From assembly GCA_964421015.1 (NCBI GenBank), contig CAYQUS010000001.1:364726-428725 (forward strand): a stretch of DNA of 64,000 nucleotides, in the 5' to 3' direction. The stretch comes from an uncultured Planctomycetia bacterium. Its GTDB lineage: Bacteria > Omnitrophota > Gorgyraeia > Tantalellales > Tantalellaceae. The notes beneath the pieces are model-generated. The model was given only the letters and a program-made list of their open reading frames with translations. It was not told the DNA's origin and searched no databases. Position numbers and translations under genes: made by a program. Shown here piece after piece: positions 1-64,000 of the stretch (position 1 is its first letter; each line of letters starts with the position of its first letter).

Positions 1-1569
1 CTTCCACTCCGGACCCAATTTCTTAACGAATATTTCCTTTTTAGGACTTGTGACCTGATTATTTACGGTTACATACTCTATCCCGGCAGCGTTCAGCTCA
101 TCAACTTCATATGGCATCGCCGGAAGAGTGCTGAGGAACTGCCCCTGACTGGAAGGATCTTCGTAGAGAAAGTAAAGCGGGTAACCCGTCTCGGCGGGAT
201 CTGAAACACTTATCATGAGTTCCAACTTGATATCCGAAACGCTGGAATTTTCTTTATACCCTCTTTTTTTCAGGCGTTTTTCCACAAGCTGAGAATAAGG
301 CTGGCTTAAGGCGGGCCTGAAACTGGTGCTGTCGCAGGCTATCCTTGAACCTTGCTTCACGTTATCTTTTATCCACTGCGCCGCTATTACGCGAGTATCC
401 AGAGAACTGAAAAGAATATCGGCCTTGACCGATTTAACTGTGGTAGGGACTAAAAACAAAAATGCCATCATGATCGCCGCTCTTCTGGCTTTCAGGCCGG
501 ATCCCAAAAACCCTAACCGGTCAAACAAAAGATATCCTGCCCCTATGGCCAGAAAAGGCACAAGAAAGATGACATATCTTGAAAAATGCTGGCTTTTAAA
601 GACAAGAACAGCGTATAACGCGACCGGGAATACCGCTACGATCTTGTGCCATCCGTCATTACTAAAAGCGAAAAAAAATATCCCAAGCCCGCCCATTAGA
701 GCTATAGGAACTGAGATGCCCTGAAAAAGAGAGTATGTCAAATGATGCGTCCAGCCAGTATAACAGAAGGCTCCGCTCTGGCTCAAAGATGACCTCATAA
801 AACCATCGAGATCAATTACGGCAAAAGGGTTTACCATAATAAATGCCGCGGCGATAAGGAGAAAACCCAACCACAATTTCGCTGAAAAGAATATTTCCCC
901 AAGGGACTTCCGTGACGACATAAAATGGGCCAGAAGATAAGGCGCCAGCATCACTACCCCGTTATATTTTACCCCTATGCAAAGACCGATGAAAATACCT
1001 GACAGGCAGTAATTTTTAAAATTCGGAGCCTTAAAAAGGAAAAACAACCTCTCGTAAGCAAGCAGTATAAGCGCCGTAAGAAGCATATCGGTGTATATGT
1101 AATGCGAATTGACGACGTTCAAGAAGCTGAACGACATTACGGCCGCGGCGAAAAGCGCGGCGTTTTTCGTCAGAGATCTTTCAGCTAACTTGTATGTAAG
1201 AAAAATGGACGCTGTTCCCGGGAGAACCCCTATGAAAAATCTTCCGACGAGGTAAAATATCGTGGGATCCCTGAAAAATGAAACAGCAAAATCCTGAGTC
1301 CCCTGCCAGGCGCCCATGACCTTTCCGACAAGGAACATGAGCCCGTATAGAGAGAAGAGAATATACGAAGTGAGCGGCGGGATAGCGAAGAACCCGGGGT
1401 TAAGATCCCCCGTACCGTAGGCAAGAGCATGGTTCACCACAATAGGCTCATCCTGATGGAATTGATAAGGAAGCCCGAAACTTATTCCCCACACGCGAAG
1501 TAAAAACCCGGCCAACAGGATACCTAAAAGCGTTAACCGCGTTTTTTCAGGCAAAACTACCCGTGACAT
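1..1569 (-). CDS. 5'-complete, 3'-truncated (runs off window) membrane glycosyltransferase, GT39/ArnT/PMT-like (GT-C fold)
   Basis: Not in the ORF track (no stop inside the window); translated manually. ATG at 1569 (rc) overlaps the upstream GT2 stop by 13 nt. Frame spot-checked at five places (1441-1569, 1141-1260, 721-780, 301-360, 1-60) with no stops. Hydrophobic multi-TM N-terminus with 'LPYQFHQDEPIVVNHA' in the first loop, typical of ArnT/PMT-type transferases. Confidence 0.55.
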   Translation of the reverse strand, partial: MSRVVLPEKTRLTLLGILLAGFLLRVWGISFGLPYQFHQDEPIVVNHALAYGTGDLNPGFFAIPPLTSYILFSLYGLMFLVGKVMGAWQGTQDFAVSFFRDPTIFYLVGRFFIGVLPGTASIFLTYKLAERSLTKNAALFAAAVMSFSFLNVVNSHYIYTDMLLTALILLAYERLFFLFKAPNFKNYCLSGIFIGLCIGVKYNGVVMLAPYLLAHFMSSRKSLGEIFFSAKLWLGFLLIAAAFIMVNPFAVIDLDGFMRSSLSQSGAFCYTGWTHHLTYSLFQGISVPIALMGGLGIFFFAFSNDGWHKIVAVFPVALYAVLVFKSQHFSRYVIFLVPFLAIGAGYLLFDRLGFLGSGLKARRAAIMMAFLFLVPTTVKSVKADILFSSLDTRVIAAQWIKDNVKQGSRIACDSTSFRPALSQPYSQLVEKRLKKRGYKENSSVSDIKLELMISVSDPAETGYPLYFLYEDPSSQGQFLSTLPAMPYEVDELNAAGIEYVTVNNQVTSPKKEIFVKKLGPEWK

Positions 1570-2273
1570 TTTTTTATCCTGAATAGGTCCATGAACATGT
1601 TAAGGGAACTGTTCAAAACCGTTACTTTACTTTCGGGAGAATTCTCCCACACGACCCCTGTTTCTTTTATCCTGTAACCCTTCTTTTGGGCCAGATATAC
1701 CATTTCCACATCAAAACAAAATCCGTCGATCTTCATCTCAAGAGCTATTTCTCTCGCCGCTTCTCCTTTTATAAGTTTGAACCCGCACTGCGTGTCGTTA
1801 TACTCACTGAAGAAAAGCGCTTTCACGAAAACATTGAAGATCCTTCCCATCGTCTGGCGATACCATGGCTGCGGCACCTTGAGCTTAGACCCTTTTACGC
1901 TTCGTGAAGCCATCACAAGATCGTACCCCTGTGCCATGACATCAAGTAGCGTATCGAATTCAGCAATTGGAGTGGAAAGATCTGCGTCCGAGAAAAGAAC
2001 ATATTCTCCCTTAGAGGCCAAAATGCCGGTTCTGACGGAAAACCCTTTACCTCTGTTCTTAGCGTTGGAGAGTATTCTGAGTTTTCCTTCGGCCTCGAGT
2101 AGGCTCTTCCTTGAAACTTTCACCGTCCCGTCAACACTTCCGTCATCAACCAGTATTACCTCATACTTAATGTTACGCCCCTCAAAATAGGCGTGTATTT
2201 TGTCAAGTGACGCGGCTATGCGTTTTTCCTCGTTATAGGCCGGGATAATTATTGAAAGATACATGTTATTCAT
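1557..2273 (-). CDS. GT2 polyprenyl-phosphate sugar synthase-like glycosyltransferase (DPM1/GtrB/ArnC-like)
   Basis: 'LSIIIPAYNEEKRI...VILVDDGSVDGT...FSDADLS': GT-A DXD and N-terminal motifs; 238 aa. Confidence 0.85.
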   Translation of the reverse strand: MNNMYLSIIIPAYNEEKRIAASLDKIHAYFEGRNIKYEVILVDDGSVDGTVKVSRKSLLEAEGKLRILSNAKNRGKGFSVRTGILASKGEYVLFSDADLSTPIAEFDTLLDVMAQGYDLVMASRSVKGSKLKVPQPWYRQTMGRIFNVFVKALFFSEYNDTQCGFKLIKGEAAREIALEMKIDGFCFDVEMVYLAQKKGYRIKETGVVWENSPESKVTVLNSSLNMFMDLFRIKKCHG

Positions 2274-2338
2274 TTTTTTTAGATCCTTCGGTCGGCCTTG
2301 CGGCCTCTCTCAGGATGACTGCTGCTGCTTTCTAGTTT

Positions 2339-2367
2339 GGTGACAGGCACCGGTGGTGCCTGTCACC
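2339..2367. repeat. REP-like palindrome GGTGACAGGCACC-ggt-GGTGCCTGTCACC
   Basis: Perfect 13-bp arms; lies between the two GT2 genes. Confidence 0.8.
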
Positions 2368-2371
2368 AATA

Positions 2372-3085
2372 TCAGTTGTATTTTCCAGCAAGGTCGTTCA
2401 CCCTTATTTTTGCAAGGCTCAAAAAACTTTTGATGCCGTCCCTTAAAGGTCTGACCTTTGACGTGTACTTATGTTTCCATTCCACGGGTATTTCTTTTAT
2501 CTTGTAGCCGTATTTTTTAGCTATAAAAAGATCTTCCGCGTCAAAGCTCCAATCGTTCATTATCTGTTTTCTGAAAACATCCCGGGAGGACTTTTTGTCG
2601 TATACCTTGAACCCACAGTTGATATCACTTACGCAAAGCCCCAAAAGCATCCTTGCGAAAAGTATGTACACAAGACCCAGTACGCGCCGTAATACCGGCA
2701 CCTTCACATCCGCGCCCGACATGCGCCTTGAAGCTATGTAAATAGAATTTTCGGAGCCGAATTCCGAATAAAACTTCTCAAGCTCTTTTATGGAAGTGGA
2801 ATTATCGGCGTCCATAAAAAGAACGTACTCTCCCCTTGCCTCAAGCATGGCCTTTTTAACAACGTAACCCTTTCCATGATTGGGTTTGCTTTCTATTATC
2901 CTGAAATTGACAATTCGCCCTTCAAATCCTCGGGCTTTGGTGACTGTCCGGTCTGTCGACCCATCATCGGCTAGTATTAGTTCTGAAAGAAAATCTTTTT
3001 TGGACAGATAGCTCTCTATCTCGGATAGAGTACCCTCTATATTCTTTTCTTCGTTGTAAGCAGGGATAATGACAGATAGATACAT
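2372..3085 (-). CDS. GT2 polyprenyl-phosphate sugar synthase-like glycosyltransferase (second paralogue)
   Basis: 'YLSVIIPAYNEEKNI...LILADDGSTDRT...FMDADNS'; 237 aa. Confidence 0.8.
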   Translation of the reverse strand: MYLSVIIPAYNEEKNIEGTLSEIESYLSKKDFLSELILADDGSTDRTVTKARGFEGRIVNFRIIESKPNHGKGYVVKKAMLEARGEYVLFMDADNSTSIKELEKFYSEFGSENSIYIASRRMSGADVKVPVLRRVLGLVYILFARMLLGLCVSDINCGFKVYDKKSSRDVFRKQIMNDWSFDAEDLFIAKKYGYKIKEIPVEWKHKYTSKVRPLRDGIKSFLSLAKIRVNDLAGKYN

Positions 3086-3126
3086 AGTTTTGTCTTATTT
3101 TTATGCGCCTTACATGGAGACACTTT

Positions 3127-3155
3127 GGTGCCTGGCACTAATAGTGCCAGGCACC
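3127..3155. repeat. REP-like palindrome GGTGCCTGGCACT-aat-AGTGCCAGGCACC
   Basis: Perfect 13-bp arms; 5' flank 'gagacactttggtg' shared with the 31080-31093 copy. Confidence 0.8.
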
Positions 3156-3165
3156 GAGTCCCGGA

Positions 3166-4293
3166 CTAGAACGCCAATACGGTATCTATCACGTACTGTA
3201 TCATTTCTTCCGTAAGTTCAGGATATACGGGCAGGGACAGAACGCTTTTCGCGGCCTTCTCGGAAACCGGGAAATCCCCTTCTTTGTGGCCAAGGTTCTT
3301 GTAACATGGCTGAAGATGCATCGGCACAGGATAGTACACCCTTGAGCCTATACCTTTTTCCTCGAGATACTTCAGCATGCCGTCCCTGTCGGGAACCGCT
3401 ATAGTATACTGGTGATAAGTGTGGACATTACCCTCCCCTGTTTTAGGAGCGATTATCTTACCCGAGTTCGAGAATGCCTTATTGTATTCCGCGGCTATCT
3501 TTCTGCGTTTTTCAAGCCAGGTATCAAGTTTTTTAAGCTTAACCCTGAGTATGGCGGCCTGCAGGCTGTCAAGACGGGAATTGTACCCTATAAGATCGTG
3601 AACATACTGTTTGCTGCTTCCATGAACCCTGAGCTTTTTGACAAGCGCGATAAATGCTTCGCTCGAAGAAAGGACCATTCCTCCGTCACCGAACCCGCCC
3701 AGATTCTTGCTGGGGAAAAAGCTAAATGCCCCGGCAAGTCCGAAACTCCCGGCTTTCTTACCCTTGTAGACCGCTCCCATAGCCTGGGCACAGTCCTCTA
3801 TTATCGTAAGCCCATATTTCTCAGCGATAGCCATGATAGGATCCATATCTGCGCACTGGCCATAAAGGTGGACTGGGATAATAGCTTTTATCGTTCTGAG
3901 TTCTGCGTTATTGCGTTTTTGCGTTTCGATTAAAAGTTCCTCGACTTTTCTGGGGTCGATGTTGTATGTGTCGGGATCGATATCGACAAATACCGGTACA
4001 GCGCCAAGAACGGATATTGACTCGGCTGTAGCGAAAAATGTGAAAGGTGTCGTTATTACCCTGTCACCCTCGCCTATACCGGCTGCTTTAAGAGCGAGAA
4101 TTATGGCGTCGGTACCAGAAGCTACACCGACACCGTGAGAAACGCCGGTGTACGCTGCTACTTCCTTTTCAAGAAACGAAACTTCGGGGGAAAGTATAAA
4201 ATGTTGATTTTCAAGGACACCGGCTATAGCCGCGTCTATTTCTTTTTTTATTCCCAGATACTGGCCTTTCAGATCCAAAAGCGATACTTTCAT
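3166..4293 (-). CDS. DegT/DnrJ/EryC1/StrS-family PLP-dependent sugar aminotransferase (Per- or ArnB-like)
   Basis: Family-typical N-terminus 'LLDLKGQY...ENQHFILSPEVSFLEKEVAAYTGVSHGVGVASGTDAI'. The ORF-track start (4317) includes the SD; the true start is ATG 4293 (MKVSLLDL) with AAGGAGAG 11 nt upstream. Confidence 0.85.
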   Translation of the reverse strand: MKVSLLDLKGQYLGIKKEIDAAIAGVLENQHFILSPEVSFLEKEVAAYTGVSHGVGVASGTDAIILALKAAGIGEGDRVITTPFTFFATAESISVLGAVPVFVDIDPDTYNIDPRKVEELLIETQKRNNAELRTIKAIIPVHLYGQCADMDPIMAIAEKYGLTIIEDCAQAMGAVYKGKKAGSFGLAGAFSFFPSKNLGGFGDGGMVLSSSEAFIALVKKLRVHGSSKQYVHDLIGYNSRLDSLQAAILRVKLKKLDTWLEKRRKIAAEYNKAFSNSGKIIAPKTGEGNVHTYHQYTIAVPDRDGMLKYLEEKGIGSRVYYPVPMHLQPCYKNLGHKEGDFPVSEKAAKSVLSLPVYPELTEEMIQYVIDTVLAF

Positions 4294-4352
4294 TATAATG
4301 CCTCTCCTTTTTTTCAACCTCTACCTTAACCTGTCCCTTCTTTTGACCCCTT

Positions 4353-4398
4353 AGTGACAGGCACTACAACTCGGAAAATACGATCTGTGCCAGTCACT
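4353..4398. repeat. REP-like imperfect palindrome AGTGACAGGCAC-N22-GTGCCAGTCACT
   Basis: 11 of 12 arm positions complementary; gmd-degT spacer. Confidence 0.6.
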
Positions 4399-4448
4399 TC
4401 GACCTTAACCTGAACCTCAACCTCTTTCTGCTTCCCCCTTCTTACTTC

Positions 4449-5429
4449 CTACCCCTTGGCTAAATACTCGTAATCCGACTTCACCATCTCGTTAACCAGA
4501 TCTTCGAACGAGAGCTTATATTCCCAGTCCAGTTCTTTTCTGGCTTTAGACGGATCCGCCACAAGAAGATCCACTTCCGCCGGACGGAAAAAATTCTTGT
4601 CTATTTCGACATATTTTTCGTAGTTGAGCCCGAGGTATTTAAAAGCGAGTTCGGCGAACTCCCTAACCGAGTGGGTTTCGCCCGTTCCTATGACATAATC
4701 CTCCGGTCTGTTCCTCTGGAGCATCGAATGCATCGCCTTAACATATTCCCCGGCGTGTCCCCAGTCCCTTTTCGCCTCCAGATTTCCAAGATACAGTTTC
4801 TTTTCTCTTCCAAGTTTTATCCTGGCCGCGGCGGAAGTGATCTTTCTTGTCACAAACTCGTATCCTCTTCTCGGGGACTCATGGTTAAAAAGTATCCCGC
4901 TCACCGCGAACATATCGTACGCCTCCCGGTAATTTCGCGTAAGGTCGAATCCTGCAACCTTGGATATGCCGTAGACGGACCGCGGGTGGAACCTGGTCTT
5001 CTCACTTTGCGGGACTTCCTCTACCCTGCCGAACATCTCGCTGGATGCGGCGAAATAGAACCTGCAATCCGGGACTACGCTCTGGAGAGCCGATAATATG
5101 TAATGCGTGCCGTTTATATTGGCGTTAAGCGTAGAGAACTCGTCTTCGAAAGAATACGTAACAAAACTTTGGGCGGCGAGATGATAACATTCGTCAGGCT
5201 TGATCCTCTGCACTATCTTAAATAAACTCGGATAACTTTCCAGTGACCCTGAATGAAAAACTATCCTGTCGGCTATGTGGTTTATCCTCCACATCCTGTG
5301 TTTCTGGTCCTCGAGAGCCACTCTCCGGACAACACCGTGAACCTCGTATCCCAGTCCCAAAAGATATTCGGCAAGATAACTCCCGTCCTGCCCCGTTATC
5401 CCAGTTATTAAAGCTTTCTTGGCCGGCAT
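4449..5429 (-). CDS. gmd: GDP-mannose 4,6-dehydratase
   Basis: 'KKALITGITGQDGSYLAEYLLGLGYEVHG...YHLAAQSFV' canonical Gmd. Confidence 0.9.
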   Translation of the reverse strand: MPAKKALITGITGQDGSYLAEYLLGLGYEVHGVVRRVALEDQKHRMWRINHIADRIVFHSGSLESYPSLFKIVQRIKPDECYHLAAQSFVTYSFEDEFSTLNANINGTHYILSALQSVVPDCRFYFAASSEMFGRVEEVPQSEKTRFHPRSVYGISKVAGFDLTRNYREAYDMFAVSGILFNHESPRRGYEFVTRKITSAAARIKLGREKKLYLGNLEAKRDWGHAGEYVKAMHSMLQRNRPEDYVIGTGETHSVREFAELAFKYLGLNYEKYVEIDKNFFRPAEVDLLVADPSKARKELDWEYKLSFEDLVNEMVKSDYEYLAKG

Positions 5430-5439
5430 AGTGCTCCTT

Positions 5440-6372
5440 TTATTTTAAAGATCCTTTAGCCCACTCGATAGTTTTGCTGATCCCTTCCTCCAGACTGACC
5501 CTGGGTTCCCAGCCAAGCTCTTTCCTGGCTTTTGTTATATCCGGACGCCTTACCTTGGGATCGTTGACCGGGAGCGGCTTAAAGATTATATCGCTTTTTG
5601 TTCCCGTAAGTCTTTTTATGATTTTGGCGAAATCAAGAACACTCAACTCTTCCGGGTTGCCGATATTCACAGGTTCATTTAGCTTTGAGTTCATAAGACG
5701 TATTATTCCCTCAACAAGATCGGAAACATAGCAGAAACTTCTGGTCTGGGATCCGTCGCCGTAGACTGTCAGCGGCTCTCCCTTAAGGGACTGATCTATA
5801 AAATTCGGCACCACTCTGCCGTCATTATGGCGCATTCTTTCCCCGTAGGTGTTGAATATCCGCACGATCTTAGTGTCAATACCATGGGTCCTGTGATAAG
5901 CCAGGGTTATAGCCTCGGCGAACCTTTTCGCTTCGTCATAACATCCCCTTGGGCCTATGGGATTCACATTTCCCCAGTATGTCTCCGGCTGTGGATTCAC
6001 AAGCGGGTCACCGTAAACCTCGGAAGTCGAGGCCAGGAGAAATTTAGCCTCGTGTTCTTTCGCTACCCCAAGAGCGTTATGTGTGCCGAGAGACCCCACC
6101 TTAAGCGTCTTTATCGGATGCTGCAGATAATCCTCAGGGCTGGCCGGAGAAGCGAAATGCAGCACATAATCTATCTTTTCGTCGAGTATTATGAACTTTG
6201 AGACATCATGCTTTATGAACTCGAAATTCTCATTGGACGCCAGGCGAGAAATATTATCCGTACTTCCGGTTATCAAATTGTCCATACAGACAACTTTGTG
6301 CCCGTCCTTGAGCAACCTCTCCGATAAATGTGATCCAAGAAACCCGGCGCCGCCTGTAAGTAATATCCGCAT
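5440..6372 (-). CDS. UDP-glucuronate decarboxylase family (UXS/ArnA C-domain-like SDR)
   Basis: '[16 protein letters not shown]...[10 protein letters not shown]...[17 protein letters not shown]' UXS hallmark motifs. Confidence 0.8.
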
Positions 6373-6463
6373 ATTAGTCCTTTTTTGTTCCTTTTGTTCT
6401 GTTAAATCAACCTCAACCTTAACCTGAAGCTCAATCTTAGCTCTTTACCCTAACTACTTTAAC

Positions 6464-6622
6464 TCAAAATAACGTGTATATGAACGGCGCCACGGCCGAT
6501 GATTCCGTAAAAAGGACCAGGAGCCCCAGAAGAATAAGAATAACAACTATCGGGAGAAGCCACCATTTTTTTCTTACCTTCATGAAATCCCAAAGCTCTC
6601 TAAAAAGCTCCATTTTTCCCAT
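6464..6622 (-). CDS. SxtK/DUF5989-like 52-aa membrane protein (not in ORF track, below 60 aa)
   Basis: Manual translation: MGKMELFRELWDFMKVRKKWWLLPIVVILILLGLLVLFTESSAVAPFIYTLF*. GAGGAG SD upstream. This family commonly sits next to carbamoyltransferase/SxtJ genes. Confidence 0.6.
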   Translation of the reverse strand: MGKMELFRELWDFMKVRKKWWLLPIVVILILLGLLVLFTESSAVAPFIYTLF

Positions 6623-6682
6623 TTTTTCTCCTCATGTTACTTCGAGTAAATCTTTCCTGTCTTGCAATGTCAAGCAGGCTCG

Positions 6683-7084
6683 TCAATACTGCTTCTCAAG
6701 ACTTTCTCTATCTGCCGATATAACCGCTCTTTTTCTCCAGTAAGTATCTGAGGGCCTGTTGAAATTTTTGTCTAGAATATCCTTGCCCAGAAACCTCATA
6801 ACAAGTCCGATAGGCGTGAGGATAAGGTAATAAACCGCTATAAGTATGACCCTCGTGTTAAACCACCCTATAGCGTGGGCCACCCTTAGAAATATCCTGA
6901 AAACAGGAGAAAGAAGGACCGGAAAGATAAGCGCCGATATAAGAGCCGCGCCTGAAAACCCGGCAAACCACATAAACAGGTTCTCATTGCCTTTTCTGAA
7001 ATGCAAAAAGGACAGTATGGCAAGAATAAGCGCCAAGACCGTTCCGAATTCCCTTAAATCTTTTTTTCCCCAATCGTTTTTCAT
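6683..7084 (-). CDS. SxtJ-like small membrane protein
   Basis: 133 aa with 2-3 TM segments, immediately downstream of the carbamoyltransferase, the usual SxtJ position. Confidence 0.55.
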   Translation of the reverse strand: MKNDWGKKDLREFGTVLALILAILSFLHFRKGNENLFMWFAGFSGAALISALIFPVLLSPVFRIFLRVAHAIGWFNTRVILIAVYYLILTPIGLVMRFLGKDILDKNFNRPSDTYWRKRAVISADRESLEKQY

Positions 7085-7096
7085 CTTTGTATGGCC

Positions 7097-8926
7097 TTAA
7101 TCAAGTTCAAATTCGAACACTTCCTCCAGCCTGAGCCTGGCAGGATCCTGCTGTTTTTTATCTATGACGAAACTACCCATTACCAGATAATCCATATTGG
7201 TTCTCATGAAACAACGGTAAGCGTCATCCGGAGTGCAAACAATAGGTTCACCCCTTACGTTAAATGACGTATTGATAACAAGCGGACATCCATGAAGCTC
7301 TGAAAATTTTTCGATAAGAGCGTAATAATCCGGATTATCTTCCCTTTTTACTGTCTGCACCCTGGCGGAATAGTCTACATGCGTTATGGCGGGAACTTCC
7401 GAGCGCTTTTCTTTAAGTTTTTCCATACCCCGCGATAAAGAGTCATTTTTCATCGGGACCCTCTTCTCTTCGGCAACGGGCGAGACGATCAGCATGTAAG
7501 GGCTTTCTGAATCAAGCCCGAAATATTCTTTGGCGTTCTCCGCGAGGATACTCGGAGCGAAGGGTCTGAAAGACTCCCTGAACTTTATTTTCCTGTTTAT
7601 TACAGACTGCATTTTTTCGGATCGGGGATCCCCAAGGATACTTCTTGAGCCGAGAGCCCTGGGACCGAATTCCATCCTTCCCTGAAACCACCCTATCACG
7701 TTTTCCGCCGCGATCAGGCTTGCCACCCGGGAATAAAGATCCTCTTTTCCCATACGCGTGTAAGGAATACCGTTCTCCTTAAGATATCTTTCCACTTCTT
7801 CATCCGAAAAATCAGGCCCCAGGAGACTCGCCTTTTGTGAATCGCGTGTTTTAGTGGCGTGCCGAACATTACCCAGGTATTCATGCCAGGCAACAAGAGC
7901 CGCGCCAAGAGCTCCGCCGGCATCCGAAGAAGCGGGTTGTATCCAGATCTTTTCAAAGGGACCTTCTCTTAAGACCTTTCCGTTAGACACACAGTTAAGA
8001 GCTACCCCTCCGGCCATGCAAAGATTTCTACAGGATGTCGTATCGTAAAGGTGACGCGCCATCTTCATTACCACGGATTCCGTTACGACCTGCACGGATC
8101 TGGCAAGGTCCATATGTCTCTGTTCGACTTCAGCCTCTTTTTTTCGCGGCGGACCGCCGAAAAGCTTATGAAACTTTCGGTTTGTCATGGTAAGTCCGGC
8201 GCAGTAGTTAAAATACTTCATATTGAGCTTAAAAGAACCGTCCGGTTTGAGATCGATGAGCTCATCAAGAATGATCTGAGCGTATACAGGTTCACCGTAA
8301 GGCGCCAGGCCCATAAGCTTGTATTCTCCGGAATTAACCTTAAAACCGCAATAGTAAGTAAAAGCCGAGTATAAAAGCCCCAGAGAATGAGGGAACCTTA
8401 TCTCCTCAAAAAGTTCTATTCTGTTTCCCCTGCCCTTCCCGAGGGTTACCGTAGCCCATTCTCCCACGCCATCCACCGTAAGAATCGCCGCCTCTTCGAA
8501 TGGAGAGGGGTAAAAAGCGCTGGCCGCGTGAGAATGATGGTGTTCCGGAAAAATGATCCTCCCCTGGTACCCAAGCTCCGACTTTATGTGTTCTTTCATG
8601 AAAAGTTTCTTTTTTATCCAGGGCGGCATAGCTTGAATAAAAGACCGTATTCCGGAAGGGGCATAAGCAAGATAGGTCTCAAGAAGACGTTCGAATTTAA
8701 CAAACGGCTTATCATAAAAGGCCACTACATCCAGATCTCCCGGCTCTACTCCCGCCTCTTTAAGACAGTATTCCACAGCCTTTGACGGAAAAGAAGGATC
8801 ATGTTTCTTCCTCGTGAACCTTTCCTCCTGAGCAGCGGCGATAATATTACCGTTCTCCAAAAGCGCGGCGGCGGAATCGTGATAATAAGCGGAAATTCCA
8901 AGTATGTATGTTTTGTTATTTTTCAT
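7097..8926 (-). CDS. Carbamoyltransferase, NodU/CmcH/SxtI family
   Basis: 'YILGISAYYHDSAAALLENGNIIAAAQEERFTRKKHD' N-terminal ASKHA-like domain plus a C-terminal carbamoyltransferase domain; 609 aa. Confidence 0.9.
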   Translation of the reverse strand: MKNNKTYILGISAYYHDSAAALLENGNIIAAAQEERFTRKKHDPSFPSKAVEYCLKEAGVEPGDLDVVAFYDKPFVKFERLLETYLAYAPSGIRSFIQAMPPWIKKKLFMKEHIKSELGYQGRIIFPEHHHSHAASAFYPSPFEEAAILTVDGVGEWATVTLGKGRGNRIELFEEIRFPHSLGLLYSAFTYYCGFKVNSGEYKLMGLAPYGEPVYAQIILDELIDLKPDGSFKLNMKYFNYCAGLTMTNRKFHKLFGGPPRKKEAEVEQRHMDLARSVQVVTESVVMKMARHLYDTTSCRNLCMAGGVALNCVSNGKVLREGPFEKIWIQPASSDAGGALGAALVAWHEYLGNVRHATKTRDSQKASLLGPDFSDEEVERYLKENGIPYTRMGKEDLYSRVASLIAAENVIGWFQGRMEFGPRALGSRSILGDPRSEKMQSVINRKIKFRESFRPFAPSILAENAKEYFGLDSESPYMLIVSPVAEEKRVPMKNDSLSRGMEKLKEKRSEVPAITHVDYSARVQTVKREDNPDYYALIEKFSELHGCPLVINTSFNVRGEPIVCTPDDAYRCFMRTNMDYLVMGSFVIDKKQQDPARLRLEEVFEFELD

Positions 8927-9050
8927 TCTTTAAGCCGCATTCGTGCCAGTCACTTAAACTAAACCTTGACCTCAACCTTAGCCTGTCTCCAGACACTTAC
9001 ACTCAACCTTAACCTTGCCCCTTTACTTCCCTCTTACTCCTTACATCTTG

Positions 9051-9986
9051 CTACTTGCTCTTAACAAACCACTTAACAGTTCTCTCTAACCCTTCGTGAA
9101 AACCCACTGACGGAGTAACCCCCAGCTTTTCCTTAAGCGCCGTTATATCAGCGTATGTTTTAAGAACATCTCCCCTTCTTTTCTCACCATATACGGGTGG
9201 AATATTTTTCCCCATTATCTTAGCTATCGTTTTGGCTGTTTCGTTCACCGAATAACTTTCCCCGCAGGCCACATTAAAGACCATGCCCGCTACACCCTTT
9301 GCGTGACAAGAAGCTATGTTAGCGTCCACAACGTTCTTTACATAAGTAAAATCCCGAGACTGTTCGCCTGTTCCGTCTATTATACACGGCTGGTCTTTCA
9401 TAAGCCTGTCAATAAAAGCCGGGATAACCGCCGAATACTTTGACTCGGGATTCTGTCTGGGGCCGAAAACGTTGAAATATCTTAGACTTACGGTCTCAAG
9501 GCCCATTGTGTAAGTAAACATCCTGGCATAAAGCTCTCCCGCCAGTTTACTGACGGCATAAGGCGAAATGGGATTGGGGCAAAGACCCTCATGTTCCGGG
9601 AAAACCTCACAGTCGCCGTACGCTGAACTGCTCGAAGCATAAACAAATCTTTTTACTTTGTGTTCGGCCGATATAAGCAGCATATTAAGAGTGCCCCAAA
9701 CGTTGACGTCGTTCGTGGGTACGGGCGCTTCAACGCTTTTAGCTACACTTCTTAAGGCCGCCTGGTGTATAACGTAATCCATTCCGGACACGGCCTTTTT
9801 TACGTCTTCTTCCTTACGAACATCCCCCTTAAGAAATTCTATCTTATCCATAAAGGGCTTTAAATGAGCTTCGAACCCGGTAGAGAGGTTGTCCAGTACG
9901 CGGACGGTCTCGCCTTTAGAAACAAGTTCCTCTACAATGTTGGAGCCTATGAAACCGGCTCCGCCTGTTACCAGGTATTTAGACAT
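9051..9986 (-). CDS. UDP-sugar 4-epimerase, WbpP/TviC-like SDR
   Basis: 'KYLVTGGAGFIGSN...YASSSSAYG...SPYAVSK(YxxxK)...LRYFNVFGPRQ'. Start trimmed to ATG 9986 (MSKYL), which has an AGGAG SD 7 nt upstream. Confidence 0.8.
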   Translation of the reverse strand: MSKYLVTGGAGFIGSNIVEELVSKGETVRVLDNLSTGFEAHLKPFMDKIEFLKGDVRKEEDVKKAVSGMDYVIHQAALRSVAKSVEAPVPTNDVNVWGTLNMLLISAEHKVKRFVYASSSSAYGDCEVFPEHEGLCPNPISPYAVSKLAGELYARMFTYTMGLETVSLRYFNVFGPRQNPESKYSAVIPAFIDRLMKDQPCIIDGTGEQSRDFTYVKNVVDANIASCHAKGVAGMVFNVACGESYSVNETAKTIAKIMGKNIPPVYGEKRRGDVLKTYADITALKEKLGVTPSVGFHEGLERTVKWFVKSK

Positions 9987-10292
9987 GTTTTTACTCCTTG
10001 TAGACACGTTAGTGCCAGGCACCATTACAAACACACGTTGGTTCCCCCTCGCTACAGTTCAGCTATGCAGTTTCAGTTTTCTCTGCTCATAAAACTGCAG
10101 CTTCACTGGCTCGGGACAGTTCGACCAGGCACCGTCTCGTTATTGCGTTTTTGCGTTACGCGTTATTGCGTCATAACCTTAACTTGACTATAGATTCTTC
10201 GCTTCGCTCATAATGACGTCTCTCAGCCTGGACCTTAACCTAAACCTCAGCCTTAACCTACCCGTTTCCCCTTTCTACTTTCTACTTTCTAC

Positions 10293-11606
10293 TTACAACT
10301 TAACTATATTCTCTCCCTTTATCCCCAGTTTCCCGGTAATATTACGGGTATCGAATATTTTTTTAGCGTTCCTCGCCACCAGTTTGTAATCCACATCGGA
10401 ATGGTCGGTAAGGACAATTACGAGGTCCTGTTCCTTGATGAGTTCCGGCAGGATCTTCACGCTCCTGGACTTAAGACCGTGTATGTCAAGGTACGGTATA
10501 TAGCTGTCGTTATATATCCAGGCGGATTTCTTTTTATCCAGGATCTTTATAACGTCCAGAGCCGGTGACTCGCGAAGATCGTTTATGTCCTTTTTGTACG
10601 CCACACCCAGAACAAGTATTTTGGCGCCCTTAAGTTTTTTGCCGGCCGCCTTGAGGAGTTCCTCCACCCTGTCTGCCACGTGCCTGGGGGCGTTGATATT
10701 GACCCTGGCGGCAAGATCTATCATCTTTGTCTCAAACCCTACTTTACGGGCTTTCCAGGAAAGATACATCGGATCCGCCGGTATGCAGTGTCCTCCAACT
10801 CCCGGACCGGGATAGAAAGGCATGAAACCGAAAGGTTTAGTTTTAGCCGCCTCAACGACCTCCCACACGTCTATACCAAGCTTATGACAGAGATGGGCAA
10901 ACTCGTTTATAAGGCCGATATTGACTATCCGGAAAGAGTTTTCCAGAAGTTTCGTGACCTCGGCGGTCTCAGGAGATGTCAGCCCTATGACCTTAGCTGT
11001 AACCTGCTCATAAAGCAGCTTAGCCAGTTCCGTGCACCTGTCTGTTATCCCGCCGACCAGTTTGGGTATGTTTGAAAAGTCGTATTTGGGGTTTCCCGGA
11101 TCTATCCTTTCCGGGGAGAACGCGAGAAAGAAATCCTCTCCCGCCAGGAAAGTCTTTCCGGAAATCGTGGGAAGAAGAATGTCCCTCGTAGTTCCCGGGT
11201 AGGTTGTGCTTTCAAGTACCACAAGCTGGCCTTTTCTGAAATTCTCTTTTACCGTTTTAGCCGCTGAAAGTATATATGAGATATCCGGTTTAAGGGCCTT
11301 GTTTATCGGTGTGGGCACGCAAATTATAATGACGTCACATTTGGAAAGAGCTTTATTGTTGGCCGTAACAGAGAACTTACCGGTTGAAGAGGCTTCGGCT
11401 ATATCCTCGTCTTTCATGTCTCCTATGTAGGATTCCCCTTTCTTAAGGCGGGCTATCCTTTTCTTGCTGGAGTCAAGCCCGATGACATTAAAACCTTTCC
11501 GTGAAAATTGTATGGCCATCGGAAGCCCGACATAACCGAGACCTATAACCCCGACAACGGCTGTTTTGTCTAGAATTTTCTTTTCAAGATTTGTGTATGT
11601 ATTCAT
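10293..11606 (-). CDS. UDP-N-acetyl-D-hexosamine / UDP-glucose 6-dehydrogenase family (WbpO/TviB-like)
   Basis: 'VGVIGLGYVGLPMA' Rossmann fold and 'GGHCIPADP' catalytic Cys motif; 437 aa. It pairs with the adjacent WbpP-like epimerase. Confidence 0.85.
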   Translation of the reverse strand: MNTYTNLEKKILDKTAVVGVIGLGYVGLPMAIQFSRKGFNVIGLDSSKKRIARLKKGESYIGDMKDEDIAEASSTGKFSVTANNKALSKCDVIIICVPTPINKALKPDISYILSAAKTVKENFRKGQLVVLESTTYPGTTRDILLPTISGKTFLAGEDFFLAFSPERIDPGNPKYDFSNIPKLVGGITDRCTELAKLLYEQVTAKVIGLTSPETAEVTKLLENSFRIVNIGLINEFAHLCHKLGIDVWEVVEAAKTKPFGFMPFYPGPGVGGHCIPADPMYLSWKARKVGFETKMIDLAARVNINAPRHVADRVEELLKAAGKKLKGAKILVLGVAYKKDINDLRESPALDVIKILDKKKSAWIYNDSYIPYLDIHGLKSRSVKILPELIKEQDLVIVLTDHSDVDYKLVARNAKKIFDTRNITGKLGIKGENIVKL

Positions 11607-11636
11607 GTTTTTATATCCTTCGTCTTAGAACACATG

Positions 11637-11678
11637 GGTGACAGGCGCTCTGAAAAAGTAATGAGTGCGCCGGTCACC
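11637..11678. repeat. REP-like palindrome GGTGACAGGCGC-N18-GCGCCGGTCACC
   Basis: 11 of 12 complementary; between the rmlD start and the wbpO-like stop. Confidence 0.6.
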
Positions 11679-12561
11679 TTGATATATATTCCCGAAGAGC
11701 CTCTTCCCATTTTCTAAGTTCCATTCCGGTATACGCCGTGAACTTACCGGTATCCATAACCGAAAAAGCGGGCCTCGCGGCCGGCCTTCCCAGACTGTCC
11801 GAAGAAACCGGGACTATCGACGTATCAGACATTTGGGGAACAAAACTTTTTATCTTCACCGCGAATTCATACCAGGAACACTGTCCGGAGTTACACACGT
11901 GATATATCTCACGCCCGTTTACGCCTTTCGCGATAAGCTCCTTCAAAGCCAGCGCAAGATCCTTTGTATATGTCGGAGAGCCCACCTGATCGTTAACCAC
12001 CTTTAGACTCTTTTCCGCGGATGATTTTGATATTATCGTATCGACAAAATTTTTCCCGCCAGGCCCGAAAAGCCAGCTTGTACGCACTATGGCAAAATCT
12101 CCGGCCTGTTTTTTGACGGTTTCTTCCCCCAGGACCTTGGTCCTGGCGTACTCTCCTAAAGGTCCGAGCTCATCGGTTTCTTTGTAAGGAAAGTTCTTCC
12201 TGCCGTCAAAAACAAAATCCGTGCTGATAAAGACCAGTTTGGTCCCGATCGCCCCCGAAACCGATGCCACGTTGATCGTGCCTTCAATGTTTATCCTGCG
12301 GGCCCTGTCCTTGTCCAGTTCGCACCCGTCCACGTCTGTCCATGCCGCCGCATGGATGACAACATCGGGCCTTTCTGTTTCTAAAGCCTTCCTGACCCGG
12401 CCGGCGTCCGATATATCGGCTTCGTAAAATTTATCCAAAGATGGATACCTCGTACCGGGCTCTCTTATGTCCATTCCGGACAACTCTGCCCCGCTCTTTG
12501 AAAGAACACCGCAAAGTTCCTGCCCGAGCATGCCGCTTGAGCCAGTTATCAATATTTTCAT
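11674..12561 (-). CDS. rmlD: dTDP-4-dehydrorhamnose reductase
   Basis: 'MKILITGSSGMLGQEL...VIHAAAWTDVD' RmlD family. Confidence 0.85.
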   Translation of the reverse strand: MKILITGSSGMLGQELCGVLSKSGAELSGMDIREPGTRYPSLDKFYEADISDAGRVRKALETERPDVVIHAAAWTDVDGCELDKDRARRINIEGTINVASVSGAIGTKLVFISTDFVFDGRKNFPYKETDELGPLGEYARTKVLGEETVKKQAGDFAIVRTSWLFGPGGKNFVDTIISKSSAEKSLKVVNDQVGSPTYTKDLALALKELIAKGVNGREIYHVCNSGQCSWYEFAVKIKSFVPQMSDTSIVPVSSDSLGRPAARPAFSVMDTGKFTAYTGMELRKWEEALREYISR

Positions 12562-12591
12562 AGACCCGCTATCCCGGGAAACGCGAGATCC

Positions 12592-13569
12592 TCACCACTT
12601 TATGATCTCGGCTTTTTCCCTGAGTTTTCTCCACCAAAGTTCATTACCCTTGTACCAGCGCACCGTCTTGTCTATATCTCCCGAAAAATCCGAAGAGGGT
12701 TTCCACCCCAAATCTTTCATTTTAGAAGAATCAAGAGCGTACCTTCTGTCATGCCCCGGCCTGTCCTTCACATACTCGATAAGATCTTTTCCCTTCCCCA
12801 TCGAGGATAGTATGGCGTTTGTAAGGTCAAGGTTGGAGACGTGGTTGCCGCCGCCTATATTGTATATTTCTCCGCTCTTTCCTTTACGCATTACTATATC
12901 CAGGCCTCTGCAGTTGTCCTCCACAAAAATCCAGTCCCTTACGTTACCGCCGTCCCCGTAAAGCGGGACTTTTTTACCATCGATAAGGTTGGTTATAAAA
13001 AGAGGTATTACCTTCTCGGGGAACTGATACGGTCCGAAATTGTTAGAACTCCTCGTGACTATTACAGGCAGACCGTATGTGGTGAAATACGAAAGGGCCA
13101 GAAGGTCGGCCGCGGCCTTGGTGGCCGAGTAGGGACTATTAGGCTTAAGGGGATCTTCTTCCGATGAAAGCCCCTTGGCCACGCTGCCGTAAACCTCATC
13201 CGTACCTATCTGTATGAATCTGGACACCCCTTTTTTTCGGGCCGCTTCGAGAAGCGTCTTTGTGCCGTAGACATTAGTTACGATAAAGTCGTCGGGGTAT
13301 TTTATAGACCTGTCCACATGGGTTTCCGCCGCGAAATTCACCACAACGTCAGACGCCCCCACGAGAGACTCCACAAGTTCCTTGTCGCATATATCACCTT
13401 TAACGAAAGAATAACGGGCGTCAGACGATATATCGTCGAGACTCTCCGGGTTACCGCAATACGTGAGCTTGTCGAGGTTAGTTATCCTTATATCCTTGTA
13501 CTCCCGGAGCAAAAGCCTTATAAAATTCGACCCTATAAAGCCGCACCCTCCCGTCACCAGAAGCCTCAT
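12592..13569 (-). CDS. rmlB: dTDP-glucose 4,6-dehydratase
   Basis: 'MRLLVTGGCGFIGSNFIRLLL...NFAAETHVDRSI'. Start trimmed to 13569; its ATGA overlaps the rmlA stop. Confidence 0.9.
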   Translation of the reverse strand: MRLLVTGGCGFIGSNFIRLLLREYKDIRITNLDKLTYCGNPESLDDISSDARYSFVKGDICDKELVESLVGASDVVVNFAAETHVDRSIKYPDDFIVTNVYGTKTLLEAARKKGVSRFIQIGTDEVYGSVAKGLSSEEDPLKPNSPYSATKAAADLLALSYFTTYGLPVIVTRSSNNFGPYQFPEKVIPLFITNLIDGKKVPLYGDGGNVRDWIFVEDNCRGLDIVMRKGKSGEIYNIGGGNHVSNLDLTNAILSSMGKGKDLIEYVKDRPGHDRRYALDSSKMKDLGWKPSSDFSGDIDKTVRWYKGNELWWRKLREKAEIIKW

Positions 13570-14312
13570 TCGGCGCCCTCCCCTGAAAACTTTTTCTCTT
13601 CTTTTTCGGCCACCAGATTGGTAGCTCTCCGAAGCGACCTGAAAGTTCCGGCATCGGTCCACCAGCCGTCAAGCATGGAGTATTCCAGCTGGCCTTTTTT
13701 GATATACATATTGTTAACGTCGGTGATCTCAAGCTCTCCCCTGTCAGAGGGATCAAGTCCCTTTATAAAATCAAAAACCTGCGGATCGTACATATACACG
13801 CCGGTAACTATGTAATTCGTAGGCGGATTTTTGGGCTTTTCTATTATCCTTTTTATCTTCTTGCCGTCAAATTCCACGACGCCGAACCTTTCGGGGTTGG
13901 AGGACTCCTTTATCATTATACGAGCGCCTTTTTTCTGCGCGGCGAACTTCTCGACTTCGCTTTTTATGCTTTTTTCAATTATGTTGTCTCCAAGAATAAC
14001 GACACATTTGTCGTTATCGGCAAAGTATTCGGCAAGGCCCAGGGCCTCGGCTATGCCACCCTCTTTTTCCTGATAGGCGTAATTTATCCCTTTGAGGCCG
14101 AATTCCGTTCCGTTACCGAGAAGCCGGAGAAAACTTCCAGCGTGGCTGCCGCCCGTAACTACCATTATCTCGGTTATTCCGGCGTCCACAAGGGTCTGTA
14201 TGGGATAATAGATCATGGGTTTATCGTAAACAGGAAGAAGATGCTTGTTGGTTATCTTTGTCAGGGGGAAAAGCCTGCTGCCAAGACCGCCCGCTAGTAC
14301 TATACCTTTCAT
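13566..14312 (-). CDS. rmlA: Glucose-1-phosphate thymidylyltransferase (short form)
   Basis: 'MKGIVLAGGLGSRLFPLTKITNKHLLPVYDKPMIYYPI'. Confidence 0.9.
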   Translation of the reverse strand: MKGIVLAGGLGSRLFPLTKITNKHLLPVYDKPMIYYPIQTLVDAGITEIMVVTGGSHAGSFLRLLGNGTEFGLKGINYAYQEKEGGIAEALGLAEYFADNDKCVVILGDNIIEKSIKSEVEKFAAQKKGARIMIKESSNPERFGVVEFDGKKIKRIIEKPKNPPTNYIVTGVYMYDPQVFDFIKGLDPSDRGELEITDVNNMYIKKGQLEYSMLDGWWTDAGTFRSLRRATNLVAEKEEKKFSGEGAE

Positions 14313-14374
14313 GAATCCACCTTTTTATTTAGATCCTTCGGTCGCTTCGCTTCCTCAGGATGACGTTCGCCTCG

Positions 14375-14821
14375 TTATTTCTTCCAGTCAAACGGTATAT
14401 CGTTGTCAAAAGCATCTACACGGTACTCGTCAGGATCGTTCTTATCGTAGGGCCGGGTTACCGTATTTATGACCACAGCCTCCTCATCGCTCACACACTT
14501 GAACCCGTGGTACACTTCGGCCGGGATCTGTACGAGAAGAGGGTTCTCGAGGCTGATAGTGTACTCTTCCGTTTTACCGTAAGTCGGGGAAGTTTTCCGG
14601 GCGTCATAAAGACCCAGTCGCATCTTCCCTCTTATGCATGTAAAGTTATCAGTCTGCTTTTTATGATAATGCCATGCTTTCACCACTCCGGGAAAAGCCG
14701 TTGTCATGTAAACCTGCCCGAAAACCTGGAAAATATCATCGTCGTTCCGTAATATTTCCATCAAACGTCCGCGGTCATCCGGTATGAGCCTTAGTTTTTT
14801 CACTTTGACGCCCTCTATCAT
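14375..14821 (-). CDS. rmlC: dTDP-4-dehydrorhamnose 3,5-epimerase-like cupin
   Basis: 148-aa cupin with 'RGLHYH'-type motif (here 'KAWHYHKKQTD'); it lies in an rmlC-A-B-D gene order. Confidence 0.8.
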   Translation of the reverse strand: MIEGVKVKKLRLIPDDRGRLMEILRNDDDIFQVFGQVYMTTAFPGVVKAWHYHKKQTDNFTCIRGKMRLGLYDARKTSPTYGKTEEYTISLENPLLVQIPAEVYHGFKCVSDEEAVVINTVTRPYDKNDPDEYRVDAFDNDIPFDWKK

Positions 14822-14875
14822 TGTTGCTCCTTTCTATACATATTGGTGCCCCCTCACTGCCAGGCACCAAAACCC

Positions 14876-16183
14876 TCAGCTCGACGCCCGGCCTATCCCC
14901 TCATATGTAAAACCCATCTTGGCCATCTTTTTCGGGTCGTATATGTTGCGGCCGTCCAGTACCGCGGGCTCGGCCATCTCTTTCTTTATTCTCGCCCAAT
15001 CAACCTCTTTAAATTCGTTCCATTCCGTCATAACGGCCACGCAATCGGCTCCGGAGGCGGCCTCGTAGACGCTCGAACAGAATTCTATTTTGCCCGAGTC
15101 CGCCAGTTCCCTCTCGGCGTTTACCGCAGCCACGGGATCATAAGCTTTTATTTTAGCTCCCTGGGAAAGCAAACGCCTTATTATGTCGATAGCCGGCGCC
15201 GAACGTATATCGTCGGTATCAGGCTTAAAAGCAAGGCCCCATACGGCAATGACCTTACCGGAGATGTTCCACATCATCTTACGTATCTTTTCGACCACCA
15301 TTTCTTTCTGGCGCTCGTTTATCTTTTCCACCTCTTTAAGAAGCCCGAAATCATACCCCATATTCTCGCAGATATGTATGAAGGCCTTGAGGTCTTTCGG
15401 AAAACACGACCCTCCGAACCCTACGCCGGCCCTCAAAAAGTGGCGATTTATCCTGGAGTCCAGCCCTATGCCCTCGGCTACCTGCTCAACGTCCGCCCCG
15501 GTTTTCTCGCATATATTGCTGAGCGCGTTGATGAACGATATCTTTGTAGCCAGGAACGAGTTAGCCGCGTGTTTTATTATCTCCGCGCCTTTTATGTTAG
15601 TTACCACTATCTTAGTGTTCAGCGGCTCATAAAGCTCTCTCAAAAGTTTCTCGGCTCGCTGTGACTCCACGCCTATCACTACCCTATCCGGGTTCATAAA
15701 GTCTTTTATAGCCGATCCTTCCCTCAGGAATTCAGGATTGGACGCTATCTCGAATTCACTGCCGCTTTTATTGAACTTACTTATCGTGCGTCTCACCCAT
15801 TCCCCTGTTTCCACCGGAACAGTGCTCTTTTCCACTATAAGTTTGTACGAATCAACATGTTCCGCTATATCCTTGGACACCTTCTCTATACCCGTGAGGT
15901 CAGCGCTACCGTCATCTCTGGGAGGGGTACCCACACAAATAAAAACTACCTCTGACCCGGAAACCGCTTTTTTGATGTCGGTTGTAAAGCTTAACCTGCC
16001 GCCTTTAACGTTCTTCTTTATGAGCTCGTCAAGCCCCGGCTCATATATGGGAACGCCCCCTTTTTTGAGAGTATCTATCTTAACGGGGTCGCTGTCGGCG
16101 CATATTACCTGGTTACCCAGATCCGAGAAACAGGTTCCCGTTACAAGACCCACATAACCGCTGCCGACTATAGTTATTTTCAT
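14876..16183 (-). CDS. ugd: UDP-glucose 6-dehydrogenase
   Basis: 'MKITIVGSGYVGLVTG...VFICVGTP'. Start trimmed to 16183; GGAGAAAGG SD upstream. Confidence 0.9.
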   Translation of the reverse strand: MKITIVGSGYVGLVTGTCFSDLGNQVICADSDPVKIDTLKKGGVPIYEPGLDELIKKNVKGGRLSFTTDIKKAVSGSEVVFICVGTPPRDDGSADLTGIEKVSKDIAEHVDSYKLIVEKSTVPVETGEWVRRTISKFNKSGSEFEIASNPEFLREGSAIKDFMNPDRVVIGVESQRAEKLLRELYEPLNTKIVVTNIKGAEIIKHAANSFLATKISFINALSNICEKTGADVEQVAEGIGLDSRINRHFLRAGVGFGGSCFPKDLKAFIHICENMGYDFGLLKEVEKINERQKEMVVEKIRKMMWNISGKVIAVWGLAFKPDTDDIRSAPAIDIIRRLLSQGAKIKAYDPVAAVNAERELADSGKIEFCSSVYEAASGADCVAVMTEWNEFKEVDWARIKKEMAEPAVLDGRNIYDPKKMAKMGFTYEGIGRASS

Positions 16184-16400
16184 AATACGCCTTTCTCCTG
16201 TTAAGGGAGAAGAAAACACATATTCACAGGAGCTTAAAAAATGAATATTCCCTTATAATAATAAAGGTCACATCCCTGTTTAACAAATACTGTAAAACAT
16301 CAAAAAACAGCGCCCCAAAAAGCGAAAAACTAAGTTGAAATTATAGCATACCCCTATAAAGGCCGCAATAAAATATGGGTTAGAAGTTGTAGGGGGAAAC

Positions 16401-16443
16401 CCGCGGGGAGAGTGTATCCGAGCACCACAAACGATCCGCCGCC
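16401..16443. repeat. Conserved 43-bp intergenic element, copy 1 (39/43 identical to copy 2 at 31145-31187)
   Basis: ccgcggggagagtgtatccgagcaccacaaacgatccgccgcc. It lies 134 bp after the lptD-like stop and 218 bp before the ugd start. Confidence 0.7.
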
Positions 16444-16576
16444 CGGAAGGGATAAAAATAAGGACACCCCCTGAAGAATCTACTCCTGAAGTATAAAGAT
16501 AGCAGGCTGATCTTGAGGAGCGCAGGATACGCTCTCCCTTAGGTAATCGGTTAGTTCAAGCCGGCACAACCAGATA

Positions 16577-19318
16577 TTACTGCTCCGGTGCCGCGGCGGG
16601 CGGAGAAACCTGTGAAAGTGCTCCCGGGGGCGTCTTGTCATATGCCCTTGAAAGCCCTATCGGAAGCTCGGGGAAGGCCTTAAGCCTGAAGGCCATCCAG
16701 AACGTGAAATCATCCTCGAAAATATTGCTGCCGTCGATGTCATATACCATATCCACAGCCCAGCAGTGAAGGTCTCTTGTAACGGTAAGCTGCTGCTCTT
16801 CTATGTCCAGTTTCTCAATATCATACCTCTGGTAAAGCCCCACACTCCATTTGGGGTTTATTATCCAGCTGGTATCGAAAGTGAACTGGTTACGCGATTC
16901 CTCATCCGGCCTTTTCTCGTATCTGTATCCCAAAGCTGCCTGGAAGGTCTTCCATGGCTGGAGCACAGCTTCCACGCTGTTGGTCTTTACGGCAAAATTT
17001 TCGGTCTCAACTTCCATCCTGTTGTCGAAGTAAAGCCAACTGTACGGCCTGACCTCGAGTTCGGAAGATAACATTGTAAGGCGCGGGCCTTCTTCTTTCT
17101 CCCTGAAAGAGTAGTCCGCCGTCACTATGCTTCGAAGAAGATCAACCGATGCCATTTCCCCGGGAAGCCCTCTTTTTGTCTGAAATTTATTTTCAAAAGA
17201 AAGCTCTATGCCGTTCTGGTGTTCAAGCGCGTCTATCGCGTCCATCTGGTAGAAATGCTCCTTGCTCATGCTGGGCCGGTAGGTGTAGTAATACTGAGCT
17301 TTAGGCACGACTATGTGCCTGAGGCCGTTTATGTCAAGCCCCAGGTAGTCGGTCTTAACATCGTAAACGCGATGGAACCTTATAAAATTATCTACGCCCC
17401 CTCCGAAAGTCCCCCTTGCCGCCGGCTGACTCTGGTTCTTAGTTTTACTGTAGGCAGTCCCCTCAACGGTACCGTACGGCACAATACTCAAAGGCCCGAT
17501 ACCCGTAGCGTAAGATAGTTTCTGATAGGTGTCGGCTCTCCCCACTTTCTCCGGAGGAGACGAAAGAAACTCGTACTCTTTCTCGAAATAGGTCACGGAC
17601 GAAGTAGATCCGTAATAGAACGGTGTATTCCACAACCTCTGGTCGAAGATATCTATCTTGGCCTCCGGCAGACGCTGAGTCACCGTGTAAAAATCGTTAA
17701 ACCTTTTATTAGCCTCAAGGCTGAAGGAATAGTTCGGTTTGGAATTAATGATCGAGATGTAGTTCGCAGGTACGGGATTGTTTTCCTCGTACTCGTTATA
17801 GAAATAGTCCCGTAGAACGTGCTCATCGCTGAGCTTATTGAATTCCATCATACCCACGGTCTCATCGTCAAAATCAAGACGGTGTTTCCACTGTATACGC
17901 CTTCTCCACTCCTGTTTGGTTCCCTCATCCCTGAACTCCGACGGGTCGTATGTGGCGAAACCGTTCTGGTCTATGAAGTATCCTCTGAGAAGTCCTTTGC
18001 CAAGCCCCTCTATCCCGGTGTCGTCAAGGTCGTAGTATAGGTTCCCGCCGAAAGCAAAACCTTTCTTTGTCCTGTAGTCGAGAAGAAGATCGGCCTTGGT
18101 CTCGCCTTTTATGTGCATACGCCAGGCGGAAAGGAGAAAATATCCCCAGTCCGAAGTGACTCCCGGGATGAACTGTACCTTGGCTTTCAAGTCTATGTTG
18201 GGCTGATAGTAGTAAGGTATCCACAAAACCGGAACATCCCCAAGGTAATAGACCACGTTCTTGGCTATCACTTTTTCATTCGGAAAAACCCTTATTTCTT
18301 TGGCTTTCAGATGATAATGCGGTTTGTCATGGTCACAGGTGGTGATGTATCCGTTCTTAAGAACATATTCGTTGGGCCCCACCTTGCCGGTTTCTTCGGC
18401 TGTTGCGAACCACGGGAAGGCCTTGAGATCGGCTCCGGCTATTTCGCCTTCCTTGTTGGCCAGGTCGTACCTTATGTAATCCCCTTCCAGCACGCCTTTG
18501 GGATGCTGTATACGCACGTTACCCTCGCATAGGGCTATCTTAGCCTTGGTATCTATGGATATTTTGTCGCATTTAAGTATCACGTCGCCGTATTGTATGG
18601 CAACGTTACCCTCTGCCGAAATAGTGCCTTTCTCCTGCAGATACTCTACCTTATCCCCATCCACAACGATCGAATGCCCTGACCCGGCGAGAAGATCCAG
18701 CTCGGCGTCCTCTCTTCTTTCAAAAGCGCTCGAAATTTCCTGTTCGTCGACAGATGTTTCTTTTGCGCTTTCCTCCGTCAATACGGCTTTTTCCTCCGCC
18801 AAGCTCTCCGCGGGCGCCGCCTCTTCTTCCTTCTCCCTCAAAGCGTCTTTCTCTTTTTTCTTCTCAAGTTCGGCCGCTTCCTTTTCGGATCTTTTCCTGT
18901 CGGCTTCCTCTTTTTTACGCGCCTTTAAGGCCTGCTTCTGCGTCAAAGCCTCTTTCTTCTGCTTTATTTTAAGATCTTTCAGATCTGCCTGGTATTTCTT
19001 CCACCTCTGTTCGGCGTCGTCAAGATGCTCTAAAAAGGCTTTGGCCACGGGGCTATCCGGGCTCAGTTTCAGAGCCTTTTCTCCGTACGCCCTTGCTTTG
19101 GAATAGTTGTTTACTCCTCTTTCCGCCCTGGCTTTCTCCAGAACCTTGTATATCTCAAGGTTCTTTTTCTGGACTTTCTGGAACTCGGGATCAGCGGAGG
19201 ATTTACCTGCTCCCCAGAAAGCCTCGGAAGGAGCGGCCCAGCCAAGAACCATGGAAAGGCAAAGCAGAACCGAGCATAATTTAGCGAATTTCCCGGTGGT
19301 GATGATATTTTTCATCAA
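16577..19318 (-). CDS. lptD: LPS-assembly outer-membrane protein LptD-like (OstA N-domain plus C-terminal beta-barrel), with a K/E-rich coiled-coil N-terminal extension
   Basis: Signal peptide and OstA-like region 'DGDKVEYLQEKGTISAEGNVAIQYGDVILKCD...ITTCD'; long aromatic-rich C-terminus; the 'KKEEADRKRSEKEAAELEKKKEKDALREKEEE' segment is unusual for LptD. Confidence 0.7.
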   Translation of the reverse strand: MMKNIITTGKFAKLCSVLLCLSMVLGWAAPSEAFWGAGKSSADPEFQKVQKKNLEIYKVLEKARAERGVNNYSKARAYGEKALKLSPDSPVAKAFLEHLDDAEQRWKKYQADLKDLKIKQKKEALTQKQALKARKKEEADRKRSEKEAAELEKKKEKDALREKEEEAAPAESLAEEKAVLTEESAKETSVDEQEISSAFERREDAELDLLAGSGHSIVVDGDKVEYLQEKGTISAEGNVAIQYGDVILKCDKISIDTKAKIALCEGNVRIQHPKGVLEGDYIRYDLANKEGEIAGADLKAFPWFATAEETGKVGPNEYVLKNGYITTCDHDKPHYHLKAKEIRVFPNEKVIAKNVVYYLGDVPVLWIPYYYQPNIDLKAKVQFIPGVTSDWGYFLLSAWRMHIKGETKADLLLDYRTKKGFAFGGNLYYDLDDTGIEGLGKGLLRGYFIDQNGFATYDPSEFRDEGTKQEWRRRIQWKHRLDFDDETVGMMEFNKLSDEHVLRDYFYNEYEENNPVPANYISIINSKPNYSFSLEANKRFNDFYTVTQRLPEAKIDIFDQRLWNTPFYYGSTSSVTYFEKEYEFLSSPPEKVGRADTYQKLSYATGIGPLSIVPYGTVEGTAYSKTKNQSQPAARGTFGGGVDNFIRFHRVYDVKTDYLGLDINGLRHIVVPKAQYYYTYRPSMSKEHFYQMDAIDALEHQNGIELSFENKFQTKRGLPGEMASVDLLRSIVTADYSFREKEEGPRLTMLSSELEVRPYSWLYFDNRMEVETENFAVKTNSVEAVLQPWKTFQAALGYRYEKRPDEESRNQFTFDTSWIINPKWSVGLYQRYDIEKLDIEEQQLTVTRDLHCWAVDMVYDIDGSNIFEDDFTFWMAFRLKAFPELPIGLSRAYDKTPPGALSQVSPPAAAPEQ

Positions 19319-19396
19319 ATCTTCCTTCTTGTTTTTTACCGCCAGCAGTATACCACTTTGAAAATCAAAAATCTACCGCGGTTTTAAGGAATATGC

Positions 19397-20779
19397 CTAC
19401 ACGGTGCACACTTTGTTACGCCCCCTGCGCTTGGCCTTATAAAGGGCTGTGTCGGCCTTTTCCAGAAGCGTTTCTATTCTTGTGCCGTCCTCGGGATAGG
19501 TGGCTATTCCCACGCTGACCGTCATCTTGAGTTCTTCGTCAAAGGCCTTTATGTCTTCCTCTTCCACGCCTTTTCTTATACGTTCGCCTACCGATACAGC
19601 CAGGTCCTTTGTTGTTTCAGGCAGCACCAGACAGAATTCCTCCCCGCCGTACCGGGCTATCATGTCGACTTCCCGAACGGACTTTTTAAGCCTTGAAGCT
19701 ATCTTATTAAGCACCGCGTCTCCCACAAGATGCCCGTACTTATCGTTGCAGTTCTTAAAATGGTCGACATCCACCATCCCTATGGAAAAGGTGAGTTTAA
19801 GCCTTTCCGCTCGGTCTACCTCCTCGGTAAGACGCTCCATGAGATGCCGTCTCAGATAAACTTCGGTAAGCCCGTCCATTATGGAAAGTTCCTGTACCTT
19901 TTCATAAAGCTGCACTTTCCGGAATTCAAGAGCTATCTGCGGAATAAGTATCCTGAACCTTCCGTACATCGCCCTTTGCGCCCCCTCTATGGCAAGTATC
20001 GCGCATATCTCTCCGGCCACGCTTATGGGGAACACGGTAAAAGTGTCAGAAACGACGCCCATTTCCTCGAACAGTTCCTCTGATTCTTCGCGCGTCATAA
20101 AGAACGACCCGGTATCATGTGCGGCGGAACACTCTATTACTTTCCCGCAGTTAATGGAGTCTTCGGCGCGAGAAACCCCGTCCGGCTTCTCCACTCTTTT
20201 TGAAACGCATTTCACGAATTCCATACCCGGGCACACTAAAAGATGCGCCGCCGTGAGGCTGAAATTCTCTTCCAGAAAATCAAAAAGTTCATCAAGAAGG
20301 TTCTCGAACGTAAGCGCCGGGGCGAGTTTCTTTGTTATCTCATACAGCCTGGATATCCTGGAAAGCTCCGTCTCTATCTTCTTCCCTCTCCTGTCGATAG
20401 ACTCAAGTTCGGAAACAAGGCTGTTATACTTTCTCTGGGCCCCTCCCGCCTCATCAAGATAAAGTTCCTCGAACATTCCGTAAAGGGCCGAAGCCACATA
20501 ACTTGCCAGAGCCACCAAAAAGAACAGCGACATAAAAACGACTATATCAATGACGTTAAGAGCGCCCAGGGTCTTGTAAAATACGAGAAAAACAAAGTTC
20601 ATCACGGTTATGACGGCGGCCTGCCGGGGCGAAAAAACGAAGGGCATCATCGCGTAAACTATAGGAACGGCGAAAAGAAAAAGGTATTCGTCTCCGTGCG
20701 GGAACACGTATGCCGCCCAGCTGGCCGCCAAAAGAAGAGCGTTAAGCGCAAAGAGCATGAAAGGCTTCATTTTGAGCAT
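19397..20779 (-). CDS. Membrane-anchored diguanylate cyclase (GGDEF)
   Basis: N-terminal TM helices and 'RYGGEEFCLVLPETT' GGEEF motif. Confidence 0.8.
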   Translation of the reverse strand: MLKMKPFMLFALNALLLAASWAAYVFPHGDEYLFLFAVPIVYAMMPFVFSPRQAAVITVMNFVFLVFYKTLGALNVIDIVVFMSLFFLVALASYVASALYGMFEELYLDEAGGAQRKYNSLVSELESIDRRGKKIETELSRISRLYEITKKLAPALTFENLLDELFDFLEENFSLTAAHLLVCPGMEFVKCVSKRVEKPDGVSRAEDSINCGKVIECSAAHDTGSFFMTREESEELFEEMGVVSDTFTVFPISVAGEICAILAIEGAQRAMYGRFRILIPQIALEFRKVQLYEKVQELSIMDGLTEVYLRRHLMERLTEEVDRAERLKLTFSIGMVDVDHFKNCNDKYGHLVGDAVLNKIASRLKKSVREVDMIARYGGEEFCLVLPETTKDLAVSVGERIRKGVEEEDIKAFDEELKMTVSVGIATYPEDGTRIETLLEKADTALYKAKRRGRNKVCTV

Positions 20780-22227
20780 ACTCTGTTCTTTCCCTTGTTT
20801 TTAGCCCTGTATAAAGCGCGGTCGGCCTCCATTATTATGTCGTCCTTAAGCCTGGCATCCTCGGGAAAAACGCTCACGCCTATGGATACGGTAACTGAAC
20901 ATTTCTTTCTCCTGACTGTTACCGGCGTCTCCTGCACCCTGGCCCTTATTTCTTCCGCTATCTTCACGGCCGATTCCCTATCGGCATTCAAAGCCAGAAA
21001 AGCGAACTCCTCGCCGCCGTACCTGGCGACGGTGTCTCCGGCAGAGGCCTTGCTCTTCAGTATGCTGCCGATATTGTGAAGTATAACGTCTCCCGTCATG
21101 TGTCCGTACTCGTCATTGAACGTCTTAAAATTATCTATATCCAGCATCAAAAGCGCGAAGGAGCTTCCGCTTCTCAAGGCTCTTTTGACTTCCTCATCGA
21201 GCCTTTCCATGAAGTACCTGTGCACATATAGGCCGGTCAGGCTGTCCCTTATTGCCAGGTCCTCGGTTTTTCGGTACAGCCTGGCGTTCTCCATGGCCAC
21301 AGCCGCCAGGTCCCCTATAATATCCAGCATTCTCAGCTCATGCGCCGTGAAGTCGTCCTCTTTGGGAGAATCGACCCGCAAGACCCCGAGAACACGTCCT
21401 TCCATTATGAGGGGTTTTACCATAAGAGAAACAGCGTCGTCTTTCTCCTCTTTTCCCTTCACAGAGAACCTGAAGTCTTCCTTGACGTCTCTGACCAGAA
21501 GGCTCTTGGTGTTCTTTATGGCCCAACCGTCGAATATGCCTCCTTTTTTGCTCTCGAAAGCCTTTCTACCCGGGCCCTTCAGTGTACAGCAAAGATTAAG
21601 CCCCCCGGACTCGGGATTGACGGTAAAAAGTAGAACACGGTTGTCCCCCTTGAATATCTCGAAGGTCTCATGCGCGACGGTGTTAAGTATCTCCTCTTCC
21701 CTTAAAGTTATCCCTATCTTGTCGGCTACGCCTTTAAGTTTCAAAAGCCCGTCTATCTTGGTCCCCATCGCGGAAACTTCTCTCTCCCTGTTCTTCATGT
21801 GGTCGCTTATGAGATTGTTGTCCTCCGAGATCTTCTCCATAGTGACCTTGTGGTTCTGACGGGACCTGTGGTATTTCCTGTTAAGGTGATACCCTTCGAA
21901 TATAAAAACAAAGAAAACCACTATCAGAGAAGCGTAATATTGCGGATCCGTGGATGTCAGGGGCCGATGCAGGAATATCATGGTAAGAAGAAAAGAAATA
22001 AGCCCTGACACTACCCCAAGAGCGCTCCAAAGGAACATCATTAAGGCGCCCGTAAGAATTACCGAACTGAGTATTATGAACTCGACATGCTGCACTTTCC
22101 CGGAAAGAAAAGGTCCTATGGAATTTATGTTGCGTAAAAGAAGAAGGAAAAGCAACAGAGAAAAACCGGCAAGAACGTTTTTTCTTACAGTTGGCGTAAT
22201 GAAGTTGGCCATAAAAAGCCTAAACAA
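20767..22227 (-). CDS. Membrane-anchored diguanylate cyclase (TM, GAF-like, GGDEF)
   Basis: 'RYGGEEFAFLAL' motif; overlaps the downstream GGDEF gene by 13 nt. Confidence 0.8.
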   Translation of the reverse strand: MFRLFMANFITPTVRKNVLAGFSLLLFLLLLRNINSIGPFLSGKVQHVEFIILSSVILTGALMMFLWSALGVVSGLISFLLTMIFLHRPLTSTDPQYYASLIVVFFVFIFEGYHLNRKYHRSRQNHKVTMEKISEDNNLISDHMKNREREVSAMGTKIDGLLKLKGVADKIGITLREEEILNTVAHETFEIFKGDNRVLLFTVNPESGGLNLCCTLKGPGRKAFESKKGGIFDGWAIKNTKSLLVRDVKEDFRFSVKGKEEKDDAVSLMVKPLIMEGRVLGVLRVDSPKEDDFTAHELRMLDIIGDLAAVAMENARLYRKTEDLAIRDSLTGLYVHRYFMERLDEEVKRALRSGSSFALLMLDIDNFKTFNDEYGHMTGDVILHNIGSILKSKASAGDTVARYGGEEFAFLALNADRESAVKIAEEIRARVQETPVTVRRKKCSVTVSIGVSVFPEDARLKDDIIMEADRALYRAKNKGKNRVCSK

Positions 22228-23323
22228 TGGTTTTTTCGGTCACCTTATCGAAAAAGTGCACCTTGCTCATATCGAAAACAACGTCCATGTCCAGGTTTAT
22301 CTGAGGGTTGGCGTCCCCGGGAACTTTGGCTATTAAAACATGTTTTCCCGTATTGAGATGCACATACGCTTCCGAGCCCAAATGTTCCACGACTTCGCAT
22401 GTCATGGTAACAATATTTTCCGGGGGGACCTCCGAAACCGAAAGTTTGTCGTAAATATTCTCGCTCCTTATACCCATAAGAAGCCTCTTGTCCGTATAGC
22501 TGTCCAGAACGTCGTACATACCCTCGACAAGTTTTATACGGAAGTTCCCCTCGTCGAAATACAGCTTTTTGTCCTTTTTCACTATCTTGCCCTCCATGAA
22601 ATTCATGGGAGGCGCGCCTATAAAACTTGCCACGAATTTATTGACAGGCCTGTTATACACAGCTGTGGGGGTATCTATCTGCTGTATGACCCCGTCCTTC
22701 ATTACTACTATCCTGTCCCCCAGTGTCATGGCCTCGGTCTGATCATGCGTCACGTATATCATGGTGGACTGTAGCCTTATATGAAGCCTTCTTAATTCGA
22801 TCCGCATCTGGGCCCTGAGCTTGGCGTCGAGGTTGCTCAGAGGTTCGTCGAAAAGAAAAACAAGAGGTTTTCTCACTATGGCTCTTCCCACAGCCACCCT
22901 CTGTCTCTGCCCGCCTGAAAGTTCACGTGGCTTACGGCTGAGCAGGTTCTCAAGCCCCAGTATGCCCGCGGCTTCCTTTACACGGGTATCTATCTCTTCC
23001 TGCGGATATTTTTTGAGTTTAAGGCCGAAAGCCATATTCTCATATACCGTCATATGAGGATACAAAGCATAGTTCTGAAAGACCATCGCTATATCACGGT
23101 CTTTTGGAGGAAGGCCGTTCACCTTGCGTTCGCCGATGAATATCTCCCCGGCGGAGACGTTCTCGAGCCCGGCTATAAGGCGGAGCGTAGTGGTCTTGCC
23201 GCACCCGGAAGGCCCTACTATCACCATGAATTCCTTGTTGTCAACCCCGAAACTAACGTCGTTGACAGCTTTTATTCCGCCTTGGAACTCTTTAACAACG
23301 CTTCTTAGACTGACTTGTGCCAT
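22220..23323 (-). CDS. ABC transporter ATP-binding protein, MalK/UgpC/MsmK sugar-import type
   Basis: Walker A 'GPSGCGKTT', signature 'LSGGQRQRVA', Walker B 'FLFDEPLSNLD' and a C-terminal TOBE-like domain. No permease or substrate-binding-protein genes are adjacent. Confidence 0.85.
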   Translation of the reverse strand: MAQVSLRSVVKEFQGGIKAVNDVSFGVDNKEFMVIVGPSGCGKTTTLRLIAGLENVSAGEIFIGERKVNGLPPKDRDIAMVFQNYALYPHMTVYENMAFGLKLKKYPQEEIDTRVKEAAGILGLENLLSRKPRELSGGQRQRVAVGRAIVRKPLVFLFDEPLSNLDAKLRAQMRIELRRLHIRLQSTMIYVTHDQTEAMTLGDRIVVMKDGVIQQIDTPTAVYNRPVNKFVASFIGAPPMNFMEGKIVKKDKKLYFDEGNFRIKLVEGMYDVLDSYTDKRLLMGIRSENIYDKLSVSEVPPENIVTMTCEVVEHLGSEAYVHLNTGKHVLIAKVPGDANPQINLDMDVVFDMSKVHFFDKVTEKTIV

Positions 23324-23422
23324 TTTATCACTTTTTTTATTTTCAGGAAAATCTTCTTCCCTAAACTATATACAACAGTCTGACAGCCATTGTCAACGCA
23401 ATTCAGGCCGTTCCCGGGCCCG

Positions 23423-24265
23423 TCAAGCCTCGGAAGTGTAGTCTATGAGCGAACCTATTTTTTTTCTTATGTCGTTGCGGTGGACTATCATATCTATGAG
23501 ACCATGCTCAAGAAGGAACTCCGAGCTCTGGAACCCTTCCGGAAGGTCCTGCTTTATGGTCTGCTGTATTACCCTCGGGCCGGTAAACCCTATGAGTGCC
23601 CTGGGTTCTGCCATTATTATGTCGCCGAGCGACGCGAAACTCGCCATTACCCCCGCCATTGTCGGGTTAGTAAGAAGGGATATGAAAAATCCCCCGTTCC
23701 GGTTGAACCTGTCCAGCGCCGCGCTGGTTTTAGCCATCTGCATAAGAGAGAACATCCCCTCGTACATCCTGGCGCCTCCGCCCGAACCCGACACTATTAT
23801 TAGCGGTAATTTCTCCGCGTCGGCAAACTCTATAAGCCTCGTTATTTTCTCCCCAACGACCGATCCCATGGAGCCCATTATGAACCTCGAGTCCGTGGCT
23901 CCGATGGCCACCCTTCTTGAATCTATGTATCCTTCTCCCACGACAGCCGCTTCTTTAAGACCTGTTGCCTTCTGATCGTTCTTGATCTTTATCGGGTAGC
24001 CGGTCGGCCCCTTGAACTTAAGGGGATCCTTGCTTTCCATGTCCTTGAACATTTCAGAGAAAGTCCCGGGATCCACCATGTTTTCTATTCTTTCATAAGC
24101 CCCAAGCCTGAAATGGTAATCACATTTCGAGCATACGCTTGAAGACTCTTTCAGCTTCTTGTTGTACAAAAGCTCGCCGCACCCGGGACATTTGGTCCAA
24201 AGTCCGCCGGGCATATCTCTTTTTTTCTTTTTACCGAAAATCGGTTTTCTGGAGAAAAATGACAT
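23423..24265 (-). CDS. accD: Acetyl-CoA carboxylase carboxyltransferase beta subunit
   Basis: N-terminal Zn ribbon 'CPGCGELLYNKKLKESSSVCSKCDYH' plus a CT domain. Confidence 0.9.
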   Translation of the reverse strand: MSFFSRKPIFGKKKKRDMPGGLWTKCPGCGELLYNKKLKESSSVCSKCDYHFRLGAYERIENMVDPGTFSEMFKDMESKDPLKFKGPTGYPIKIKNDQKATGLKEAAVVGEGYIDSRRVAIGATDSRFIMGSMGSVVGEKITRLIEFADAEKLPLIIVSGSGGGARMYEGMFSLMQMAKTSAALDRFNRNGGFFISLLTNPTMAGVMASFASLGDIIMAEPRALIGFTGPRVIQQTIKQDLPEGFQSSEFLLEHGLIDMIVHRNDIRKKIGSLIDYTSEA

Positions 24266-24282
24266 CTTTTTTCCTTATTTTG

Positions 24283-25593
24283 TTATGATATGCAGCTTTT
24301 GCCGGCTTTTTCCTTCTGGTCCTCGAACCTGTTTATAACAAGCCCCGTGAGCAGCTTCGGATAGAAATAGGTGGATTTCTGCGGCATCATTTCCCCGTCC
24401 TCAGCTACCGCCTTAAGCTGCCCTATTTTTGTGGGATTGAGGAAAAAAGCGGCTTTACCCTCGCCTTTCAGGACCATTTCGCGAGCCTCTTCCGGGTCTT
24501 TAAAATAGACTATATCCCCCTCTTCGGCCTTTATTCCAAGTACCTTATCAAAAACTGAGGAATGCAGAACGCTAACGTCTAGACCTTTCCAGGATTCTGG
24601 TTTGCCTTTTATAAAATCCCTGAGCGCGATGGGATCTATCGGTTCAAGGAGCGTGTACCCTTCTGTATCGAACAAGCCGTAAACATAACTTTTCTGCCTG
24701 CGCCTGTCCATCTGGTCTATAAGCTCATCCAGACCGTTAAACTTTGTAAGATTGAAATATTCGCCGAGACGGGAACGTATATCTCTTACGGATGTACCCT
24801 TAAAGCCTTTTATCACCCTGTGCGTGGCAAGTACCGTAAGGTTCTCCGGATCGGACATGTCCGTAAGGTACATAAGCACATGATCCGCTCTGCCGTCGTA
24901 CCCCTGTTTCTCCCGGCACATATCCCTGTAGGCTCTCGCCACAGCGTACCGGTGATGCCCGTCGGCTATGAAGATTTTTCTGCCTGCCATCGCTCCCGTT
25001 ATTTCCGATATCTCTCCGTCGTCGTGAAGTCTCCACAGCATGTGTCTCACGCCGTCGATCTCTATATCTATGATGGGCTTCTCGGATGATGCCTGCCGCT
25101 TAAGAACACCGGATATCCTGCCACCATCGCCGCCGTAAAGACCGAATATAGGACTCAAGTTGCTCTCAACCTCTTTTATGAGCTTCATGCGGTCTTCTTT
25201 GGGTTTGGAAAGGGTATGTTCGTGAGGAAGAACGACCTCTGTTCCCTCGACCTTCATAAGACAGAGAAAACCCAAACGTCTGAAAATTTCGCCGCGCAGC
25301 TCATATTCCTGCTGGTATACGTAAAAGGCCTCTTCCTGATCCGTACGTAGAACGCCTGAACGTATCCATTCCGACATAGCTATTCTGGCGCGCGAATACT
25401 TGTTGTTTTTTTCGTCATCGCCGGGATTGTCCTTGCCAAGGATCAGCTTTACAACGTTATATTCGCTTTTCCGGTAAAGTTCTTCCCTCATTTCCGGAGA
25501 TATTACGTCGTAAGGCGGAGCCATGACTTCCGCCATGTCCCGCAGAAACTCAAAATTATAAAGTAACCCTTTGAATGGCTTTACTTCCGCCAT
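24283..25593 (-). CDS. DUF1015-family protein
   Basis: 'VKPFKGLLYNFEFL...APPYDVIS' N-terminal signature of DUF1015 (COG4198). Confidence 0.65.
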   Translation of the reverse strand: MAEVKPFKGLLYNFEFLRDMAEVMAPPYDVISPEMREELYRKSEYNVVKLILGKDNPGDDEKNNKYSRARIAMSEWIRSGVLRTDQEEAFYVYQQEYELRGEIFRRLGFLCLMKVEGTEVVLPHEHTLSKPKEDRMKLIKEVESNLSPIFGLYGGDGGRISGVLKRQASSEKPIIDIEIDGVRHMLWRLHDDGEISEITGAMAGRKIFIADGHHRYAVARAYRDMCREKQGYDGRADHVLMYLTDMSDPENLTVLATHRVIKGFKGTSVRDIRSRLGEYFNLTKFNGLDELIDQMDRRRQKSYVYGLFDTEGYTLLEPIDPIALRDFIKGKPESWKGLDVSVLHSSVFDKVLGIKAEEGDIVYFKDPEEAREMVLKGEGKAAFFLNPTKIGQLKAVAEDGEMMPQKSTYFYPKLLTGLVINRFEDQKEKAGKSCIS

Positions 25594-25970
25594 AACACCA
25601 ACCTTCCGAAATATAGTCCTGCAGCAGCTCCTCCGGAGTTAAAAAGAGCGTCATACAGACAGGTCTCTCTTCCCGGCACAAAGCTCTGGAACAGTTCAAT
25701 TAAGATACCATAACCTATTATTAATATCAACGCAAATGCTGTATTTTTGAAGGAAGGAATTACCCCTGAAGATTTAATGCCCAATGCCGACAGAAAAGCC
25801 AGAGAACCATACGCGGCGAAGTGTAACACTTTATCAAAATGATCTGGCTGGAGATCCGCCTTTAATTTATAAGGAAGCAGGGAGAAAAAAAGTATACCGA
25901 AAGCCAGCATGCCCGCGGGCGCCCAGGGGAAAAAACGCTTTTTTGCCTCGTCCCGGCTTAAAAATGCCAT
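25581..25970 (-). CDS. VanZ-like membrane protein
   Basis: 129 aa, 3-4 TM segments, 'DKVLHFAAYGSLAF...ELFQSFVPGR'. Confidence 0.55.
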   Translation of the reverse strand: MAFLSRDEAKKRFFPWAPAGMLAFGILFFSLLPYKLKADLQPDHFDKVLHFAAYGSLAFLSALGIKSSGVIPSFKNTAFALILIIGYGILIELFQSFVPGRETCLYDALFNSGGAAAGLYFGRLVLWRK

Positions 25971-25971
25971 C

Positions 25972-26226
25972 TTACCCCGAACAGGAGTCGCAGCAGCCTT
26001 TAGCCCCGCAGGAAGGTTTTTCGGGACTTTTATCTTTTCCGCAAGAGGGTTTATAATCAGTCTGGTAAAAACCTTTACCTTTAAAGATCACTCCGGCACC
26101 CGTGCTTATCATTCGTTCCACGTCGCCTTTGCATTGCGGGCATTCTTTTACCGGACTTTCCGTCATGCTCTGGAACTTCTCGAATTTGTGGCCGCATTTC
26201 TTACACTGATATTCATAAGTGGGCAT
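25972..26226 (-). CDS. FmdB-family zinc-ribbon protein
   Basis: '[13 protein letters not shown]...CPQCKG' paired CxxC motifs; 84 aa. Confidence 0.6.
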
Positions 26227-26237
26227 TCTGTCTCCTT

Positions 26238-27356
26238 TTATGTGAAAATATCCTTTACCTTGTTGACGATATTCTTTTTCCCGGCGGTTTTCTTCCCTCC
26301 AAGGCTCTCGTTAAACTCAGATAAAAGTTCTTTCTGCCTGGCATTAAGATTCGCAGGAATAATAACGCTGACCTTCACAAGCTGGTCGCCGGAACCTCTG
26401 CCGTCGAGCCTTTTTATTCCTTTGCCTTTTAGCCTGAAAACATGCCCCGAAGATGTTCCCGCGGGAATCGCCAGTTTTACGGATCCATCTATTCCGGGAA
26501 CATCTATTTCATCGCCCATGACAAGCTGATAAAAAGAAACGTCTGCGGAATACAGAAGATCGTACTCTCGCCTTGAAAAGAACTTATGTTCTCTTACGCT
26601 TATCCTGACGTACAGGTCGCCGCACGGACCCCCGTTCTCCCCCGGCTCCCCTTCCCTGGATATCCTGAGCTTAACCCCGGTATCCACACCTGCCGGCACT
26701 TTAACCGATATCTTCTTGGAAACCTCGACCCTGCCGCGTCCCGAGCAGGAGGTACAAGGATCTTTTATGGTCTCTCCCGTACCGCCGCAAACATCACATG
26801 TAGTTGCTATGCTGAAAAAACCGGCGGACCTGGCAACCTGTCCCGTACCGCCGCAGCGTTCACACCTTGCTTTCGATGTCCCCGGCTTAGCCCCGGACCC
26901 ATCGCATGGCGCGCAAACATCCTGTTTTCGTATTTTTATTTCTTTTGTTACCCCTTTTACCGCTTCCATGAAGTCTATAGTGAGCGAATACTCAAGGCTT
27001 GCTCCCCTGGACGCTCTCCTGGGACCGCCGCCCCCGAAACCGAACATACCGTCGAACATCCCCCCGAAAGCCCCGCCGAAAACCTCCCTGAATATCTCGC
27101 TTGGGTCATGGAACCCGAACCCGGAAGATCCCCCGCCCTGGAAAGCCGCTTCCCCAAAACGATCGTACCTTTCTCTTTTTCCGGGATCGCTCAGCACCTC
27201 GTAGGCGTGGGATATCTCCTTGAACTTCTCTTCGGCTTCCTTGTTCCCCGGGTTTTTGTCGGGATGGTATTTGAGCGCGAGTTTCCTGTAGGCTTTTTTC
27301 AGTTCTTCGCCTGAAACTCCGCGCTCAACACCCAGAATATCGTAATAATCACCCAT
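26238..27356 (-). CDS. dnaJ: Chaperone DnaJ
   Basis: J-domain 'YYDILGV...HPDKNPG', G/F-rich region, four CxxCxGxG motifs. Confidence 0.9.
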
Positions 27357-27394
27357 ACTTTCCTTTAAAGCCTCCCCAAAAGCGCCAAGGCCTG

Positions 27395-29305
27395 TCAGTT
27401 TTTATCTTTATCGTCGTCAACTTTGTAATCGGCGTCAACGACATCTTCCTCTTTCTTTCCCTGGCTTTGTTCCTGGCCCGCGGCGGATTCCTGCTTGGAC
27501 TGCGCCGCCTTGTATACTTCCTCTGAAAGCTTGTGGCTCGCTTTCTGGAGAGCCTCCTGGGCTTTTTTCATCTCGGACACGTCCTCGGAAGAAAGCGTTT
27601 TCCTGGCATCTTCCACCGCCGAGGCTATCTTCTTCTTCTCGTCGTCGGAAACCTTATCGCCGTAATCTTTAACCGCTTTCTCCGTAGCGTATATCAGGTT
27701 ATCCAGCTGGTTCCTGACCTCAACCAGTTCCCTCTTCCTCTTGTCGTCGCTTTCGTGGGCCTTAGCATCGGCCTTCATTTTTTCTATCTCGTCCTTGGAA
27801 AGACCGCTGGAAGATTCTATCCTTATGGACTGCTCTTTTCCCGTAGCCTTGTCTTTCGCCGAAACGTGCACTATACCGTTGGCGTCTATGTCGAAGGTCA
27901 CCTCTATCTGGGGGATACCCCTGGGAGCGGGCGGTATTCCCACAAGATCAAAACGCCCGAGCGTCCTGTTGTCGCTTGACATCTCCCTTTCACCCTGAAG
28001 GACCAGTATGGACACCGCCGTCTGGTTATCGGCCGCGGTCGAAAATACCTGGCTTTTCTTGGTAGGGATAGTGGTATTCCTCTCTATGAGTTTTGTCATT
28101 ACTCCGCCCAGGGTCTCTATACCCAGCGATAGAGGTGTAACATCAAGCAGCACGACATCCGAAAGACCTTCCGCGCCGCTTAGAACGCCGCCCTGTATTG
28201 CCGCGCCTATGGCCACAACTTCATCCGGATTTACCCCTTTGTGCGGCTCTTTTCCGAAAATCTCCTTTACCACCTGCTGAACCTTAGGCATACGGGTCTG
28301 GCCGCCTACCAGTATGACCTCGTCGATATCCGAGGGTGAATATCCCGAATCTTTGAGGGCCTTGTAGCACGGCGCCTTTGTCCTTTCCACCAGATCGTCC
28401 ACAAGCTGTTCCAGCTTGGACCTTGTAAGCGTCATTGTAAGGTGTTTCGGCCCGGAAGCGTCGGCCGTTATGAACGGAAGGTTTATCTCCGTTTCAAGAT
28501 TCGAAGAAAGCTCGCATTTGGCTTTTTCAGCGGCTTCCTTCAGCCTTTGCAGAGCCATCTTATCTTTCCTGAGGTCTATCCCGTTCGATTTTTTGAACTC
28601 TTCGGCTATCCAGTTCATAACCGTCTGGTCGAAGTTATCTCCCCCGAGATGTGTGTCTCCGTTAGTGGATTTTACCTCAAAAACACCGTCACCCACGTCA
28701 AGAATGGAGATATCGAAAGTTCCTCCGCCAAGGTCGAATACGGCTATTTTTTCGTTTTTCTTGCTGTCCAGCCCATATGCCAGGCTGGCGGCGGTAGGCT
28801 CGTTTATTATCCTCAAGACTTTAAGACCGGCTATTTCTCCGGCGTCCTTGGTAGCCTGCCTCTGAGAATCGTTGAAGTAGGCCGGTACGGTTATGACCGC
28901 TTCGGTTACCTTTTCTCCAAGATAATCTTCCGCCGTCTGCTTCATTTTTTGGAGTATCATCGCCGACACTTCGGGCGGTGTATATTTTTTGCCGTGACAG
29001 GCTACGACCACGTTACCCTTAGCGTCGTCCTCTACCTTGTACGGCACCAGCTTTTCCTCTTCCATAACTTCGGAATGCTGTCTGCCCATGAACCTTTTTA
29101 TGCTGAAAATAGTGTTGTCGGAGTTGGTCACAGCCTGTCGTTTCGCCGGCTGGCCGACAAGTTTTTCGCCTGTTTTGGTGAACGCCACCACGCTCGGCGT
29201 CGTGCGGGCGCCCTCGGCGTTAGTAATTACCTTAGGCTCCTTGCCTTCCATCACCGCCACGCAAGAATTAGTTGTTCCAAGATCTATACCGATTACTTTT
29301 CCCAT
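27395..29305 (-). CDS. dnaK: Chaperone DnaK (Hsp70)
   Basis: '[13 protein letters not shown]', 'DLGGGTFD', '[10 protein letters not shown]'. Confidence 0.95.
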
Positions 29306-29316
29306 AGTTATCCTCC

Positions 29317-29892
29317 TTATTCCATTTCCCCGGCTATTTCATCTAAACTGTTCTTCGCCACTTTCACCTGAGCGGCGCGCAGTAATCTGTCATTGAACAC
29401 GTACCCCGGCCTTACCTCCTCAACTATCTCACCGTCAGGGACATCGCCGGTCTCAACCGCCATGACGGCCTCATGCAGATTGGGATCGAACTGTTTTCCA
29501 ACCGTTTCTATTTTTTTAACTCCCGAATCCTCAAGCACACGGTGAAACTCCTTCTGCACGAGCTTTATGCCTTCAAGCATAGCGCCTTTATCCTCGGCCT
29601 TTTCCATTGCCGCGAAAGCCATATCAAAATTATCCATGATCGGGAAAAGCCTCGATATTATCCCTTCGTTCGCGAACCTTATATGCTCGTATTTCTCTTT
29701 CTCCAGCCTTTTTTTGGTATTCTCATACTCGGCGTGCACATTGAGCCATTTGTTGTAGTACTCGTCCCTTTCGGCAGCCTTTTTCCTCAGGTCCTCTGCT
29801 TCCGGGGGGAACGATTGCCCTGCGTCCTGTGACTCATCATCCCGGACATCCCGGGAAGCGGCGTCATCTTTGTGTTTTTTGTCCCTGTGCAT
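29317..29892 (-). CDS. grpE: Nucleotide exchange factor GrpE
   Basis: GrpE-family C-terminal region '[20 protein letters not shown]'; sits in the dnaK operon. Confidence 0.85.
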
Positions 29893-29894
29893 GG

Positions 29895-30953
29895 TTATCC
29901 GTCTATCTCCTCAAGTTTCGCGCTTATAAGGCTGGAAAGGCACCTTACTGTCCTTAGCGCCCTGTCATAATCCATCCTGGTAGGCCCCACAACTCCCATT
30001 CTCCCGGCGGCCTTACCCCTGAAAAAATAACCGCAGGTAACTATACTGCAGTCTTTTAGTATCTCGCTGCCGCACTCCTCGCCGATGTAAACCCTTACGT
30101 CTCCCGAAGAGAGATCTCTGGTGAGTATACCGGCAAGCTCGCTCTTCCTGTCCGAAAAAACGTGAAAAACCTTGCGTATGACGTTTATGTCCGAAAATTC
30201 CGGCTCATTCATGAAGTTGTCTATGCCTTCCATGTATATCTCGCTGTCCGCGTTATCGCTTACAATACCGTCCAGTACCTTCAGCGCCGTAAGAGCCGTT
30301 TCTCTGGCCTCTCCCCTGAGCTCACCGGAAACTTTATCCATGGCTGTCTTTATGTTCTCAGATATCCCCGATACAGGTTTTTCGGCGTGATTTTCGTTTA
30401 TGTACCTCGCCACCCTGCCAAGCTCATCCGAACTCATCTCTCTATCCAGCCTTATCAGGTGGTTTTTAACGGCATTGGTCATAGTAACAAGCACCGCCAG
30501 GGCCATCTGAGAACTCAATTTAATAAGTTCAAGATGCTTGAGGTAGAGATTGTCCACTCCGGGCCAAACCATCACTCCGGCATTGTGAAGTTCCCTGCTT
30601 ATAAGATACGTCGTCTTCTCTATGACGTCTTTTATGGTCTCTATCTTTCTCGTATACTCCTGCGCCAGCCGTTCAGCCTCTCTTTTGCGGTAGCTTATGT
30701 TCTCGGTCTTCATCGAGACATAACGCCTGTACCCTGCGGTTGTCGGGACACGTCCCGCCGAAGTATGCGGCTGCTCTATGAACCCCTGATGCTCGAGCTC
30801 TCCCATAACGTTCCTGATGGTAGCGCTTGAGACATTCCCTCCCATTTTCTCGGCCACTGTCTTAGAGCTCACCGGTACTGCGCTCGAAACATAAGCCTCA
30901 ACAATATGGGCTAGAACGATGTCTTTTCTGTGGTCTTTACGCAAATTGTCCAC
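29895..30953 (-). CDS. hrcA: Heat-inducible transcription repressor HrcA (GTG start)
   Basis: wHTH N-terminus, HrcA family, directly downstream of a CIRCE operator. Confidence 0.9.
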   Translation of the reverse strand: MDNLRKDHRKDIVLAHIVEAYVSSAVPVSSKTVAEKMGGNVSSATIRNVMGELEHQGFIEQPHTSAGRVPTTAGYRRYVSMKTENISYRKREAERLAQEYTRKIETIKDVIEKTTYLISRELHNAGVMVWPGVDNLYLKHLELIKLSSQMALAVLVTMTNAVKNHLIRLDREMSSDELGRVARYINENHAEKPVSGISENIKTAMDKVSGELRGEARETALTALKVLDGIVSDNADSEIYMEGIDNFMNEPEFSDINVIRKVFHVFSDRKSELAGILTRDLSSGDVRVYIGEECGSEILKDCSIVTCGYFFRGKAAGRMGVVGPTRMDYDRALRTVRCLSSLISAKLEEIDG

Positions 30954-30983
30954 TTTTATCTGACCTCACTACTTGAAAATCTT

Positions 30984-31010
30984 TTAGCACTCTTTTAGTT
31001 CGAGTGCCAA
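30984..31010 (-). promoter_or_regulatory. CIRCE operator (HrcA binding site)
   Basis: TTAGCACTC-N9-GAGTGCCAA versus consensus TTAGCACTC-N9-GAGTGCTAA (one mismatch); 30 nt upstream of the hrcA GTG. Confidence 0.85.
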
Positions 31011-31011
31011 A

Positions 31012-31039
31012 ATTATATCATTGTCGATGTTTTTGTCAA
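31012..31039 (-). promoter_or_regulatory. Sigma70-type promoter of the hrcA-grpE-dnaK-dnaJ operon
   Basis: On the minus strand: TTGACA (31034-31039), 16 nt, TATAAT (31012-31017), immediately 5' of CIRCE. Confidence 0.7.
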
Positions 31040-31089
31040 GAGGAAGGTTCGAGGCAGTGAGGGGATGAGGTTGGAAACACAGACACTTT

Positions 31090-31118
31090 GGTGACAGGCA
31101 CCAATGGTGCCTGTCACC
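31090..31118. repeat. REP-like palindrome GGTGACAGGCACC-aat-GGTGCCTGTCACC (perfect 13-bp arms); probable hflX terminator
   Basis: Seen directly; shares the 5' flank 'agacactttggtg' with the copy at 3117-3155. Confidence 0.8.
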
Positions 31119-31144
31119 TAGGTATCGGGTATCGTTGAGAACAA

Positions 31145-31187
31145 CCGCGGAGAGAGTGTATTCGAGCACCGAAAACGATCCGCCGCC
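31145..31187. repeat. Conserved 43-bp intergenic element, copy 2
   Basis: ccgcggagagagtgtattcgagcaccgaaaacgatccgccgcc; 115 bp after the hflX stop and upstream of the hrcA promoter. Confidence 0.7.
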
Positions 31188-31301
31188 CTATTCGGCTTTT
31201 TGTTATTGGCGTGATGGATAGATATCGGCGTACAAAACCCTTTCGGAACCATTTTTAGCAGAGAAAAAGCAGGAAGCTGAAATGAGGAAGTTAGGTAAAA
31301 T

Positions 31302-32576
31302 TTACTTCTTGAGCGTCTTGAATATCTGGTTTTTGACCTTCTTGGGGACACGGGCTTTTATGTAAAGACCGTCTTCACGGTAAAGTTCCGAAAGCACCTC
31401 TCCCCTTTCCCGTATTATCGCCGCGGCCGAATAATGTTTATGGGGAAGCACTATCTCCATTTCTTCCATATCCTTTCGCATATAGTCCGTCAAAAGATCG
31501 TCTATGGCCGAGAGACCCTCTTTTTTAAGAGCCGATACAACAATGGGCCTATCGAACTTCCGTTTTATCCTTTCCTTGCCGGGCCCGTCCGGCACAAGAT
31601 CCGACTTATTAAGGACCGTGAACGAAGGCTTATCCGCGACTCCTATGTCGTTAAGGACCTGTATCACCGCTCCGGTCTTCTCATCCATGCGTTCATCATT
31701 CATATCAACCACGTGAAAAAGCACATCAGCTTCCACCACTTCTTCCAGCGTGGCCTTGAAACTCTCTATTAGGTGATGCGGAAGATCGTTCAAAAAACCC
31801 ACGGTATCGGAAAAAAGGACTATCTGATTATTGGAAAGCACCTTCTTTCTCACCGTAGGATCGAGCGTGCTGAAAAACTGATCTTTTGTTTTGACCTCAG
31901 CCGATGTAATCGCGTTAAAAAGAGTGGATTTCCCGGAATTGGTATATCCTACCAAAGCCGCGGAAAGCATGGAAAACTTTTCCCTTCTGGACCTTCTGAG
32001 CTGCCTCTGCGAGGTTATCTCCTTGAGTTCTTTTTTAAGCCGGGATATCCGTTCCCTTACTTTCCTGCGGTCCTCTTCAAGCTGCTGTTCTCCCGGGCCT
32101 TTTGTTCCTATACCTCCGGCCTGTTTGGAAAAATGCAGCCAAAGCCTGCTTAACCTCGGAAGAAGGTACATAAGCTGAGCAAGCTCAACCTGTACCTTGC
32201 CTTCAAGAGAAGTGGCCCTTCTCGCGAATACATCCAGTATTAGCTGCGTACGGTCTATGGTCTTTGCGTTGAACTTTTCGCTGAGATTCTTCTGCTGGGA
32301 CGGTGACAGATCGTTGTTGAATATTACGGTACCGGCTTTAAGTTCGGCCACCTTTAAAGCTATCTCTTCAGCTTTGCCTTTGCCTATAAAAAGGTCGGGT
32401 TTTACCTCTTTTATCCTGCATATCTCGCTTCCCGCTATCACCGCGCCGCACGACGAGGCAAGCGTTTTAAACTCTTCTATCCTGCCGTCAAGATCGGGTT
32501 CATCTTTTCCGAACTGCGTGACGGTGACAAGTATGGCCCTTTCTCTTTCTTTCGACACAGGCTTGGTCTGGTACAT
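31302..32576 (-). CDS. hflX: GTPase HflX
   Basis: G1 'GYTNSGKST' and G4 'NKSD' motifs; HflX N-domain. Confidence 0.9.
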   Translation of the reverse strand: MYQTKPVSKERERAILVTVTQFGKDEPDLDGRIEEFKTLASSCGAVIAGSEICRIKEVKPDLFIGKGKAEEIALKVAELKAGTVIFNNDLSPSQQKNLSEKFNAKTIDRTQLILDVFARRATSLEGKVQVELAQLMYLLPRLSRLWLHFSKQAGGIGTKGPGEQQLEEDRRKVRERISRLKKELKEITSQRQLRRSRREKFSMLSAALVGYTNSGKSTLFNAITSAEVKTKDQFFSTLDPTVRKKVLSNNQIVLFSDTVGFLNDLPHHLIESFKATLEEVVEADVLFHVVDMNDERMDEKTGAVIQVLNDIGVADKPSFTVLNKSDLVPDGPGKERIKRKFDRPIVVSALKKEGLSAIDDLLTDYMRKDMEEMEIVLPHKHYSAAAIIRERGEVLSELYREDGLYIKARVPKKVKNQIFKTLKK

Positions 32577-32598
32577 TTTAACATCCTTTTAAGGGGCC

Positions 32599-33522
32599 TT
32601 AAGGCTTAAAACCCGCCTTTAAGGCTATATCCTGGGCTATCTTCTCCGTCGGCCGCTCGGCATCTATCCATTCTATCCCGTCTACAGACCTCAGCCATGT
32701 CATCTGGCGCTTGGCGTATTGCCGGGTCTTTATCTTCAATTCTTCCTTGGCTTGTTCAATGCTTATCTCTCCGAGAACATACTGTAAAACTTCACTGATC
32801 CCCAGGGCTTTCGACGCCGTTAAACTTACATCCCTTCCCATCAGGCTTTCTACTTCTTCGATAAGCCCGCCCGCGAACATCTCCTCCACTCTTTTGTCTA
32901 TCCGCCCGACAAGAACGTCTCTATTCACCTTCAAAGCGAAAAGTTTAACGTCATACTTGTCCGTAAGACCCTTGGTCTCGGTTTTCTTTTCCGAAAATGT
33001 TTTTCCTGTGAGTTTGAACACCTCGAGCGCCCTGATAACCCGGCGAATATTTTGAGGATCTATCTTCAAAGCGGCTTCCGGGTCTATTCTTTTAAGTTGT
33101 TCATAGATGAACATATACCCTTTTTCGGCGGCCTGTCTCTCCAACTGCGCGCGGAAGTCGCTGTCTTTGGGCGGCGACGGAAAAAGACCGTCTATCAGGG
33201 CCTTGGCGTAAAGCCCTGTACCTCCCGAAATAACCGGCGTCTTTCCCTCGAGTATAAGCCGGTCCACTATCCCGATGGCGGACTCGGCGAAAGATGCCGC
33301 GCTGAACTCCTCCAAGAGAGAGATGACACCCACAAGATGATGCCTTACCCTCTTCATAAGCTCAGGAGACGGAGCCTGGGTAAGTATTTCCATGCCGCTG
33401 TAAACCTGCATGGAATCACAGGATATTATCTCTCCGCCGGCTATCTCGGCAAAACGTACGGCAGTTTCGCTTTTCCCGCTGGCCGTCGGACCGAGTATAA
33501 AAATAACGGTGCGCGATGTCAT
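32599..33522 (-). CDS. miaA: tRNA dimethylallyltransferase
   Basis: 'VIFILGPTASGKSE' P-loop. Start trimmed to 33522 (MTSRT); its ATGA overlaps the RAYT stop. Confidence 0.9.
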   Translation of the reverse strand: MTSRTVIFILGPTASGKSETAVRFAEIAGGEIISCDSMQVYSGMEILTQAPSPELMKRVRHHLVGVISLLEEFSAASFAESAIGIVDRLILEGKTPVISGGTGLYAKALIDGLFPSPPKDSDFRAQLERQAAEKGYMFIYEQLKRIDPEAALKIDPQNIRRVIRALEVFKLTGKTFSEKKTETKGLTDKYDVKLFALKVNRDVLVGRIDKRVEEMFAGGLIEEVESLMGRDVSLTASKALGISEVLQYVLGEISIEQAKEELKIKTRQYAKRQMTWLRSVDGIEWIDAERPTEKIAQDIALKAGFKP

Positions 33523-34151
33523 ATATGTTTTTCCTTGCTGGGGGCAAGAAGGGACACGGCATGCCGTTCCCCCACTTCCCCCCATTTAACAGGGTTATTC
33601 ATGATATATTCACGAATTCGTGCAAGATCGGATCCGTCCCGGATAATATGTTCGTAATAATTGCGTTGCCAAAGGCACGTTCCGGATGTATTTTGGATTT
33701 CGTTTATTCGTTTTGTCACCGCGGATTTAAATGAACGCATGACCGTTGATAATGATCCGGATACCGGTTTCCCGAAACGTTCGATTTTTTCGTTACGACT
33801 TCCGTCCGATGTAGGGGCACTTCCGTCCGATGTAGGGGCACGGCATGCCGTGCCCCTACATGCATCATCAACACCATCGTTGGACAATTGATCGCCGCAT
33901 CCACCGATCATTATTATTCCATGTATGTGATCGGGCATGACAACATATTCGTCCAATTTGATATTTGAAAAATGTTCGGGAATTGCGCTCCAACATTGTT
34001 TGATGATATTACCATACACATTTAACACCATTTTGCCGTTGTTAACATCACCGAATATGCATTTGCCGTTGGCACACACCGTCACATAATACGCTCCTTC
34101 CCGGGTGTAATCGTATCCTTTTAAACGTATTGACCTGCGGCTACCCGTCAT
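33519..34151 (-). CDS. IS200-like HuH-Y1 transposase / REP-associated tyrosine transposase (RAYT) with an in-frame low-complexity insertion
   Basis: 'YYVTVCANGKCIFGDV', HuH motif 'VVMPDHIHGII', catalytic Tyr region 'WQRNYYEHIIRD'. Its start overlaps the miaB stop by 1 nt (TAATG) and its stop overlaps the miaA start (ATGA). It contains a 21-bp tandem duplication (33799-33840) and a 28-bp perfect palindrome (33832-33859). Confidence 0.7.
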   Translation of the reverse strand: MTGSRRSIRLKGYDYTREGAYYVTVCANGKCIFGDVNNGKMVLNVYGNIIKQCWSAIPEHFSNIKLDEYVVMPDHIHGIIMIGGCGDQLSNDGVDDACRGTACRAPTSDGSAPTSDGSRNEKIERFGKPVSGSLSTVMRSFKSAVTKRINEIQNTSGTCLWQRNYYEHIIRDGSDLARIREYIMNNPVKWGEVGERHAVSLLAPSKEKHI

Positions 34152-35521
34152 TACGATACAACTTCCCCCTTAAACGTATTCGGACTTGCGCCCGTGACTT
34201 GAACATTCACGATTTTCCCGATAAGATCTTCCCCTCCCGGAAAAACACAAGTAACGTTGCTTCTCGTCCTTCCCATCATCTCTTCTCCGGACATCCGGCT
34301 TTTGCCCTCGACCAGGACTTCCACCGTCCTTCCGATAAACTCTTTGTTTTTCTTAAGGGATATACTCCTCTGAAGGGCCAAAAGCTCGGTGTTACGCCTC
34401 TTTTTTTCCTCTTCCGGCACGTCATCCGCAAGACATGCCGACATTGCGGGGGGTCTTGGGGAATACTTGAATATAAAAGCGGCGTTATATCCTATTTCCT
34501 CGACCGCTTTTCTCGTAGCTTCGTAATCTCTTTCCTTTTCGGAAGGGAACCCCACTATGATATCGGTGCTAAGGCCGCCTTCCGGAACGGTCTTACGGTA
34601 ACTTTCCACTTTTTTTAGATAATCTTCATACTTATATTTCCTGTTCATAAGATCGAGTATCTTGTCTGACCCGGACTGAAGCGGAAGATGCAGGCTTTCG
34701 CATACCTTTCCGAGGTCTCTCATAGCCCTGAAAAGCGGCATACCGGCGTCCTTGGGGTGGCTCGTAACAAAACGTATGCGCTCTATGCCCCTAACCTTGT
34801 TGGCCGCCTCAAGTATATCCGGAAAAGTGGTATCGCTATTGAGCCTTTTACCGTAAGAGTTAACGTTCTGTCCCAAAAGAGTGACTTCTTTGCATCCCCT
34901 GTCCGCGAGAGCCCATATTTCCTCGAGTATGTCGCGTTTCGTGCGTGACACCTCCCTGCCCCTTACATGCGGCACAATGCAGTAGGAACAAAAATTGTCA
35001 CAGCCGTACATAATGTTGACAAAAGCCGAGAGCTCCCCTTTTGTATGCCCCGCTGAATCACCCTTGGCGGACTTGCGCTTACCTCCGAGAGCGGCCGAAC
35101 GCTCTCCGGCAATGGACTTCTCTATAAGTTCGGGAATGTCGTAAATATTTCCCGGCCCGCAGATAATATCCACCATGGGGTATTCTTTAAGCAGCATTTC
35201 CTTATGCCTCTCGGCCATGCATCCTACTACGCCTATCCTGAAATCCGGATCTTTCTTTCTACGGGAAGCCAGCTTGTGCAGGTTCCCCGTCACCCTGTCT
35301 TCGGCATGCTGACGGACACTGCACGTATTGAACAGCACAACACCGGCCTCATCCTCGTTATAGGTAAACTCATATCCCTTCCCGGCCAGAACTCCCGTAA
35401 TTATTTCTGAATCCCTGAAGTTCATTTGACATCCGAAGGTGCGCAAAAGTATACGCTTTCCATGACCCGGCTTGCCCTCGGATTTGCCTGTATTGGTGTC
35501 GTTTCGCTCTTTTTCTGCCAT
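34151..35521 (-). CDS. miaB: tRNA-i6A37 methylthiotransferase MiaB (radical SAM MTTase)
   Basis: 'RTFGCQMN' UPF0004 N-domain, 'CDNFCSYC' radical SAM motif, TRAM C-terminus. The N-terminal 23 aa overlap the recombinase 3' end; an internal TTG start (LRTFGCQMN) is possible. Confidence 0.85.
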   Translation of the reverse strand: MAEKERNDTNTGKSEGKPGHGKRILLRTFGCQMNFRDSEIITGVLAGKGYEFTYNEDEAGVVLFNTCSVRQHAEDRVTGNLHKLASRRKKDPDFRIGVVGCMAERHKEMLLKEYPMVDIICGPGNIYDIPELIEKSIAGERSAALGGKRKSAKGDSAGHTKGELSAFVNIMYGCDNFCSYCIVPHVRGREVSRTKRDILEEIWALADRGCKEVTLLGQNVNSYGKRLNSDTTFPDILEAANKVRGIERIRFVTSHPKDAGMPLFRAMRDLGKVCESLHLPLQSGSDKILDLMNRKYKYEDYLKKVESYRKTVPEGGLSTDIIVGFPSEKERDYEATRKAVEEIGYNAAFIFKYSPRPPAMSACLADDVPEEEKKRRNTELLALQRSISLKKNKEFIGRTVEVLVEGKSRMSGEEMMGRTRSNVTCVFPGGEDLIGKIVNVQVTGASPNTFKGEVVS

Positions 35522-37101
35522 TTTAACCCCTCTTCATAACACATTTTCCAAGGTTCGTTGATCTCGACCTTGACGATCTCTTTGTTTTGAATGTAAATGC
35601 CCTTAAAGATGATCCTCATGAACGTTTTGACGAGGTAATCCATCTTTTCACTGCTCGGATTGCTCCGTAGGCAAAGCAAAAAGTCCTGCGTTGCCTTGAC
35701 CAGATTCACCGCATTACGCTTTTCAAGGATCTTGATTTGAATCGACTTCACATCCTGACGAAGCTTCTTCTCCTCGTTTCTCAAAAGCTCGGCCCGATCC
35801 TTGTAGATATCAATATTGATCTTGTCCTCCGAGAAAACCTCGTAAAGTCCTTTTTGCTTCTCGATATTTCTGGCGAGATCCTTCTCTTTGCCTTCCAACT
35901 CTTCAATAATCTTATGCTCCGGCTCGGTCGCGCTAAGTTTAATGACGTCGCTCAATTCTTCGATAACATGCAAGTTTTTGCTGATGGTGTCAATGATGTC
36001 CCAAACTTGCTTAGTGAGAACGTCGGCGCGAACCGCCTTATTCGAGCAATTGACATACGACACGCCAAGCGCCGAGCACGCATACCACGGCCGCCTCATC
36101 TTTGTGCGATGATTGCATGTGATCATGAGCCCGCGGTAATTGCGGCCGCATTCATTGCATTTGACCACACCGGACAAGTGATACACATTATTCCGGAAAC
36201 GGACAACCGCATTCGTGCGGTTACGCGCTAAAAGCTTCTGCGCGGCATCGTACATCTCTTGCGTAACAATCGGCTCGTGGGCGTTGGGAACTTCGATCAC
36301 CTTTGACGGATCATTATTGACGTAGCAATACCCTTTGCCCTCGCCATTTTTTGTCTTGCGTTTCTTATCATAATGCCGCCGGTTCCACGTGATCGTGCCC
36401 AAGTAGACCTTGCTATGCAAAATATCTGAAATAAACTTGCCGTAAAACCTGCCACCTTGCCTCGCCGAAACTCCAAGATGATAATAATGCCCGGCGATCT
36501 GCGCGGTGCTCTTACCGCCTAAATATTGATCGTAAATATCTCTGACAATCTTTGCCTCTTCCGGATGAATCTCGAGCTTCTTGGTTTCTTTATTGTGACG
36601 ATAACCATACGGAGCAAAGCGAGCGCCTTGCCAATGCCCGCGCTTAACACCCATGACCATACCCGGGAATACGCGCTCAACCAGACGATTGCGCTCAAAC
36701 TCCGCGCAACTTCCAAGCATCTGGATAGCCATCTTACCTGCGCTGGATGTTGTGTCAAACGGCTCAGTCGCTGACTTATAGCCAATGCCAAGCGTCTCAA
36801 ATTCTTCCAGCAAGCCCAACAGGTCCTTGAGCCGCCTGCTCAAACGATCCTGTTTATACACCAAGACCAGATCGAACATCTTAATCCGCGCATCAAAAAG
36901 AAGCTTCTTGAGCGCCGGTCTGTCCATATTGCCGCCCGAGAAACCATCATCCATGTAAACATCCCGGCCGGACATACTGCAAACAACATCCCAGCCGAAG
37001 TTCTTCGCGTACTGCAACAGATAATTCCTCTGCACCTCCAGCGAAAAACCTTCCCGGGCTTGATCCTCTGTACTGACTCTCGTATATAGTGCGACTTTCA
37101 C
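35422..37101 (-). CDS. Large serine recombinase (resolvase/invertase N-domain plus recombinase and zinc-ribbon domains)
   Basis: 'MKVALYTRVSTEDQ' catalytic Ser; 559 aa; Cys-rich region 'CNECGRNYRGLMITCNHR'. Confidence 0.85.
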   Translation of the reverse strand: MKVALYTRVSTEDQAREGFSLEVQRNYLLQYAKNFGWDVVCSMSGRDVYMDDGFSGGNMDRPALKKLLFDARIKMFDLVLVYKQDRLSRRLKDLLGLLEEFETLGIGYKSATEPFDTTSSAGKMAIQMLGSCAEFERNRLVERVFPGMVMGVKRGHWQGARFAPYGYRHNKETKKLEIHPEEAKIVRDIYDQYLGGKSTAQIAGHYYHLGVSARQGGRFYGKFISDILHSKVYLGTITWNRRHYDKKRKTKNGEGKGYCYVNNDPSKVIEVPNAHEPIVTQEMYDAAQKLLARNRTNAVVRFRNNVYHLSGVVKCNECGRNYRGLMITCNHRTKMRRPWYACSALGVSYVNCSNKAVRADVLTKQVWDIIDTISKNLHVIEELSDVIKLSATEPEHKIIEELEGKEKDLARNIEKQKGLYEVFSEDKINIDIYKDRAELLRNEEKKLRQDVKSIQIKILEKRNAVNLVKATQDFLLCLRSNPSSEKMDYLVKTFMRIIFKGIYIQNKEIVKVEINEPWKMCYEEGLKWQKKSETTPIQANPRASRVMESVYFCAPSDVK

Positions 37102-37322
37102 TATTCTTCCTTTAGCGTCTCACGCCACTCTTTAATCTTGGCGATACACTCGTCCGTAAACACCGGCCAATCTTTGTAATCGCGCTTTGGCTTAACCCAG
37201 CCCTTGCGGATCCAATTGATCATGGTCTGCCGGTGAACGCCCAACATCTTTGCCGTCTCTGTCATGGTGTAAGTTTTCATTTTGGCATCCTCTAATGGTG
37301 CCCAGTATACCGTATTATACAA
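37101..37322 (-). CDS. Small HTH DNA-binding protein (excisionase/AlpA/MerR-like)
   Basis: 'MTETAKMLGVHRQTMINWIRKGWVKPKR' HTH_17-like; it overlaps the recombinase start. Confidence 0.6.
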   Translation of the reverse strand: MYNTVYWAPLEDAKMKTYTMTETAKMLGVHRQTMINWIRKGWVKPKRDYKDWPVFTDECIAKIKEWRETLKEE

Positions 37323-37333
37323 CCCTATACAAG

Positions 37334-37549
37334 CTATTTTATCTTCTCCACGTCATAGCAATTGATGAACATCCTCGACAATAGCTCAATCCCCTCATCA
37401 AACGATTTATGCGCCTCTTGGATTTCAGCACAAGACAAACCACGGCTTTTGAGCTTTATTTCTAAAGCCTCCCAGCCCCGCAGGGTAACCGCCTGATCCT
37501 TATTTGTGCTTGCATCCTTGTCCATTTTTCCTACTGCCCAATAGGACAT
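37334..37549 (-). CDS. Hypothetical 71-aa protein
   Basis: ORF only. The start codon is embedded in a GGACAT repeat/hairpin and no SD is visible, so it is doubtful. Confidence 0.25.
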   Translation of the reverse strand: MSYWAVGKMDKDASTNKDQAVTLRGWEALEIKLKSRGLSCAEIQEAHKSFDEGIELLSRMFINCYDVEKIK

Positions 37550-37763
37550 TCGGACATTTCAAATGTCCGGTTGTGTCCGGTTTTACTGACACACTGACAT
37601 GACTCGTGTCAGTGAATGTCAGTCAAAACACCCTCCAAAACCCATCAAATACCCAATAATTGACGCTTTTTCCGCAAAAAACGCCTATTTTGCGCCTTCT
37701 TGACCTCATTCTGACGCTCTCCCGATAACCCCATATGACATGACATCGCTTTTTGAAATTTTG

Positions 37764-37828
37764 TATCACTGACAGAGCGCGCCTCGCCCGACCCTCGGCC
37801 GACACCCCCTTCCAAGGACCCGCGAACC
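37764..37828. repeat. Direct repeat A (about 65 bp, roughly 80% identical to 57044-57106)
   Basis: Shared blocks tatcactg...cgcgcctcgcccgaccctc...ttccaaggaccc..gaacc. Confidence 0.7.
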
Positions 37829-37968
37829 GGCATCGAGCAACCAGTGACAACAATGACATTTTTTCTCACGGTTATCTTCTTACTTTCCACACTCAACCCC
37901 TTTGCTCCTTACTCTTAACCTACGAACACAATTAATGAAAATTCCTGTCATAATCGTCATAGCCGTCA

Positions 37969-40098
37969 CTAAAACGGCCGCTCCGAATAATCGACCTCAC
38001 CCTCCCTGCGGACGCGTATGCCGTCCCACCGGCGAGACGCGCCACAACGCCCCTTGTTAACCGAAGGATATTGACGCAACAACTCCCGGCCAAACATGAT
38101 CTTGCTAAGCGGCCGGTACTCACTCTCAAGACACCAGTCCCGATAAGCCACATACAAGGCGTCACTGCCCACATCCGCTTGAGCGTCTAAAACACATTGC
38201 TCCTCAACGAAAATAATGACGTTATTGTTCTCCTTGCGATAGGCGTCCTTCACGGTCTGCATGGACGCGCTCTCCTCAAAATACCCGCGCTTCCTTAATC
38301 GCGTAAGACCGTTAAGCGACCACAAGAAGATCCCGTCCAGCTCGCTGGCCACAATCTTGTGCTTTAGCTTGGGATCACGTTCCTCTATGGAAAACTGCCG
38401 ATTAAACGGAAGGATTAAAAGACGCCGGTAATACCCCTCGGTCTTATCCCCGACGCGCGGCATGTTATTGGTTGAGAAAAGAAGCTTGCAGTAAGGTTTG
38501 AATTGAAACGGTTGGCCGTATTTTTCGTCAGCGGAGATCGTATCGCCGGTCACGATCGCCTTAAACATATTGTCATAGACATTGGTCTTGGCATTGGTTT
38601 CAAGGCTGATATTGACTAATTTGTCCCGAAGCCGGGCGATGTAATGGGAATCGTTAAACTTCTCAAGCGGGATGGATGAACAATTGTCCTTGCCAATAAG
38701 CTCCTCAAGCACATACAAAACAACGCTCTTGCCGTTGGCCCCCTCGCCAAAGAGAAAAAGCGCCTTTTCATAATCATTGTCCCGGGTCAGGCAATAGCCG
38801 AAATACTCCTGCAAGAGCATGATCCGGGCCGCGTCGCTCTCAAAGATCTGATCCAGACTTTTCTGCCACAACAAACATTCGGCGTTCTCGCGGTATGTCA
38901 CATTTAGCTGATTAATGGAATAGACATCCGCCGAATGCGGCAAGAGCTTCATCTTGTCGATGTCATAAAGCCCGTTTTTGACATTAAAGAGCGTGATGCC
39001 ATTGATGATGTCCGGCTTAACAAAAGTCTCTGTCTTAAGCGCGACAAGAACATTGCGAAGCCTGCTTGCTGAAAAACCAGCCCCGCACGCGTCCTTGATC
39101 CACTTCTGCACCTCCTCGACAAACAGCGGCCGGTAACATCCGCCTTTGTATTCATAATAGGTATCAGCGAAGTTGATCAGCCGGTGATGCTTGAGAATCT
39201 CGTCAGCGATTTCATTGGCATTAACTTTTCGTGCGATAAGCAGACTTGGCCGCGACGGCGCATAGACTTCCCGGCAATCATTGACCGCTTTTTCGATGAC
39301 AGATTGTCCATATGTCCGGCCATCGCCAAAATGCTTCTCGTCCCACTTGGGCCGCATGAGTCCGGACTGGCGAAAGAGCGAATCCATCTGCCCGGCGTCC
39401 TTGCCCGTCCAGAAGGCCAGCTTATTGCATAACGCCAGATCCGCTTCGCTTTGAGAGGGATAATCGTTCTGCCACTGGCCGGAATAGAGCCGCTGAAACC
39501 TCTCCGCGTCTTTGCTTTTGGCGATCAAGGAAAGAATGTCGTCCGCGGGCACTTTATCTACATACCGGCCGAATATCTCTTTAAGCGCTTCGGTGCATTC
39601 ATTAAGCTCAGCCGGATAATTTTCAAGACGGTTGCCGGTAACGGTAAAGAATCGACCCTTCGTATAAATCTCCAAGCCGATCTTTGAAATCTTGCAGGCC
39701 CGGGCGATCTTGCCTTTACAAAGGATATGAACACCTGTGCCGCTTGGCGAATACTCGGAATATGAATTAAGCGCGCTTAAAATTTCTACCGCATACGGCG
39801 CGATCGCTCCGTCCTTGACGCAGTGGTCGATATCCACACCTACATACGGCGGCTGAAATACAAAGCCCACCCCCGCATACCCGCGCTGAAACGCAAGGTC
39901 GCTTGCAGTCGTATAATCCGTCCATGTCCTTGGATCGTTTGTTTTGGCAGGACGTCCGGTCAGGACGTTCATCGGGACCTTGTCGGTGCGGTCTTTATTT
40001 CGCCTGAGTTGATAACCAACCCAACAAGGCAATTTGAGCAATTCCTGAGGAATGACCTCTTCGATCTTTCTCTTCTCTTTTCTTCTCTCGTCTTCCAT
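37969..40098 (-). CDS. Bifunctional primase-polymerase (PrimPol) / D5_N / P4-family SF3 helicase replication protein
   Basis: 'VGFVFQPPYVGVDIDHC' Prim-Pol DxD motif; 'LFGEGANGKSV' P4/D5-type Walker A; 709 aa. Confidence 0.8.
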   Translation of the reverse strand: MEDERRKEKRKIEEVIPQELLKLPCWVGYQLRRNKDRTDKVPMNVLTGRPAKTNDPRTWTDYTTASDLAFQRGYAGVGFVFQPPYVGVDIDHCVKDGAIAPYAVEILSALNSYSEYSPSGTGVHILCKGKIARACKISKIGLEIYTKGRFFTVTGNRLENYPAELNECTEALKEIFGRYVDKVPADDILSLIAKSKDAERFQRLYSGQWQNDYPSQSEADLALCNKLAFWTGKDAGQMDSLFRQSGLMRPKWDEKHFGDGRTYGQSVIEKAVNDCREVYAPSRPSLLIARKVNANEIADEILKHHRLINFADTYYEYKGGCYRPLFVEEVQKWIKDACGAGFSASRLRNVLVALKTETFVKPDIINGITLFNVKNGLYDIDKMKLLPHSADVYSINQLNVTYRENAECLLWQKSLDQIFESDAARIMLLQEYFGYCLTRDNDYEKALFLFGEGANGKSVVLYVLEELIGKDNCSSIPLEKFNDSHYIARLRDKLVNISLETNAKTNVYDNMFKAIVTGDTISADEKYGQPFQFKPYCKLLFSTNNMPRVGDKTEGYYRRLLILPFNRQFSIEERDPKLKHKIVASELDGIFLWSLNGLTRLRKRGYFEESASMQTVKDAYRKENNNVIIFVEEQCVLDAQADVGSDALYVAYRDWCLESEYRPLSKIMFGRELLRQYPSVNKGRCGASRRWDGIRVRREGEVDYSERPF

Positions 40099-40100
40099 CG

Positions 40101-40331
40101 TTACACTCCGTTTTGAAATAGATAATCTTTAACCCTTCGATAACAATCGAACAGCTTGCGCGCCTCTGAATCGGCATAAAAGTCCTCGCAGGCTTTATGA
40201 ACAGCCTGGATGTCATCAAACAAGACCCGTTTAAGCCTCCCCGAGCCCTCAATCCCCCGCATGGCAAACCCGCAATACAGTAAGTAGGTAGCCAGATAGA
40301 GATTCCCTGCCTCAAAATGCTTGTTTTTCAT
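40101..40331 (-). CDS. Hypothetical 76-aa protein upstream of the primase
   Basis: ORF only; its stop abuts the primase start. Confidence 0.3.
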   Translation of the reverse strand: MKNKHFEAGNLYLATYLLYCGFAMRGIEGSGRLKRVLFDDIQAVHKACEDFYADSEARKLFDCYRRVKDYLFQNGV

Positions 40332-40344
40332 GGTTTCAATGCCT

Positions 40345-40830
40345 CCTACTAGCTACATACGCAATGTTTTGGGAAACTGACGAAAATATTTTCATTTTTT
40401 TGACCCTCTACTAGCTACATACGACGTTTTTGGTAAACCTGCCGGAAATATTTTCACTTTCTTCACTAATTTCACTCCCCTAAGCGTATATTCCGGATTT
40501 TTCCGGGAAGTGTCGGAACTTTCTGCCCCCTCATAGGTGATTACGCAAAATTTCCAAAGTGTCGATGCTTTTGGCCAACTATTTTTGCCTTCCATAGGTG
40601 AAGACGATATTTTTCTCAAAGTGTCGGGGCCCTCTACCATAGGTATTACGTTTTCGGGTCCAAAATTTCGCATAATCCTTCAACTTTCCTTCCCCAAGAC
40701 GTATATACGACCTTTTTTGCCAAAGTGTCCCACCCCTCACCTATTAACACGCAAAAAATCGAAAAGTGTAACACCCCTCATGCCCTCCCATAGATGATTA
40801 CAGGAAAAATCCGAAAGTGTCGGGGCTAAA
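40345..40830. repeat. Iteron-like repeat array (putative replication origin)
   Basis: Two 62-bp tandem units starting with ctactagctacatacg (40345, 40407), then at least six spaced copies of AAAGTGTC(G/C) with a CATAGGTGATTACG sub-motif (40507, 40546, 40618, 40722, 40762, 40814). Confidence 0.65.
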
Positions 40831-41143
40831 AATAAAAAAAACCATTCCCGGCCAATTGACTGGAAATGGCTTTTCCCGCACAGGCGGAACAGTGATCAGC
40901 TGTCCCGTAAGTCTATATTGATTTTATAACAGCGCGAATCTTTCTTTAGCCCAAATAATGACAGCGAAGCTGGCATTATTTGCCCGAAGGGTCGGCCGAT
41001 AAAATCGCCAGATTTTATCGAAGCCGAGGCAATCCCGAAAAATGCACTATCTATATTTTAATCCAGCCATTTTTCGGGGCAAGGGGGTCGTTACTACAAA
41101 TTGGTAATAATTCGGAGAGGGCTAAAAACGGAGATTTTGAAGC

Positions 41144-41524
41144 TTAATCTTCATGCTCAAGAGGCTTGTCCGGGATCATGTCATAAACCATAGTCTGAAT
41201 CTCATATTCAAACCAGTCCTGAAACACCTTCCAAGACCTGTCTTTGGGCCACATTTCAGGATCCGTATACCAGCCGCCAAGCTCGTGCTCAAATATTTCT
41301 ACGCAATGCTTCTTCAGAAACTTTGCGTACTTCTCGTTTTCCTCATAAGCCGGGATCAGATACACATGCTTTGAATCAAAACCTTCGGTTTCAACCTCAT
41401 CCGGCTTCATCTCATGCTCAGGCCCGTCATATTCCTTGCTGGTGTAGACCAGCCAGTCAATGAACGGCTTCTTGAGCTTGACGATCAAAGCGGCGCGATT
41501 GATATCAGGAAATTCTTCTAACAT
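41144..41524 (-). CDS. Hypothetical 126-aa acidic protein, last gene of the coupled operon
   Basis: ORF only; the hairpin cgataaaatc-gccag-gattttatcg (40980-41010) lies downstream. Confidence 0.4.
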   Translation of the reverse strand: MLEEFPDINRAALIVKLKKPFIDWLVYTSKEYDGPEHEMKPDEVETEGFDSKHVYLIPAYEENEKYAKFLKKHCVEIFEHELGGWYTDPEMWPKDRSWKVFQDWFEYEIQTMVYDMIPDKPLEHED

Positions 41525-41531
41525 AATACCC

Positions 41532-42122
41532 TCATTCTAAGCGTAAGAAGGCTGAAACTGTGCCGTCAGCATTTAAATCCCAGAAACGTGGCATGCGAGG
41601 TTTTAGCTTGCCATCGGGAGTTATATCTGCGCCAAAGATTTCACCTTCAATTATTGCTAACCGTTTAAGATTATCTTGAGCCAGTGAAGAAAAATCAATG
41701 CCGCTAACTTTTGGACTCATGTGATGGACGTCATTGCGGTAACTACCATATATGCCCCTTGCGGAATCAGCGCATGATTTTGATATTGTTTCATTTTGCT
41801 CTAACTCGTTAATCAGTTCTTCTATTGATTTCGCTCCGCCGTCACCCATATTTTTATTCAACCCGATTCGGCCTGCAATAAACACGATAATACCCTCATT
41901 AATGCTATGGCTCATCATTACTGCGGCAATAAAATGACCGTCGCGGTACAAATTAATACACTCTGCTGATGCCGCGGCGAAATGATGATTACCAATTATC
42001 CATTGATGTCCAATCTCTATGTATCTGTCGACTCGCTGATTGACTGAAGAATTAAAATCAGAGATTATCGCTTCTTTGACTTGTTGCATTTTTATTGCTT
42101 TCTGAATATCTGAATTTTGCAT
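41532..42122 (-). CDS. Hypothetical 196-aa protein, possible HEPN-like (weak)
   Basis: 'GSYRNDVHHM' fits an Rx4H pattern; otherwise unassigned. Confidence 0.35.
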   Translation of the reverse strand: MQNSDIQKAIKMQQVKEAIISDFNSSVNQRVDRYIEIGHQWIIGNHHFAAASAECINLYRDGHFIAAVMMSHSINEGIIVFIAGRIGLNKNMGDGGAKSIEELINELEQNETISKSCADSARGIYGSYRNDVHHMSPKVSGIDFSSLAQDNLKRLAIIEGEIFGADITPDGKLKPRMPRFWDLNADGTVSAFLRLE

Positions 42123-42123
42123 A

Positions 42124-43149
42124 TTAATTACATAAATTTATATCACTAAATACCTGACACCCGCCCCTGCACACCGAGAAATGCAAACAGGTTTTGCATT
42201 TTTCGGAAGCCAGCTTATTCCGCATATTAAGAAATATCGCGCTATTCTGCCAAGCATTCACAATCGATGACCGCTTAAGATCAACACCCTTGACTTTACG
42301 CTCCATAAATGAACATGGATACAGCATTAAATCTTCAGAAATAAAAGCAGAAAAACATCCCGCTTCACAAGCTTCCACCGAAACAGGATTGTACTCAAGA
42401 TGCGTAACGATACCTGGAACACAACAACTATCAAAGCCAATCTTTATCTTGGAATTGTTGACTAGTGAAAAGAAAAAGTCAACTTCGGGAGACATTTTTA
42501 GCATATCTGAACAGCTACCTTTACCAGCAGGTTTGAATAATAAGAATATCAAAGCATTGACTCCTGCAATTTTCTTGACATCGGCTGTCAGAAGTCTTAT
42601 TGCAGACTCAATCGAATTAGCAGATAACACAAAATGAATATTTGTTTTAATTCCGGAGTTTATTAATTTGTGAAGATTGAAATAGAATTGGCTTTCCGGC
42701 TCATAAAAACTGATCGCCACTGCTCCGCAATATTTCTTGGAAGCGAGAATGATATTTTCTGTTAAGCCGTCGCCATTCGTGGTATATGAAGGAACAATAT
42801 TGTACTTATCGCGGGTTACCTCAAGAATCTTTTCAAAGCTTGAATGCTGATTCGGGTTCCCGCCACCAAGAGCTATTTGTAGGACACCGCAGTCCTTCGC
42901 CTGTCTCAAAATATATTCATAATCAGCAAATGGCATCTCTTTCCCGGCTTTTGACGACGCCCTATAGCAGAAAGAACAGCTTCTTTCACAATAGTTTGTT
43001 ATCGATACATCAAGAAGCTCGGGACCATGAGCTGAGTATATTGGTTCTGATGAATTGCTATCTTCAACGCGCGCAAAAAACCCGGTATTTTGGTTAAAAA
43101 TTACGGAATATTTTTGCTCGTCATATCTCTTAAGCAATAAAGAGTTCAT
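42124..43149 (-). CDS. Radical SAM protein with C-terminal SPASM/twitch-like Cys cluster
   Basis: 'NYCERSCSFCY' CxxxCxxC motif; C-terminal 'CKTCLHFSVCRGGCQVFSDINLC'; 341 aa. Confidence 0.8.
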   Translation of the reverse strand: MNSLLLKRYDEQKYSVIFNQNTGFFARVEDSNSSEPIYSAHGPELLDVSITNYCERSCSFCYRASSKAGKEMPFADYEYILRQAKDCGVLQIALGGGNPNQHSSFEKILEVTRDKYNIVPSYTTNGDGLTENIILASKKYCGAVAISFYEPESQFYFNLHKLINSGIKTNIHFVLSANSIESAIRLLTADVKKIAGVNALIFLLFKPAGKGSCSDMLKMSPEVDFFFSLVNNSKIKIGFDSCCVPGIVTHLEYNPVSVEACEAGCFSAFISEDLMLYPCSFMERKVKGVDLKRSSIVNAWQNSAIFLNMRNKLASEKCKTCLHFSVCRGGCQVFSDINLCN

Positions 43150-43151
43150 GC

Positions 43152-43574
43152 TTACCAGCTTGAATTTGTAGCATCAATATAAATATTTTTTCCTTCAATC
43201 TTAAAAGAGTCACAACAAACAAATGTTTCTAATGCATTTACATCTGAAGATAAAGTTCCGAAATACAAGGAATCGCCATGCGCTTTAGCACACTTTATTT
43301 TTCCGACTAAGTCTGCAGAAAAAACATCAGCAATAAAAACATCCCATTGCCTGCCCTTGTTCCAGCGATGAGAAGCAACTGCCGCATCGAACGGCTCCAT
43401 ATTTGAAGCGAACATTTTAAACAACTCTAAAAACATGGGATAAACCGGAGATTTCTTATTGATGCCAACGCATTTCATGAATTGATCCTCTGTAAATTCC
43501 TGACCTTTTTTCAGGACCACAACAAAACATGTAGATGAGCTATTTGTAACGAAATCAAACTTTATTTTCATCAC
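43152..43574 (-). CDS. Hypothetical 140-aa protein
   Basis: ORF, translationally coupled (20-nt overlap with the upstream gene). Confidence 0.4.
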   Translation of the reverse strand: MMKIKFDFVTNSSSTCFVVVLKKGQEFTEDQFMKCVGINKKSPVYPMFLELFKMFASNMEPFDAAVASHRWNKGRQWDVFIADVFSADLVGKIKCAKAHGDSLYFGTLSSDVNALETFVCCDSFKIEGKNIYIDATNSSW

Positions 43575-43983
43575 GCACTCCTAGCACAGAATTTAATATA
43601 TTCAGGGCGCCATCGGAACTCATGGTGAACATTTCTAAATTGTAATCCCCTGTAACGTGCTCTTTGCGCCACAGCAACACAGTATTCTTGTGTTTTAATA
43701 ATTTTTCCGCTCCGGCTACCGCCACATCGTCCGGAAGACAATACTTTTTTTGAAGGAATTCACTAAATGACCCGTATTCACGACTGTGATAATTTCTATA
43801 CTCATCACGCAAATCGACCGTTTCCGAAAAAAAGCAGTCATAGACTCTGCTTAATAGCCTTCCCGCAAAACTGTTGCGCCCAACCCGCATTGCTCTTAAG
43901 AATCTCCCCTTGCTGATATTCTTTACAACATGAAAAATATACGCCTTGTTATGGTCTTTCTTGTATTCGTAATGAATCATCAA
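43555..43983 (-). CDS. Hypothetical 142-aa protein
   Basis: ORF; ATGA overlap with the NACHT gene. Confidence 0.4.
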   Translation of the reverse strand: MMIHYEYKKDHNKAYIFHVVKNISKGRFLRAMRVGRNSFAGRLLSRVYDCFFSETVDLRDEYRNYHSREYGSFSEFLQKKYCLPDDVAVAGAEKLLKHKNTVLLWRKEHVTGDYNLEMFTMSSDGALNILNSVLGVRDENKV

Positions 43984-46214
43984 ACACCACCATGCATTAA
44001 CTTGACTTCGTTTATCAAAGTATCGGCTCGATTTTTATAATACTCATTGTTGCATTTCTGATATTTCTCGAATATCGCCAAGGCAGTCACTTGGGAATCC
44101 CTATACAATAAAGACAGTATATTTTTTGCCGTAGCAGAGCCAGCCTTTTCAGCAGATGCAATGAAGAATAAAAATTCTAAGGCAGGGTTATTTACATCAC
44201 CGGCTTTAATAACCTCATTTATATATTCAAAATAATGCTCCAAGCGTATCTCGTCATCTCTACCGCCATAAGTGCTTAAAAGCCTCTTAATCAAAAACGC
44301 CTCAAATTTCTCCTGGCGATCAACGTCTTGCATTGCGACCAATAAAGAAAAAAGCATTGTAATATTTAATTTTTTGTATGTCTCCGGATCATAACGATAA
44401 TAAATCAACATTTTTAGAATAAACTCGGCCTTTTCCTTAGAAGACAAATATTCTCTCTTTACCTGCTCGACATCTTGATCTGTTAGATCGGCGTCATTTG
44501 TTTCGAATAAATAATGAAGATATTTCTCTTTCCACCATCCCGTTCTCGCTAATATTTGATCAAGTTTCTGTTTACTCCGGTCTTTTTTCGAAATAAAAAA
44601 TAAATATTTACTGACCCCTTCGAACAAAGGTTTCTGCGGCAAAACCTCATCAGCGATAAATTGGGTGAATTTTTGTTCATCTTCGGGCAACAATACATTG
44701 GCCAAATAATCGGCGATTAGAAAGTCTCGGATTTCATCAAATGTAAAGCTTATAACTTCCCCATCCAACAAAACGCCAGTTTTATCAACCACATCCCTTC
44801 TAAAGAAGATGTTTTCATCTATCAGCTTAAGTATCACATTTTTATCAATCGCAGTCTTGTCGATAACAACCTGCATTGGAACATCTTTGTGTAGCCTGGA
44901 ATCAACCATGTGTTTTACGATTTCACGAATAACTTTCTGAATGGAATCATTCCCATTAGTTTTACCTTTGATCCCATCTCGAATCTGCCTATAGTATTCT
45001 TGGAAAAGGTCAAGCATGTAAACGTTCAGAATTGAACCGATGCTTCGTCCTTGATGCGCTTCGCAAAAAATACGCAATAACAAGAAATTACTGACCAGCT
45101 TCTCATAAACTCGCCCGGCAAAAGACTTCCATTCAATTTCAAAAAACGAAAGATACTTTCGGAATAACTTATCCTTCTCATGCTCCTCAAGTTTTGAATT
45201 TATGCCCTTAATCTTTTGTATTTCTGAAGCAAAAGACGCAGTCTGGATACCCTTAAAATTTAAATCATAATATTCTGTTCTGCATGTCAGAATTATTCGG
45301 ACAAACGGGTTTGAAAGCATATCTCCAATAAAAACATTCAATGCGTTGGGAAAATTTGCATCACTCGATTCATTTAAAGCATCGATAATTACAATGAAAT
45401 TTGTTTTTCTTCGCCCACATTCATGCTCAATGAATTTATTTAAGGTATCAAAATCTGTTCCGCCGGTTATTCTTTCTGTGACAAAAGCTCTCATTGAGCT
45501 GTTATTCAGTCCGTAAAAATCACCCCCGTAGAATAAGGCAACAGGTATTTCCAGCTTTAATAAAAATTCTTTTGTAAGATCGCATATTAGATTTGTTTTC
45601 CCTTGCCCTGCATCATCTAACAGCACAAGAACTCGCGACTTCAATACATTAAACTTTGCAATGGTCTCATCCATTTTCCAGCGGGCTTGCCAAGGAAAAT
45701 CATTGCTCTTCTCCGGCATGTTATTTAAAACAACGGCATTTCGTGCAATTGAAAGGTTCAATTCTTCAAGTTTAGCTTCAAGCGTTTTCAAGGAAGGGCG
45801 TGCGAGCTTCCGAAAAACCTTAAATGCAATTTTTTGTTGAATCTCCTTGTTGAGGACAGCATTTGTGTATGTAAAATCGCGTCTGTTTATATGGTCGATA
45901 AATTTATTACAGAACAAAAAAGGATGACAAAAATATCTGAGCTCCTCTTTAACTTGATTGATTTCTATATAGGAATCTGGCAGGTATTTTTTTGAATTGA
46001 TTTGTTTTTGAATTTGATCCTGCGTAAATGACAATAGTTTCTTCTGAATGGCTATATTCTGCTTTCTACGCTTAAGGCACTCTCGAATATAATTAAACGG
46101 CCATTTAACAAACCCCTTCAAGAAAGGCACCACAAGTAAAGTAATAATAAGGCCGACCACAATTGCGACGGAATTCTGCGAAATATATTGTTTTACCGCT
46201 GGCCAATCCATCAA
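43980..46214 (-). CDS. Membrane-anchored NACHT-type STAND NTPase
   Basis: N-terminal TM 'SVAIVVGLIITLLVVPFL'; Walker A 'DDAGQGKTNL'; Walker B 'FIVIIDALNESSD'; sensor-1 'RIILTCRTEY'; helical C-terminal half; 744 aa. Confidence 0.65.
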   Translation of the reverse strand: MMDWPAVKQYISQNSVAIVVGLIITLLVVPFLKGFVKWPFNYIRECLKRRKQNIAIQKKLLSFTQDQIQKQINSKKYLPDSYIEINQVKEELRYFCHPFLFCNKFIDHINRRDFTYTNAVLNKEIQQKIAFKVFRKLARPSLKTLEAKLEELNLSIARNAVVLNNMPEKSNDFPWQARWKMDETIAKFNVLKSRVLVLLDDAGQGKTNLICDLTKEFLLKLEIPVALFYGGDFYGLNNSSMRAFVTERITGGTDFDTLNKFIEHECGRRKTNFIVIIDALNESSDANFPNALNVFIGDMLSNPFVRIILTCRTEYYDLNFKGIQTASFASEIQKIKGINSKLEEHEKDKLFRKYLSFFEIEWKSFAGRVYEKLVSNFLLLRIFCEAHQGRSIGSILNVYMLDLFQEYYRQIRDGIKGKTNGNDSIQKVIREIVKHMVDSRLHKDVPMQVVIDKTAIDKNVILKLIDENIFFRRDVVDKTGVLLDGEVISFTFDEIRDFLIADYLANVLLPEDEQKFTQFIADEVLPQKPLFEGVSKYLFFISKKDRSKQKLDQILARTGWWKEKYLHYLFETNDADLTDQDVEQVKREYLSSKEKAEFILKMLIYYRYDPETYKKLNITMLFSLLVAMQDVDRQEKFEAFLIKRLLSTYGGRDDEIRLEHYFEYINEVIKAGDVNNPALEFLFFIASAEKAGSATAKNILSLLYRDSQVTALAIFEKYQKCNNEYYKNRADTLINEVKLMHGGV

Positions 46215-49180
46215 TAATACTCCCTTATATACCCATACGCCCGGTCGAAGAGGTCTTGGTCAGTGTGGAGATTATATTTGAGCAGGGTTTTGCGGAGGGC
46301 TTTTTTGACTTCGCGCTCACCGGCGGCAGTGGACTGCCAACCCGGGAATCGCACAACCTTAACAATTTCATCTATGTCATTGACTATGCGTTCCACGATG
46401 GCAGGCGTCTGATCTGTGCGGACTTCCAAGAATAACTCGGTTAGCGCCGACTTCGCGCCACGACGCTCTTCCTGAGTCTCTTCTTCCTTTTCAGCCTGAA
46501 CGACTTCCTTGGCCAGCTCGATCAAATGCTTGAGGAAATCAACGCTATTAATGAGCCCGCGCTCAACCTTATCGCGCAACTCCTCAAGTCGCTGGCCAAG
46601 TTCTTCAAATTTCGGATTCCCCTTATGCTTCCGTAGGCGATTAACAATCTCGATCTCGATTAACTTGGTCTTTTTGGCATCCTTTGTTTTCATGAGATCT
46701 TCGACCACATCCGCATCGAGTATGATCTTCTCCAAGTCATCGCTGATCTTCTCGACATGGATATGCTCATGAATTAGCTTCATCGTCTGGGCACCCAAAG
46801 CATGCCACAATAGCCTGCCGGTATCACTGGACGGCGGCTTCACTGATTCGTACACCTTGGTCAACCAGCGGTAATCCTTCTCATAAACGTTCAGAATTGA
46901 ATCCGGCGACAGTGCCTCCCAGAGAAGCGACAAATAACTGTAATCATTTGCAAAGGCATCCCGCTTGGTATTCGTATTCACACATTCCTGCGCGAGTAAA
47001 AGCCCTTCATATCCCTCAATACTTCTATCCACATTGGGAAAGTGCGCCAGACATAGGGCTATTGCCTGCTTCAGCTTGTCTTTAAGCGTCCCAATATTCG
47101 TAATGACTTGCCGCACGGATGCCTCGTCAAATTCCAGAGCCCGGGCCACGTTATCAAAAACACCGTAATAATCCACGATCAATCCATGCGTCTTGTCTTT
47201 ATAAACACGGTTTGTCCGGCAGATAGCCTGAAGCAGATTGTGATCCTTCATGGCTTTGTCGAGATACATGGCCTGAAGAATCGGCGCGTCAAAACCAGTT
47301 AAAAGCTTGGCTGTTACGATGACAAATTTGAGCGGGTCCACAGGATCACGGAATCGGTCTAACAGTTTCTCCTGCTCATCACGCTCCATTCGATACTTCT
47401 TCTTGAAGGCTTCATCGTCTGAATGGTTGGTCGAGATGACAACCACACTCTCTTCTGGCGGGATTAGCTTGTCCAACTCTTCCTTGTAAAGTTCGCACGC
47501 AAAACGATCCGGACAGACGATCTGCGCCTTGAACCCTTGCGGCTCAATCTTTTCATGGAAGTGCTGAACAATATCAGCGGCAATCTTCCGAATGCGATCC
47601 GGTGACTTCAGGAAAGCCGACATTTGTGCCGCTTTCTGAACAAGCAATGCCTTCTGCTCTCCCGACAATGTCTCTGTCATCTGGGCAAATTCGGCATCAA
47701 TGAGCTCTTTATCTACGTGGATATCCAGCAACCTCGGCTCAAAATGAAGCGGAAGTGTGGCTTTATCCCGTAACGACTCCTCAAAAGAATATCGGGACAA
47801 GTAACCGGATAAATCTTCTTCCGCGCTAAACGTTCTAAATGTATTCCTGTCTCGCTGGTTAATTGGTGTGCCGGTAAGCCCAAAGAAAAACGCATTAGGC
47901 AAGGCATTGCGCATTTTCCGGCCCAAATCACCCTCTTGTGTTCGATGCGCCTCATCAACCAGAGCAATAATATTCTCCCGATCATTCAAAAGGCCGTCTG
48001 CCTCAGCGAATTTATGCATGGTCGTTATAATGATCTTGCGCGTGTCCTGTTTTAACAACCGTTGTAATTCTTCCCGGCTATCTGTCGCCACAATATTGGG
48101 AACATCACAGGCATTAAACGTAGCCGTAATCTGAGTATCTAAGTCCACACGATCAACCACAATAAGCACTGTAGGACTTTTAAGCTCCGGCATCTGGCGC
48201 ATCTTCTGCGCGGCAAAGACCATTAAAAGTGATTTGCCTGAACCCTGAAAATGCCAAATAAGCCCTTTCTTGACCGCGCCCTCTTTGACGCGCTGGACGA
48301 TTAGGTTTGCACCCTCATACTGCTGATACCGAGCGATGATCTTAATTCTTCGGTTCTTCCGGTCAGTTGCAAAGATCGTGAAGTGCTCCAGCAGATCCAG
48401 AATCACCGCTGGTTTGAACATTGACTCAAGCGCAACCTCGATCTCTTTCAAGCCGATCAGTTCCTTTAAGGCAACATCTTTATTTGACTCATCCCGCCAC
48501 GGCCCCCAGATTTCAAGCGGCATGCGAATAGAACCATAGCGGAATGTTTTCCCTTCCGAGGCGAATGAAAAAATATTCGGCACAAATAGCTCTGGAACAG
48601 TATTCTCATAATCGTCATGAATCTGGACAGCGCCATCCAACCAAGAAATAGACGGCCGCACCGGCGTCTTAAATTCTCCGACTACAATCGGAATGCCGTT
48701 TATAAGCAAGACCATGTCCGGAATCTTGGTAACACCCCTGATAATCTTGTACTGATTGGTTGCTATGAAAACATTGTTTGAGAGCTTATCGAAGTCAATC
48801 AACCGCACCGGGACGTGCTGGTTATTTTCGCCAAAGGGCATCGTCTTCTCGCCCTGAAGCCACTTTGTGAATTCCTCGTTGGCTTTAACAAGACCGACGT
48901 CATTGACCGATAACAAAATGGCCCGAAGCTTGTAGATGACCTCGTCCGCCCGCTCCGGTATGGCGCGAATCTCGGCATTGATCCGAATAAGGGCATCTTT
49001 GAGCATCTTCTCAACCACAACCTCGCCTTCATCACGGCCAAGCTGATCGGCTGATAGATATTTCCACTGCACTGTCTCGGCATACTCTGGACGCGCACTA
49101 TCTCCAACGCCGCCAGATCCTTGACCGGTTAACTTAGATATTACATATTGCTCGATAGTATTTTGTTCGTTAAATGTCAT
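46211..49180 (-). CDS. hsdR: Type I restriction enzyme R subunit
   Basis: N-terminal nuclease region 'LINGIPIVVGEFKTP'; SF2 helicase motifs 'HFQGSGKS' and 'VDEAHRTQ'; 989 aa. Confidence 0.9.
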   Translation of the reverse strand: MTFNEQNTIEQYVISKLTGQGSGGVGDSARPEYAETVQWKYLSADQLGRDEGEVVVEKMLKDALIRINAEIRAIPERADEVIYKLRAILLSVNDVGLVKANEEFTKWLQGEKTMPFGENNQHVPVRLIDFDKLSNNVFIATNQYKIIRGVTKIPDMVLLINGIPIVVGEFKTPVRPSISWLDGAVQIHDDYENTVPELFVPNIFSFASEGKTFRYGSIRMPLEIWGPWRDESNKDVALKELIGLKEIEVALESMFKPAVILDLLEHFTIFATDRKNRRIKIIARYQQYEGANLIVQRVKEGAVKKGLIWHFQGSGKSLLMVFAAQKMRQMPELKSPTVLIVVDRVDLDTQITATFNACDVPNIVATDSREELQRLLKQDTRKIIITTMHKFAEADGLLNDRENIIALVDEAHRTQEGDLGRKMRNALPNAFFFGLTGTPINQRDRNTFRTFSAEEDLSGYLSRYSFEESLRDKATLPLHFEPRLLDIHVDKELIDAEFAQMTETLSGEQKALLVQKAAQMSAFLKSPDRIRKIAADIVQHFHEKIEPQGFKAQIVCPDRFACELYKEELDKLIPPEESVVVISTNHSDDEAFKKKYRMERDEQEKLLDRFRDPVDPLKFVIVTAKLLTGFDAPILQAMYLDKAMKDHNLLQAICRTNRVYKDKTHGLIVDYYGVFDNVARALEFDEASVRQVITNIGTLKDKLKQAIALCLAHFPNVDRSIEGYEGLLLAQECVNTNTKRDAFANDYSYLSLLWEALSPDSILNVYEKDYRWLTKVYESVKPPSSDTGRLLWHALGAQTMKLIHEHIHVEKISDDLEKIILDADVVEDLMKTKDAKKTKLIEIEIVNRLRKHKGNPKFEELGQRLEELRDKVERGLINSVDFLKHLIELAKEVVQAEKEEETQEERRGAKSALTELFLEVRTDQTPAIVERIVNDIDEIVKVVRFPGWQSTAAGEREVKKALRKTLLKYNLHTDQDLFDRAYGYIREYY

Positions 49181-50337
49181 GTTTTGCTCACGAATAATTG
49201 ATTAATAATCTTATTTTGAATTTCGATTGTTCTATCGATAAAAGCCTCTATTGATTTCTTTTGCTTTACAATTCTATCTAACTCTTTGACTATCCTATTT
49301 TGTTCTTTTAATTCGGGAACAGGCACTTCCACAGACCTAAAAACATTGGCATTCATTTTAAAATTAACTTGTTGAGCGACATCTTTAGTAAAGTATTCTG
49401 TCCTACGTAAAAAATTAAACAAATAGAACCCATATTCCGGCAAAAATAGTTCTCTATTAGACCTAATTCGCAAAACAAAGGATGCGTAGGTATAACTGCC
49501 ATCTAAATCAAATATGGCCGTTTTCCCGACATGAGCTGGCGATCCAGATCGCCAATTAAGTAATAGATCTCCCTTCTTTAAAAAGAATTGGTCTTTTTTG
49601 GGTGGTTCAATGTAAACCTTCTTAGACATCTCAATATCGCCTTCAAGTGAAATGTTGGCTCCTGTTATGATCGGCCAACCAATTTTAGAATCTTTGTTAT
49701 CTGCTACAGATTCTGAAATTCCATAATCAACCTGAGCAATTTCTTCGATTCTGCCAACTTTCCATTTTCGCTTCTTAAAAATATCCCATTCTAAGGATTG
49801 CCTTAATTGCCCAAGACGCAATGATATCTTTGAATATGCCTCTATTGCGGAATTAATGCTCCATAGCAAGCTGGCAATATTTTCTTGTTCTTTTAAAGGC
49901 GGCACCAATAAAGTATACTTTGCTAAATCTCTCCATTTTACTCGTTTTGACATCGTGCCAGCAGCATGAGAATTTGCATATTGCCACAATGGTTCTCCAT
50001 TAAAAATAAAAGCCAAAAAACCAGGAACAATCGCTTCTTTATTCTCCCTAATAACAAAAGCATCTCCTGAACAAATACCATCGAAGTCGACCATTGACGC
50101 ACGTTTAAGGTATGCATTTCTACGAGCAAAGAGGATATCGCCTTTTTTAAAAAGTTTCATCGCGGATACTAAATTTTCAGTTGAACCCCATTTCTTAATT
50201 TTCAAATCCCCAGAAACAAAATGTTCAAGCCCAACAAAACGTTCATACCCTGACTTAGACGGATTATCAATGCGCTCAGATATTTCTGTGGCAATCTCAC
50301 CCAAACATATCTTTTGCCATTTTTCGACATTAATCAT
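49177..50337 (-). CDS. hsdS: Type I R-M specificity subunit
   Basis: Two target-recognition-domain halves with conserved spacer helices ('LKEQENIASLL', 'LKEQNRIVKEL'). Confidence 0.85.
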   Translation of the reverse strand: MINVEKWQKICLGEIATEISERIDNPSKSGYERFVGLEHFVSGDLKIKKWGSTENLVSAMKLFKKGDILFARRNAYLKRASMVDFDGICSGDAFVIRENKEAIVPGFLAFIFNGEPLWQYANSHAAGTMSKRVKWRDLAKYTLLVPPLKEQENIASLLWSINSAIEAYSKISLRLGQLRQSLEWDIFKKRKWKVGRIEEIAQVDYGISESVADNKDSKIGWPIITGANISLEGDIEMSKKVYIEPPKKDQFFLKKGDLLLNWRSGSPAHVGKTAIFDLDGSYTYASFVLRIRSNRELFLPEYGFYLFNFLRRTEYFTKDVAQQVNFKMNANVFRSVEVPVPELKEQNRIVKELDRIVKQKKSIEAFIDRTIEIQNKIINQLFVSKT

Positions 50338-51796
50338 TAGACAATGCCTCTATTAAATTTAGCATTTCAACCTTTACTACATCTGATTTCAAGTCCCAAT
50401 TAGTTATGGCAGCTTTTAAATCACCACTCTGCGTACTTTCAGAGATGTGCCGCTGAACATAAAGTTGAACACTAAGATTTCCATTGTTCTTTAAAATATC
50501 TTTGGTTGATACAATTTTGCAAAATCGCTCAATATTCTTATGCCCCCTATACGCAGTTAAAATATTTTGTATGTTTTCCTTCTCCAAATAACTCATTGTT
50601 TTTTCTTTTCTTATCTCATCAACCGCGTCAATGAAAATAACTTTATGGCGAATTTCCTTTTTCTTGTTACAAATCACAATACAAGAAACCATTGATGAGT
50701 TATAAAAGAGATTGGGACCCATCCCAATAACAGCCTCAACGACATCAGATTCAATCATTTTCTTTCGCATCTCAATTTCAGAATCCCGAAACAGTATCCC
50801 ATGTGGCCAAAGAACTGCACACCGGCCATTTTTATCATCAAGACTTTTAATAATGTGCTGCTGAAACGCGTAATCCGCGCACCCTTGCGGCGGCGTGCCG
50901 TAGATATTTCGGCCGTAAGGATCTTTTTCAAATTCCGTCCTGTTCCATGACTTGATCGAATACGGCGGATTAGCGAGGATGATATTAAATTGCTTGAGCT
51001 TATCCTTTTCCAAAAATGCCGGATGTTTTAAGGTATCCCCGCGTGCAATCTTGAAATCCTCAATGCCGTGTAAGAACATATTCATCCGCGCGATAGCCGA
51101 CGTCATCAGGTTAAGTTCTTGTCCATAGAGCTTAAGCGACCGATATTCTTTCTTATCAGCCTTAAGTTTATTCACACAAGAAAGTAGCATGCCGCCTGAT
51201 CCGCACGTGGGGTCATAAATCGACTCGCCCGGCTTTGGATCCATGATCAGCGTCATTAAGTGGACAACCGTGCGGTTGGTATAAAACTCCGCGGCCGTAT
51301 GGCCACTGTCGTCCGCAAATTGCTTGATAAGAAATTCATAGCCCTGTCCAAGTTCATCATTGGGAACATTCTTAATAGATAATGTCTCTGATGAAAAATG
51401 CTCCATCAGGTTAATAAGCGTCTCATCGCTCAACCGATCTTTATTCGTCCACTGCGCATCACCAAATATGCCAAAAAGCGTATCCGGGTTGGCTTTTTCA
51501 ATCTGGCGCATGGCCTTCTCGATCGCCATGCCGACATTCTTTGTATTCTCGCGGGTATGCTTCCAATGCGCCCCCTTGGGTATCTGGAAACGGTGATTCT
51601 CGGCAAATTCGGCAAACTTCAAGTCCCCGCGTGATTCTTTAAGCGCGTTCTGATACTCTTCATCGTAAACATCACAAATACGCTTATAGAAAAGAAGCGG
51701 GAATATGTATTGTTTGTAATCTCCGGCATCAATCAGGCCACGCAACAGCGTTGCCGCTCCCCAGAGATATTTTTCTAATGCCTGTTGTGTCATCAT
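50330..51796 (-). CDS. hsdM: Type I R-M N6-adenine DNA methyltransferase, paralogue 1
   Basis: HsdM N-domain; 'DPTCGSGGML' (motif I); 'NPPYS' (motif IV); 'EFYTNRTVV' deviates from the usual FYTP. Confidence 0.9.
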   Translation of the reverse strand: MMTQQALEKYLWGAATLLRGLIDAGDYKQYIFPLLFYKRICDVYDEEYQNALKESRGDLKFAEFAENHRFQIPKGAHWKHTRENTKNVGMAIEKAMRQIEKANPDTLFGIFGDAQWTNKDRLSDETLINLMEHFSSETLSIKNVPNDELGQGYEFLIKQFADDSGHTAAEFYTNRTVVHLMTLIMDPKPGESIYDPTCGSGGMLLSCVNKLKADKKEYRSLKLYGQELNLMTSAIARMNMFLHGIEDFKIARGDTLKHPAFLEKDKLKQFNIILANPPYSIKSWNRTEFEKDPYGRNIYGTPPQGCADYAFQQHIIKSLDDKNGRCAVLWPHGILFRDSEIEMRKKMIESDVVEAVIGMGPNLFYNSSMVSCIVICNKKKEIRHKVIFIDAVDEIRKEKTMSYLEKENIQNILTAYRGHKNIERFCKIVSTKDILKNNGNLSVQLYVQRHISESTQSGDLKAAITNWDLKSDVVKVEMLNLIEALSND

Positions 51797-53286
51797 TTTA
51801 GTAATCCAAATTCCTTCAACTGTTCTTTCATTTTCTCTTCCGCTTTGACTGCTTCATTAAATGCCGCTTTAAGGTCCTTGAGCGCCTCTTTAACGCTGGG
51901 CAAATTGTCCTCAATCTTTTTTTCGACATAGAGCGGAATGTTCAAATTAAAATCATTGGCTTCAATATCCGATAGCGTCGCCACTTTGACATGATCTTGG
52001 ACGTCTTCATAGCCGCGATACCAGTCATAAATACATTTTATATGCTCTTCTTCGAGATAATTTTGCGCTCGCCCAATTCTGATCTGATCTGAAGCATCAA
52101 TAAAAAGAACCTTATCTCGCCTATCCTTCTTTTTCATTGCACGAAAGACTAAAATACAAGCCGCTAATTGTGTTCCATAAAATATGTTTTGTCCTAGTCC
52201 AATAATTGCTTCTAAAATATCCATCTTCAATAACTGCCTACGTATGTTGCCGTCTTTGTCCATCCGAGCCAATGTCCCCTGTGGCAAAACAACAGCTATC
52301 CGACCATTTGGATATTCCATCGACTTCACCATATGCTGAACCCAGGCCAAATCACCATTACTATCCGAGGGAACTCCTACAATATTGCGTCCATATGGAT
52401 CTTTTTCCCACAGGTCAGCGCCCCATTTCTTTAATGAAAACGGCGGATTGGCTATCACGCAATCAAATGTGGCAAGGTTATCCCCATTAAAGAAAGCCGG
52501 ATTGCGGAGAGTGTCATCGCGGACAATGGTAAAGTCCTCTACCCCATGCAAAAACATATTCATACGAGCAATTGTTGAGGTGGTAAGGTTCTTCTCTTGG
52601 CCAAAAATCTTGAGCGTCCGGCAATCCTGCTTCTTTTCTTTGAGATGGTTGATACATTCCAAAAGCATGCCGCCGGTACCGCAAGCCGGGTCATAAATTG
52701 ACTCTCCGGGCTTGGCATCGATAATCCGCCCCATTAGATTGACTACGGAACGCGGCGTATAAAACTCCCCCGCTTTCTTATTCGTTAAGTCAGCAAAGTG
52801 CTTGATCAAATATTCATACGCCTGACCAAGAATATCCGGTTCAATGTGGCCGTTAGCCAGATAGTATTGAGAGAAATGTTCAATGAGATTAATGAGAAGC
52901 TCGTCCGAAAGCCGGTCTTTATTCGTCCACTGGGCGTCGCCAAAGATGCCGTAAAGAAACTTCTGGTTAGCTTTCTCAATCTCGCGGAAAGCATATTGAA
53001 GCGCCTGCCCAACATTCTTTGTAACCTGCCGCACATCATTCCAGTGACAGTTCTCCGGGATAATGAACCGATGAAATTCCGGCAAGCTCGCATATTCCAC
53101 ATCTCCGCCCGACTCTTCTAAGGCTTGTTTGTATTCATCGTCATAGACGTCTGAAATGCGTTTGAAGAACAGAAGCGGGAATATATAAACCTTGAAGTCA
53201 GCCGCATCTACCGGGCCCTTGAGTATCCAAGCGGCTTTGGAGAGATATTGTTCGAGTTGCGAGAGGGTTATTTTGCCGTTGTTCAT
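51793..53286 (-). CDS. hsdM: Type I R-M N6-adenine DNA methyltransferase, paralogue 2
   Basis: 'EFYTPRSVV', 'DPACGTGGML', 'NPPFS'; about 50% identical to paralogue 1. Confidence 0.9.
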   Translation of the reverse strand: MNNGKITLSQLEQYLSKAAWILKGPVDAADFKVYIFPLLFFKRISDVYDDEYKQALEESGGDVEYASLPEFHRFIIPENCHWNDVRQVTKNVGQALQYAFREIEKANQKFLYGIFGDAQWTNKDRLSDELLINLIEHFSQYYLANGHIEPDILGQAYEYLIKHFADLTNKKAGEFYTPRSVVNLMGRIIDAKPGESIYDPACGTGGMLLECINHLKEKKQDCRTLKIFGQEKNLTTSTIARMNMFLHGVEDFTIVRDDTLRNPAFFNGDNLATFDCVIANPPFSLKKWGADLWEKDPYGRNIVGVPSDSNGDLAWVQHMVKSMEYPNGRIAVVLPQGTLARMDKDGNIRRQLLKMDILEAIIGLGQNIFYGTQLAACILVFRAMKKKDRRDKVLFIDASDQIRIGRAQNYLEEEHIKCIYDWYRGYEDVQDHVKVATLSDIEANDFNLNIPLYVEKKIEDNLPSVKEALKDLKAAFNEAVKAEEKMKEQLKEFGLLK

Positions 53287-54056
53287 AGCCCTCCCTGATC
53301 GGCAAAGCTGAAATGCTTGTCGCCTGCGATAATAATGTGATCCAGAAGCTTTATATCCAAGAGCTTCCCGGCATTGGACAAGTCTTGAGTGAATTTCTTG
53401 TCTTGCGTGCTAGGCGAGCATTCCGAGCTGGGATGGTTATGAACACAAACAATCGACTTGGCGAATTTCTGTAGCGCGGCGTGGATTATCTCACGGACAA
53501 TCGGGAATGCCTGATCAACGGTCCCAACGGCAGTATCCACGATATCGATAATGCGGTTATTACTATCAAGATAGACAACCTTAAAAACCTCTGTCTTAAG
53601 GTCGCGAAGCTGGGGCATGATGATATCCACAACATCCTTGGCAGAGGCGATCTTCTGCTTCCCGGTGGACACATCATCCTCGCGATAGCGCCGCCCGATT
53701 TCAAGCGCGGCCTGAATATGGGCAATCTTGGCCCCGCCCAAGCCTTTGAACTCTTTCCAGTCCCGGGCGTCGGTGTGGGCCATGTTGCGGAATGTGCTGA
53801 ATTTTTTAAGAATCTTGCGGGCGAGGTCAATGGCGCTGGTGCCCTGCGTGCCGGTGCGAAGAAGAATAGCCAGAAGCTCTGAATTACTCAAAGCCCCTGC
53901 ACCCTTCTTGAGGAGTTTCTCTCTCGGCCTGTCATCGGCAGGCCATGATTTTATCCCTGCTATTTTCTTCTCGTTTACCATTCTCTTCTCTATTCTTCTC
54001 TTCTCTCGAATTAACCCGTAATCAAACTGTCCTACGGAAGTACAAAGTGGCGACAC
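53283..54056 (-). CDS. radC: RadC-like JAB/MPN-domain protein
   Basis: 'HNHPSSECSPSTQD' JAMM-type motif; HhH-like N-terminus 'LSNSELLAILLRTG'. Confidence 0.8.
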   Translation of the reverse strand: MSPLCTSVGQFDYGLIREKRRIEKRMVNEKKIAGIKSWPADDRPREKLLKKGAGALSNSELLAILLRTGTQGTSAIDLARKILKKFSTFRNMAHTDARDWKEFKGLGGAKIAHIQAALEIGRRYREDDVSTGKQKIASAKDVVDIIMPQLRDLKTEVFKVVYLDSNNRIIDIVDTAVGTVDQAFPIVREIIHAALQKFAKSIVCVHNHPSSECSPSTQDKKFTQDLSNAGKLLDIKLLDHIIIAGDKHFSFADQGGL

Positions 54057-54541
54057 TTAATACGAATCTCTTTAAGCTCCTTCAGCACTGCCGCCAAATC
54101 AAACGATTCACCGCGAAACGTCAAAGCCTGCGCTAAAGGATCATACGCCCTATGATGATTGGTAGGGACGTTTCCAAAGATTGACTTAAATGGATCCACT
54201 GCCAAATCGCTGTAAACCGCTGAAGATTGCTTTTTGAACCAATCTTCTATTCGCTCGTCATAGTGCTCGAAATGATTGCGGAATTTGCGATCAGAAAGAA
54301 TGTTTCTCTCTGAAATTTTAAGTAACTCCCGCAATTTTTCGCCGCGTTCTTCATATCCCTTAGATGGCCATAAAATCTTCGATACGTTTCCAGCGGCCAC
54401 GAGAATCGATTGAATTGAACTCCAAACTTCAATCTGATCGAAATTGTCCTTGATCGCCGATAAACGTTTAGAAGCCAATTCTGCAATCTTTGATTGCGTT
54501 ACAATCTCACCTATAAAAACCGTTTCAGCAAGGGCCTGCAT
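54032..54541 (-). CDS. Hypothetical 169-aa protein, possible HEPN-like (weak)
   Basis: 'RKFRNHFEHYDE' contains Rx4H patterns; overlaps radC by 25 nt. Confidence 0.35.
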   Translation of the reverse strand: MQALAETVFIGEIVTQSKIAELASKRLSAIKDNFDQIEVWSSIQSILVAAGNVSKILWPSKGYEERGEKLRELLKISERNILSDRKFRNHFEHYDERIEDWFKKQSSAVYSDLAVDPFKSIFGNVPTNHHRAYDPLAQALTFRGESFDLAAVLKELKEIRIKCRHFVLP

Positions 54542-55079
54542 CTTTATTCCCCCCGCACTTCTTCTCTTCCTTCAAGAATGTTGCAATTACGGAACTGATC
54601 TGTTTAAACGCAACCGGATAATAGTCCCAGACCTCGACACAAAGATTCACGATTATTGAATTCTCGTTCAATCGTTTGATCTTATATTTTTCATGAACGT
54701 GGCCGCAGAAATTCCACGGCACGTTTGGGTCCGCATCCTCGGCCCGGTGCGTCATGCAGATATCCTTTGAGCCGTAGTGAATATAGACCTTCGAAATGAT
54801 CGTGTTGAGGCTGTTGTGCCGGTCATGATTGCCCTTGATGAAAATGAATTTACCGTTCAGCCTCTTTTCGAAATGCCTGTATTTCTCCTCGCCGCCTTCT
54901 TTGCCGCCCTTGAATATAAAGTCTCCGAGGAAAAAGACAGTATCTTCCGGCTTCACCCGCTCATTATGCTTGCGGATGATCGTCTCGTTCATTTCCTCGA
55001 CCGTCTCAAACGGCCGGTTGCAATACCGAATGATATTGGCATGCGAAAAGTGATAATCTGATGTCCACCAGTAGTTCAT
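54525..55079 (-). CDS. Calcineurin-like metallophosphoesterase
   Basis: 'TSDYHFSH', 'LGDFIF', 'GNHDRHN', 'GHVHE' motifs. Confidence 0.75.
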   Translation of the reverse strand: MNYWWTSDYHFSHANIIRYCNRPFETVEEMNETIIRKHNERVKPEDTVFFLGDFIFKGGKEGGEEKYRHFEKRLNGKFIFIKGNHDRHNSLNTIISKVYIHYGSKDICMTHRAEDADPNVPWNFCGHVHEKYKIKRLNENSIIVNLCVEVWDYYPVAFKQISSVIATFLKEEKKCGGNKDAGPC

Positions 55080-55100
55080 AATGCCCTGTATTTGCGAGTC

Positions 55101-56105
55101 TTAGCCCGACTCATTTTTCTTCTTCCCCTCAAGACGTTTTATCTCACGGTCAAAATCAGAAATGTAATCCTTATCTTGTTTCAATCGATAGACGCCATAT
55201 TCAGCTTCGGCTTTAAGCCTTGCTTCCAGCATACTTACTTTACCCTTATCCTTTAAGATCGGATAATCCGATAATTTTAAAAAACGGTCTAGAAATTCTT
55301 TCCAATCAGACATCATAGTCAATTGCTGTCTTTTTGCTCGAGTTTCGGCTAAATCCAAATACGCTGATATGATCCTATTCAACTCTTCTATATGCGCTTT
55401 GTTTAAATAGTTTTTAGCCACTGTCACATCGGACTTTAGTATCTTTCCATCCGGGGCATTCTTCCAAGTTGTAAGCCCCATGTATATTTTTTTCGCATCT
55501 GCGGTTGAATAAATAATCTCTGCCGCAGTCTTACCTGTAATCGCCCAATGGAGCTTGTTTTGTGTTTCAGCATAAAAATCCTTAGTCAACAACGCATTTT
55601 TATCGTAATCCGCTGAAAGAGCATAGATATCAGTAATTTTCTGATAAAATCTGCGTTCACTGGCGCGAATCTCCCTAATACGTTCGAGCAACTCATCAAA
55701 ATAGTCTTTACCGAACCTCTTACCTTGTTTGAGCCGCTGGTCATCCAACACAAAGCCCTTGATCATAAATTCTTTGAGTGTTTTTGTAGCCCATATTCTA
55801 AACTGTGTTGCTCTAACGCTATTGACCCGATACCCAACTGCAATGACAGCGTCAAGATTATAAAATGTTGTCTGATACTTCTTGCCATCTGCGGCAGTTA
55901 TTTCCATTTTGGAAACAACTGAAGACTCTTGTAATTCACCGCTATCAAAAATATTCTTTAGATGTTTACTAACAGCTGGTACGGCCACACCAAAAAGCTC
56001 AGCCATTTTCTTCTGAGTAAGCCAAAAAGTTTCGGCATTGTACACCACCTCAATCTGAACATTACCCTGGGGAGAGTTATAAAAAATAATATTGGATTCG
56101 CGCAT
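55101..56105 (-). CDS. rhuM: RhuM-family virulence protein
   Basis: 'IIFYNSPQGNVQIEVVYNAETFWLTQKKMAELFGV...NIFDSGEL...FYNLDAVIAVGYRVNS' closely matches the RhuM family N-terminus. Confidence 0.8.
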   Translation of the reverse strand: MRESNIIFYNSPQGNVQIEVVYNAETFWLTQKKMAELFGVAVPAVSKHLKNIFDSGELQESSVVSKMEITAADGKKYQTTFYNLDAVIAVGYRVNSVRATQFRIWATKTLKEFMIKGFVLDDQRLKQGKRFGKDYFDELLERIREIRASERRFYQKITDIYALSADYDKNALLTKDFYAETQNKLHWAITGKTAAEIIYSTADAKKIYMGLTTWKNAPDGKILKSDVTVAKNYLNKAHIEELNRIISAYLDLAETRAKRQQLTMMSDWKEFLDRFLKLSDYPILKDKGKVSMLEARLKAEAEYGVYRLKQDKDYISDFDREIKRLEGKKKNESG

Positions 56106-56112
56106 ACGTCTC

Positions 56113-56724
56113 CTATCTAATATCCTTTTGCTCTAACTTCTTTATTGTTTTCTCCATCCACGCCGGGGCATAACGAAGATCGCTCATCAGCTGTTTTTTA
56201 TCCTCGACCGATAATCTTCTTTTAAGTTTATTAATAATCTTGTCGTCGATGTTCTCCTGCTTTATATAACGCAAGGCTTGAATAACCAAGCCGCTCACGC
56301 GACCGGCAGTCGCCATATTCTTTGGCGATGTCTTCTTAAACATAATATGCCAGTTACCAACTTGAACCACCCGGGTAGAGCCATCTGTTAATAAAGCAAT
56401 CTTTGCCGGTACTTGGTCGGATAAGCCCAGCAAGTTGGCCGCGTATGCTCCGGAAGGTTGAATCTTAAGATTATCTTTTTCAGCAAGCGCGGCGGTAAGA
56501 CGCTCAACGCTTGGCGGCATCTCTCCAAAATCCGGATGCTTTCGTGGATAATCATAAAGCCCGCGCGCTAATCGGCGAATCTCACCAGATCGAACTAACC
56601 GGCTCAACGCCTGATCTACAGCGGCCCGATTGCCAAGATCAAGAAAATGACTAGGAGCAAACACCCAGCCTTTTTTCTTGCCGATAATCCGACGAAAAAT
56701 CTTGCTCTCAATAGATTCAGTCAT
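56113..56724 (-). CDS. AbiEi/DUF6088-family antitoxin-like wHTH regulator (no cognate AbiEii nucleotidyltransferase seen)
   Basis: 'SIESKIFRRI...GWVFAPSHFLDLGNRAAVDQALSRLVRSGEIRRLARGLYDYP' typical AbiEi N-terminal domain. Confidence 0.7.
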   Translation of the reverse strand: MTESIESKIFRRIIGKKKGWVFAPSHFLDLGNRAAVDQALSRLVRSGEIRRLARGLYDYPRKHPDFGEMPPSVERLTAALAEKDNLKIQPSGAYAANLLGLSDQVPAKIALLTDGSTRVVQVGNWHIMFKKTSPKNMATAGRVSGLVIQALRYIKQENIDDKIINKLKRRLSVEDKKQLMSDLRYAPAWMEKTIKKLEQKDIR

Positions 56725-56739
56725 ATTTAACTCTTTTTG

Positions 56740-56771
56740 ATGTCAGAAATAATATATCGCACTTCTGACAT
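56740..56771. promoter_or_regulatory. Inverted repeat operator upstream of the AbiEi-like gene
   Basis: ATGTCAGAA-N14-TTCTGACAT (perfect 9-bp arms), 16 nt upstream of the start codon. Confidence 0.55.
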
Positions 56772-57043
56772 AAAGTAAAGCTATTTCTACGCTCCACGGG
56801 CATAATTAACCCCGAAATGTCCACCGGCCGGGAATGTCCACTATTTACGAGATATTTCGATTTAATGGACATTTGCATGTCCATCCATGTCCATCAAAAC
56901 GCCCTTTTTGGGCCCTCCCGAACACCCGCAGGATACCCCTAAAATCGCCTGTTTTCCGACGCTGGACGCTTATTTTAGCCGGTTTGACCACTTATGCCCA
57001 AACCCCAAAAGTGATGGACATGGACATCAATTTGTCTGACCGC

Positions 57044-57106
57044 TATCACTGGCTCCCCGCGCCTCGCCCGACCCTCACCCAAGCCCCATTCCAAGGACCC
57101 TGAACC
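57044..57106. repeat. Direct repeat B (partner of 37764-37828)
   Basis: See repeat A; embedded in a GACAT/ATGTCC-rich non-coding border region. Confidence 0.7.
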
Positions 57107-57249
57107 GCTTCCAAGCATAAAAAATCCCCATGGCCACGCCTCTCCAGCTCTACCACAGGGACTTGAGTTGCTGATCGATGTTGATCCTTACAACGCCCCG
57201 ACAACCGCCGCCGCCAAGCTTGCCATCGCATTACTATAAATCTGCCACC

Positions 57250-57285
57250 GGCCAGCCGAAAGTCTTTATAAAGACTTTCGGCTGG
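57250..57285. repeat. 36-bp perfect palindrome GCCAGCCGAAAGTCTTTATAAAGACTTTCGGCTGGC
   Basis: Seen directly; about 75 bp 3' of the SET gene. Bidirectional terminator or recombination site. Confidence 0.7.
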
Positions 57286-57357
57286 CACATCGTTTCTTTC
57301 GTACACTCCGTATCCGACACTACTTCTGAATCCCGTCGTTCTAAGCCCGAAGCAAAC

Positions 57358-57933
57358 TTATCTTCCATATTCCACACCTCTTTTTTTCTCAAGTTGCAGC
57401 GGCAAGAATATCGATTTTCTCGCCAGGGCCTCTTTGAGCGGCTGCTCGACTTTATTTACAAGTTTTAGCGCGGCACTCACCTTTTCATCCCAGAACCTCT
57501 GGAGTTCTTTTGGAACAGGATGCTTGAAATCAACCACCTTGCAGCAATTACTCTCACCGCAGAAACACGGCATTTTTACATCATCATAAAAATCCCTGTA
57601 GTCGTAAGTAGCCTCTTCACCCTTCTTTATGTCTCTTACCACGATATCAAACCCGTATTCGGCCCCCAGGATGTTAGCGTTACACGAATGGTTAAGATAT
57701 CTCGTCTCGTCGCAAGGCAAAACAAATGTTCCGTCCTTTTTGCGGTAAGCGTAATCCAAAAGCGCCATTTTTTCTTTATCCGACATCCTGTAATACCCTA
57801 GCTCTTCCGCGGACCGCGTCCGGCATTTATCACACTCAAAACAGACTATTGTTCCTTTGGGTACGACCTCTTTCGCGAAAAGCCCCTTACCTTTATTCTT
57901 GGTTTCTTTGACCTCAAATAATCTCGCTATCAT
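57358..57933 (-). CDS. SET-domain protein (lysine methyltransferase fold)
   Basis: 'RYLNHSCNANI' and 'EEATYDY' SET motifs plus a Cys-rich post-SET region. Confidence 0.75.
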   Translation of the reverse strand: MIARLFEVKETKNKGKGLFAKEVVPKGTIVCFECDKCRTRSAEELGYYRMSDKEKMALLDYAYRKKDGTFVLPCDETRYLNHSCNANILGAEYGFDIVVRDIKKGEEATYDYRDFYDDVKMPCFCGESNCCKVVDFKHPVPKELQRFWDEKVSAALKLVNKVEQPLKEALARKSIFLPLQLEKKRGVEYGR

Positions 57934-58211
57934 CCGGTCCCCCCATTTTCATTTACCAGCTCTTCTTTCTGTTTTCGGGTAAGTTTTTTGATCCTTTTCT
58001 CTTCCAGGAACGCCTTCTTGAAATACTTGTACTCCCTGTGCCACACGAGTTTAACGGGACGCCTGTCTCTTGTATACTTGGCCCCCTTGCCGTCGTTATG
58101 GACTTTAATACGCTTCTCGAGATCCGGGGTATACCCCGTGTAATAGGTCTTATCCGCACATTCGACAATGTACGTGAAAAACCTGCCTGTTCGCTTTATC
58201 CTGCCCGTCAT
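57930..58211 (-). CDS. GIY-YIG nuclease superfamily small protein
   Basis: 'FFTYIVECADKTYYTGYTPDLEKRIKVHNDGKGAKYTRDRRPVKLV'. Start trimmed to M13 of the track ORF. Confidence 0.7.
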   Translation of the reverse strand: MTGRIKRTGRFFTYIVECADKTYYTGYTPDLEKRIKVHNDGKGAKYTRDRRPVKLVWHREYKYFKKAFLEEKRIKKLTRKQKEELVNENGGTG

Positions 58212-58312
58212 GGGACGTATCTTAACATGAAAGCTATCTTGTAACAACCGCCGCGGGGCAAACTCTAACCCGCCTTGACGAAATATTCATAGGATAGGCA
58301 GGAGATCTCAAC

Positions 58313-59104
58313 CTATAAAAGCTTTTTGGATCTAAAAACTTCCCTGACTATCTCTTTCGCCGTAATACCGTAAGGTTCTTCACCGCCGGTAATATTACAA
58401 GCAAAAACATATGTCGTATCGCCATGCTCGAGAAAACCTACGAACCAGCCCAGGTTCCATTCACCGTCCGGCCCCATACCGGATCCTGTCTTACCGTAAA
58501 GCGTGCCTTTATCGGTCTTCTCTACCAGCATGATATCACGCAGAATAGCGATATTCTTTCCGGAGAACGGAAGTTTGCCGTCCAAGAGCCTGTTCAAAAG
58601 AGCTACTTGCTCATACGCGGTGATCTTTATGGAAGTTGAATCCTGACGCGGAAGCCAAAAAATATCGACCCCTGCCGAAATATCCCTTGAACCATACCCG
58701 ATCCTTTCAATATACTCCATCATCCTTTCTTCGCCTATCTCCCGCGCCAGGGCCTGGTACGCAGGCACGGCCGACACCCGAAACGCCTCGCGCAGCGTTA
58801 GGTCCCGATTCCAACCCTCTATATCGCGCTTCACCCCATCCCATTTATACCAAGGCTTATCGGCTCCGTTTATAAGCCCGAGTTCAAGACCGATAAGGGT
58901 GTTGTAAATTTTGAATGTAGAGCATGGGGCAAGCTGCCGGGAGCTAAGCACCGGATCGATATCGGCCGTATCCCCCGACATCCGGTCATGTATAACTAAA
59001 GCCGCTTCATATCCGTTCAAAAGGGATCTATCTATCTGCTGAGAGAACGAAACCGGACTTATTAAAAAAATGAAAAGAAATGGTGTTATCTTGCCTATTT
59101 TCAT
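58313..59104 (-). CDS. Class D (OXA-like) beta-lactamase family protein / penicillin-binding transpeptidase-fold sensor domain, secreted
   Basis: Signal peptide; motifs S-T-F-K ('CSTFKI'), S-x-V ('SAVP'), K-T-G ('KTGSG') and W-x-x-G ('WFVG'). Confidence 0.6.
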   Translation of the reverse strand: MKIGKITPFLFIFLISPVSFSQQIDRSLLNGYEAALVIHDRMSGDTADIDPVLSSRQLAPCSTFKIYNTLIGLELGLINGADKPWYKWDGVKRDIEGWNRDLTLREAFRVSAVPAYQALAREIGEERMMEYIERIGYGSRDISAGVDIFWLPRQDSTSIKITAYEQVALLNRLLDGKLPFSGKNIAILRDIMLVEKTDKGTLYGKTGSGMGPDGEWNLGWFVGFLEHGDTTYVFACNITGGEEPYGITAKEIVREVFRSKKLL

Positions 59105-59874
59105 TTCTCCGCCACTACAAGCATCTCGAAGTCTTCCGTGGTCAGCTTGTCGTTCCTCGAAAAGGCCCCGAGCTTGGCGCCGAAAATGTCTATTTTCTTA
59201 AATCCCAGGGTTTTTAAAAGCCATGAGATCTCGCTTGGCACATAGTATCGCTCGTTACAGGCCAATTCCTTTTTAGTTCCCGCGTCGTCCTCGAACACGA
59301 CGGTGTTATGGTCCCGGAACGTCATAAGGTCAAAAGAACAATTCTTGCACGCCGAATTGCCTTCCTTGGCCGCGGACTCATAAAATTCCTTAACGGAATG
59401 AAAAAGCGGAAATAACCCGTTCAATGTCGTAAAGATGAACTTGCCTTTATCTTTTAAGGCTTTCGCGGCGTTCTTTAATATTTCAAAATTCATCTCATCT
59501 GTTTCCATTAAAGAAAACCCGCCCTCACAAAGCATGATAGCGAGGTCGAATTCACATCGGAAAGGAAGACTGCGGGCGTCCTGTACCTGAAAATCCACGG
59601 TAAGACCGTTTTCGAGAGCCTTTTCCCTCGCTCTTTTGATCTGGCTGGCGGAAAGATCGACACCGGTAACGCTATACCCTCTTCGCGACAGTTCTATGGC
59701 ATGACGCCCTGTGCCGCATCCTATATCGATGATCTTTGTAGGGCCACAGCACACTGTGCCCCTACGTATCTCATCTTCTATAAAATCGCACTCGCCCAGG
59801 GTTCCATGGACAAAACACTCATTGTCGTATTTACGGGCGTAATTCTCAAAAAGTTCCTCATACCATTGCTTCAT
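59101..59874 (-). CDS. Class I SAM-dependent methyltransferase
   Basis: 'IIDIGCGTGRHAIELSRRGYSVTGVDLS' motif I. Confidence 0.8.
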   Translation of the reverse strand: MKQWYEELFENYARKYDNECFVHGTLGECDFIEDEIRRGTVCCGPTKIIDIGCGTGRHAIELSRRGYSVTGVDLSASQIKRAREKALENGLTVDFQVQDARSLPFRCEFDLAIMLCEGGFSLMETDEMNFEILKNAAKALKDKGKFIFTTLNGLFPLFHSVKEFYESAAKEGNSACKNCSFDLMTFRDHNTVVFEDDAGTKKELACNERYYVPSEISWLLKTLGFKKIDIFGAKLGAFSRNDKLTTEDFEMLVVAEK

Positions 59875-59892
59875 ATAAAGATCGCCTTTCCC

Positions 59893-60657
59893 TCACCGTC
59901 CTTTTTCAGGGACAACGCGCCGGGTGTAAGATGCCGCGGCAAGATCGTATACCTCGAATTCCGCCGGAGAATCGGTGAACCTCACGTAACGTTCGACGTC
60001 ATAGGAAAGATTATTTTCGAACTTTTCAGACCAGACTTTCTCACCGGAAGGATCGAGAAGCACAAACTCCATATCATACGACTTATCCCCACGGGTAGCC
60101 GCAAGGACATATCTGCCGTCAGGAGAAAGCGTTATCGCCACCATATCGGGTAAACCCGCGGAGCGGTACCAGACCTCATCCCCGGTAGAAGCATCGAACA
60201 GCGTCACAGTCGCGCTTTCGGAGCCGTTACCGCCCACGGCGAAATATTTGCCGTCGGCAGATACGCTTGTAGCCCTGACCCATCTCAAGGTTTCCTGGCT
60301 CATTGAAGTGCCCCTGAAAAGAACTTTCCTCGCGAATTCCCCTTTCCCGTCAAAGATCACCACCCCGCTCGAAGCCCCCTCGTCTCTCCAGCCCCAAAGT
60401 GTCAGTATTATGGTCTCGCCGTTATCCGAAACAACAACGGGTCCCGGTTCTTCGGTAAGAGGTTTCGACCATACTTCGATCCCGTCCTCTTTAAGGCTCC
60501 ATGAAGGGAACCCTTCTCCGTACTTTATGGATACCTCGTATCGTCCGTTCTCCGAAGTGTATGTATCTACTGACCCCGGTTCGACGGGCATCATTTCCGC
60601 CGAGAGCCCCGCCGAAAAAAGGCACAGAATGATCGCCAAACATGTAAAAACCTTCAT
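59893..60657 (-). CDS. Secreted hypothetical protein (possible beta-propeller)
   Basis: Signal peptide 'MKVFTCLAIILCLFSAGLSA'; no recognisable catalytic motifs. Confidence 0.4.
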   Translation of the reverse strand: MKVFTCLAIILCLFSAGLSAEMMPVEPGSVDTYTSENGRYEVSIKYGEGFPSWSLKEDGIEVWSKPLTEEPGPVVVSDNGETIILTLWGWRDEGASSGVVIFDGKGEFARKVLFRGTSMSQETLRWVRATSVSADGKYFAVGGNGSESATVTLFDASTGDEVWYRSAGLPDMVAITLSPDGRYVLAATRGDKSYDMEFVLLDPSGEKVWSEKFENNLSYDVERYVRFTDSPAEFEVYDLAAASYTRRVVPEKGR

Positions 60658-60703
60658 AGAACCTTCCTTTTTTGATCCTAAAAGATAAATTATCCGGAAG
60701 TTA

Positions 60704-60931
60704 TTATTCTGTATCTACCGGAACGGCTTCGGGCTCTGGAATAGAAACTTCGACATCGGTGAAATCTATATCCATCCCGGACCTTCTGCCGTCACTGCCG
60801 TCAAAAGACACCCCTGTATTCTCCATATCCTGAAGCTGGTCCATCGCCTCGCCCGCCATGAGCTGAGAAGCCGATAAGAGAACAAGGCATAACATAGTAA
60901 TAACGCTTGCCACCGTAAATTTTTTCATCAC
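60704..60931 (-). CDS. Small secreted acidic protein
   Basis: ORF with a signal peptide. Confidence 0.3.
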   Translation of the reverse strand: MMKKFTVASVITMLCLVLLSASQLMAGEAMDQLQDMENTGVSFDGSDGRRSGMDIDFTDVEVSIPEPEAVPVDTE

Positions 60932-60943
60932 ATTCTCCTTTTT

Positions 60944-61564
60944 TTATCGTATCATTCTGAAAGAATCCGCTATTTTCTGGAATACCGAAAGGAACTCTTC
61001 ATACACGCTCTCAGGCGCGGAATACTCCAGAACAAAAAAGCCTTCGCCGTCGGCAGCGGGAATTACGTATATCTTTTCTTTTATCAGGACCTTGGTATCG
61101 TCCTTCGAGTTAGGAAAAAGGAACCGACTCCTTTCCCTTTCAAACACGATAGCCCTTGCGCCGCCGAGATTTGTTTCTTCGGGCACCGCCATAACTTCAC
61201 CCAGGATATCAACGGTGTTACGGCTCACAAAATCCTCATGACCGTCGAAATCACCGTTACCCGGCCCGAAAAAAGAAAGGTATATAAGCACGGGGGCATT
61301 ATCTGTCCTGGGGCCCGAAAGCTCCATCATGTATGTCATATCGTCGCCGTAATAGGGATCGTTATCTTCCCTCTGCCAATCTCCCGGGATAAAACACGTA
61401 AAATACCCTCCTTCTATGCCGAGTTTTTCGGTTTCCGGGGCCGCCTCCCCTACATCGGAGACAGTTTCGTCTCCAAAGACCATAGAAGCGGTCTGCCAGG
61501 CCATAAGCGATAAAAAAAGAAAAACACGCGCGTAAACCTTCATTACATGGTCTTTTACCATCTC
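60944..61564 (-). CDS. Secreted hypothetical protein
   Basis: Start trimmed to ATG 61564 (MVKDHVMKVY) with a GGAGG SD; the longer track ORF overlaps the upstream gene. Confidence 0.4.
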   Translation of the reverse strand, partial: EMVKDHVMKVYARVFLFLSLMAWQTASMVFGDETVSDVGEAAPETEKLGIEGGYFTCFIPGDWQREDNDPYYGDDMTYMMELSGPRTDNAPVLIYLSFFGPGNGDFDGHEDFVSRNTVDILGEVMAVPEETNLGGARAIVFERERSRFLFPNSKDDTKVLIKEKIYVIPAADGEGFFVLEYSAPESVYEEFLSVFQKIADSFRMIR

Positions 61565-61580
61565 ACTCCCTCCAAAAAAA

Positions 61581-62054
61581 TTATTTTTCGATCTTGCCGG
61601 AACCGCCGCACGCCGGGCACGGGAACTTCCAGTTCTTTCCGCAGGCGCCGTTACACATCGAGCATGTTTCCTGGCCCGAAGAACCGCATCTCCCGCATGA
61701 CACATTTCCCATTCCGTCGCAGTTATTGCAGGTTTCCTCGACCTTGCCGCTACCTCCGCACATCCCGCACCTTTCCTCTCCTATCTGTCCGGAACCCCCG
61801 CAATCAGGACATGGGACGTTAACACTTCCGCTCCCCATGCATATACCGCAACGTTCGGTGCCGGTGCCGTTACACCTCATGCATGATACATTCCCGGAAC
61901 CGCCGCACTTCACGCAATCTCTCCATTCTTCGATACTGCCGGTACCGGAACAATCGTCGCAAGTCACGGTTTCAGCGGCCGAATAGCCGGCAAATGAGTA
62001 ACAGGCAAACAAAAAAAACGCCGCGATAACGGTAAGCGCCTTTAACTTCAACAT
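61581..62054 (-). CDS. Secreted Cys-rich protein built from about 11 DnaJ-type CxxCxGxG zinc-finger repeats
   Basis: Signal peptide followed by 'CDDCSGTGS..CVKCGGSGN..CMRCNGTGT..CGICMGSGS..CPDCGGSGQ..CGMCGGSGK..CNNCDGMGN..CGRCGSSGQ..CSMCNGACG..CPACGGSGK'. Confidence 0.5.
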   Translation of the reverse strand: MLKLKALTVIAAFFLFACYSFAGYSAAETVTCDDCSGTGSIEEWRDCVKCGGSGNVSCMRCNGTGTERCGICMGSGSVNVPCPDCGGSGQIGEERCGMCGGSGKVEETCNNCDGMGNVSCGRCGSSGQETCSMCNGACGKNWKFPCPACGGSGKIEK

Positions 62055-62116
62055 ATTTCCTCCTTTTCAATTAACCTTGACTGTCCGGTAGAGTTACCGG
62101 GCATATACCTTAAAAA

Positions 62117-62392
62117 CTACTTTTTTACCTGTGTTTCTCCGTCATCTTTTATTTCCGCCACCTCTAAATTGCCTTTCTTCATGAGCCGCATGGCTTTAAA
62201 CCCGAGATATATCATGGCAAGACACCCCACGGTCCATATGAGAGAGAACACCGCGACAAAAGGCCTCGCCTCTCCCTCCGCCGCCATTAGGAACAATATC
62301 CCGAGCGGTAGAAAAAGAATACCCAGAATGGTCTGGGCTTTCACCGCAAGAGCCGCCTCCCCGGGAAGGTTTAAATAAATTTTTTTAGACAT
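62117..62392 (-). CDS. Small two-TM membrane protein
   Basis: ORF with hydrophobic segments. Confidence 0.35.
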   Translation of the reverse strand: MSKKIYLNLPGEAALAVKAQTILGILFLPLGILFLMAAEGEARPFVAVFSLIWTVGCLAMIYLGFKAMRLMKKGNLEVAEIKDDGETQVKK

Positions 62393-62463
62393 CTTTTCTC
62401 CTCCGCATTTTAAAGCGCATTATACACTCATCTGTCGCTGATATAAATATGTATCGATCCCCG

Positions 62464-63420
62464 CTATCCCCTGCGTATCAGAAAAACAAGGTAACCCGCG
62501 TAAAGAAAAAGAAAAACCAGTCCCTCCCACCTGTCTATCATCCTTTTTTTACCCGTGAACATGCTGAAAAAAAGGATGAGGCTCGCGAAAATTACTACCG
62601 CGATGTCAGTGTTCATCTCCGGCGAAAACGGGATAGGCCGTATTATCGAACTCAGTCCCAGAACAAAGAAAATATTGAATATGTTGGACCCCACAATGTT
62701 CCCCACGGCTATATCCGGGTTTCTTTTATACGCCGCTACGGCCGACGTGGCAAGTTCCGGCAGTGAAGTGCCTATGGCGACTACGGTAAGACCTATGAAA
62801 GACTCGCTCAGGCCCATGATCTTAGCAAGATATACGGCTCCCTCAACCACCCATACCGACCCCAGCCAGACACCGGCAAGTCCCCCCAAAATAAGGCTCG
62901 ATATCCTTGCCGGCCCTATTTCTCCGGGTACATCTCCAGCCGAAATATCCTTGTTTTCACCTGCCATACGGTAAATGTAATACAGAAAAACGCAGAAAAG
63001 CGCTACCAAAACCGCGCCGTCAAAACCACTGAGGATGGTATCTACGCTTCCCCGCCAGGTATCGTTGACCATTAGTCCGACAATTATTATTGCGGCCAAA
63101 GCCATGGGTATCTCTTTCCATACCGTACCTTTAGCGACGGAAAGCGGGAAAATGACCGCTGATATGCCCAGTATCAGAAAGATATTAGCCGCGTTACTCC
63201 CCAACACATTTCCGATAGCTATATCCGTGTTACCTTTTACGCTCGCGATTATATTAACCGAAAGTTCGGGCAGAGACGTCCCGAAAGCTATGACCGTAAG
63301 TCCGATAGCAAGATCCGACACCCTTAGCCTGCGGGCGAGTACCCTCGCTCCATCTACCAGAAAATCCGCCGACTTAATTAAAACTACAAAACCCGCTACA
63401 AGAAGAATTATTTCCCGCAT
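62464..63420 (-). CDS. CaCA-family cation (Na+/Ca2+) antiporter, YrbG-like
   Basis: Two alpha-repeat motifs 'GTSLPELSV...NVLGSN' and 'GTSLPELATS...NIVGSN'. Confidence 0.85.
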   Translation of the reverse strand: MREIILLVAGFVVLIKSADFLVDGARVLARRLRVSDLAIGLTVIAFGTSLPELSVNIIASVKGNTDIAIGNVLGSNAANIFLILGISAVIFPLSVAKGTVWKEIPMALAAIIIVGLMVNDTWRGSVDTILSGFDGAVLVALFCVFLYYIYRMAGENKDISAGDVPGEIGPARISSLILGGLAGVWLGSVWVVEGAVYLAKIMGLSESFIGLTVVAIGTSLPELATSAVAAYKRNPDIAVGNIVGSNIFNIFFVLGLSSIIRPIPFSPEMNTDIAVVIFASLILFFSMFTGKKRMIDRWEGLVFLFLYAGYLVFLIRRG

Positions 63421-63463
63421 CCCTCACCCGTTATTTTTTTAAATAGACTTTCTCTCCCGCGAG

Positions 63464-63997
63464 TCATTGTCCCGGAGCCCCTGCAGGTTTGCCCTTAAGC
63501 GCCCTGAAAACGTTTTTCAGGAACCGGAACATGATCTTAAGGAACCATATGGAAATGAGCACAAAAATAAACACCAGAACAGCGGCTATTACGGGATGGC
63601 GTATCACAAGCCATAGAACAGCCACAACAAGACCGTCTTCGGTGAAACTGGCTATGGAATTTGTAAAAGGCTCCGGGGAAGTGTTTATCGCCGCCCTCGT
63701 TGTGGCCTTTGTAAGATGTGTGTCCATGGCCAGCGTCCCGCCCATTATTGCCGAAGATAACTGCAAAGCGGGAGCCGCGTCCGAAAGCCCCATATACGCT
63801 ATCAGAGCTCCCCCCACGGGACGTATAAAAGTATGTACGGAATCCCAGGCTGAATCGACAAAAGGTATCTTGTCGGCGAAAAATTCCACGACCGTCATGA
63901 ATAGGGCCGCCGCTATCACAAGAGGATGGGACAGTATATCAAGATTTCCCGGGAGATCTATCACGCCAATCCTGTTAATTATGCCAAGACCGGCCAC
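63464..63997 (-). CDS. DUF4126-family membrane protein (5' end may extend beyond the window)
   Basis: 'FFADKIPFVDSAWDSV' motif; four TM segments. Confidence 0.5.
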   Translation of the reverse strand: MAGLGIINRIGVIDLPGNLDILSHPLVIAAALFMTVVEFFADKIPFVDSAWDSVHTFIRPVGGALIAYMGLSDAAPALQLSSAIMGGTLAMDTHLTKATTRAAINTSPEPFTNSIASFTEDGLVVAVLWLVIRHPVIAAVLVFIFVLISIWFLKIMFRFLKNVFRALKGKPAGAPGQ

Positions 63998-64000
63998 TGT

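What the first reader, a model, noticed from the sequence alone, without database searches (positions are those of the whole stretch)
41144..46214. Candidate new defence module (TM-NACHT, two small proteins, radical-SAM/SPASM, HEPN-like?, 126-aa ORF) translationally fused to a type I R-M operon
Seen in sequence:
- Six consecutive minus-strand ORFs are joined to hsdR by start/stop overlaps (ATGA, 20-nt and 1-3-nt gaps). The coupled run radC-hsdM-hsdM-hsdS-hsdR continues directly into them and ends at a hairpin near 40980-41010.
- The 744-aa protein has an N-terminal TM helix and NACHT motifs (Walker A DDAGQGKT, Walker B hhhhDALNE, sensor TCR).
- The 341-aa protein has CxxxCxxC plus a C-terminal Cys cluster, consistent with a SPASM/twitch domain.
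- The 196-aa protein has an Rx4HH pattern.

Established knowledge: NACHT/STAND NTPases and radical-SAM enzymes (viperins) are each known antiphage effectors, and type I R-M loci are defence-island anchors.

I know of no described system that combines a membrane NACHT with a SPASM radical-SAM enzyme and these small partners.

Inference: an Abi/NLR-like sensor-effector module that backs up restriction, possibly with a radical-SAM-modified protein or nucleotide product.
Basis: partly seen in the sequence, partly recalled or inferred. Interest (0 to 1): 0.85.

Follow-up and report, generated by a model that had tools for sequence, protein, structure and literature searches.

The report
NACHT plus radical-SAM four-gene defence cassette
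Four of the six flagged genes form a strictly conserved, still unnamed cassette: an NLR-like NACHT ATPase, two small paralogous proteins of unknown fold, and a radical-SAM/SPASM enzyme; it occurs in hundreds of bacterial and archaeal species, is probably an anti-phage system, and its enzyme-plus-small-protein pair has a sister version in uncultivated contigs that IMG/VR classes as viral.

Summary
Six tightly packed minus-strand genes follow hsdR, with the stated motifs.

Only four genes form a unit:
- a NACHT/STAND ATPase (43980-46211), here with an N-terminal membrane helix;
- small protein sA (43555-43980);
- small protein sB (43152-43571);
- a radical-SAM/SPASM enzyme (42124-43149).

This order is kept in every one of about 85 fetched loci that has upstream DNA. 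The loci span more than 12 phyla, including an archaeon and the Agrobacterium tumefaciens Ach5 pAt plasmid, where RefSeq names the small genes "hypothetical".

Three parts of the original finding are not core. The 196-aa and 126-aa genes occur only in the closest relatives, and the 196-aa family also occurs without the cassette. Type I R-M linkage is limited to one clade.

The NACHT partner swaps N-terminal domains (TM helix, SMEK, trypsin, PNP, hydrolase), as defence NLRs do. sA and sB are distant paralogues with no known fold. sB carries a family-invariant N-terminal NSSxT hairpin.

Unexpectedly, a sister clade of the enzyme sits in IMG/VR viral contigs upstream of arrays of small genes with the same N-terminus (MKIKxDFVTNSSS). 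This suggests an enzyme-substrate pair.

The closest published analogue is the KpAvs2-Avap1-Avap2 operon; homology to it is unproven. Function is inferred, not tested.

The parts
43980..46211 (-). NACHT/STAND NTPase, 743 aa. Features: N-terminal TM helix (res 14-31), a conserved pre-NACHT helical region (about 66-125), the NTPase (Walker A 202-206, Walker B 275-281, TCR 309-311) and a short helical C-terminus. No repeat-type sensor domain was detected.
   Evidence: PADLOC Avs2 NTPase region E 5e-22. Pfam NACHT in 15/28 and NPHP3_N in 17/28 family members. Invariant columns in A4. Hydropathy. Start codon. Conservation profile.
43555..43980 (-). sA, 141 aa. A small alpha/beta protein that is a distant paralogue of sB but lacks the NSSxT motif. 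The EY pair (E68/Y69) is the family-wide conserved feature.
43152..43571 (-). sB, 139 aa. A small alpha/beta protein with the N-terminus MKIKFDFVTNSSSTCF. N, S, S and T of the motif are invariant across the family. The C-terminal residue is W.
42124..43149 (-). Radical-SAM enzyme with a full SPASM domain, 341 aa. No RRE/PqqD domain.
   Evidence: Pfam Radical_SAM 4.7e-12. TIGR04085 35.1 bits, above the 27-bit cut-off. All cluster cysteines invariant in A3. Nearest solved relative is SuiB, 5v1q, E 3.5e-16. More than 2251 clusters; 251 species.
41532..42122 (-). 196-aa gene. Adjacent to the conserved cassette but not part of it. A stand-alone family with invariant S[YF]Rx[DN][IV]HHMxP, possibly HEPN-like.
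   Evidence: Found only in window/L001/L010/L012 among cassette loci. Occurs without the cassette in L140-L149 and L151, and is frameshifted in L150. Motif conservation. No HMM hit.
41144..41524 (-). 126-aa gene. Adjacent to the cassette but not part of it. Function unknown.
   Evidence: Found only in window, L010, L012, L137, L139 and L150. No significant HMM hit.
46211..54056 (-). Upstream type I R-M operon: radC, hsdM, hsdM, hsdS, hsdR. It is context for the cassette, and the linkage is specific to one clade.
   Evidence: Pfam. hsdR adjacency seen only in window, L002/L011, L012, L013, L137 and L150.
40952..41020 (-). Two hairpins downstream of the last ORF (41020-40997 and 40982-40952). 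Neither has a T tract.
   Evidence: Inverted repeat I2. Sequence. No canonical terminator found.

Best explanation
This is a four-gene NLR-like conflict cassette, most likely anti-phage and abortive-infection type. It rides as cargo on an integrative element next to a type I R-M system.

**Shown**
- The genes NACHT-sA-sB-rSAM/SPASM form a strictly syntenic, widely transferred unit.
- The NACHT partner exchanges its N-terminal domain between lineages.
- sA and sB are paralogues.
- sB keeps an invariant N-terminal NSSxT hairpin.
- The enzyme's sister clade in viral contigs is followed by arrays of proteins with the same N-terminus.

**Inferred**
1. The SPASM enzyme post-translationally modifies sB at or next to that hairpin. 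Its nearest solved relative, SuiB, is a peptide cross-linker.
2. sA, which is in frame with the NACHT C-terminus in two lineages, tethers the sA/sB pair to the NACHT protein. This supplies the sensing or licensing function that the short NACHT C-terminus lacks.
3. On a trigger, the NACHT ATPase oligomerises and its N-terminal domain acts as the effector. In this window that domain is a single TM helix with the ATPase in the cytoplasm, so clustering would damage the membrane and stop the infected cell.

The 196-aa and 126-aa genes and the R-M operon are neighbours in the same defence island, not components.
For: - **Synteny:** every locus with upstream DNA among L001-L089 and the window keeps the order and orientation, with overlapping or abutting genes. 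Four further full cassettes sit on IMG/VR contigs.
- **Spread:** 251 species genomes across Omnitrophota, Nitrospirota, Chloroflexota, Campylobacterota, Verrucomicrobiota, Bacillota, Bacteroidota, Planctomycetota, Desulfobacterota, Cyanobacteria, Acidobacteriota, Alpha-, Gamma- and Zetaproteobacteria and Methanoregula. It also occurs on conjugative Agrobacterium plasmids.
- **NLR-like modularity:** a NACHT core with SMEK_N (7), trypsin (4), PNP_UDP_1 (1), alpha/beta-hydrolase or TM N-termini.
- **Defence and mobile context:** type I and type III-like R-M, HerA+SIR2, DpdF, and a ubiquitin-like conjugation module nearby. In the window: a serine recombinase, a primase-helicase, RhuM and AbiEi-like genes. 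The cassette has low G+C.
- **Enzyme class:** full SPASM domain. Best PDB relative is SuiB; best NCBIfam relatives are peptide maturases. Viperin models match only the rSAM core, far below cut-off.
- **Enzyme-substrate inference:**
  - Cassette and viral rSAMs form sister clades.
  - 57 of 80 viral loci found through the rSAM alone carry 1-9 downstream genes starting MKIKxDFVTNSSS, against 0 in a reversed-translation control.
  - 134 distinct viral proteins share only that N-terminus.
- **sA-NACHT link:** in-frame continuity in L078 and L022.
- **Precedent:** KpAvs2 needs a small accessory protein that binds between the effector and the NTPase, and it has an rSAM partner required against some phages.
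Against: - No experiment exists on any member. Defence is inferred from architecture and context.
- Many loci are flanked by housekeeping genes, and no formal defence-island enrichment score was computed.
- The window's own NACHT protein is below Pfam's NACHT/NPHP3_N thresholds. The family profile finds no solved STAND structure by sequence.
- No modification of sB has been shown. sB could instead be a subunit or adaptor of the enzyme rather than its substrate.
- Most viral rSAMs lack the last CxxCx5Cx3C cluster motif, so the chemistry may differ.
- The viral status of the array contigs rests on IMG/VR classification only. Two neighbouring ORFs and the array proteins have no match in cultured phages.
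- The two in-frame NACHT-sA cases come from MAGs and could be assembly errors.
Confidence: 0.55

Rival explanations
1. **Bait or mimic sensor.** Phages carry their own rSAM plus NSSS-motif proteins. The host sA/sB pair mimics these. The NACHT protein fires when a phage NSSS protein displaces sB on sA, or when the phage enzyme alters sB. On this reading the cassette targets phages that carry the rSAM/NSSS module.
For: - Sister-clade relation of the host and viral rSAMs.
- Identical 16-residue N-terminus in sB and in 134 viral proteins.
- sA has lost the motif and evolves fast (A8, 20-33% identity).
- The NACHT protein lacks a large sensor domain of its own.
Against: - This reading does not explain why the host keeps its own highly conserved, apparently active enzyme.
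- No host-phage pairing data are available.
- The arrays were not found in any cultured phage.
Confidence: 0.15
2. **Viperin-like chemistry.** The radical-SAM enzyme makes a small antiviral molecule, such as a modified nucleotide. The small proteins and the NACHT protein only regulate it.
For: - PADLOC pVip models match at about 6e-10 to 9e-10, and NCBIfam viperin matches at 5e-8.
- Viperins are established antiviral rSAM enzymes (established knowledge).
Against: - The matches cover only the generic rSAM core (res 48-166) and score 32 bits against a cut-off of 180.
- Viperins have no SPASM domain, whereas this enzyme has a complete one.
- Its nearest relatives are peptide maturases.
- Strict co-occurrence with NSSS-motif proteins in two unrelated contexts points to a protein partner.
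- In the KpAvs2 operon no pVip-type nucleotides were detected.
Confidence: 0.08
3. **Not immunity.** This is a protein or RiPP-like maturation pathway (for a toxin, signal or cofactor-bearing protein) whose expression or export is controlled by a STAND ATPase. Its location in defence islands is incidental.
For: - SPASM enzymes are mostly RiPP or cofactor maturases.
- Many loci have housekeeping neighbours.
- Aravind's group described rSAM-SPASM peptide-processing modules attached to STAND/AP-ATPase conflict systems, where the peptide may be a toxin or a signal.
Against: - No protease, transporter or leader-cleavage gene is conserved with the cassette.
- sB is a folded 135-aa protein and not a short precursor.
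- The swapping of N-terminal effector domains on the NACHT gene is typical of immune NLRs.
- The KpAvs2 precedent is an immune system.
Confidence: 0.12
4. **The first reader's version.** A six-gene module, including the 196-aa HEPN-like and 126-aa proteins, that is functionally coupled to, and backs up, the type I R-M system.
For: - Tight start/stop coupling of all genes in this window.
- The same eleven-gene arrangement recurs in L012, L137 and L150.
- The Rx4H motif is invariant in the 196-aa family.
Against: - Both extra genes are absent from L002 (73% identical cassette with the same hsd operon) and from all distant loci.
- The 196-aa family occurs alone elsewhere, and it is frameshifted in L150 while the cassette there is intact.
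- R-M adjacency is confined to one clade.
Confidence: 0.07

Closest known systems
KpAvs2-Avap1-Avap2 operon (Bechon et al., Nat Commun 2024, PMC11564622)
   Same: - A STAND/NLR-like ATPase with an N-terminal effector, encoded with a radical-SAM protein and a small accessory protein.
- The accessory protein binds a helical region between the effector and the NTPase.
- The rSAM partner is not a viperin-type nucleotide modifier.
- The system is found in defence islands and was shown to act by abortive infection.
- The window's NACHT protein has PADLOC Avs2 as its best hit.
   Different: - KpAvs2 has three genes; this cassette has four, with two paralogous small proteins.
- KpAvs2 has a long Avs2-type C-terminal sensor and an Mrr nuclease. 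This protein is 743 aa with a short C-terminus and a TM helix, and it matches only positions 338-662 of the 1504-position Avs2 profile.
- Avap2 is reported as DUF6375-like, whereas 0 of 129 sA, sB and viral NSSS proteins hit PF19902 even at E<=10.
Bacterial NLR-related proteins (bNACHT) and Avs families
   Same: - Central NACHT/STAND NTPase.
- Variable N-terminal effector domains across homologues.
- Sporadic, horizontally transferred distribution.
   Different: - Those proteins usually act as single genes with large C-terminal sensor domains.
- Here the C-terminus is short, and three accessory genes are always present.
rSAM/SPASM peptide maturases (SuiB/StrB, PqqE, MftC, sactipeptide and ranthipeptide synthases)
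   Same: - CxxxCxxC motif plus the seven-cysteine SPASM domain.
- Best PDB hit is SuiB.
- Best NCBIfam hits are WgkB, GeoRSP, ScmE, the KxxxW maturase and MftC.
- A candidate substrate gene lies adjacent.
   Different: - All equivalog scores are far below cut-off (for example 62 bits against 650).
- There is no RRE/PqqD domain or partner gene.
- The putative substrate is a folded protein of about 135 aa with a conserved N-terminus, not a leader-core peptide.
- There is no protease or exporter.
Peptide-processing modules of VMAP/FtsH ternary conflict systems (Kaur, Burroughs, Iyer and Aravind, eLife 2020, PMC7159879)
   Same: An rSAM-SPASM enzyme plus a small protein is encoded with a STAND (AP-ATPase) effector in a predicted conflict system.
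   Different: - Those systems have a zincin protease, FxSxx-COOH precursors and vWA-MoxR cores.
- None of these is present here.

Membership tests
Bacterial NLR-like STAND/NACHT antiphage proteins | Central NACHT/STAND P-loop NTPase with Walker A, Walker B and sensor arginine | tested here: met
   - GQGKT 202-206, IIDALNE 275-281 and TCR 309-311 are invariant in A4.
- PADLOC Avs2 NTPase region, E 5e-22.
- Pfam NACHT in 15/28 relatives.
- The window protein itself is below Pfam thresholds.
Bacterial NLR-like STAND/NACHT antiphage proteins | Interchangeable N-terminal effector domain among homologues | tested here: met
   N-termini seen are SMEK_N (7), trypsin (4), PNP_UDP_1 (1), alpha/beta-hydrolase, and a TM helix in the window clade.
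Bacterial NLR-like STAND/NACHT antiphage proteins | Large C-terminal sensor (repeat or dedicated recognition domain) | tested here: not met
   Only about 220 aa follow the NTPase module. No TPR, LRR or WD40 repeat or other Pfam domain was found, and the last 120 aa are poorly conserved.
Bacterial NLR-like STAND/NACHT antiphage proteins | Protects against phage, with dependence on the NTPase | not testable with these tools
   This requires expression and phage challenge.
KpAvs2 operon (Avs2 + Avap1 + Avap2) | Avs2-type long C-terminal recognition domain | tested here: not met
   The match to the PADLOC Avs2 profile covers positions 338-662 of 1504 only. The protein is 743 aa.
KpAvs2 operon (Avs2 + Avap1 + Avap2) | Accessory protein Avap2 related to DUF6375 (PF19902) | tested here: not met
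   0 of 129 sA, sB and viral NSSS proteins match PF19902 at E<=10.
KpAvs2 operon (Avs2 + Avap1 + Avap2) | Radical-SAM accessory protein homologous to Avap1 | not tested
Radical-SAM/SPASM maturases | CxxxCxxC SAM cluster motif | tested here: met
   C54/C58/C61 are invariant in A3. Pfam PF04055, E 4.7e-12.
Radical-SAM/SPASM maturases | SPASM domain with the seven-cysteine motif for two auxiliary clusters | tested here: met
   TIGR04085 scores 35.1 bits, above the 27-bit cut-off. C261, C279, C318, C321, C327, C331 and C340 are invariant.
Radical-SAM/SPASM maturases | Membership of a named equivalog (WgkB, GeoRSP, ScmE, StrB/SuiB, MftC, PqqE, anSME...) | tested here: not met
   All scores are 25-62 bits against cut-offs of 265-650.
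Radical-SAM/SPASM maturases | Acts on an adjacent ribosomal peptide or protein substrate | tested here: inconclusive
   The enzyme strictly co-occurs with NSSxT-motif proteins in the cassettes and in 57/80 viral loci. No chemistry has been shown.
Prokaryotic viperins (pVip) | Viperin-family rSAM that reaches the family threshold and has no SPASM domain | tested here: not met
   NF038283 scores 32 bits against a cut-off of 180, over the rSAM core only, and a full SPASM domain is present.
HEPN (196-aa neighbour) | Rx4-6H catalytic motif in an all-alpha HEPN fold | tested here: inconclusive
   RNDVHH (129-134) is invariant in 13 homologues. There is no Pfam, NCBIfam or PADLOC hit and only a weak sub-threshold PHROG hit.
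Type I restriction-modification (neighbouring operon) | HsdR, HsdS and HsdM domains | tested here: met
   Pfam HSDR_N + SWI2_SNF2 + T1R_D3, Methylase_S, and HsdM_N + N6_Mtase twice.

The most novel reading that the evidence does not exclude
The radical-SAM/SPASM enzyme and the NSSxT-hairpin proteins are a previously unrecognised protein-modification system shared by uncultivated phages and cells. In phages it takes the form of an enzyme plus arrays of 1-9 diversified small proteins. Cells have wired one copy (sB), with a degenerate paralogue (sA), to an NLR-like ATPase. On this reading an immune receptor would read out a radical-SAM-installed protein modification, or its mimicry by phage proteins. 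That would be a new sensing principle for NLR-type immunity and a first handle on what Avap1-like rSAM partners do.
Probability: 0.25. Interest if true: 0.9.

Novelty: new variant of a known kind. Interest (0 to 1): 0.78.

Why it matters
- **STAND and NLR immunity.** STAND/NLR proteins are central to immunity in all domains of life, yet the role of radical-SAM partners is unknown. The authors of the only published case, KpAvs2/Avap1, left it open.
- **Tractability.** This cassette is widespread, compact and present in culturable strains, including A. tumefaciens Ach5 pAt, Vibrio atypicus DSM 25292, Clostridium puniceum DSM 2619 and Tissierella praeacuta DSM 18095.
- **A testable hypothesis.** The cassette comes with a concrete candidate substrate motif: an invariant N-terminal NSSxT hairpin. 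The question "what does the rSAM do in an NLR system?" therefore becomes directly testable by mass spectrometry and mutagenesis.
- **Gaps in annotation.**
  - The two small proteins have no recognisable fold or family.
  - None of the four genes matches a cassette-specific model in PADLOC 2.0, NCBIfam 20 or Pfam; only the generic NACHT and rSAM/SPASM domains hit.
  - Current annotation pipelines therefore miss the system.
- **The viral arrays.** The sister arrays in 378 viral contigs point to an unexplored family of phage proteins that may act in counter-defence or host takeover.

Tried and rejected
- **Family searches.**
  - Pfam, NCBIfam, PADLOC and PHROGs on the small proteins and on the 126-aa protein gave nothing significant.
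  - The only hit for the 126-aa protein was PADLOC Cas2e at E 0.011, treated as chance.
  - The 196-aa protein gave nothing either.
- **Fold searches.**
  - Foldseek of sB against BFVD: nothing.
  - The afdb50 library was not available.
- **Sequence profiles against the PDB.** Profiles of sA, sB and the NACHT family found no meaningful hit.
- **Direct BLASTP of sA against sB.** No alignment. Paralogy emerged only from profiles.
- **Literature.** Searches for radical SAM/SPASM combined with NACHT, STAND, antiphage and jumbo phage found no description of this cassette or of the viral arrays. A Porphyromonas ICE preprint and a phage-host machine-learning paper that mention SPASM proved irrelevant.
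- **Cultured phages.**
  - No close rSAM and no NSSS proteins were found.
  - The T4-like Klebsiella/Enterobacter phage rSAM is a distant outgroup without NSSS genes nearby.
- **Viral status of the array contigs.** Two neighbour ORFs gave no match in phage genomes.
- **Ideas considered and dropped.**
  - An anSME-type Ser-to-formylglycine reaction: there is no (C/S)xPxR motif.
  - A Lys-Trp streptide-like link between the N-terminal Lys and the C-terminal Trp of sB: the viral proteins lack the C-terminal aromatic residue.
  - A Cys-Asp ranthipeptide link at FFCxDSF: C120 is not invariant across the family.

Full report
**1. The observation**

The six minus-strand ORFs are at the stated coordinates. 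Reading the junctions shows that the true starts are ATG codons just inside the ORF lister's TTG/GTG starts:

| Gene | Coordinates | Length | Junction with the upstream gene |
|---|---|---|---|
| NACHT | 43980-46211 | 743 aa | ATG shares one base with the hsdR stop (TGATG) |
| sA | 43555-43980 | 141 aa | TGATG with the NACHT stop |
| sB | 43152-43571 | 139 aa | overlaps sA by 17 nt |
| rSAM | 42124-43149 | 341 aa | 2-nt gap |
| 196-aa gene | 41532-42122 | 196 aa | 1-nt gap |
| 126-aa gene | 41144-41524 | 126 aa | 7-nt gap |

- Upstream, radC, two hsdM genes, hsdS and hsdR overlap by 4-8 nt and are confirmed by Pfam.
- All quoted motifs are present.
- Two hairpins follow the last ORF (40952-40982 and about 40997-41020). 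They lack a T tract and are not reported as terminators.
- The four cassette genes have G+C of 0.36-0.40, against 0.48 for hsdR and 0.467 for the window. This fits a separately acquired module.

**2. What the proteins are**

*The 743-aa protein*
- It matches the NTPase part of PADLOC's Avs2 model (E 5e-22, profile positions 338-662 of 1504).
- It matches Pfam NPHP3_N only below threshold.
- In an alignment of 28 diverse homologues, the Walker A, Walker B and sensor residues are invariant.
- 15 of the 28 reach Pfam NACHT, and 17 reach NPHP3_N.

*The 341-aa protein*
- It is a radical-SAM enzyme with a complete SPASM domain: Pfam 4.7e-12, and TIGR04085 at 35.1 bits against a cut-off of 27.
- All cluster cysteines are invariant.
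- Its best named relatives are peptide maturases (WgkB, GeoRSP, ScmE, the KxxxW maturase, MftC), all far below equivalog cut-offs.
- Its best solved relative is SuiB, the streptide Lys-Trp cross-linker (5v1q, E 3.5e-16 over residues 52-336).
- Viperin models touch only the generic core.

*The small proteins*
- The two small proteins, the 196-aa protein and the 126-aa protein have no significant hit in Pfam, NCBIfam, PADLOC or PHROGs.

**3. The unit is four genes**

- The rSAM has more than 2251 homologous clusters.
- Nine contexts were fetched through exact-protein look-ups, and 80 species genomes were fetched from 251 hits.
- These were scanned with HMMs that I built from seven cassettes.
- Every locus that has DNA upstream of the rSAM shows the same order and strand: a 710-1178-aa NACHT-family gene, sA (about 121-150 aa), sB (about 124-142 aa) and the rSAM. 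The only incomplete cases are cut by contig ends.
- The taxa span at least 12 bacterial phyla and a Methanoregula archaeon. They include cultured strains: Agrobacterium tumefaciens, Vibrio atypicus, Clostridium puniceum, Tissierella praeacuta, Arenibacter, Orbus, Sphingomonas, Rhizobium and Chitinophaga.
- On A. tumefaciens Ach5 pAt and a Rhodobacter plasmid, RefSeq calls the genes [quoted passage not shown]. The cassette therefore carries no system name there.

**4. What is not part of it**

- Homologues of the 196-aa gene follow the cassette only in the closest relatives (window, L001, L010, L012, L137, L150).
- They are absent from L002, which has a 73%-identical cassette behind the same hsd operon.
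- They are also absent from every distant locus that extends beyond the rSAM.
- The 196-aa family occurs in at least nine metagenome loci that have no cassette within 4-6 kb. It is split by a frameshift in L150, where the cassette is intact.
- Its S[YF]Rx[DN][IV]HHMxP motif is invariant, so a HEPN-like RNase remains possible but untested.
- The 126-aa gene is rarer still.
- hsdR adjacency is confined to the same clade. Other cassettes follow a type III-like methylase/helicase pair (L001), a TatD-QueC-QueE-like-PTPS cluster (L003), or unrelated genes.

**5. Evidence for a conflict or defence role**

- The NACHT partner keeps a conserved core (residues about 66-625 in the window protein) but swaps its N-terminus. 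The versions seen are SMEK_N (7 of 28), trypsin-like protease (4), a PNP/UDP phosphorylase domain, alpha/beta-hydrolase, or one or two TM helices in the window clade and a few others.
- This effector shuffling, the patchy cross-phylum distribution and the plasmid carriage are what is seen for Avs and bNACHT proteins (established knowledge).
- Among 130 genes flanking 36 diverse cassettes there are HerA+SIR2 pairs, type I REases, DpdF and methylases. A metallo-beta-lactamase-fold gene lies close upstream in five loci. Many flanks are housekeeping genes. No formal enrichment score was computed.
- In the window the cassette sits in an island bounded by a large serine recombinase (35422-37101). 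That gene abuts a MiaB-like gene.
- The island also carries:
  - a D5/NrS-1-type primase-helicase (37969-40098);
  - iteron-like repeats (40346-40830);
  - the R-M operon;
  - RhuM;
  - a DUF6088/AbiEi-like gene.

**6. The small proteins**

- sB belongs to a family of 637 clusters at 50% identity. All members are stand-alone, 120-145 aa, and match the profile from the first to the last residue.
- Across 66 representatives, the only invariant residues are N, S, S and T of the N-terminal sequence MKIKxDFVTNSSSTSF.
- AlphaFold2 (pLDDT 85) places this motif in the turn of an N-terminal beta-hairpin.
- sA (pLDDT 80) has the same order of secondary-structure elements. The sA and sB HMMs cross-hit, and hhalign aligns the two profiles in register (probability 87%, E 4e-6). 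They are therefore distant paralogues, and sA has lost the motif.
- In two lineages (L078 and L022) sA lies in the same open reading frame as the NACHT C-terminus. This suggests physical association, with the caveat that both loci are MAGs.
- Identity to the window's proteins falls in the order rSAM (about 46-53%), sB (25-42%), sA (20-33%), NACHT (20-27%).

**7. The unexpected link to viral contigs**

- A scan of IMG/VR with the sB motif returned four full cassettes. It also returned 40 loci in which several small genes (61-230 aa, median 131) all begin M-K-I-K-x-D-F-V-T-N-S-S-S-[TSA]-[SCA]-[FY] and then diverge completely. There are 134 distinct such proteins.
- No NACHT or sA gene is present in these loci, but 21 of the 40 have a homologous rSAM within the 8-kb flanks fetched, lying upstream of the small genes where I checked.
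- An independent scan that started from the viral rSAM found 378 contigs.
- Of the 80 loci fetched from that scan, 57 have 1-9 motif genes. These are always downstream of the rSAM on the same strand and often abut it. A reversed-translation control gave 0 hits. Some of the remaining loci carry variant motifs such as DHITNSSS.
- Viral and cassette rSAMs are 34-37% identical and share signature motifs. Most viral enzymes lack the last CxxCx5Cx3C cluster motif.
- In a neighbour-joining tree, the 81 cassette enzymes and the 16 viral enzymes form two sister clades, with the T4-like phage rSAM as a distant outgroup.
- The simplest reading is that this enzyme family works on, or with, the NSSxT hairpin.
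- Caveat: the viral status of these contigs rests on IMG/VR alone. Nothing similar is found in cultured phages.

**8. Mechanism proposed**

| Step | Status |
|---|---|
| The four genes are one unit | Shown |
| NLR-like modularity of the NACHT partner | Shown |
| sA and sB are paralogues | Shown |
| The enzyme co-occurs with the NSSxT motif in two unrelated settings | Shown |
| The SPASM enzyme modifies the sB hairpin | Inferred |
| sA bridges sB to the NACHT protein | Inferred |
| The sA/sB/rSAM trio supplies the sensing or licensing function that the short NACHT C-terminus lacks | Inferred |
| Activation oligomerises the ATPase so that its N-terminal domain, here a TM helix with basic residues on its C-terminal side, damages the membrane and aborts infection | Inferred |

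I put 0.55 on this overall picture. The rivals are:
- a bait or mimic sensor aimed at phages that carry the rSAM/NSSS module (0.15);
- a non-immune maturation pathway (0.12);
- viperin-like small-molecule chemistry (0.08);

**9. Comparison with what is known**

- The closest published system is the KpAvs2 operon (PMC11564622).
  - It consists of an Avs2 STAND protein, Avap1 (a radical-SAM protein) and Avap2.
  - Avap1 is required against phage T2 but not SECphi18, and no viperin-type nucleotides were detected.
  - Avap2 is a small protein that binds a helical bundle between the effector and the NTPase. KpAvs2 protected against SECphi18 only in its presence.
- The logic is the same, but membership is not established.
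  - The Avs2-type C-terminal domain is absent here.
  - None of 129 sA, sB or viral proteins hits DUF6375.
  - The Avap1 sequence could not be obtained.
- The peptide-processing modules attached to STAND effectors in Aravind's ternary systems are a second, looser analogue.
- No paper in the searchable library describes this cassette or the viral arrays.

**10. Verdict**

- This is a real, intact and widespread four-gene cassette that current annotation resources do not recognise.
- I file it as a new variant of a known kind (a STAND/NLR-like system with accessory proteins).
- It has two new protein families, a concrete hypothesis for the role of the radical-SAM partner, and an unexplored viral counterpart.
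- Its function remains inferred.

Noticed in passing
L098 5556-12461 (also L156-L235, for example L183 8001-16650): IMG/VR viral contigs, some of 200-312 kb, carry a sister-clade radical-SAM gene followed by arrays of 1-9 small genes. Their products all start MKIKxDFVTNSSS and then diverge. There are 378 such contigs, none among cultured phages, and only phrog_7397 (unknown function) partly covers the small proteins.
   Followed up: yes
L092 3887-5062 (Enterobacter phage phi5; also KP15-like Klebsiella phages): 139-171 T4-like Klebsiella, Enterobacter, Cronobacter and Citrobacter phages encode a distant rSAM (about 28% identity, phrog_7293) among small early-type genes. No NSSS-motif genes lie within 4 kb. 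It falls as an outgroup to both the cassette and the viral-array clades.
   Followed up: partly
window 40346-40830: The intergenic region between the primase-helicase and the 126-aa gene holds several families of 18-59-nt direct repeats (AAAGTGTCGGGGCCCTC-like units, CATAGGTGA units, and a 59-nt pair). They look like iterons or a replication origin of the mobile element.
   Followed up: partly
window 34151-40098: A large serine recombinase (35422-37101) overlaps the end of a MiaB-like rSAM methylthiotransferase gene (34151-35521) by about 100 nt. A D5/NrS-1-type primase-helicase follows (37969-40098). This is probably one end of an integrative element that carries the defence island. The att sites were not sought.
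   Followed up: partly
window 50330-53286: There are two tandem, full-length hsdM paralogues (reciprocal E about 1e-164) in one type I R-M operon, preceded by radC. The same double-hsdM arrangement is seen in L002.
   Followed up: no
L007 3054-4253 (one of five flank genes in alignment A5): In five of 36 diverse loci one of the two genes nearest upstream of the NACHT gene has a metallo-beta-lactamase fold. It overlaps the NACHT gene in L007, where the NACHT protein carries a trypsin domain. It may be a fifth component in one sub-lineage.
   Followed up: partly
L003 4200-6723: A TatD, QueC, QueE-like rSAM and PTPS (QueD) cluster lies immediately upstream of a cassette. It resembles 7-deazaguanine DNA-modification or Qat-like defence genes.
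   Followed up: no
L001 12191-16756: Downstream of a 92%-identical cassette lie an HATPase gene, a Multi_ubiq/Prok-E2_E/ThiF ubiquitin-like conjugation set, an Endonuclease_NS gene and a serine recombinase. This looks like another defence-island segment.
   Followed up: no
window 54032-57933: Upstream of radC lie a 169-aa ORF with no family, a calcineurin-like phosphoesterase (54525-55079), RhuM (55101-56105), a DUF6088/AbiEi-like gene (56113-56724) and a SET-domain protein (57358-57933). No AbiEii-type partner was identified.
   Followed up: no
L150 5560-6149: The 196-aa gene is split into two ORFs by a frameshift in a locus whose four-gene cassette and 126-aa gene are intact.
   Followed up: partly
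L078 5050-8586; L022 401-1720: The NACHT C-terminus and sA lie in one continuous reading frame in a Myxococcales MAG and an Anaerolineae MAG. This may be a natural fusion or an assembly or stop-loss artefact.
   Followed up: partly
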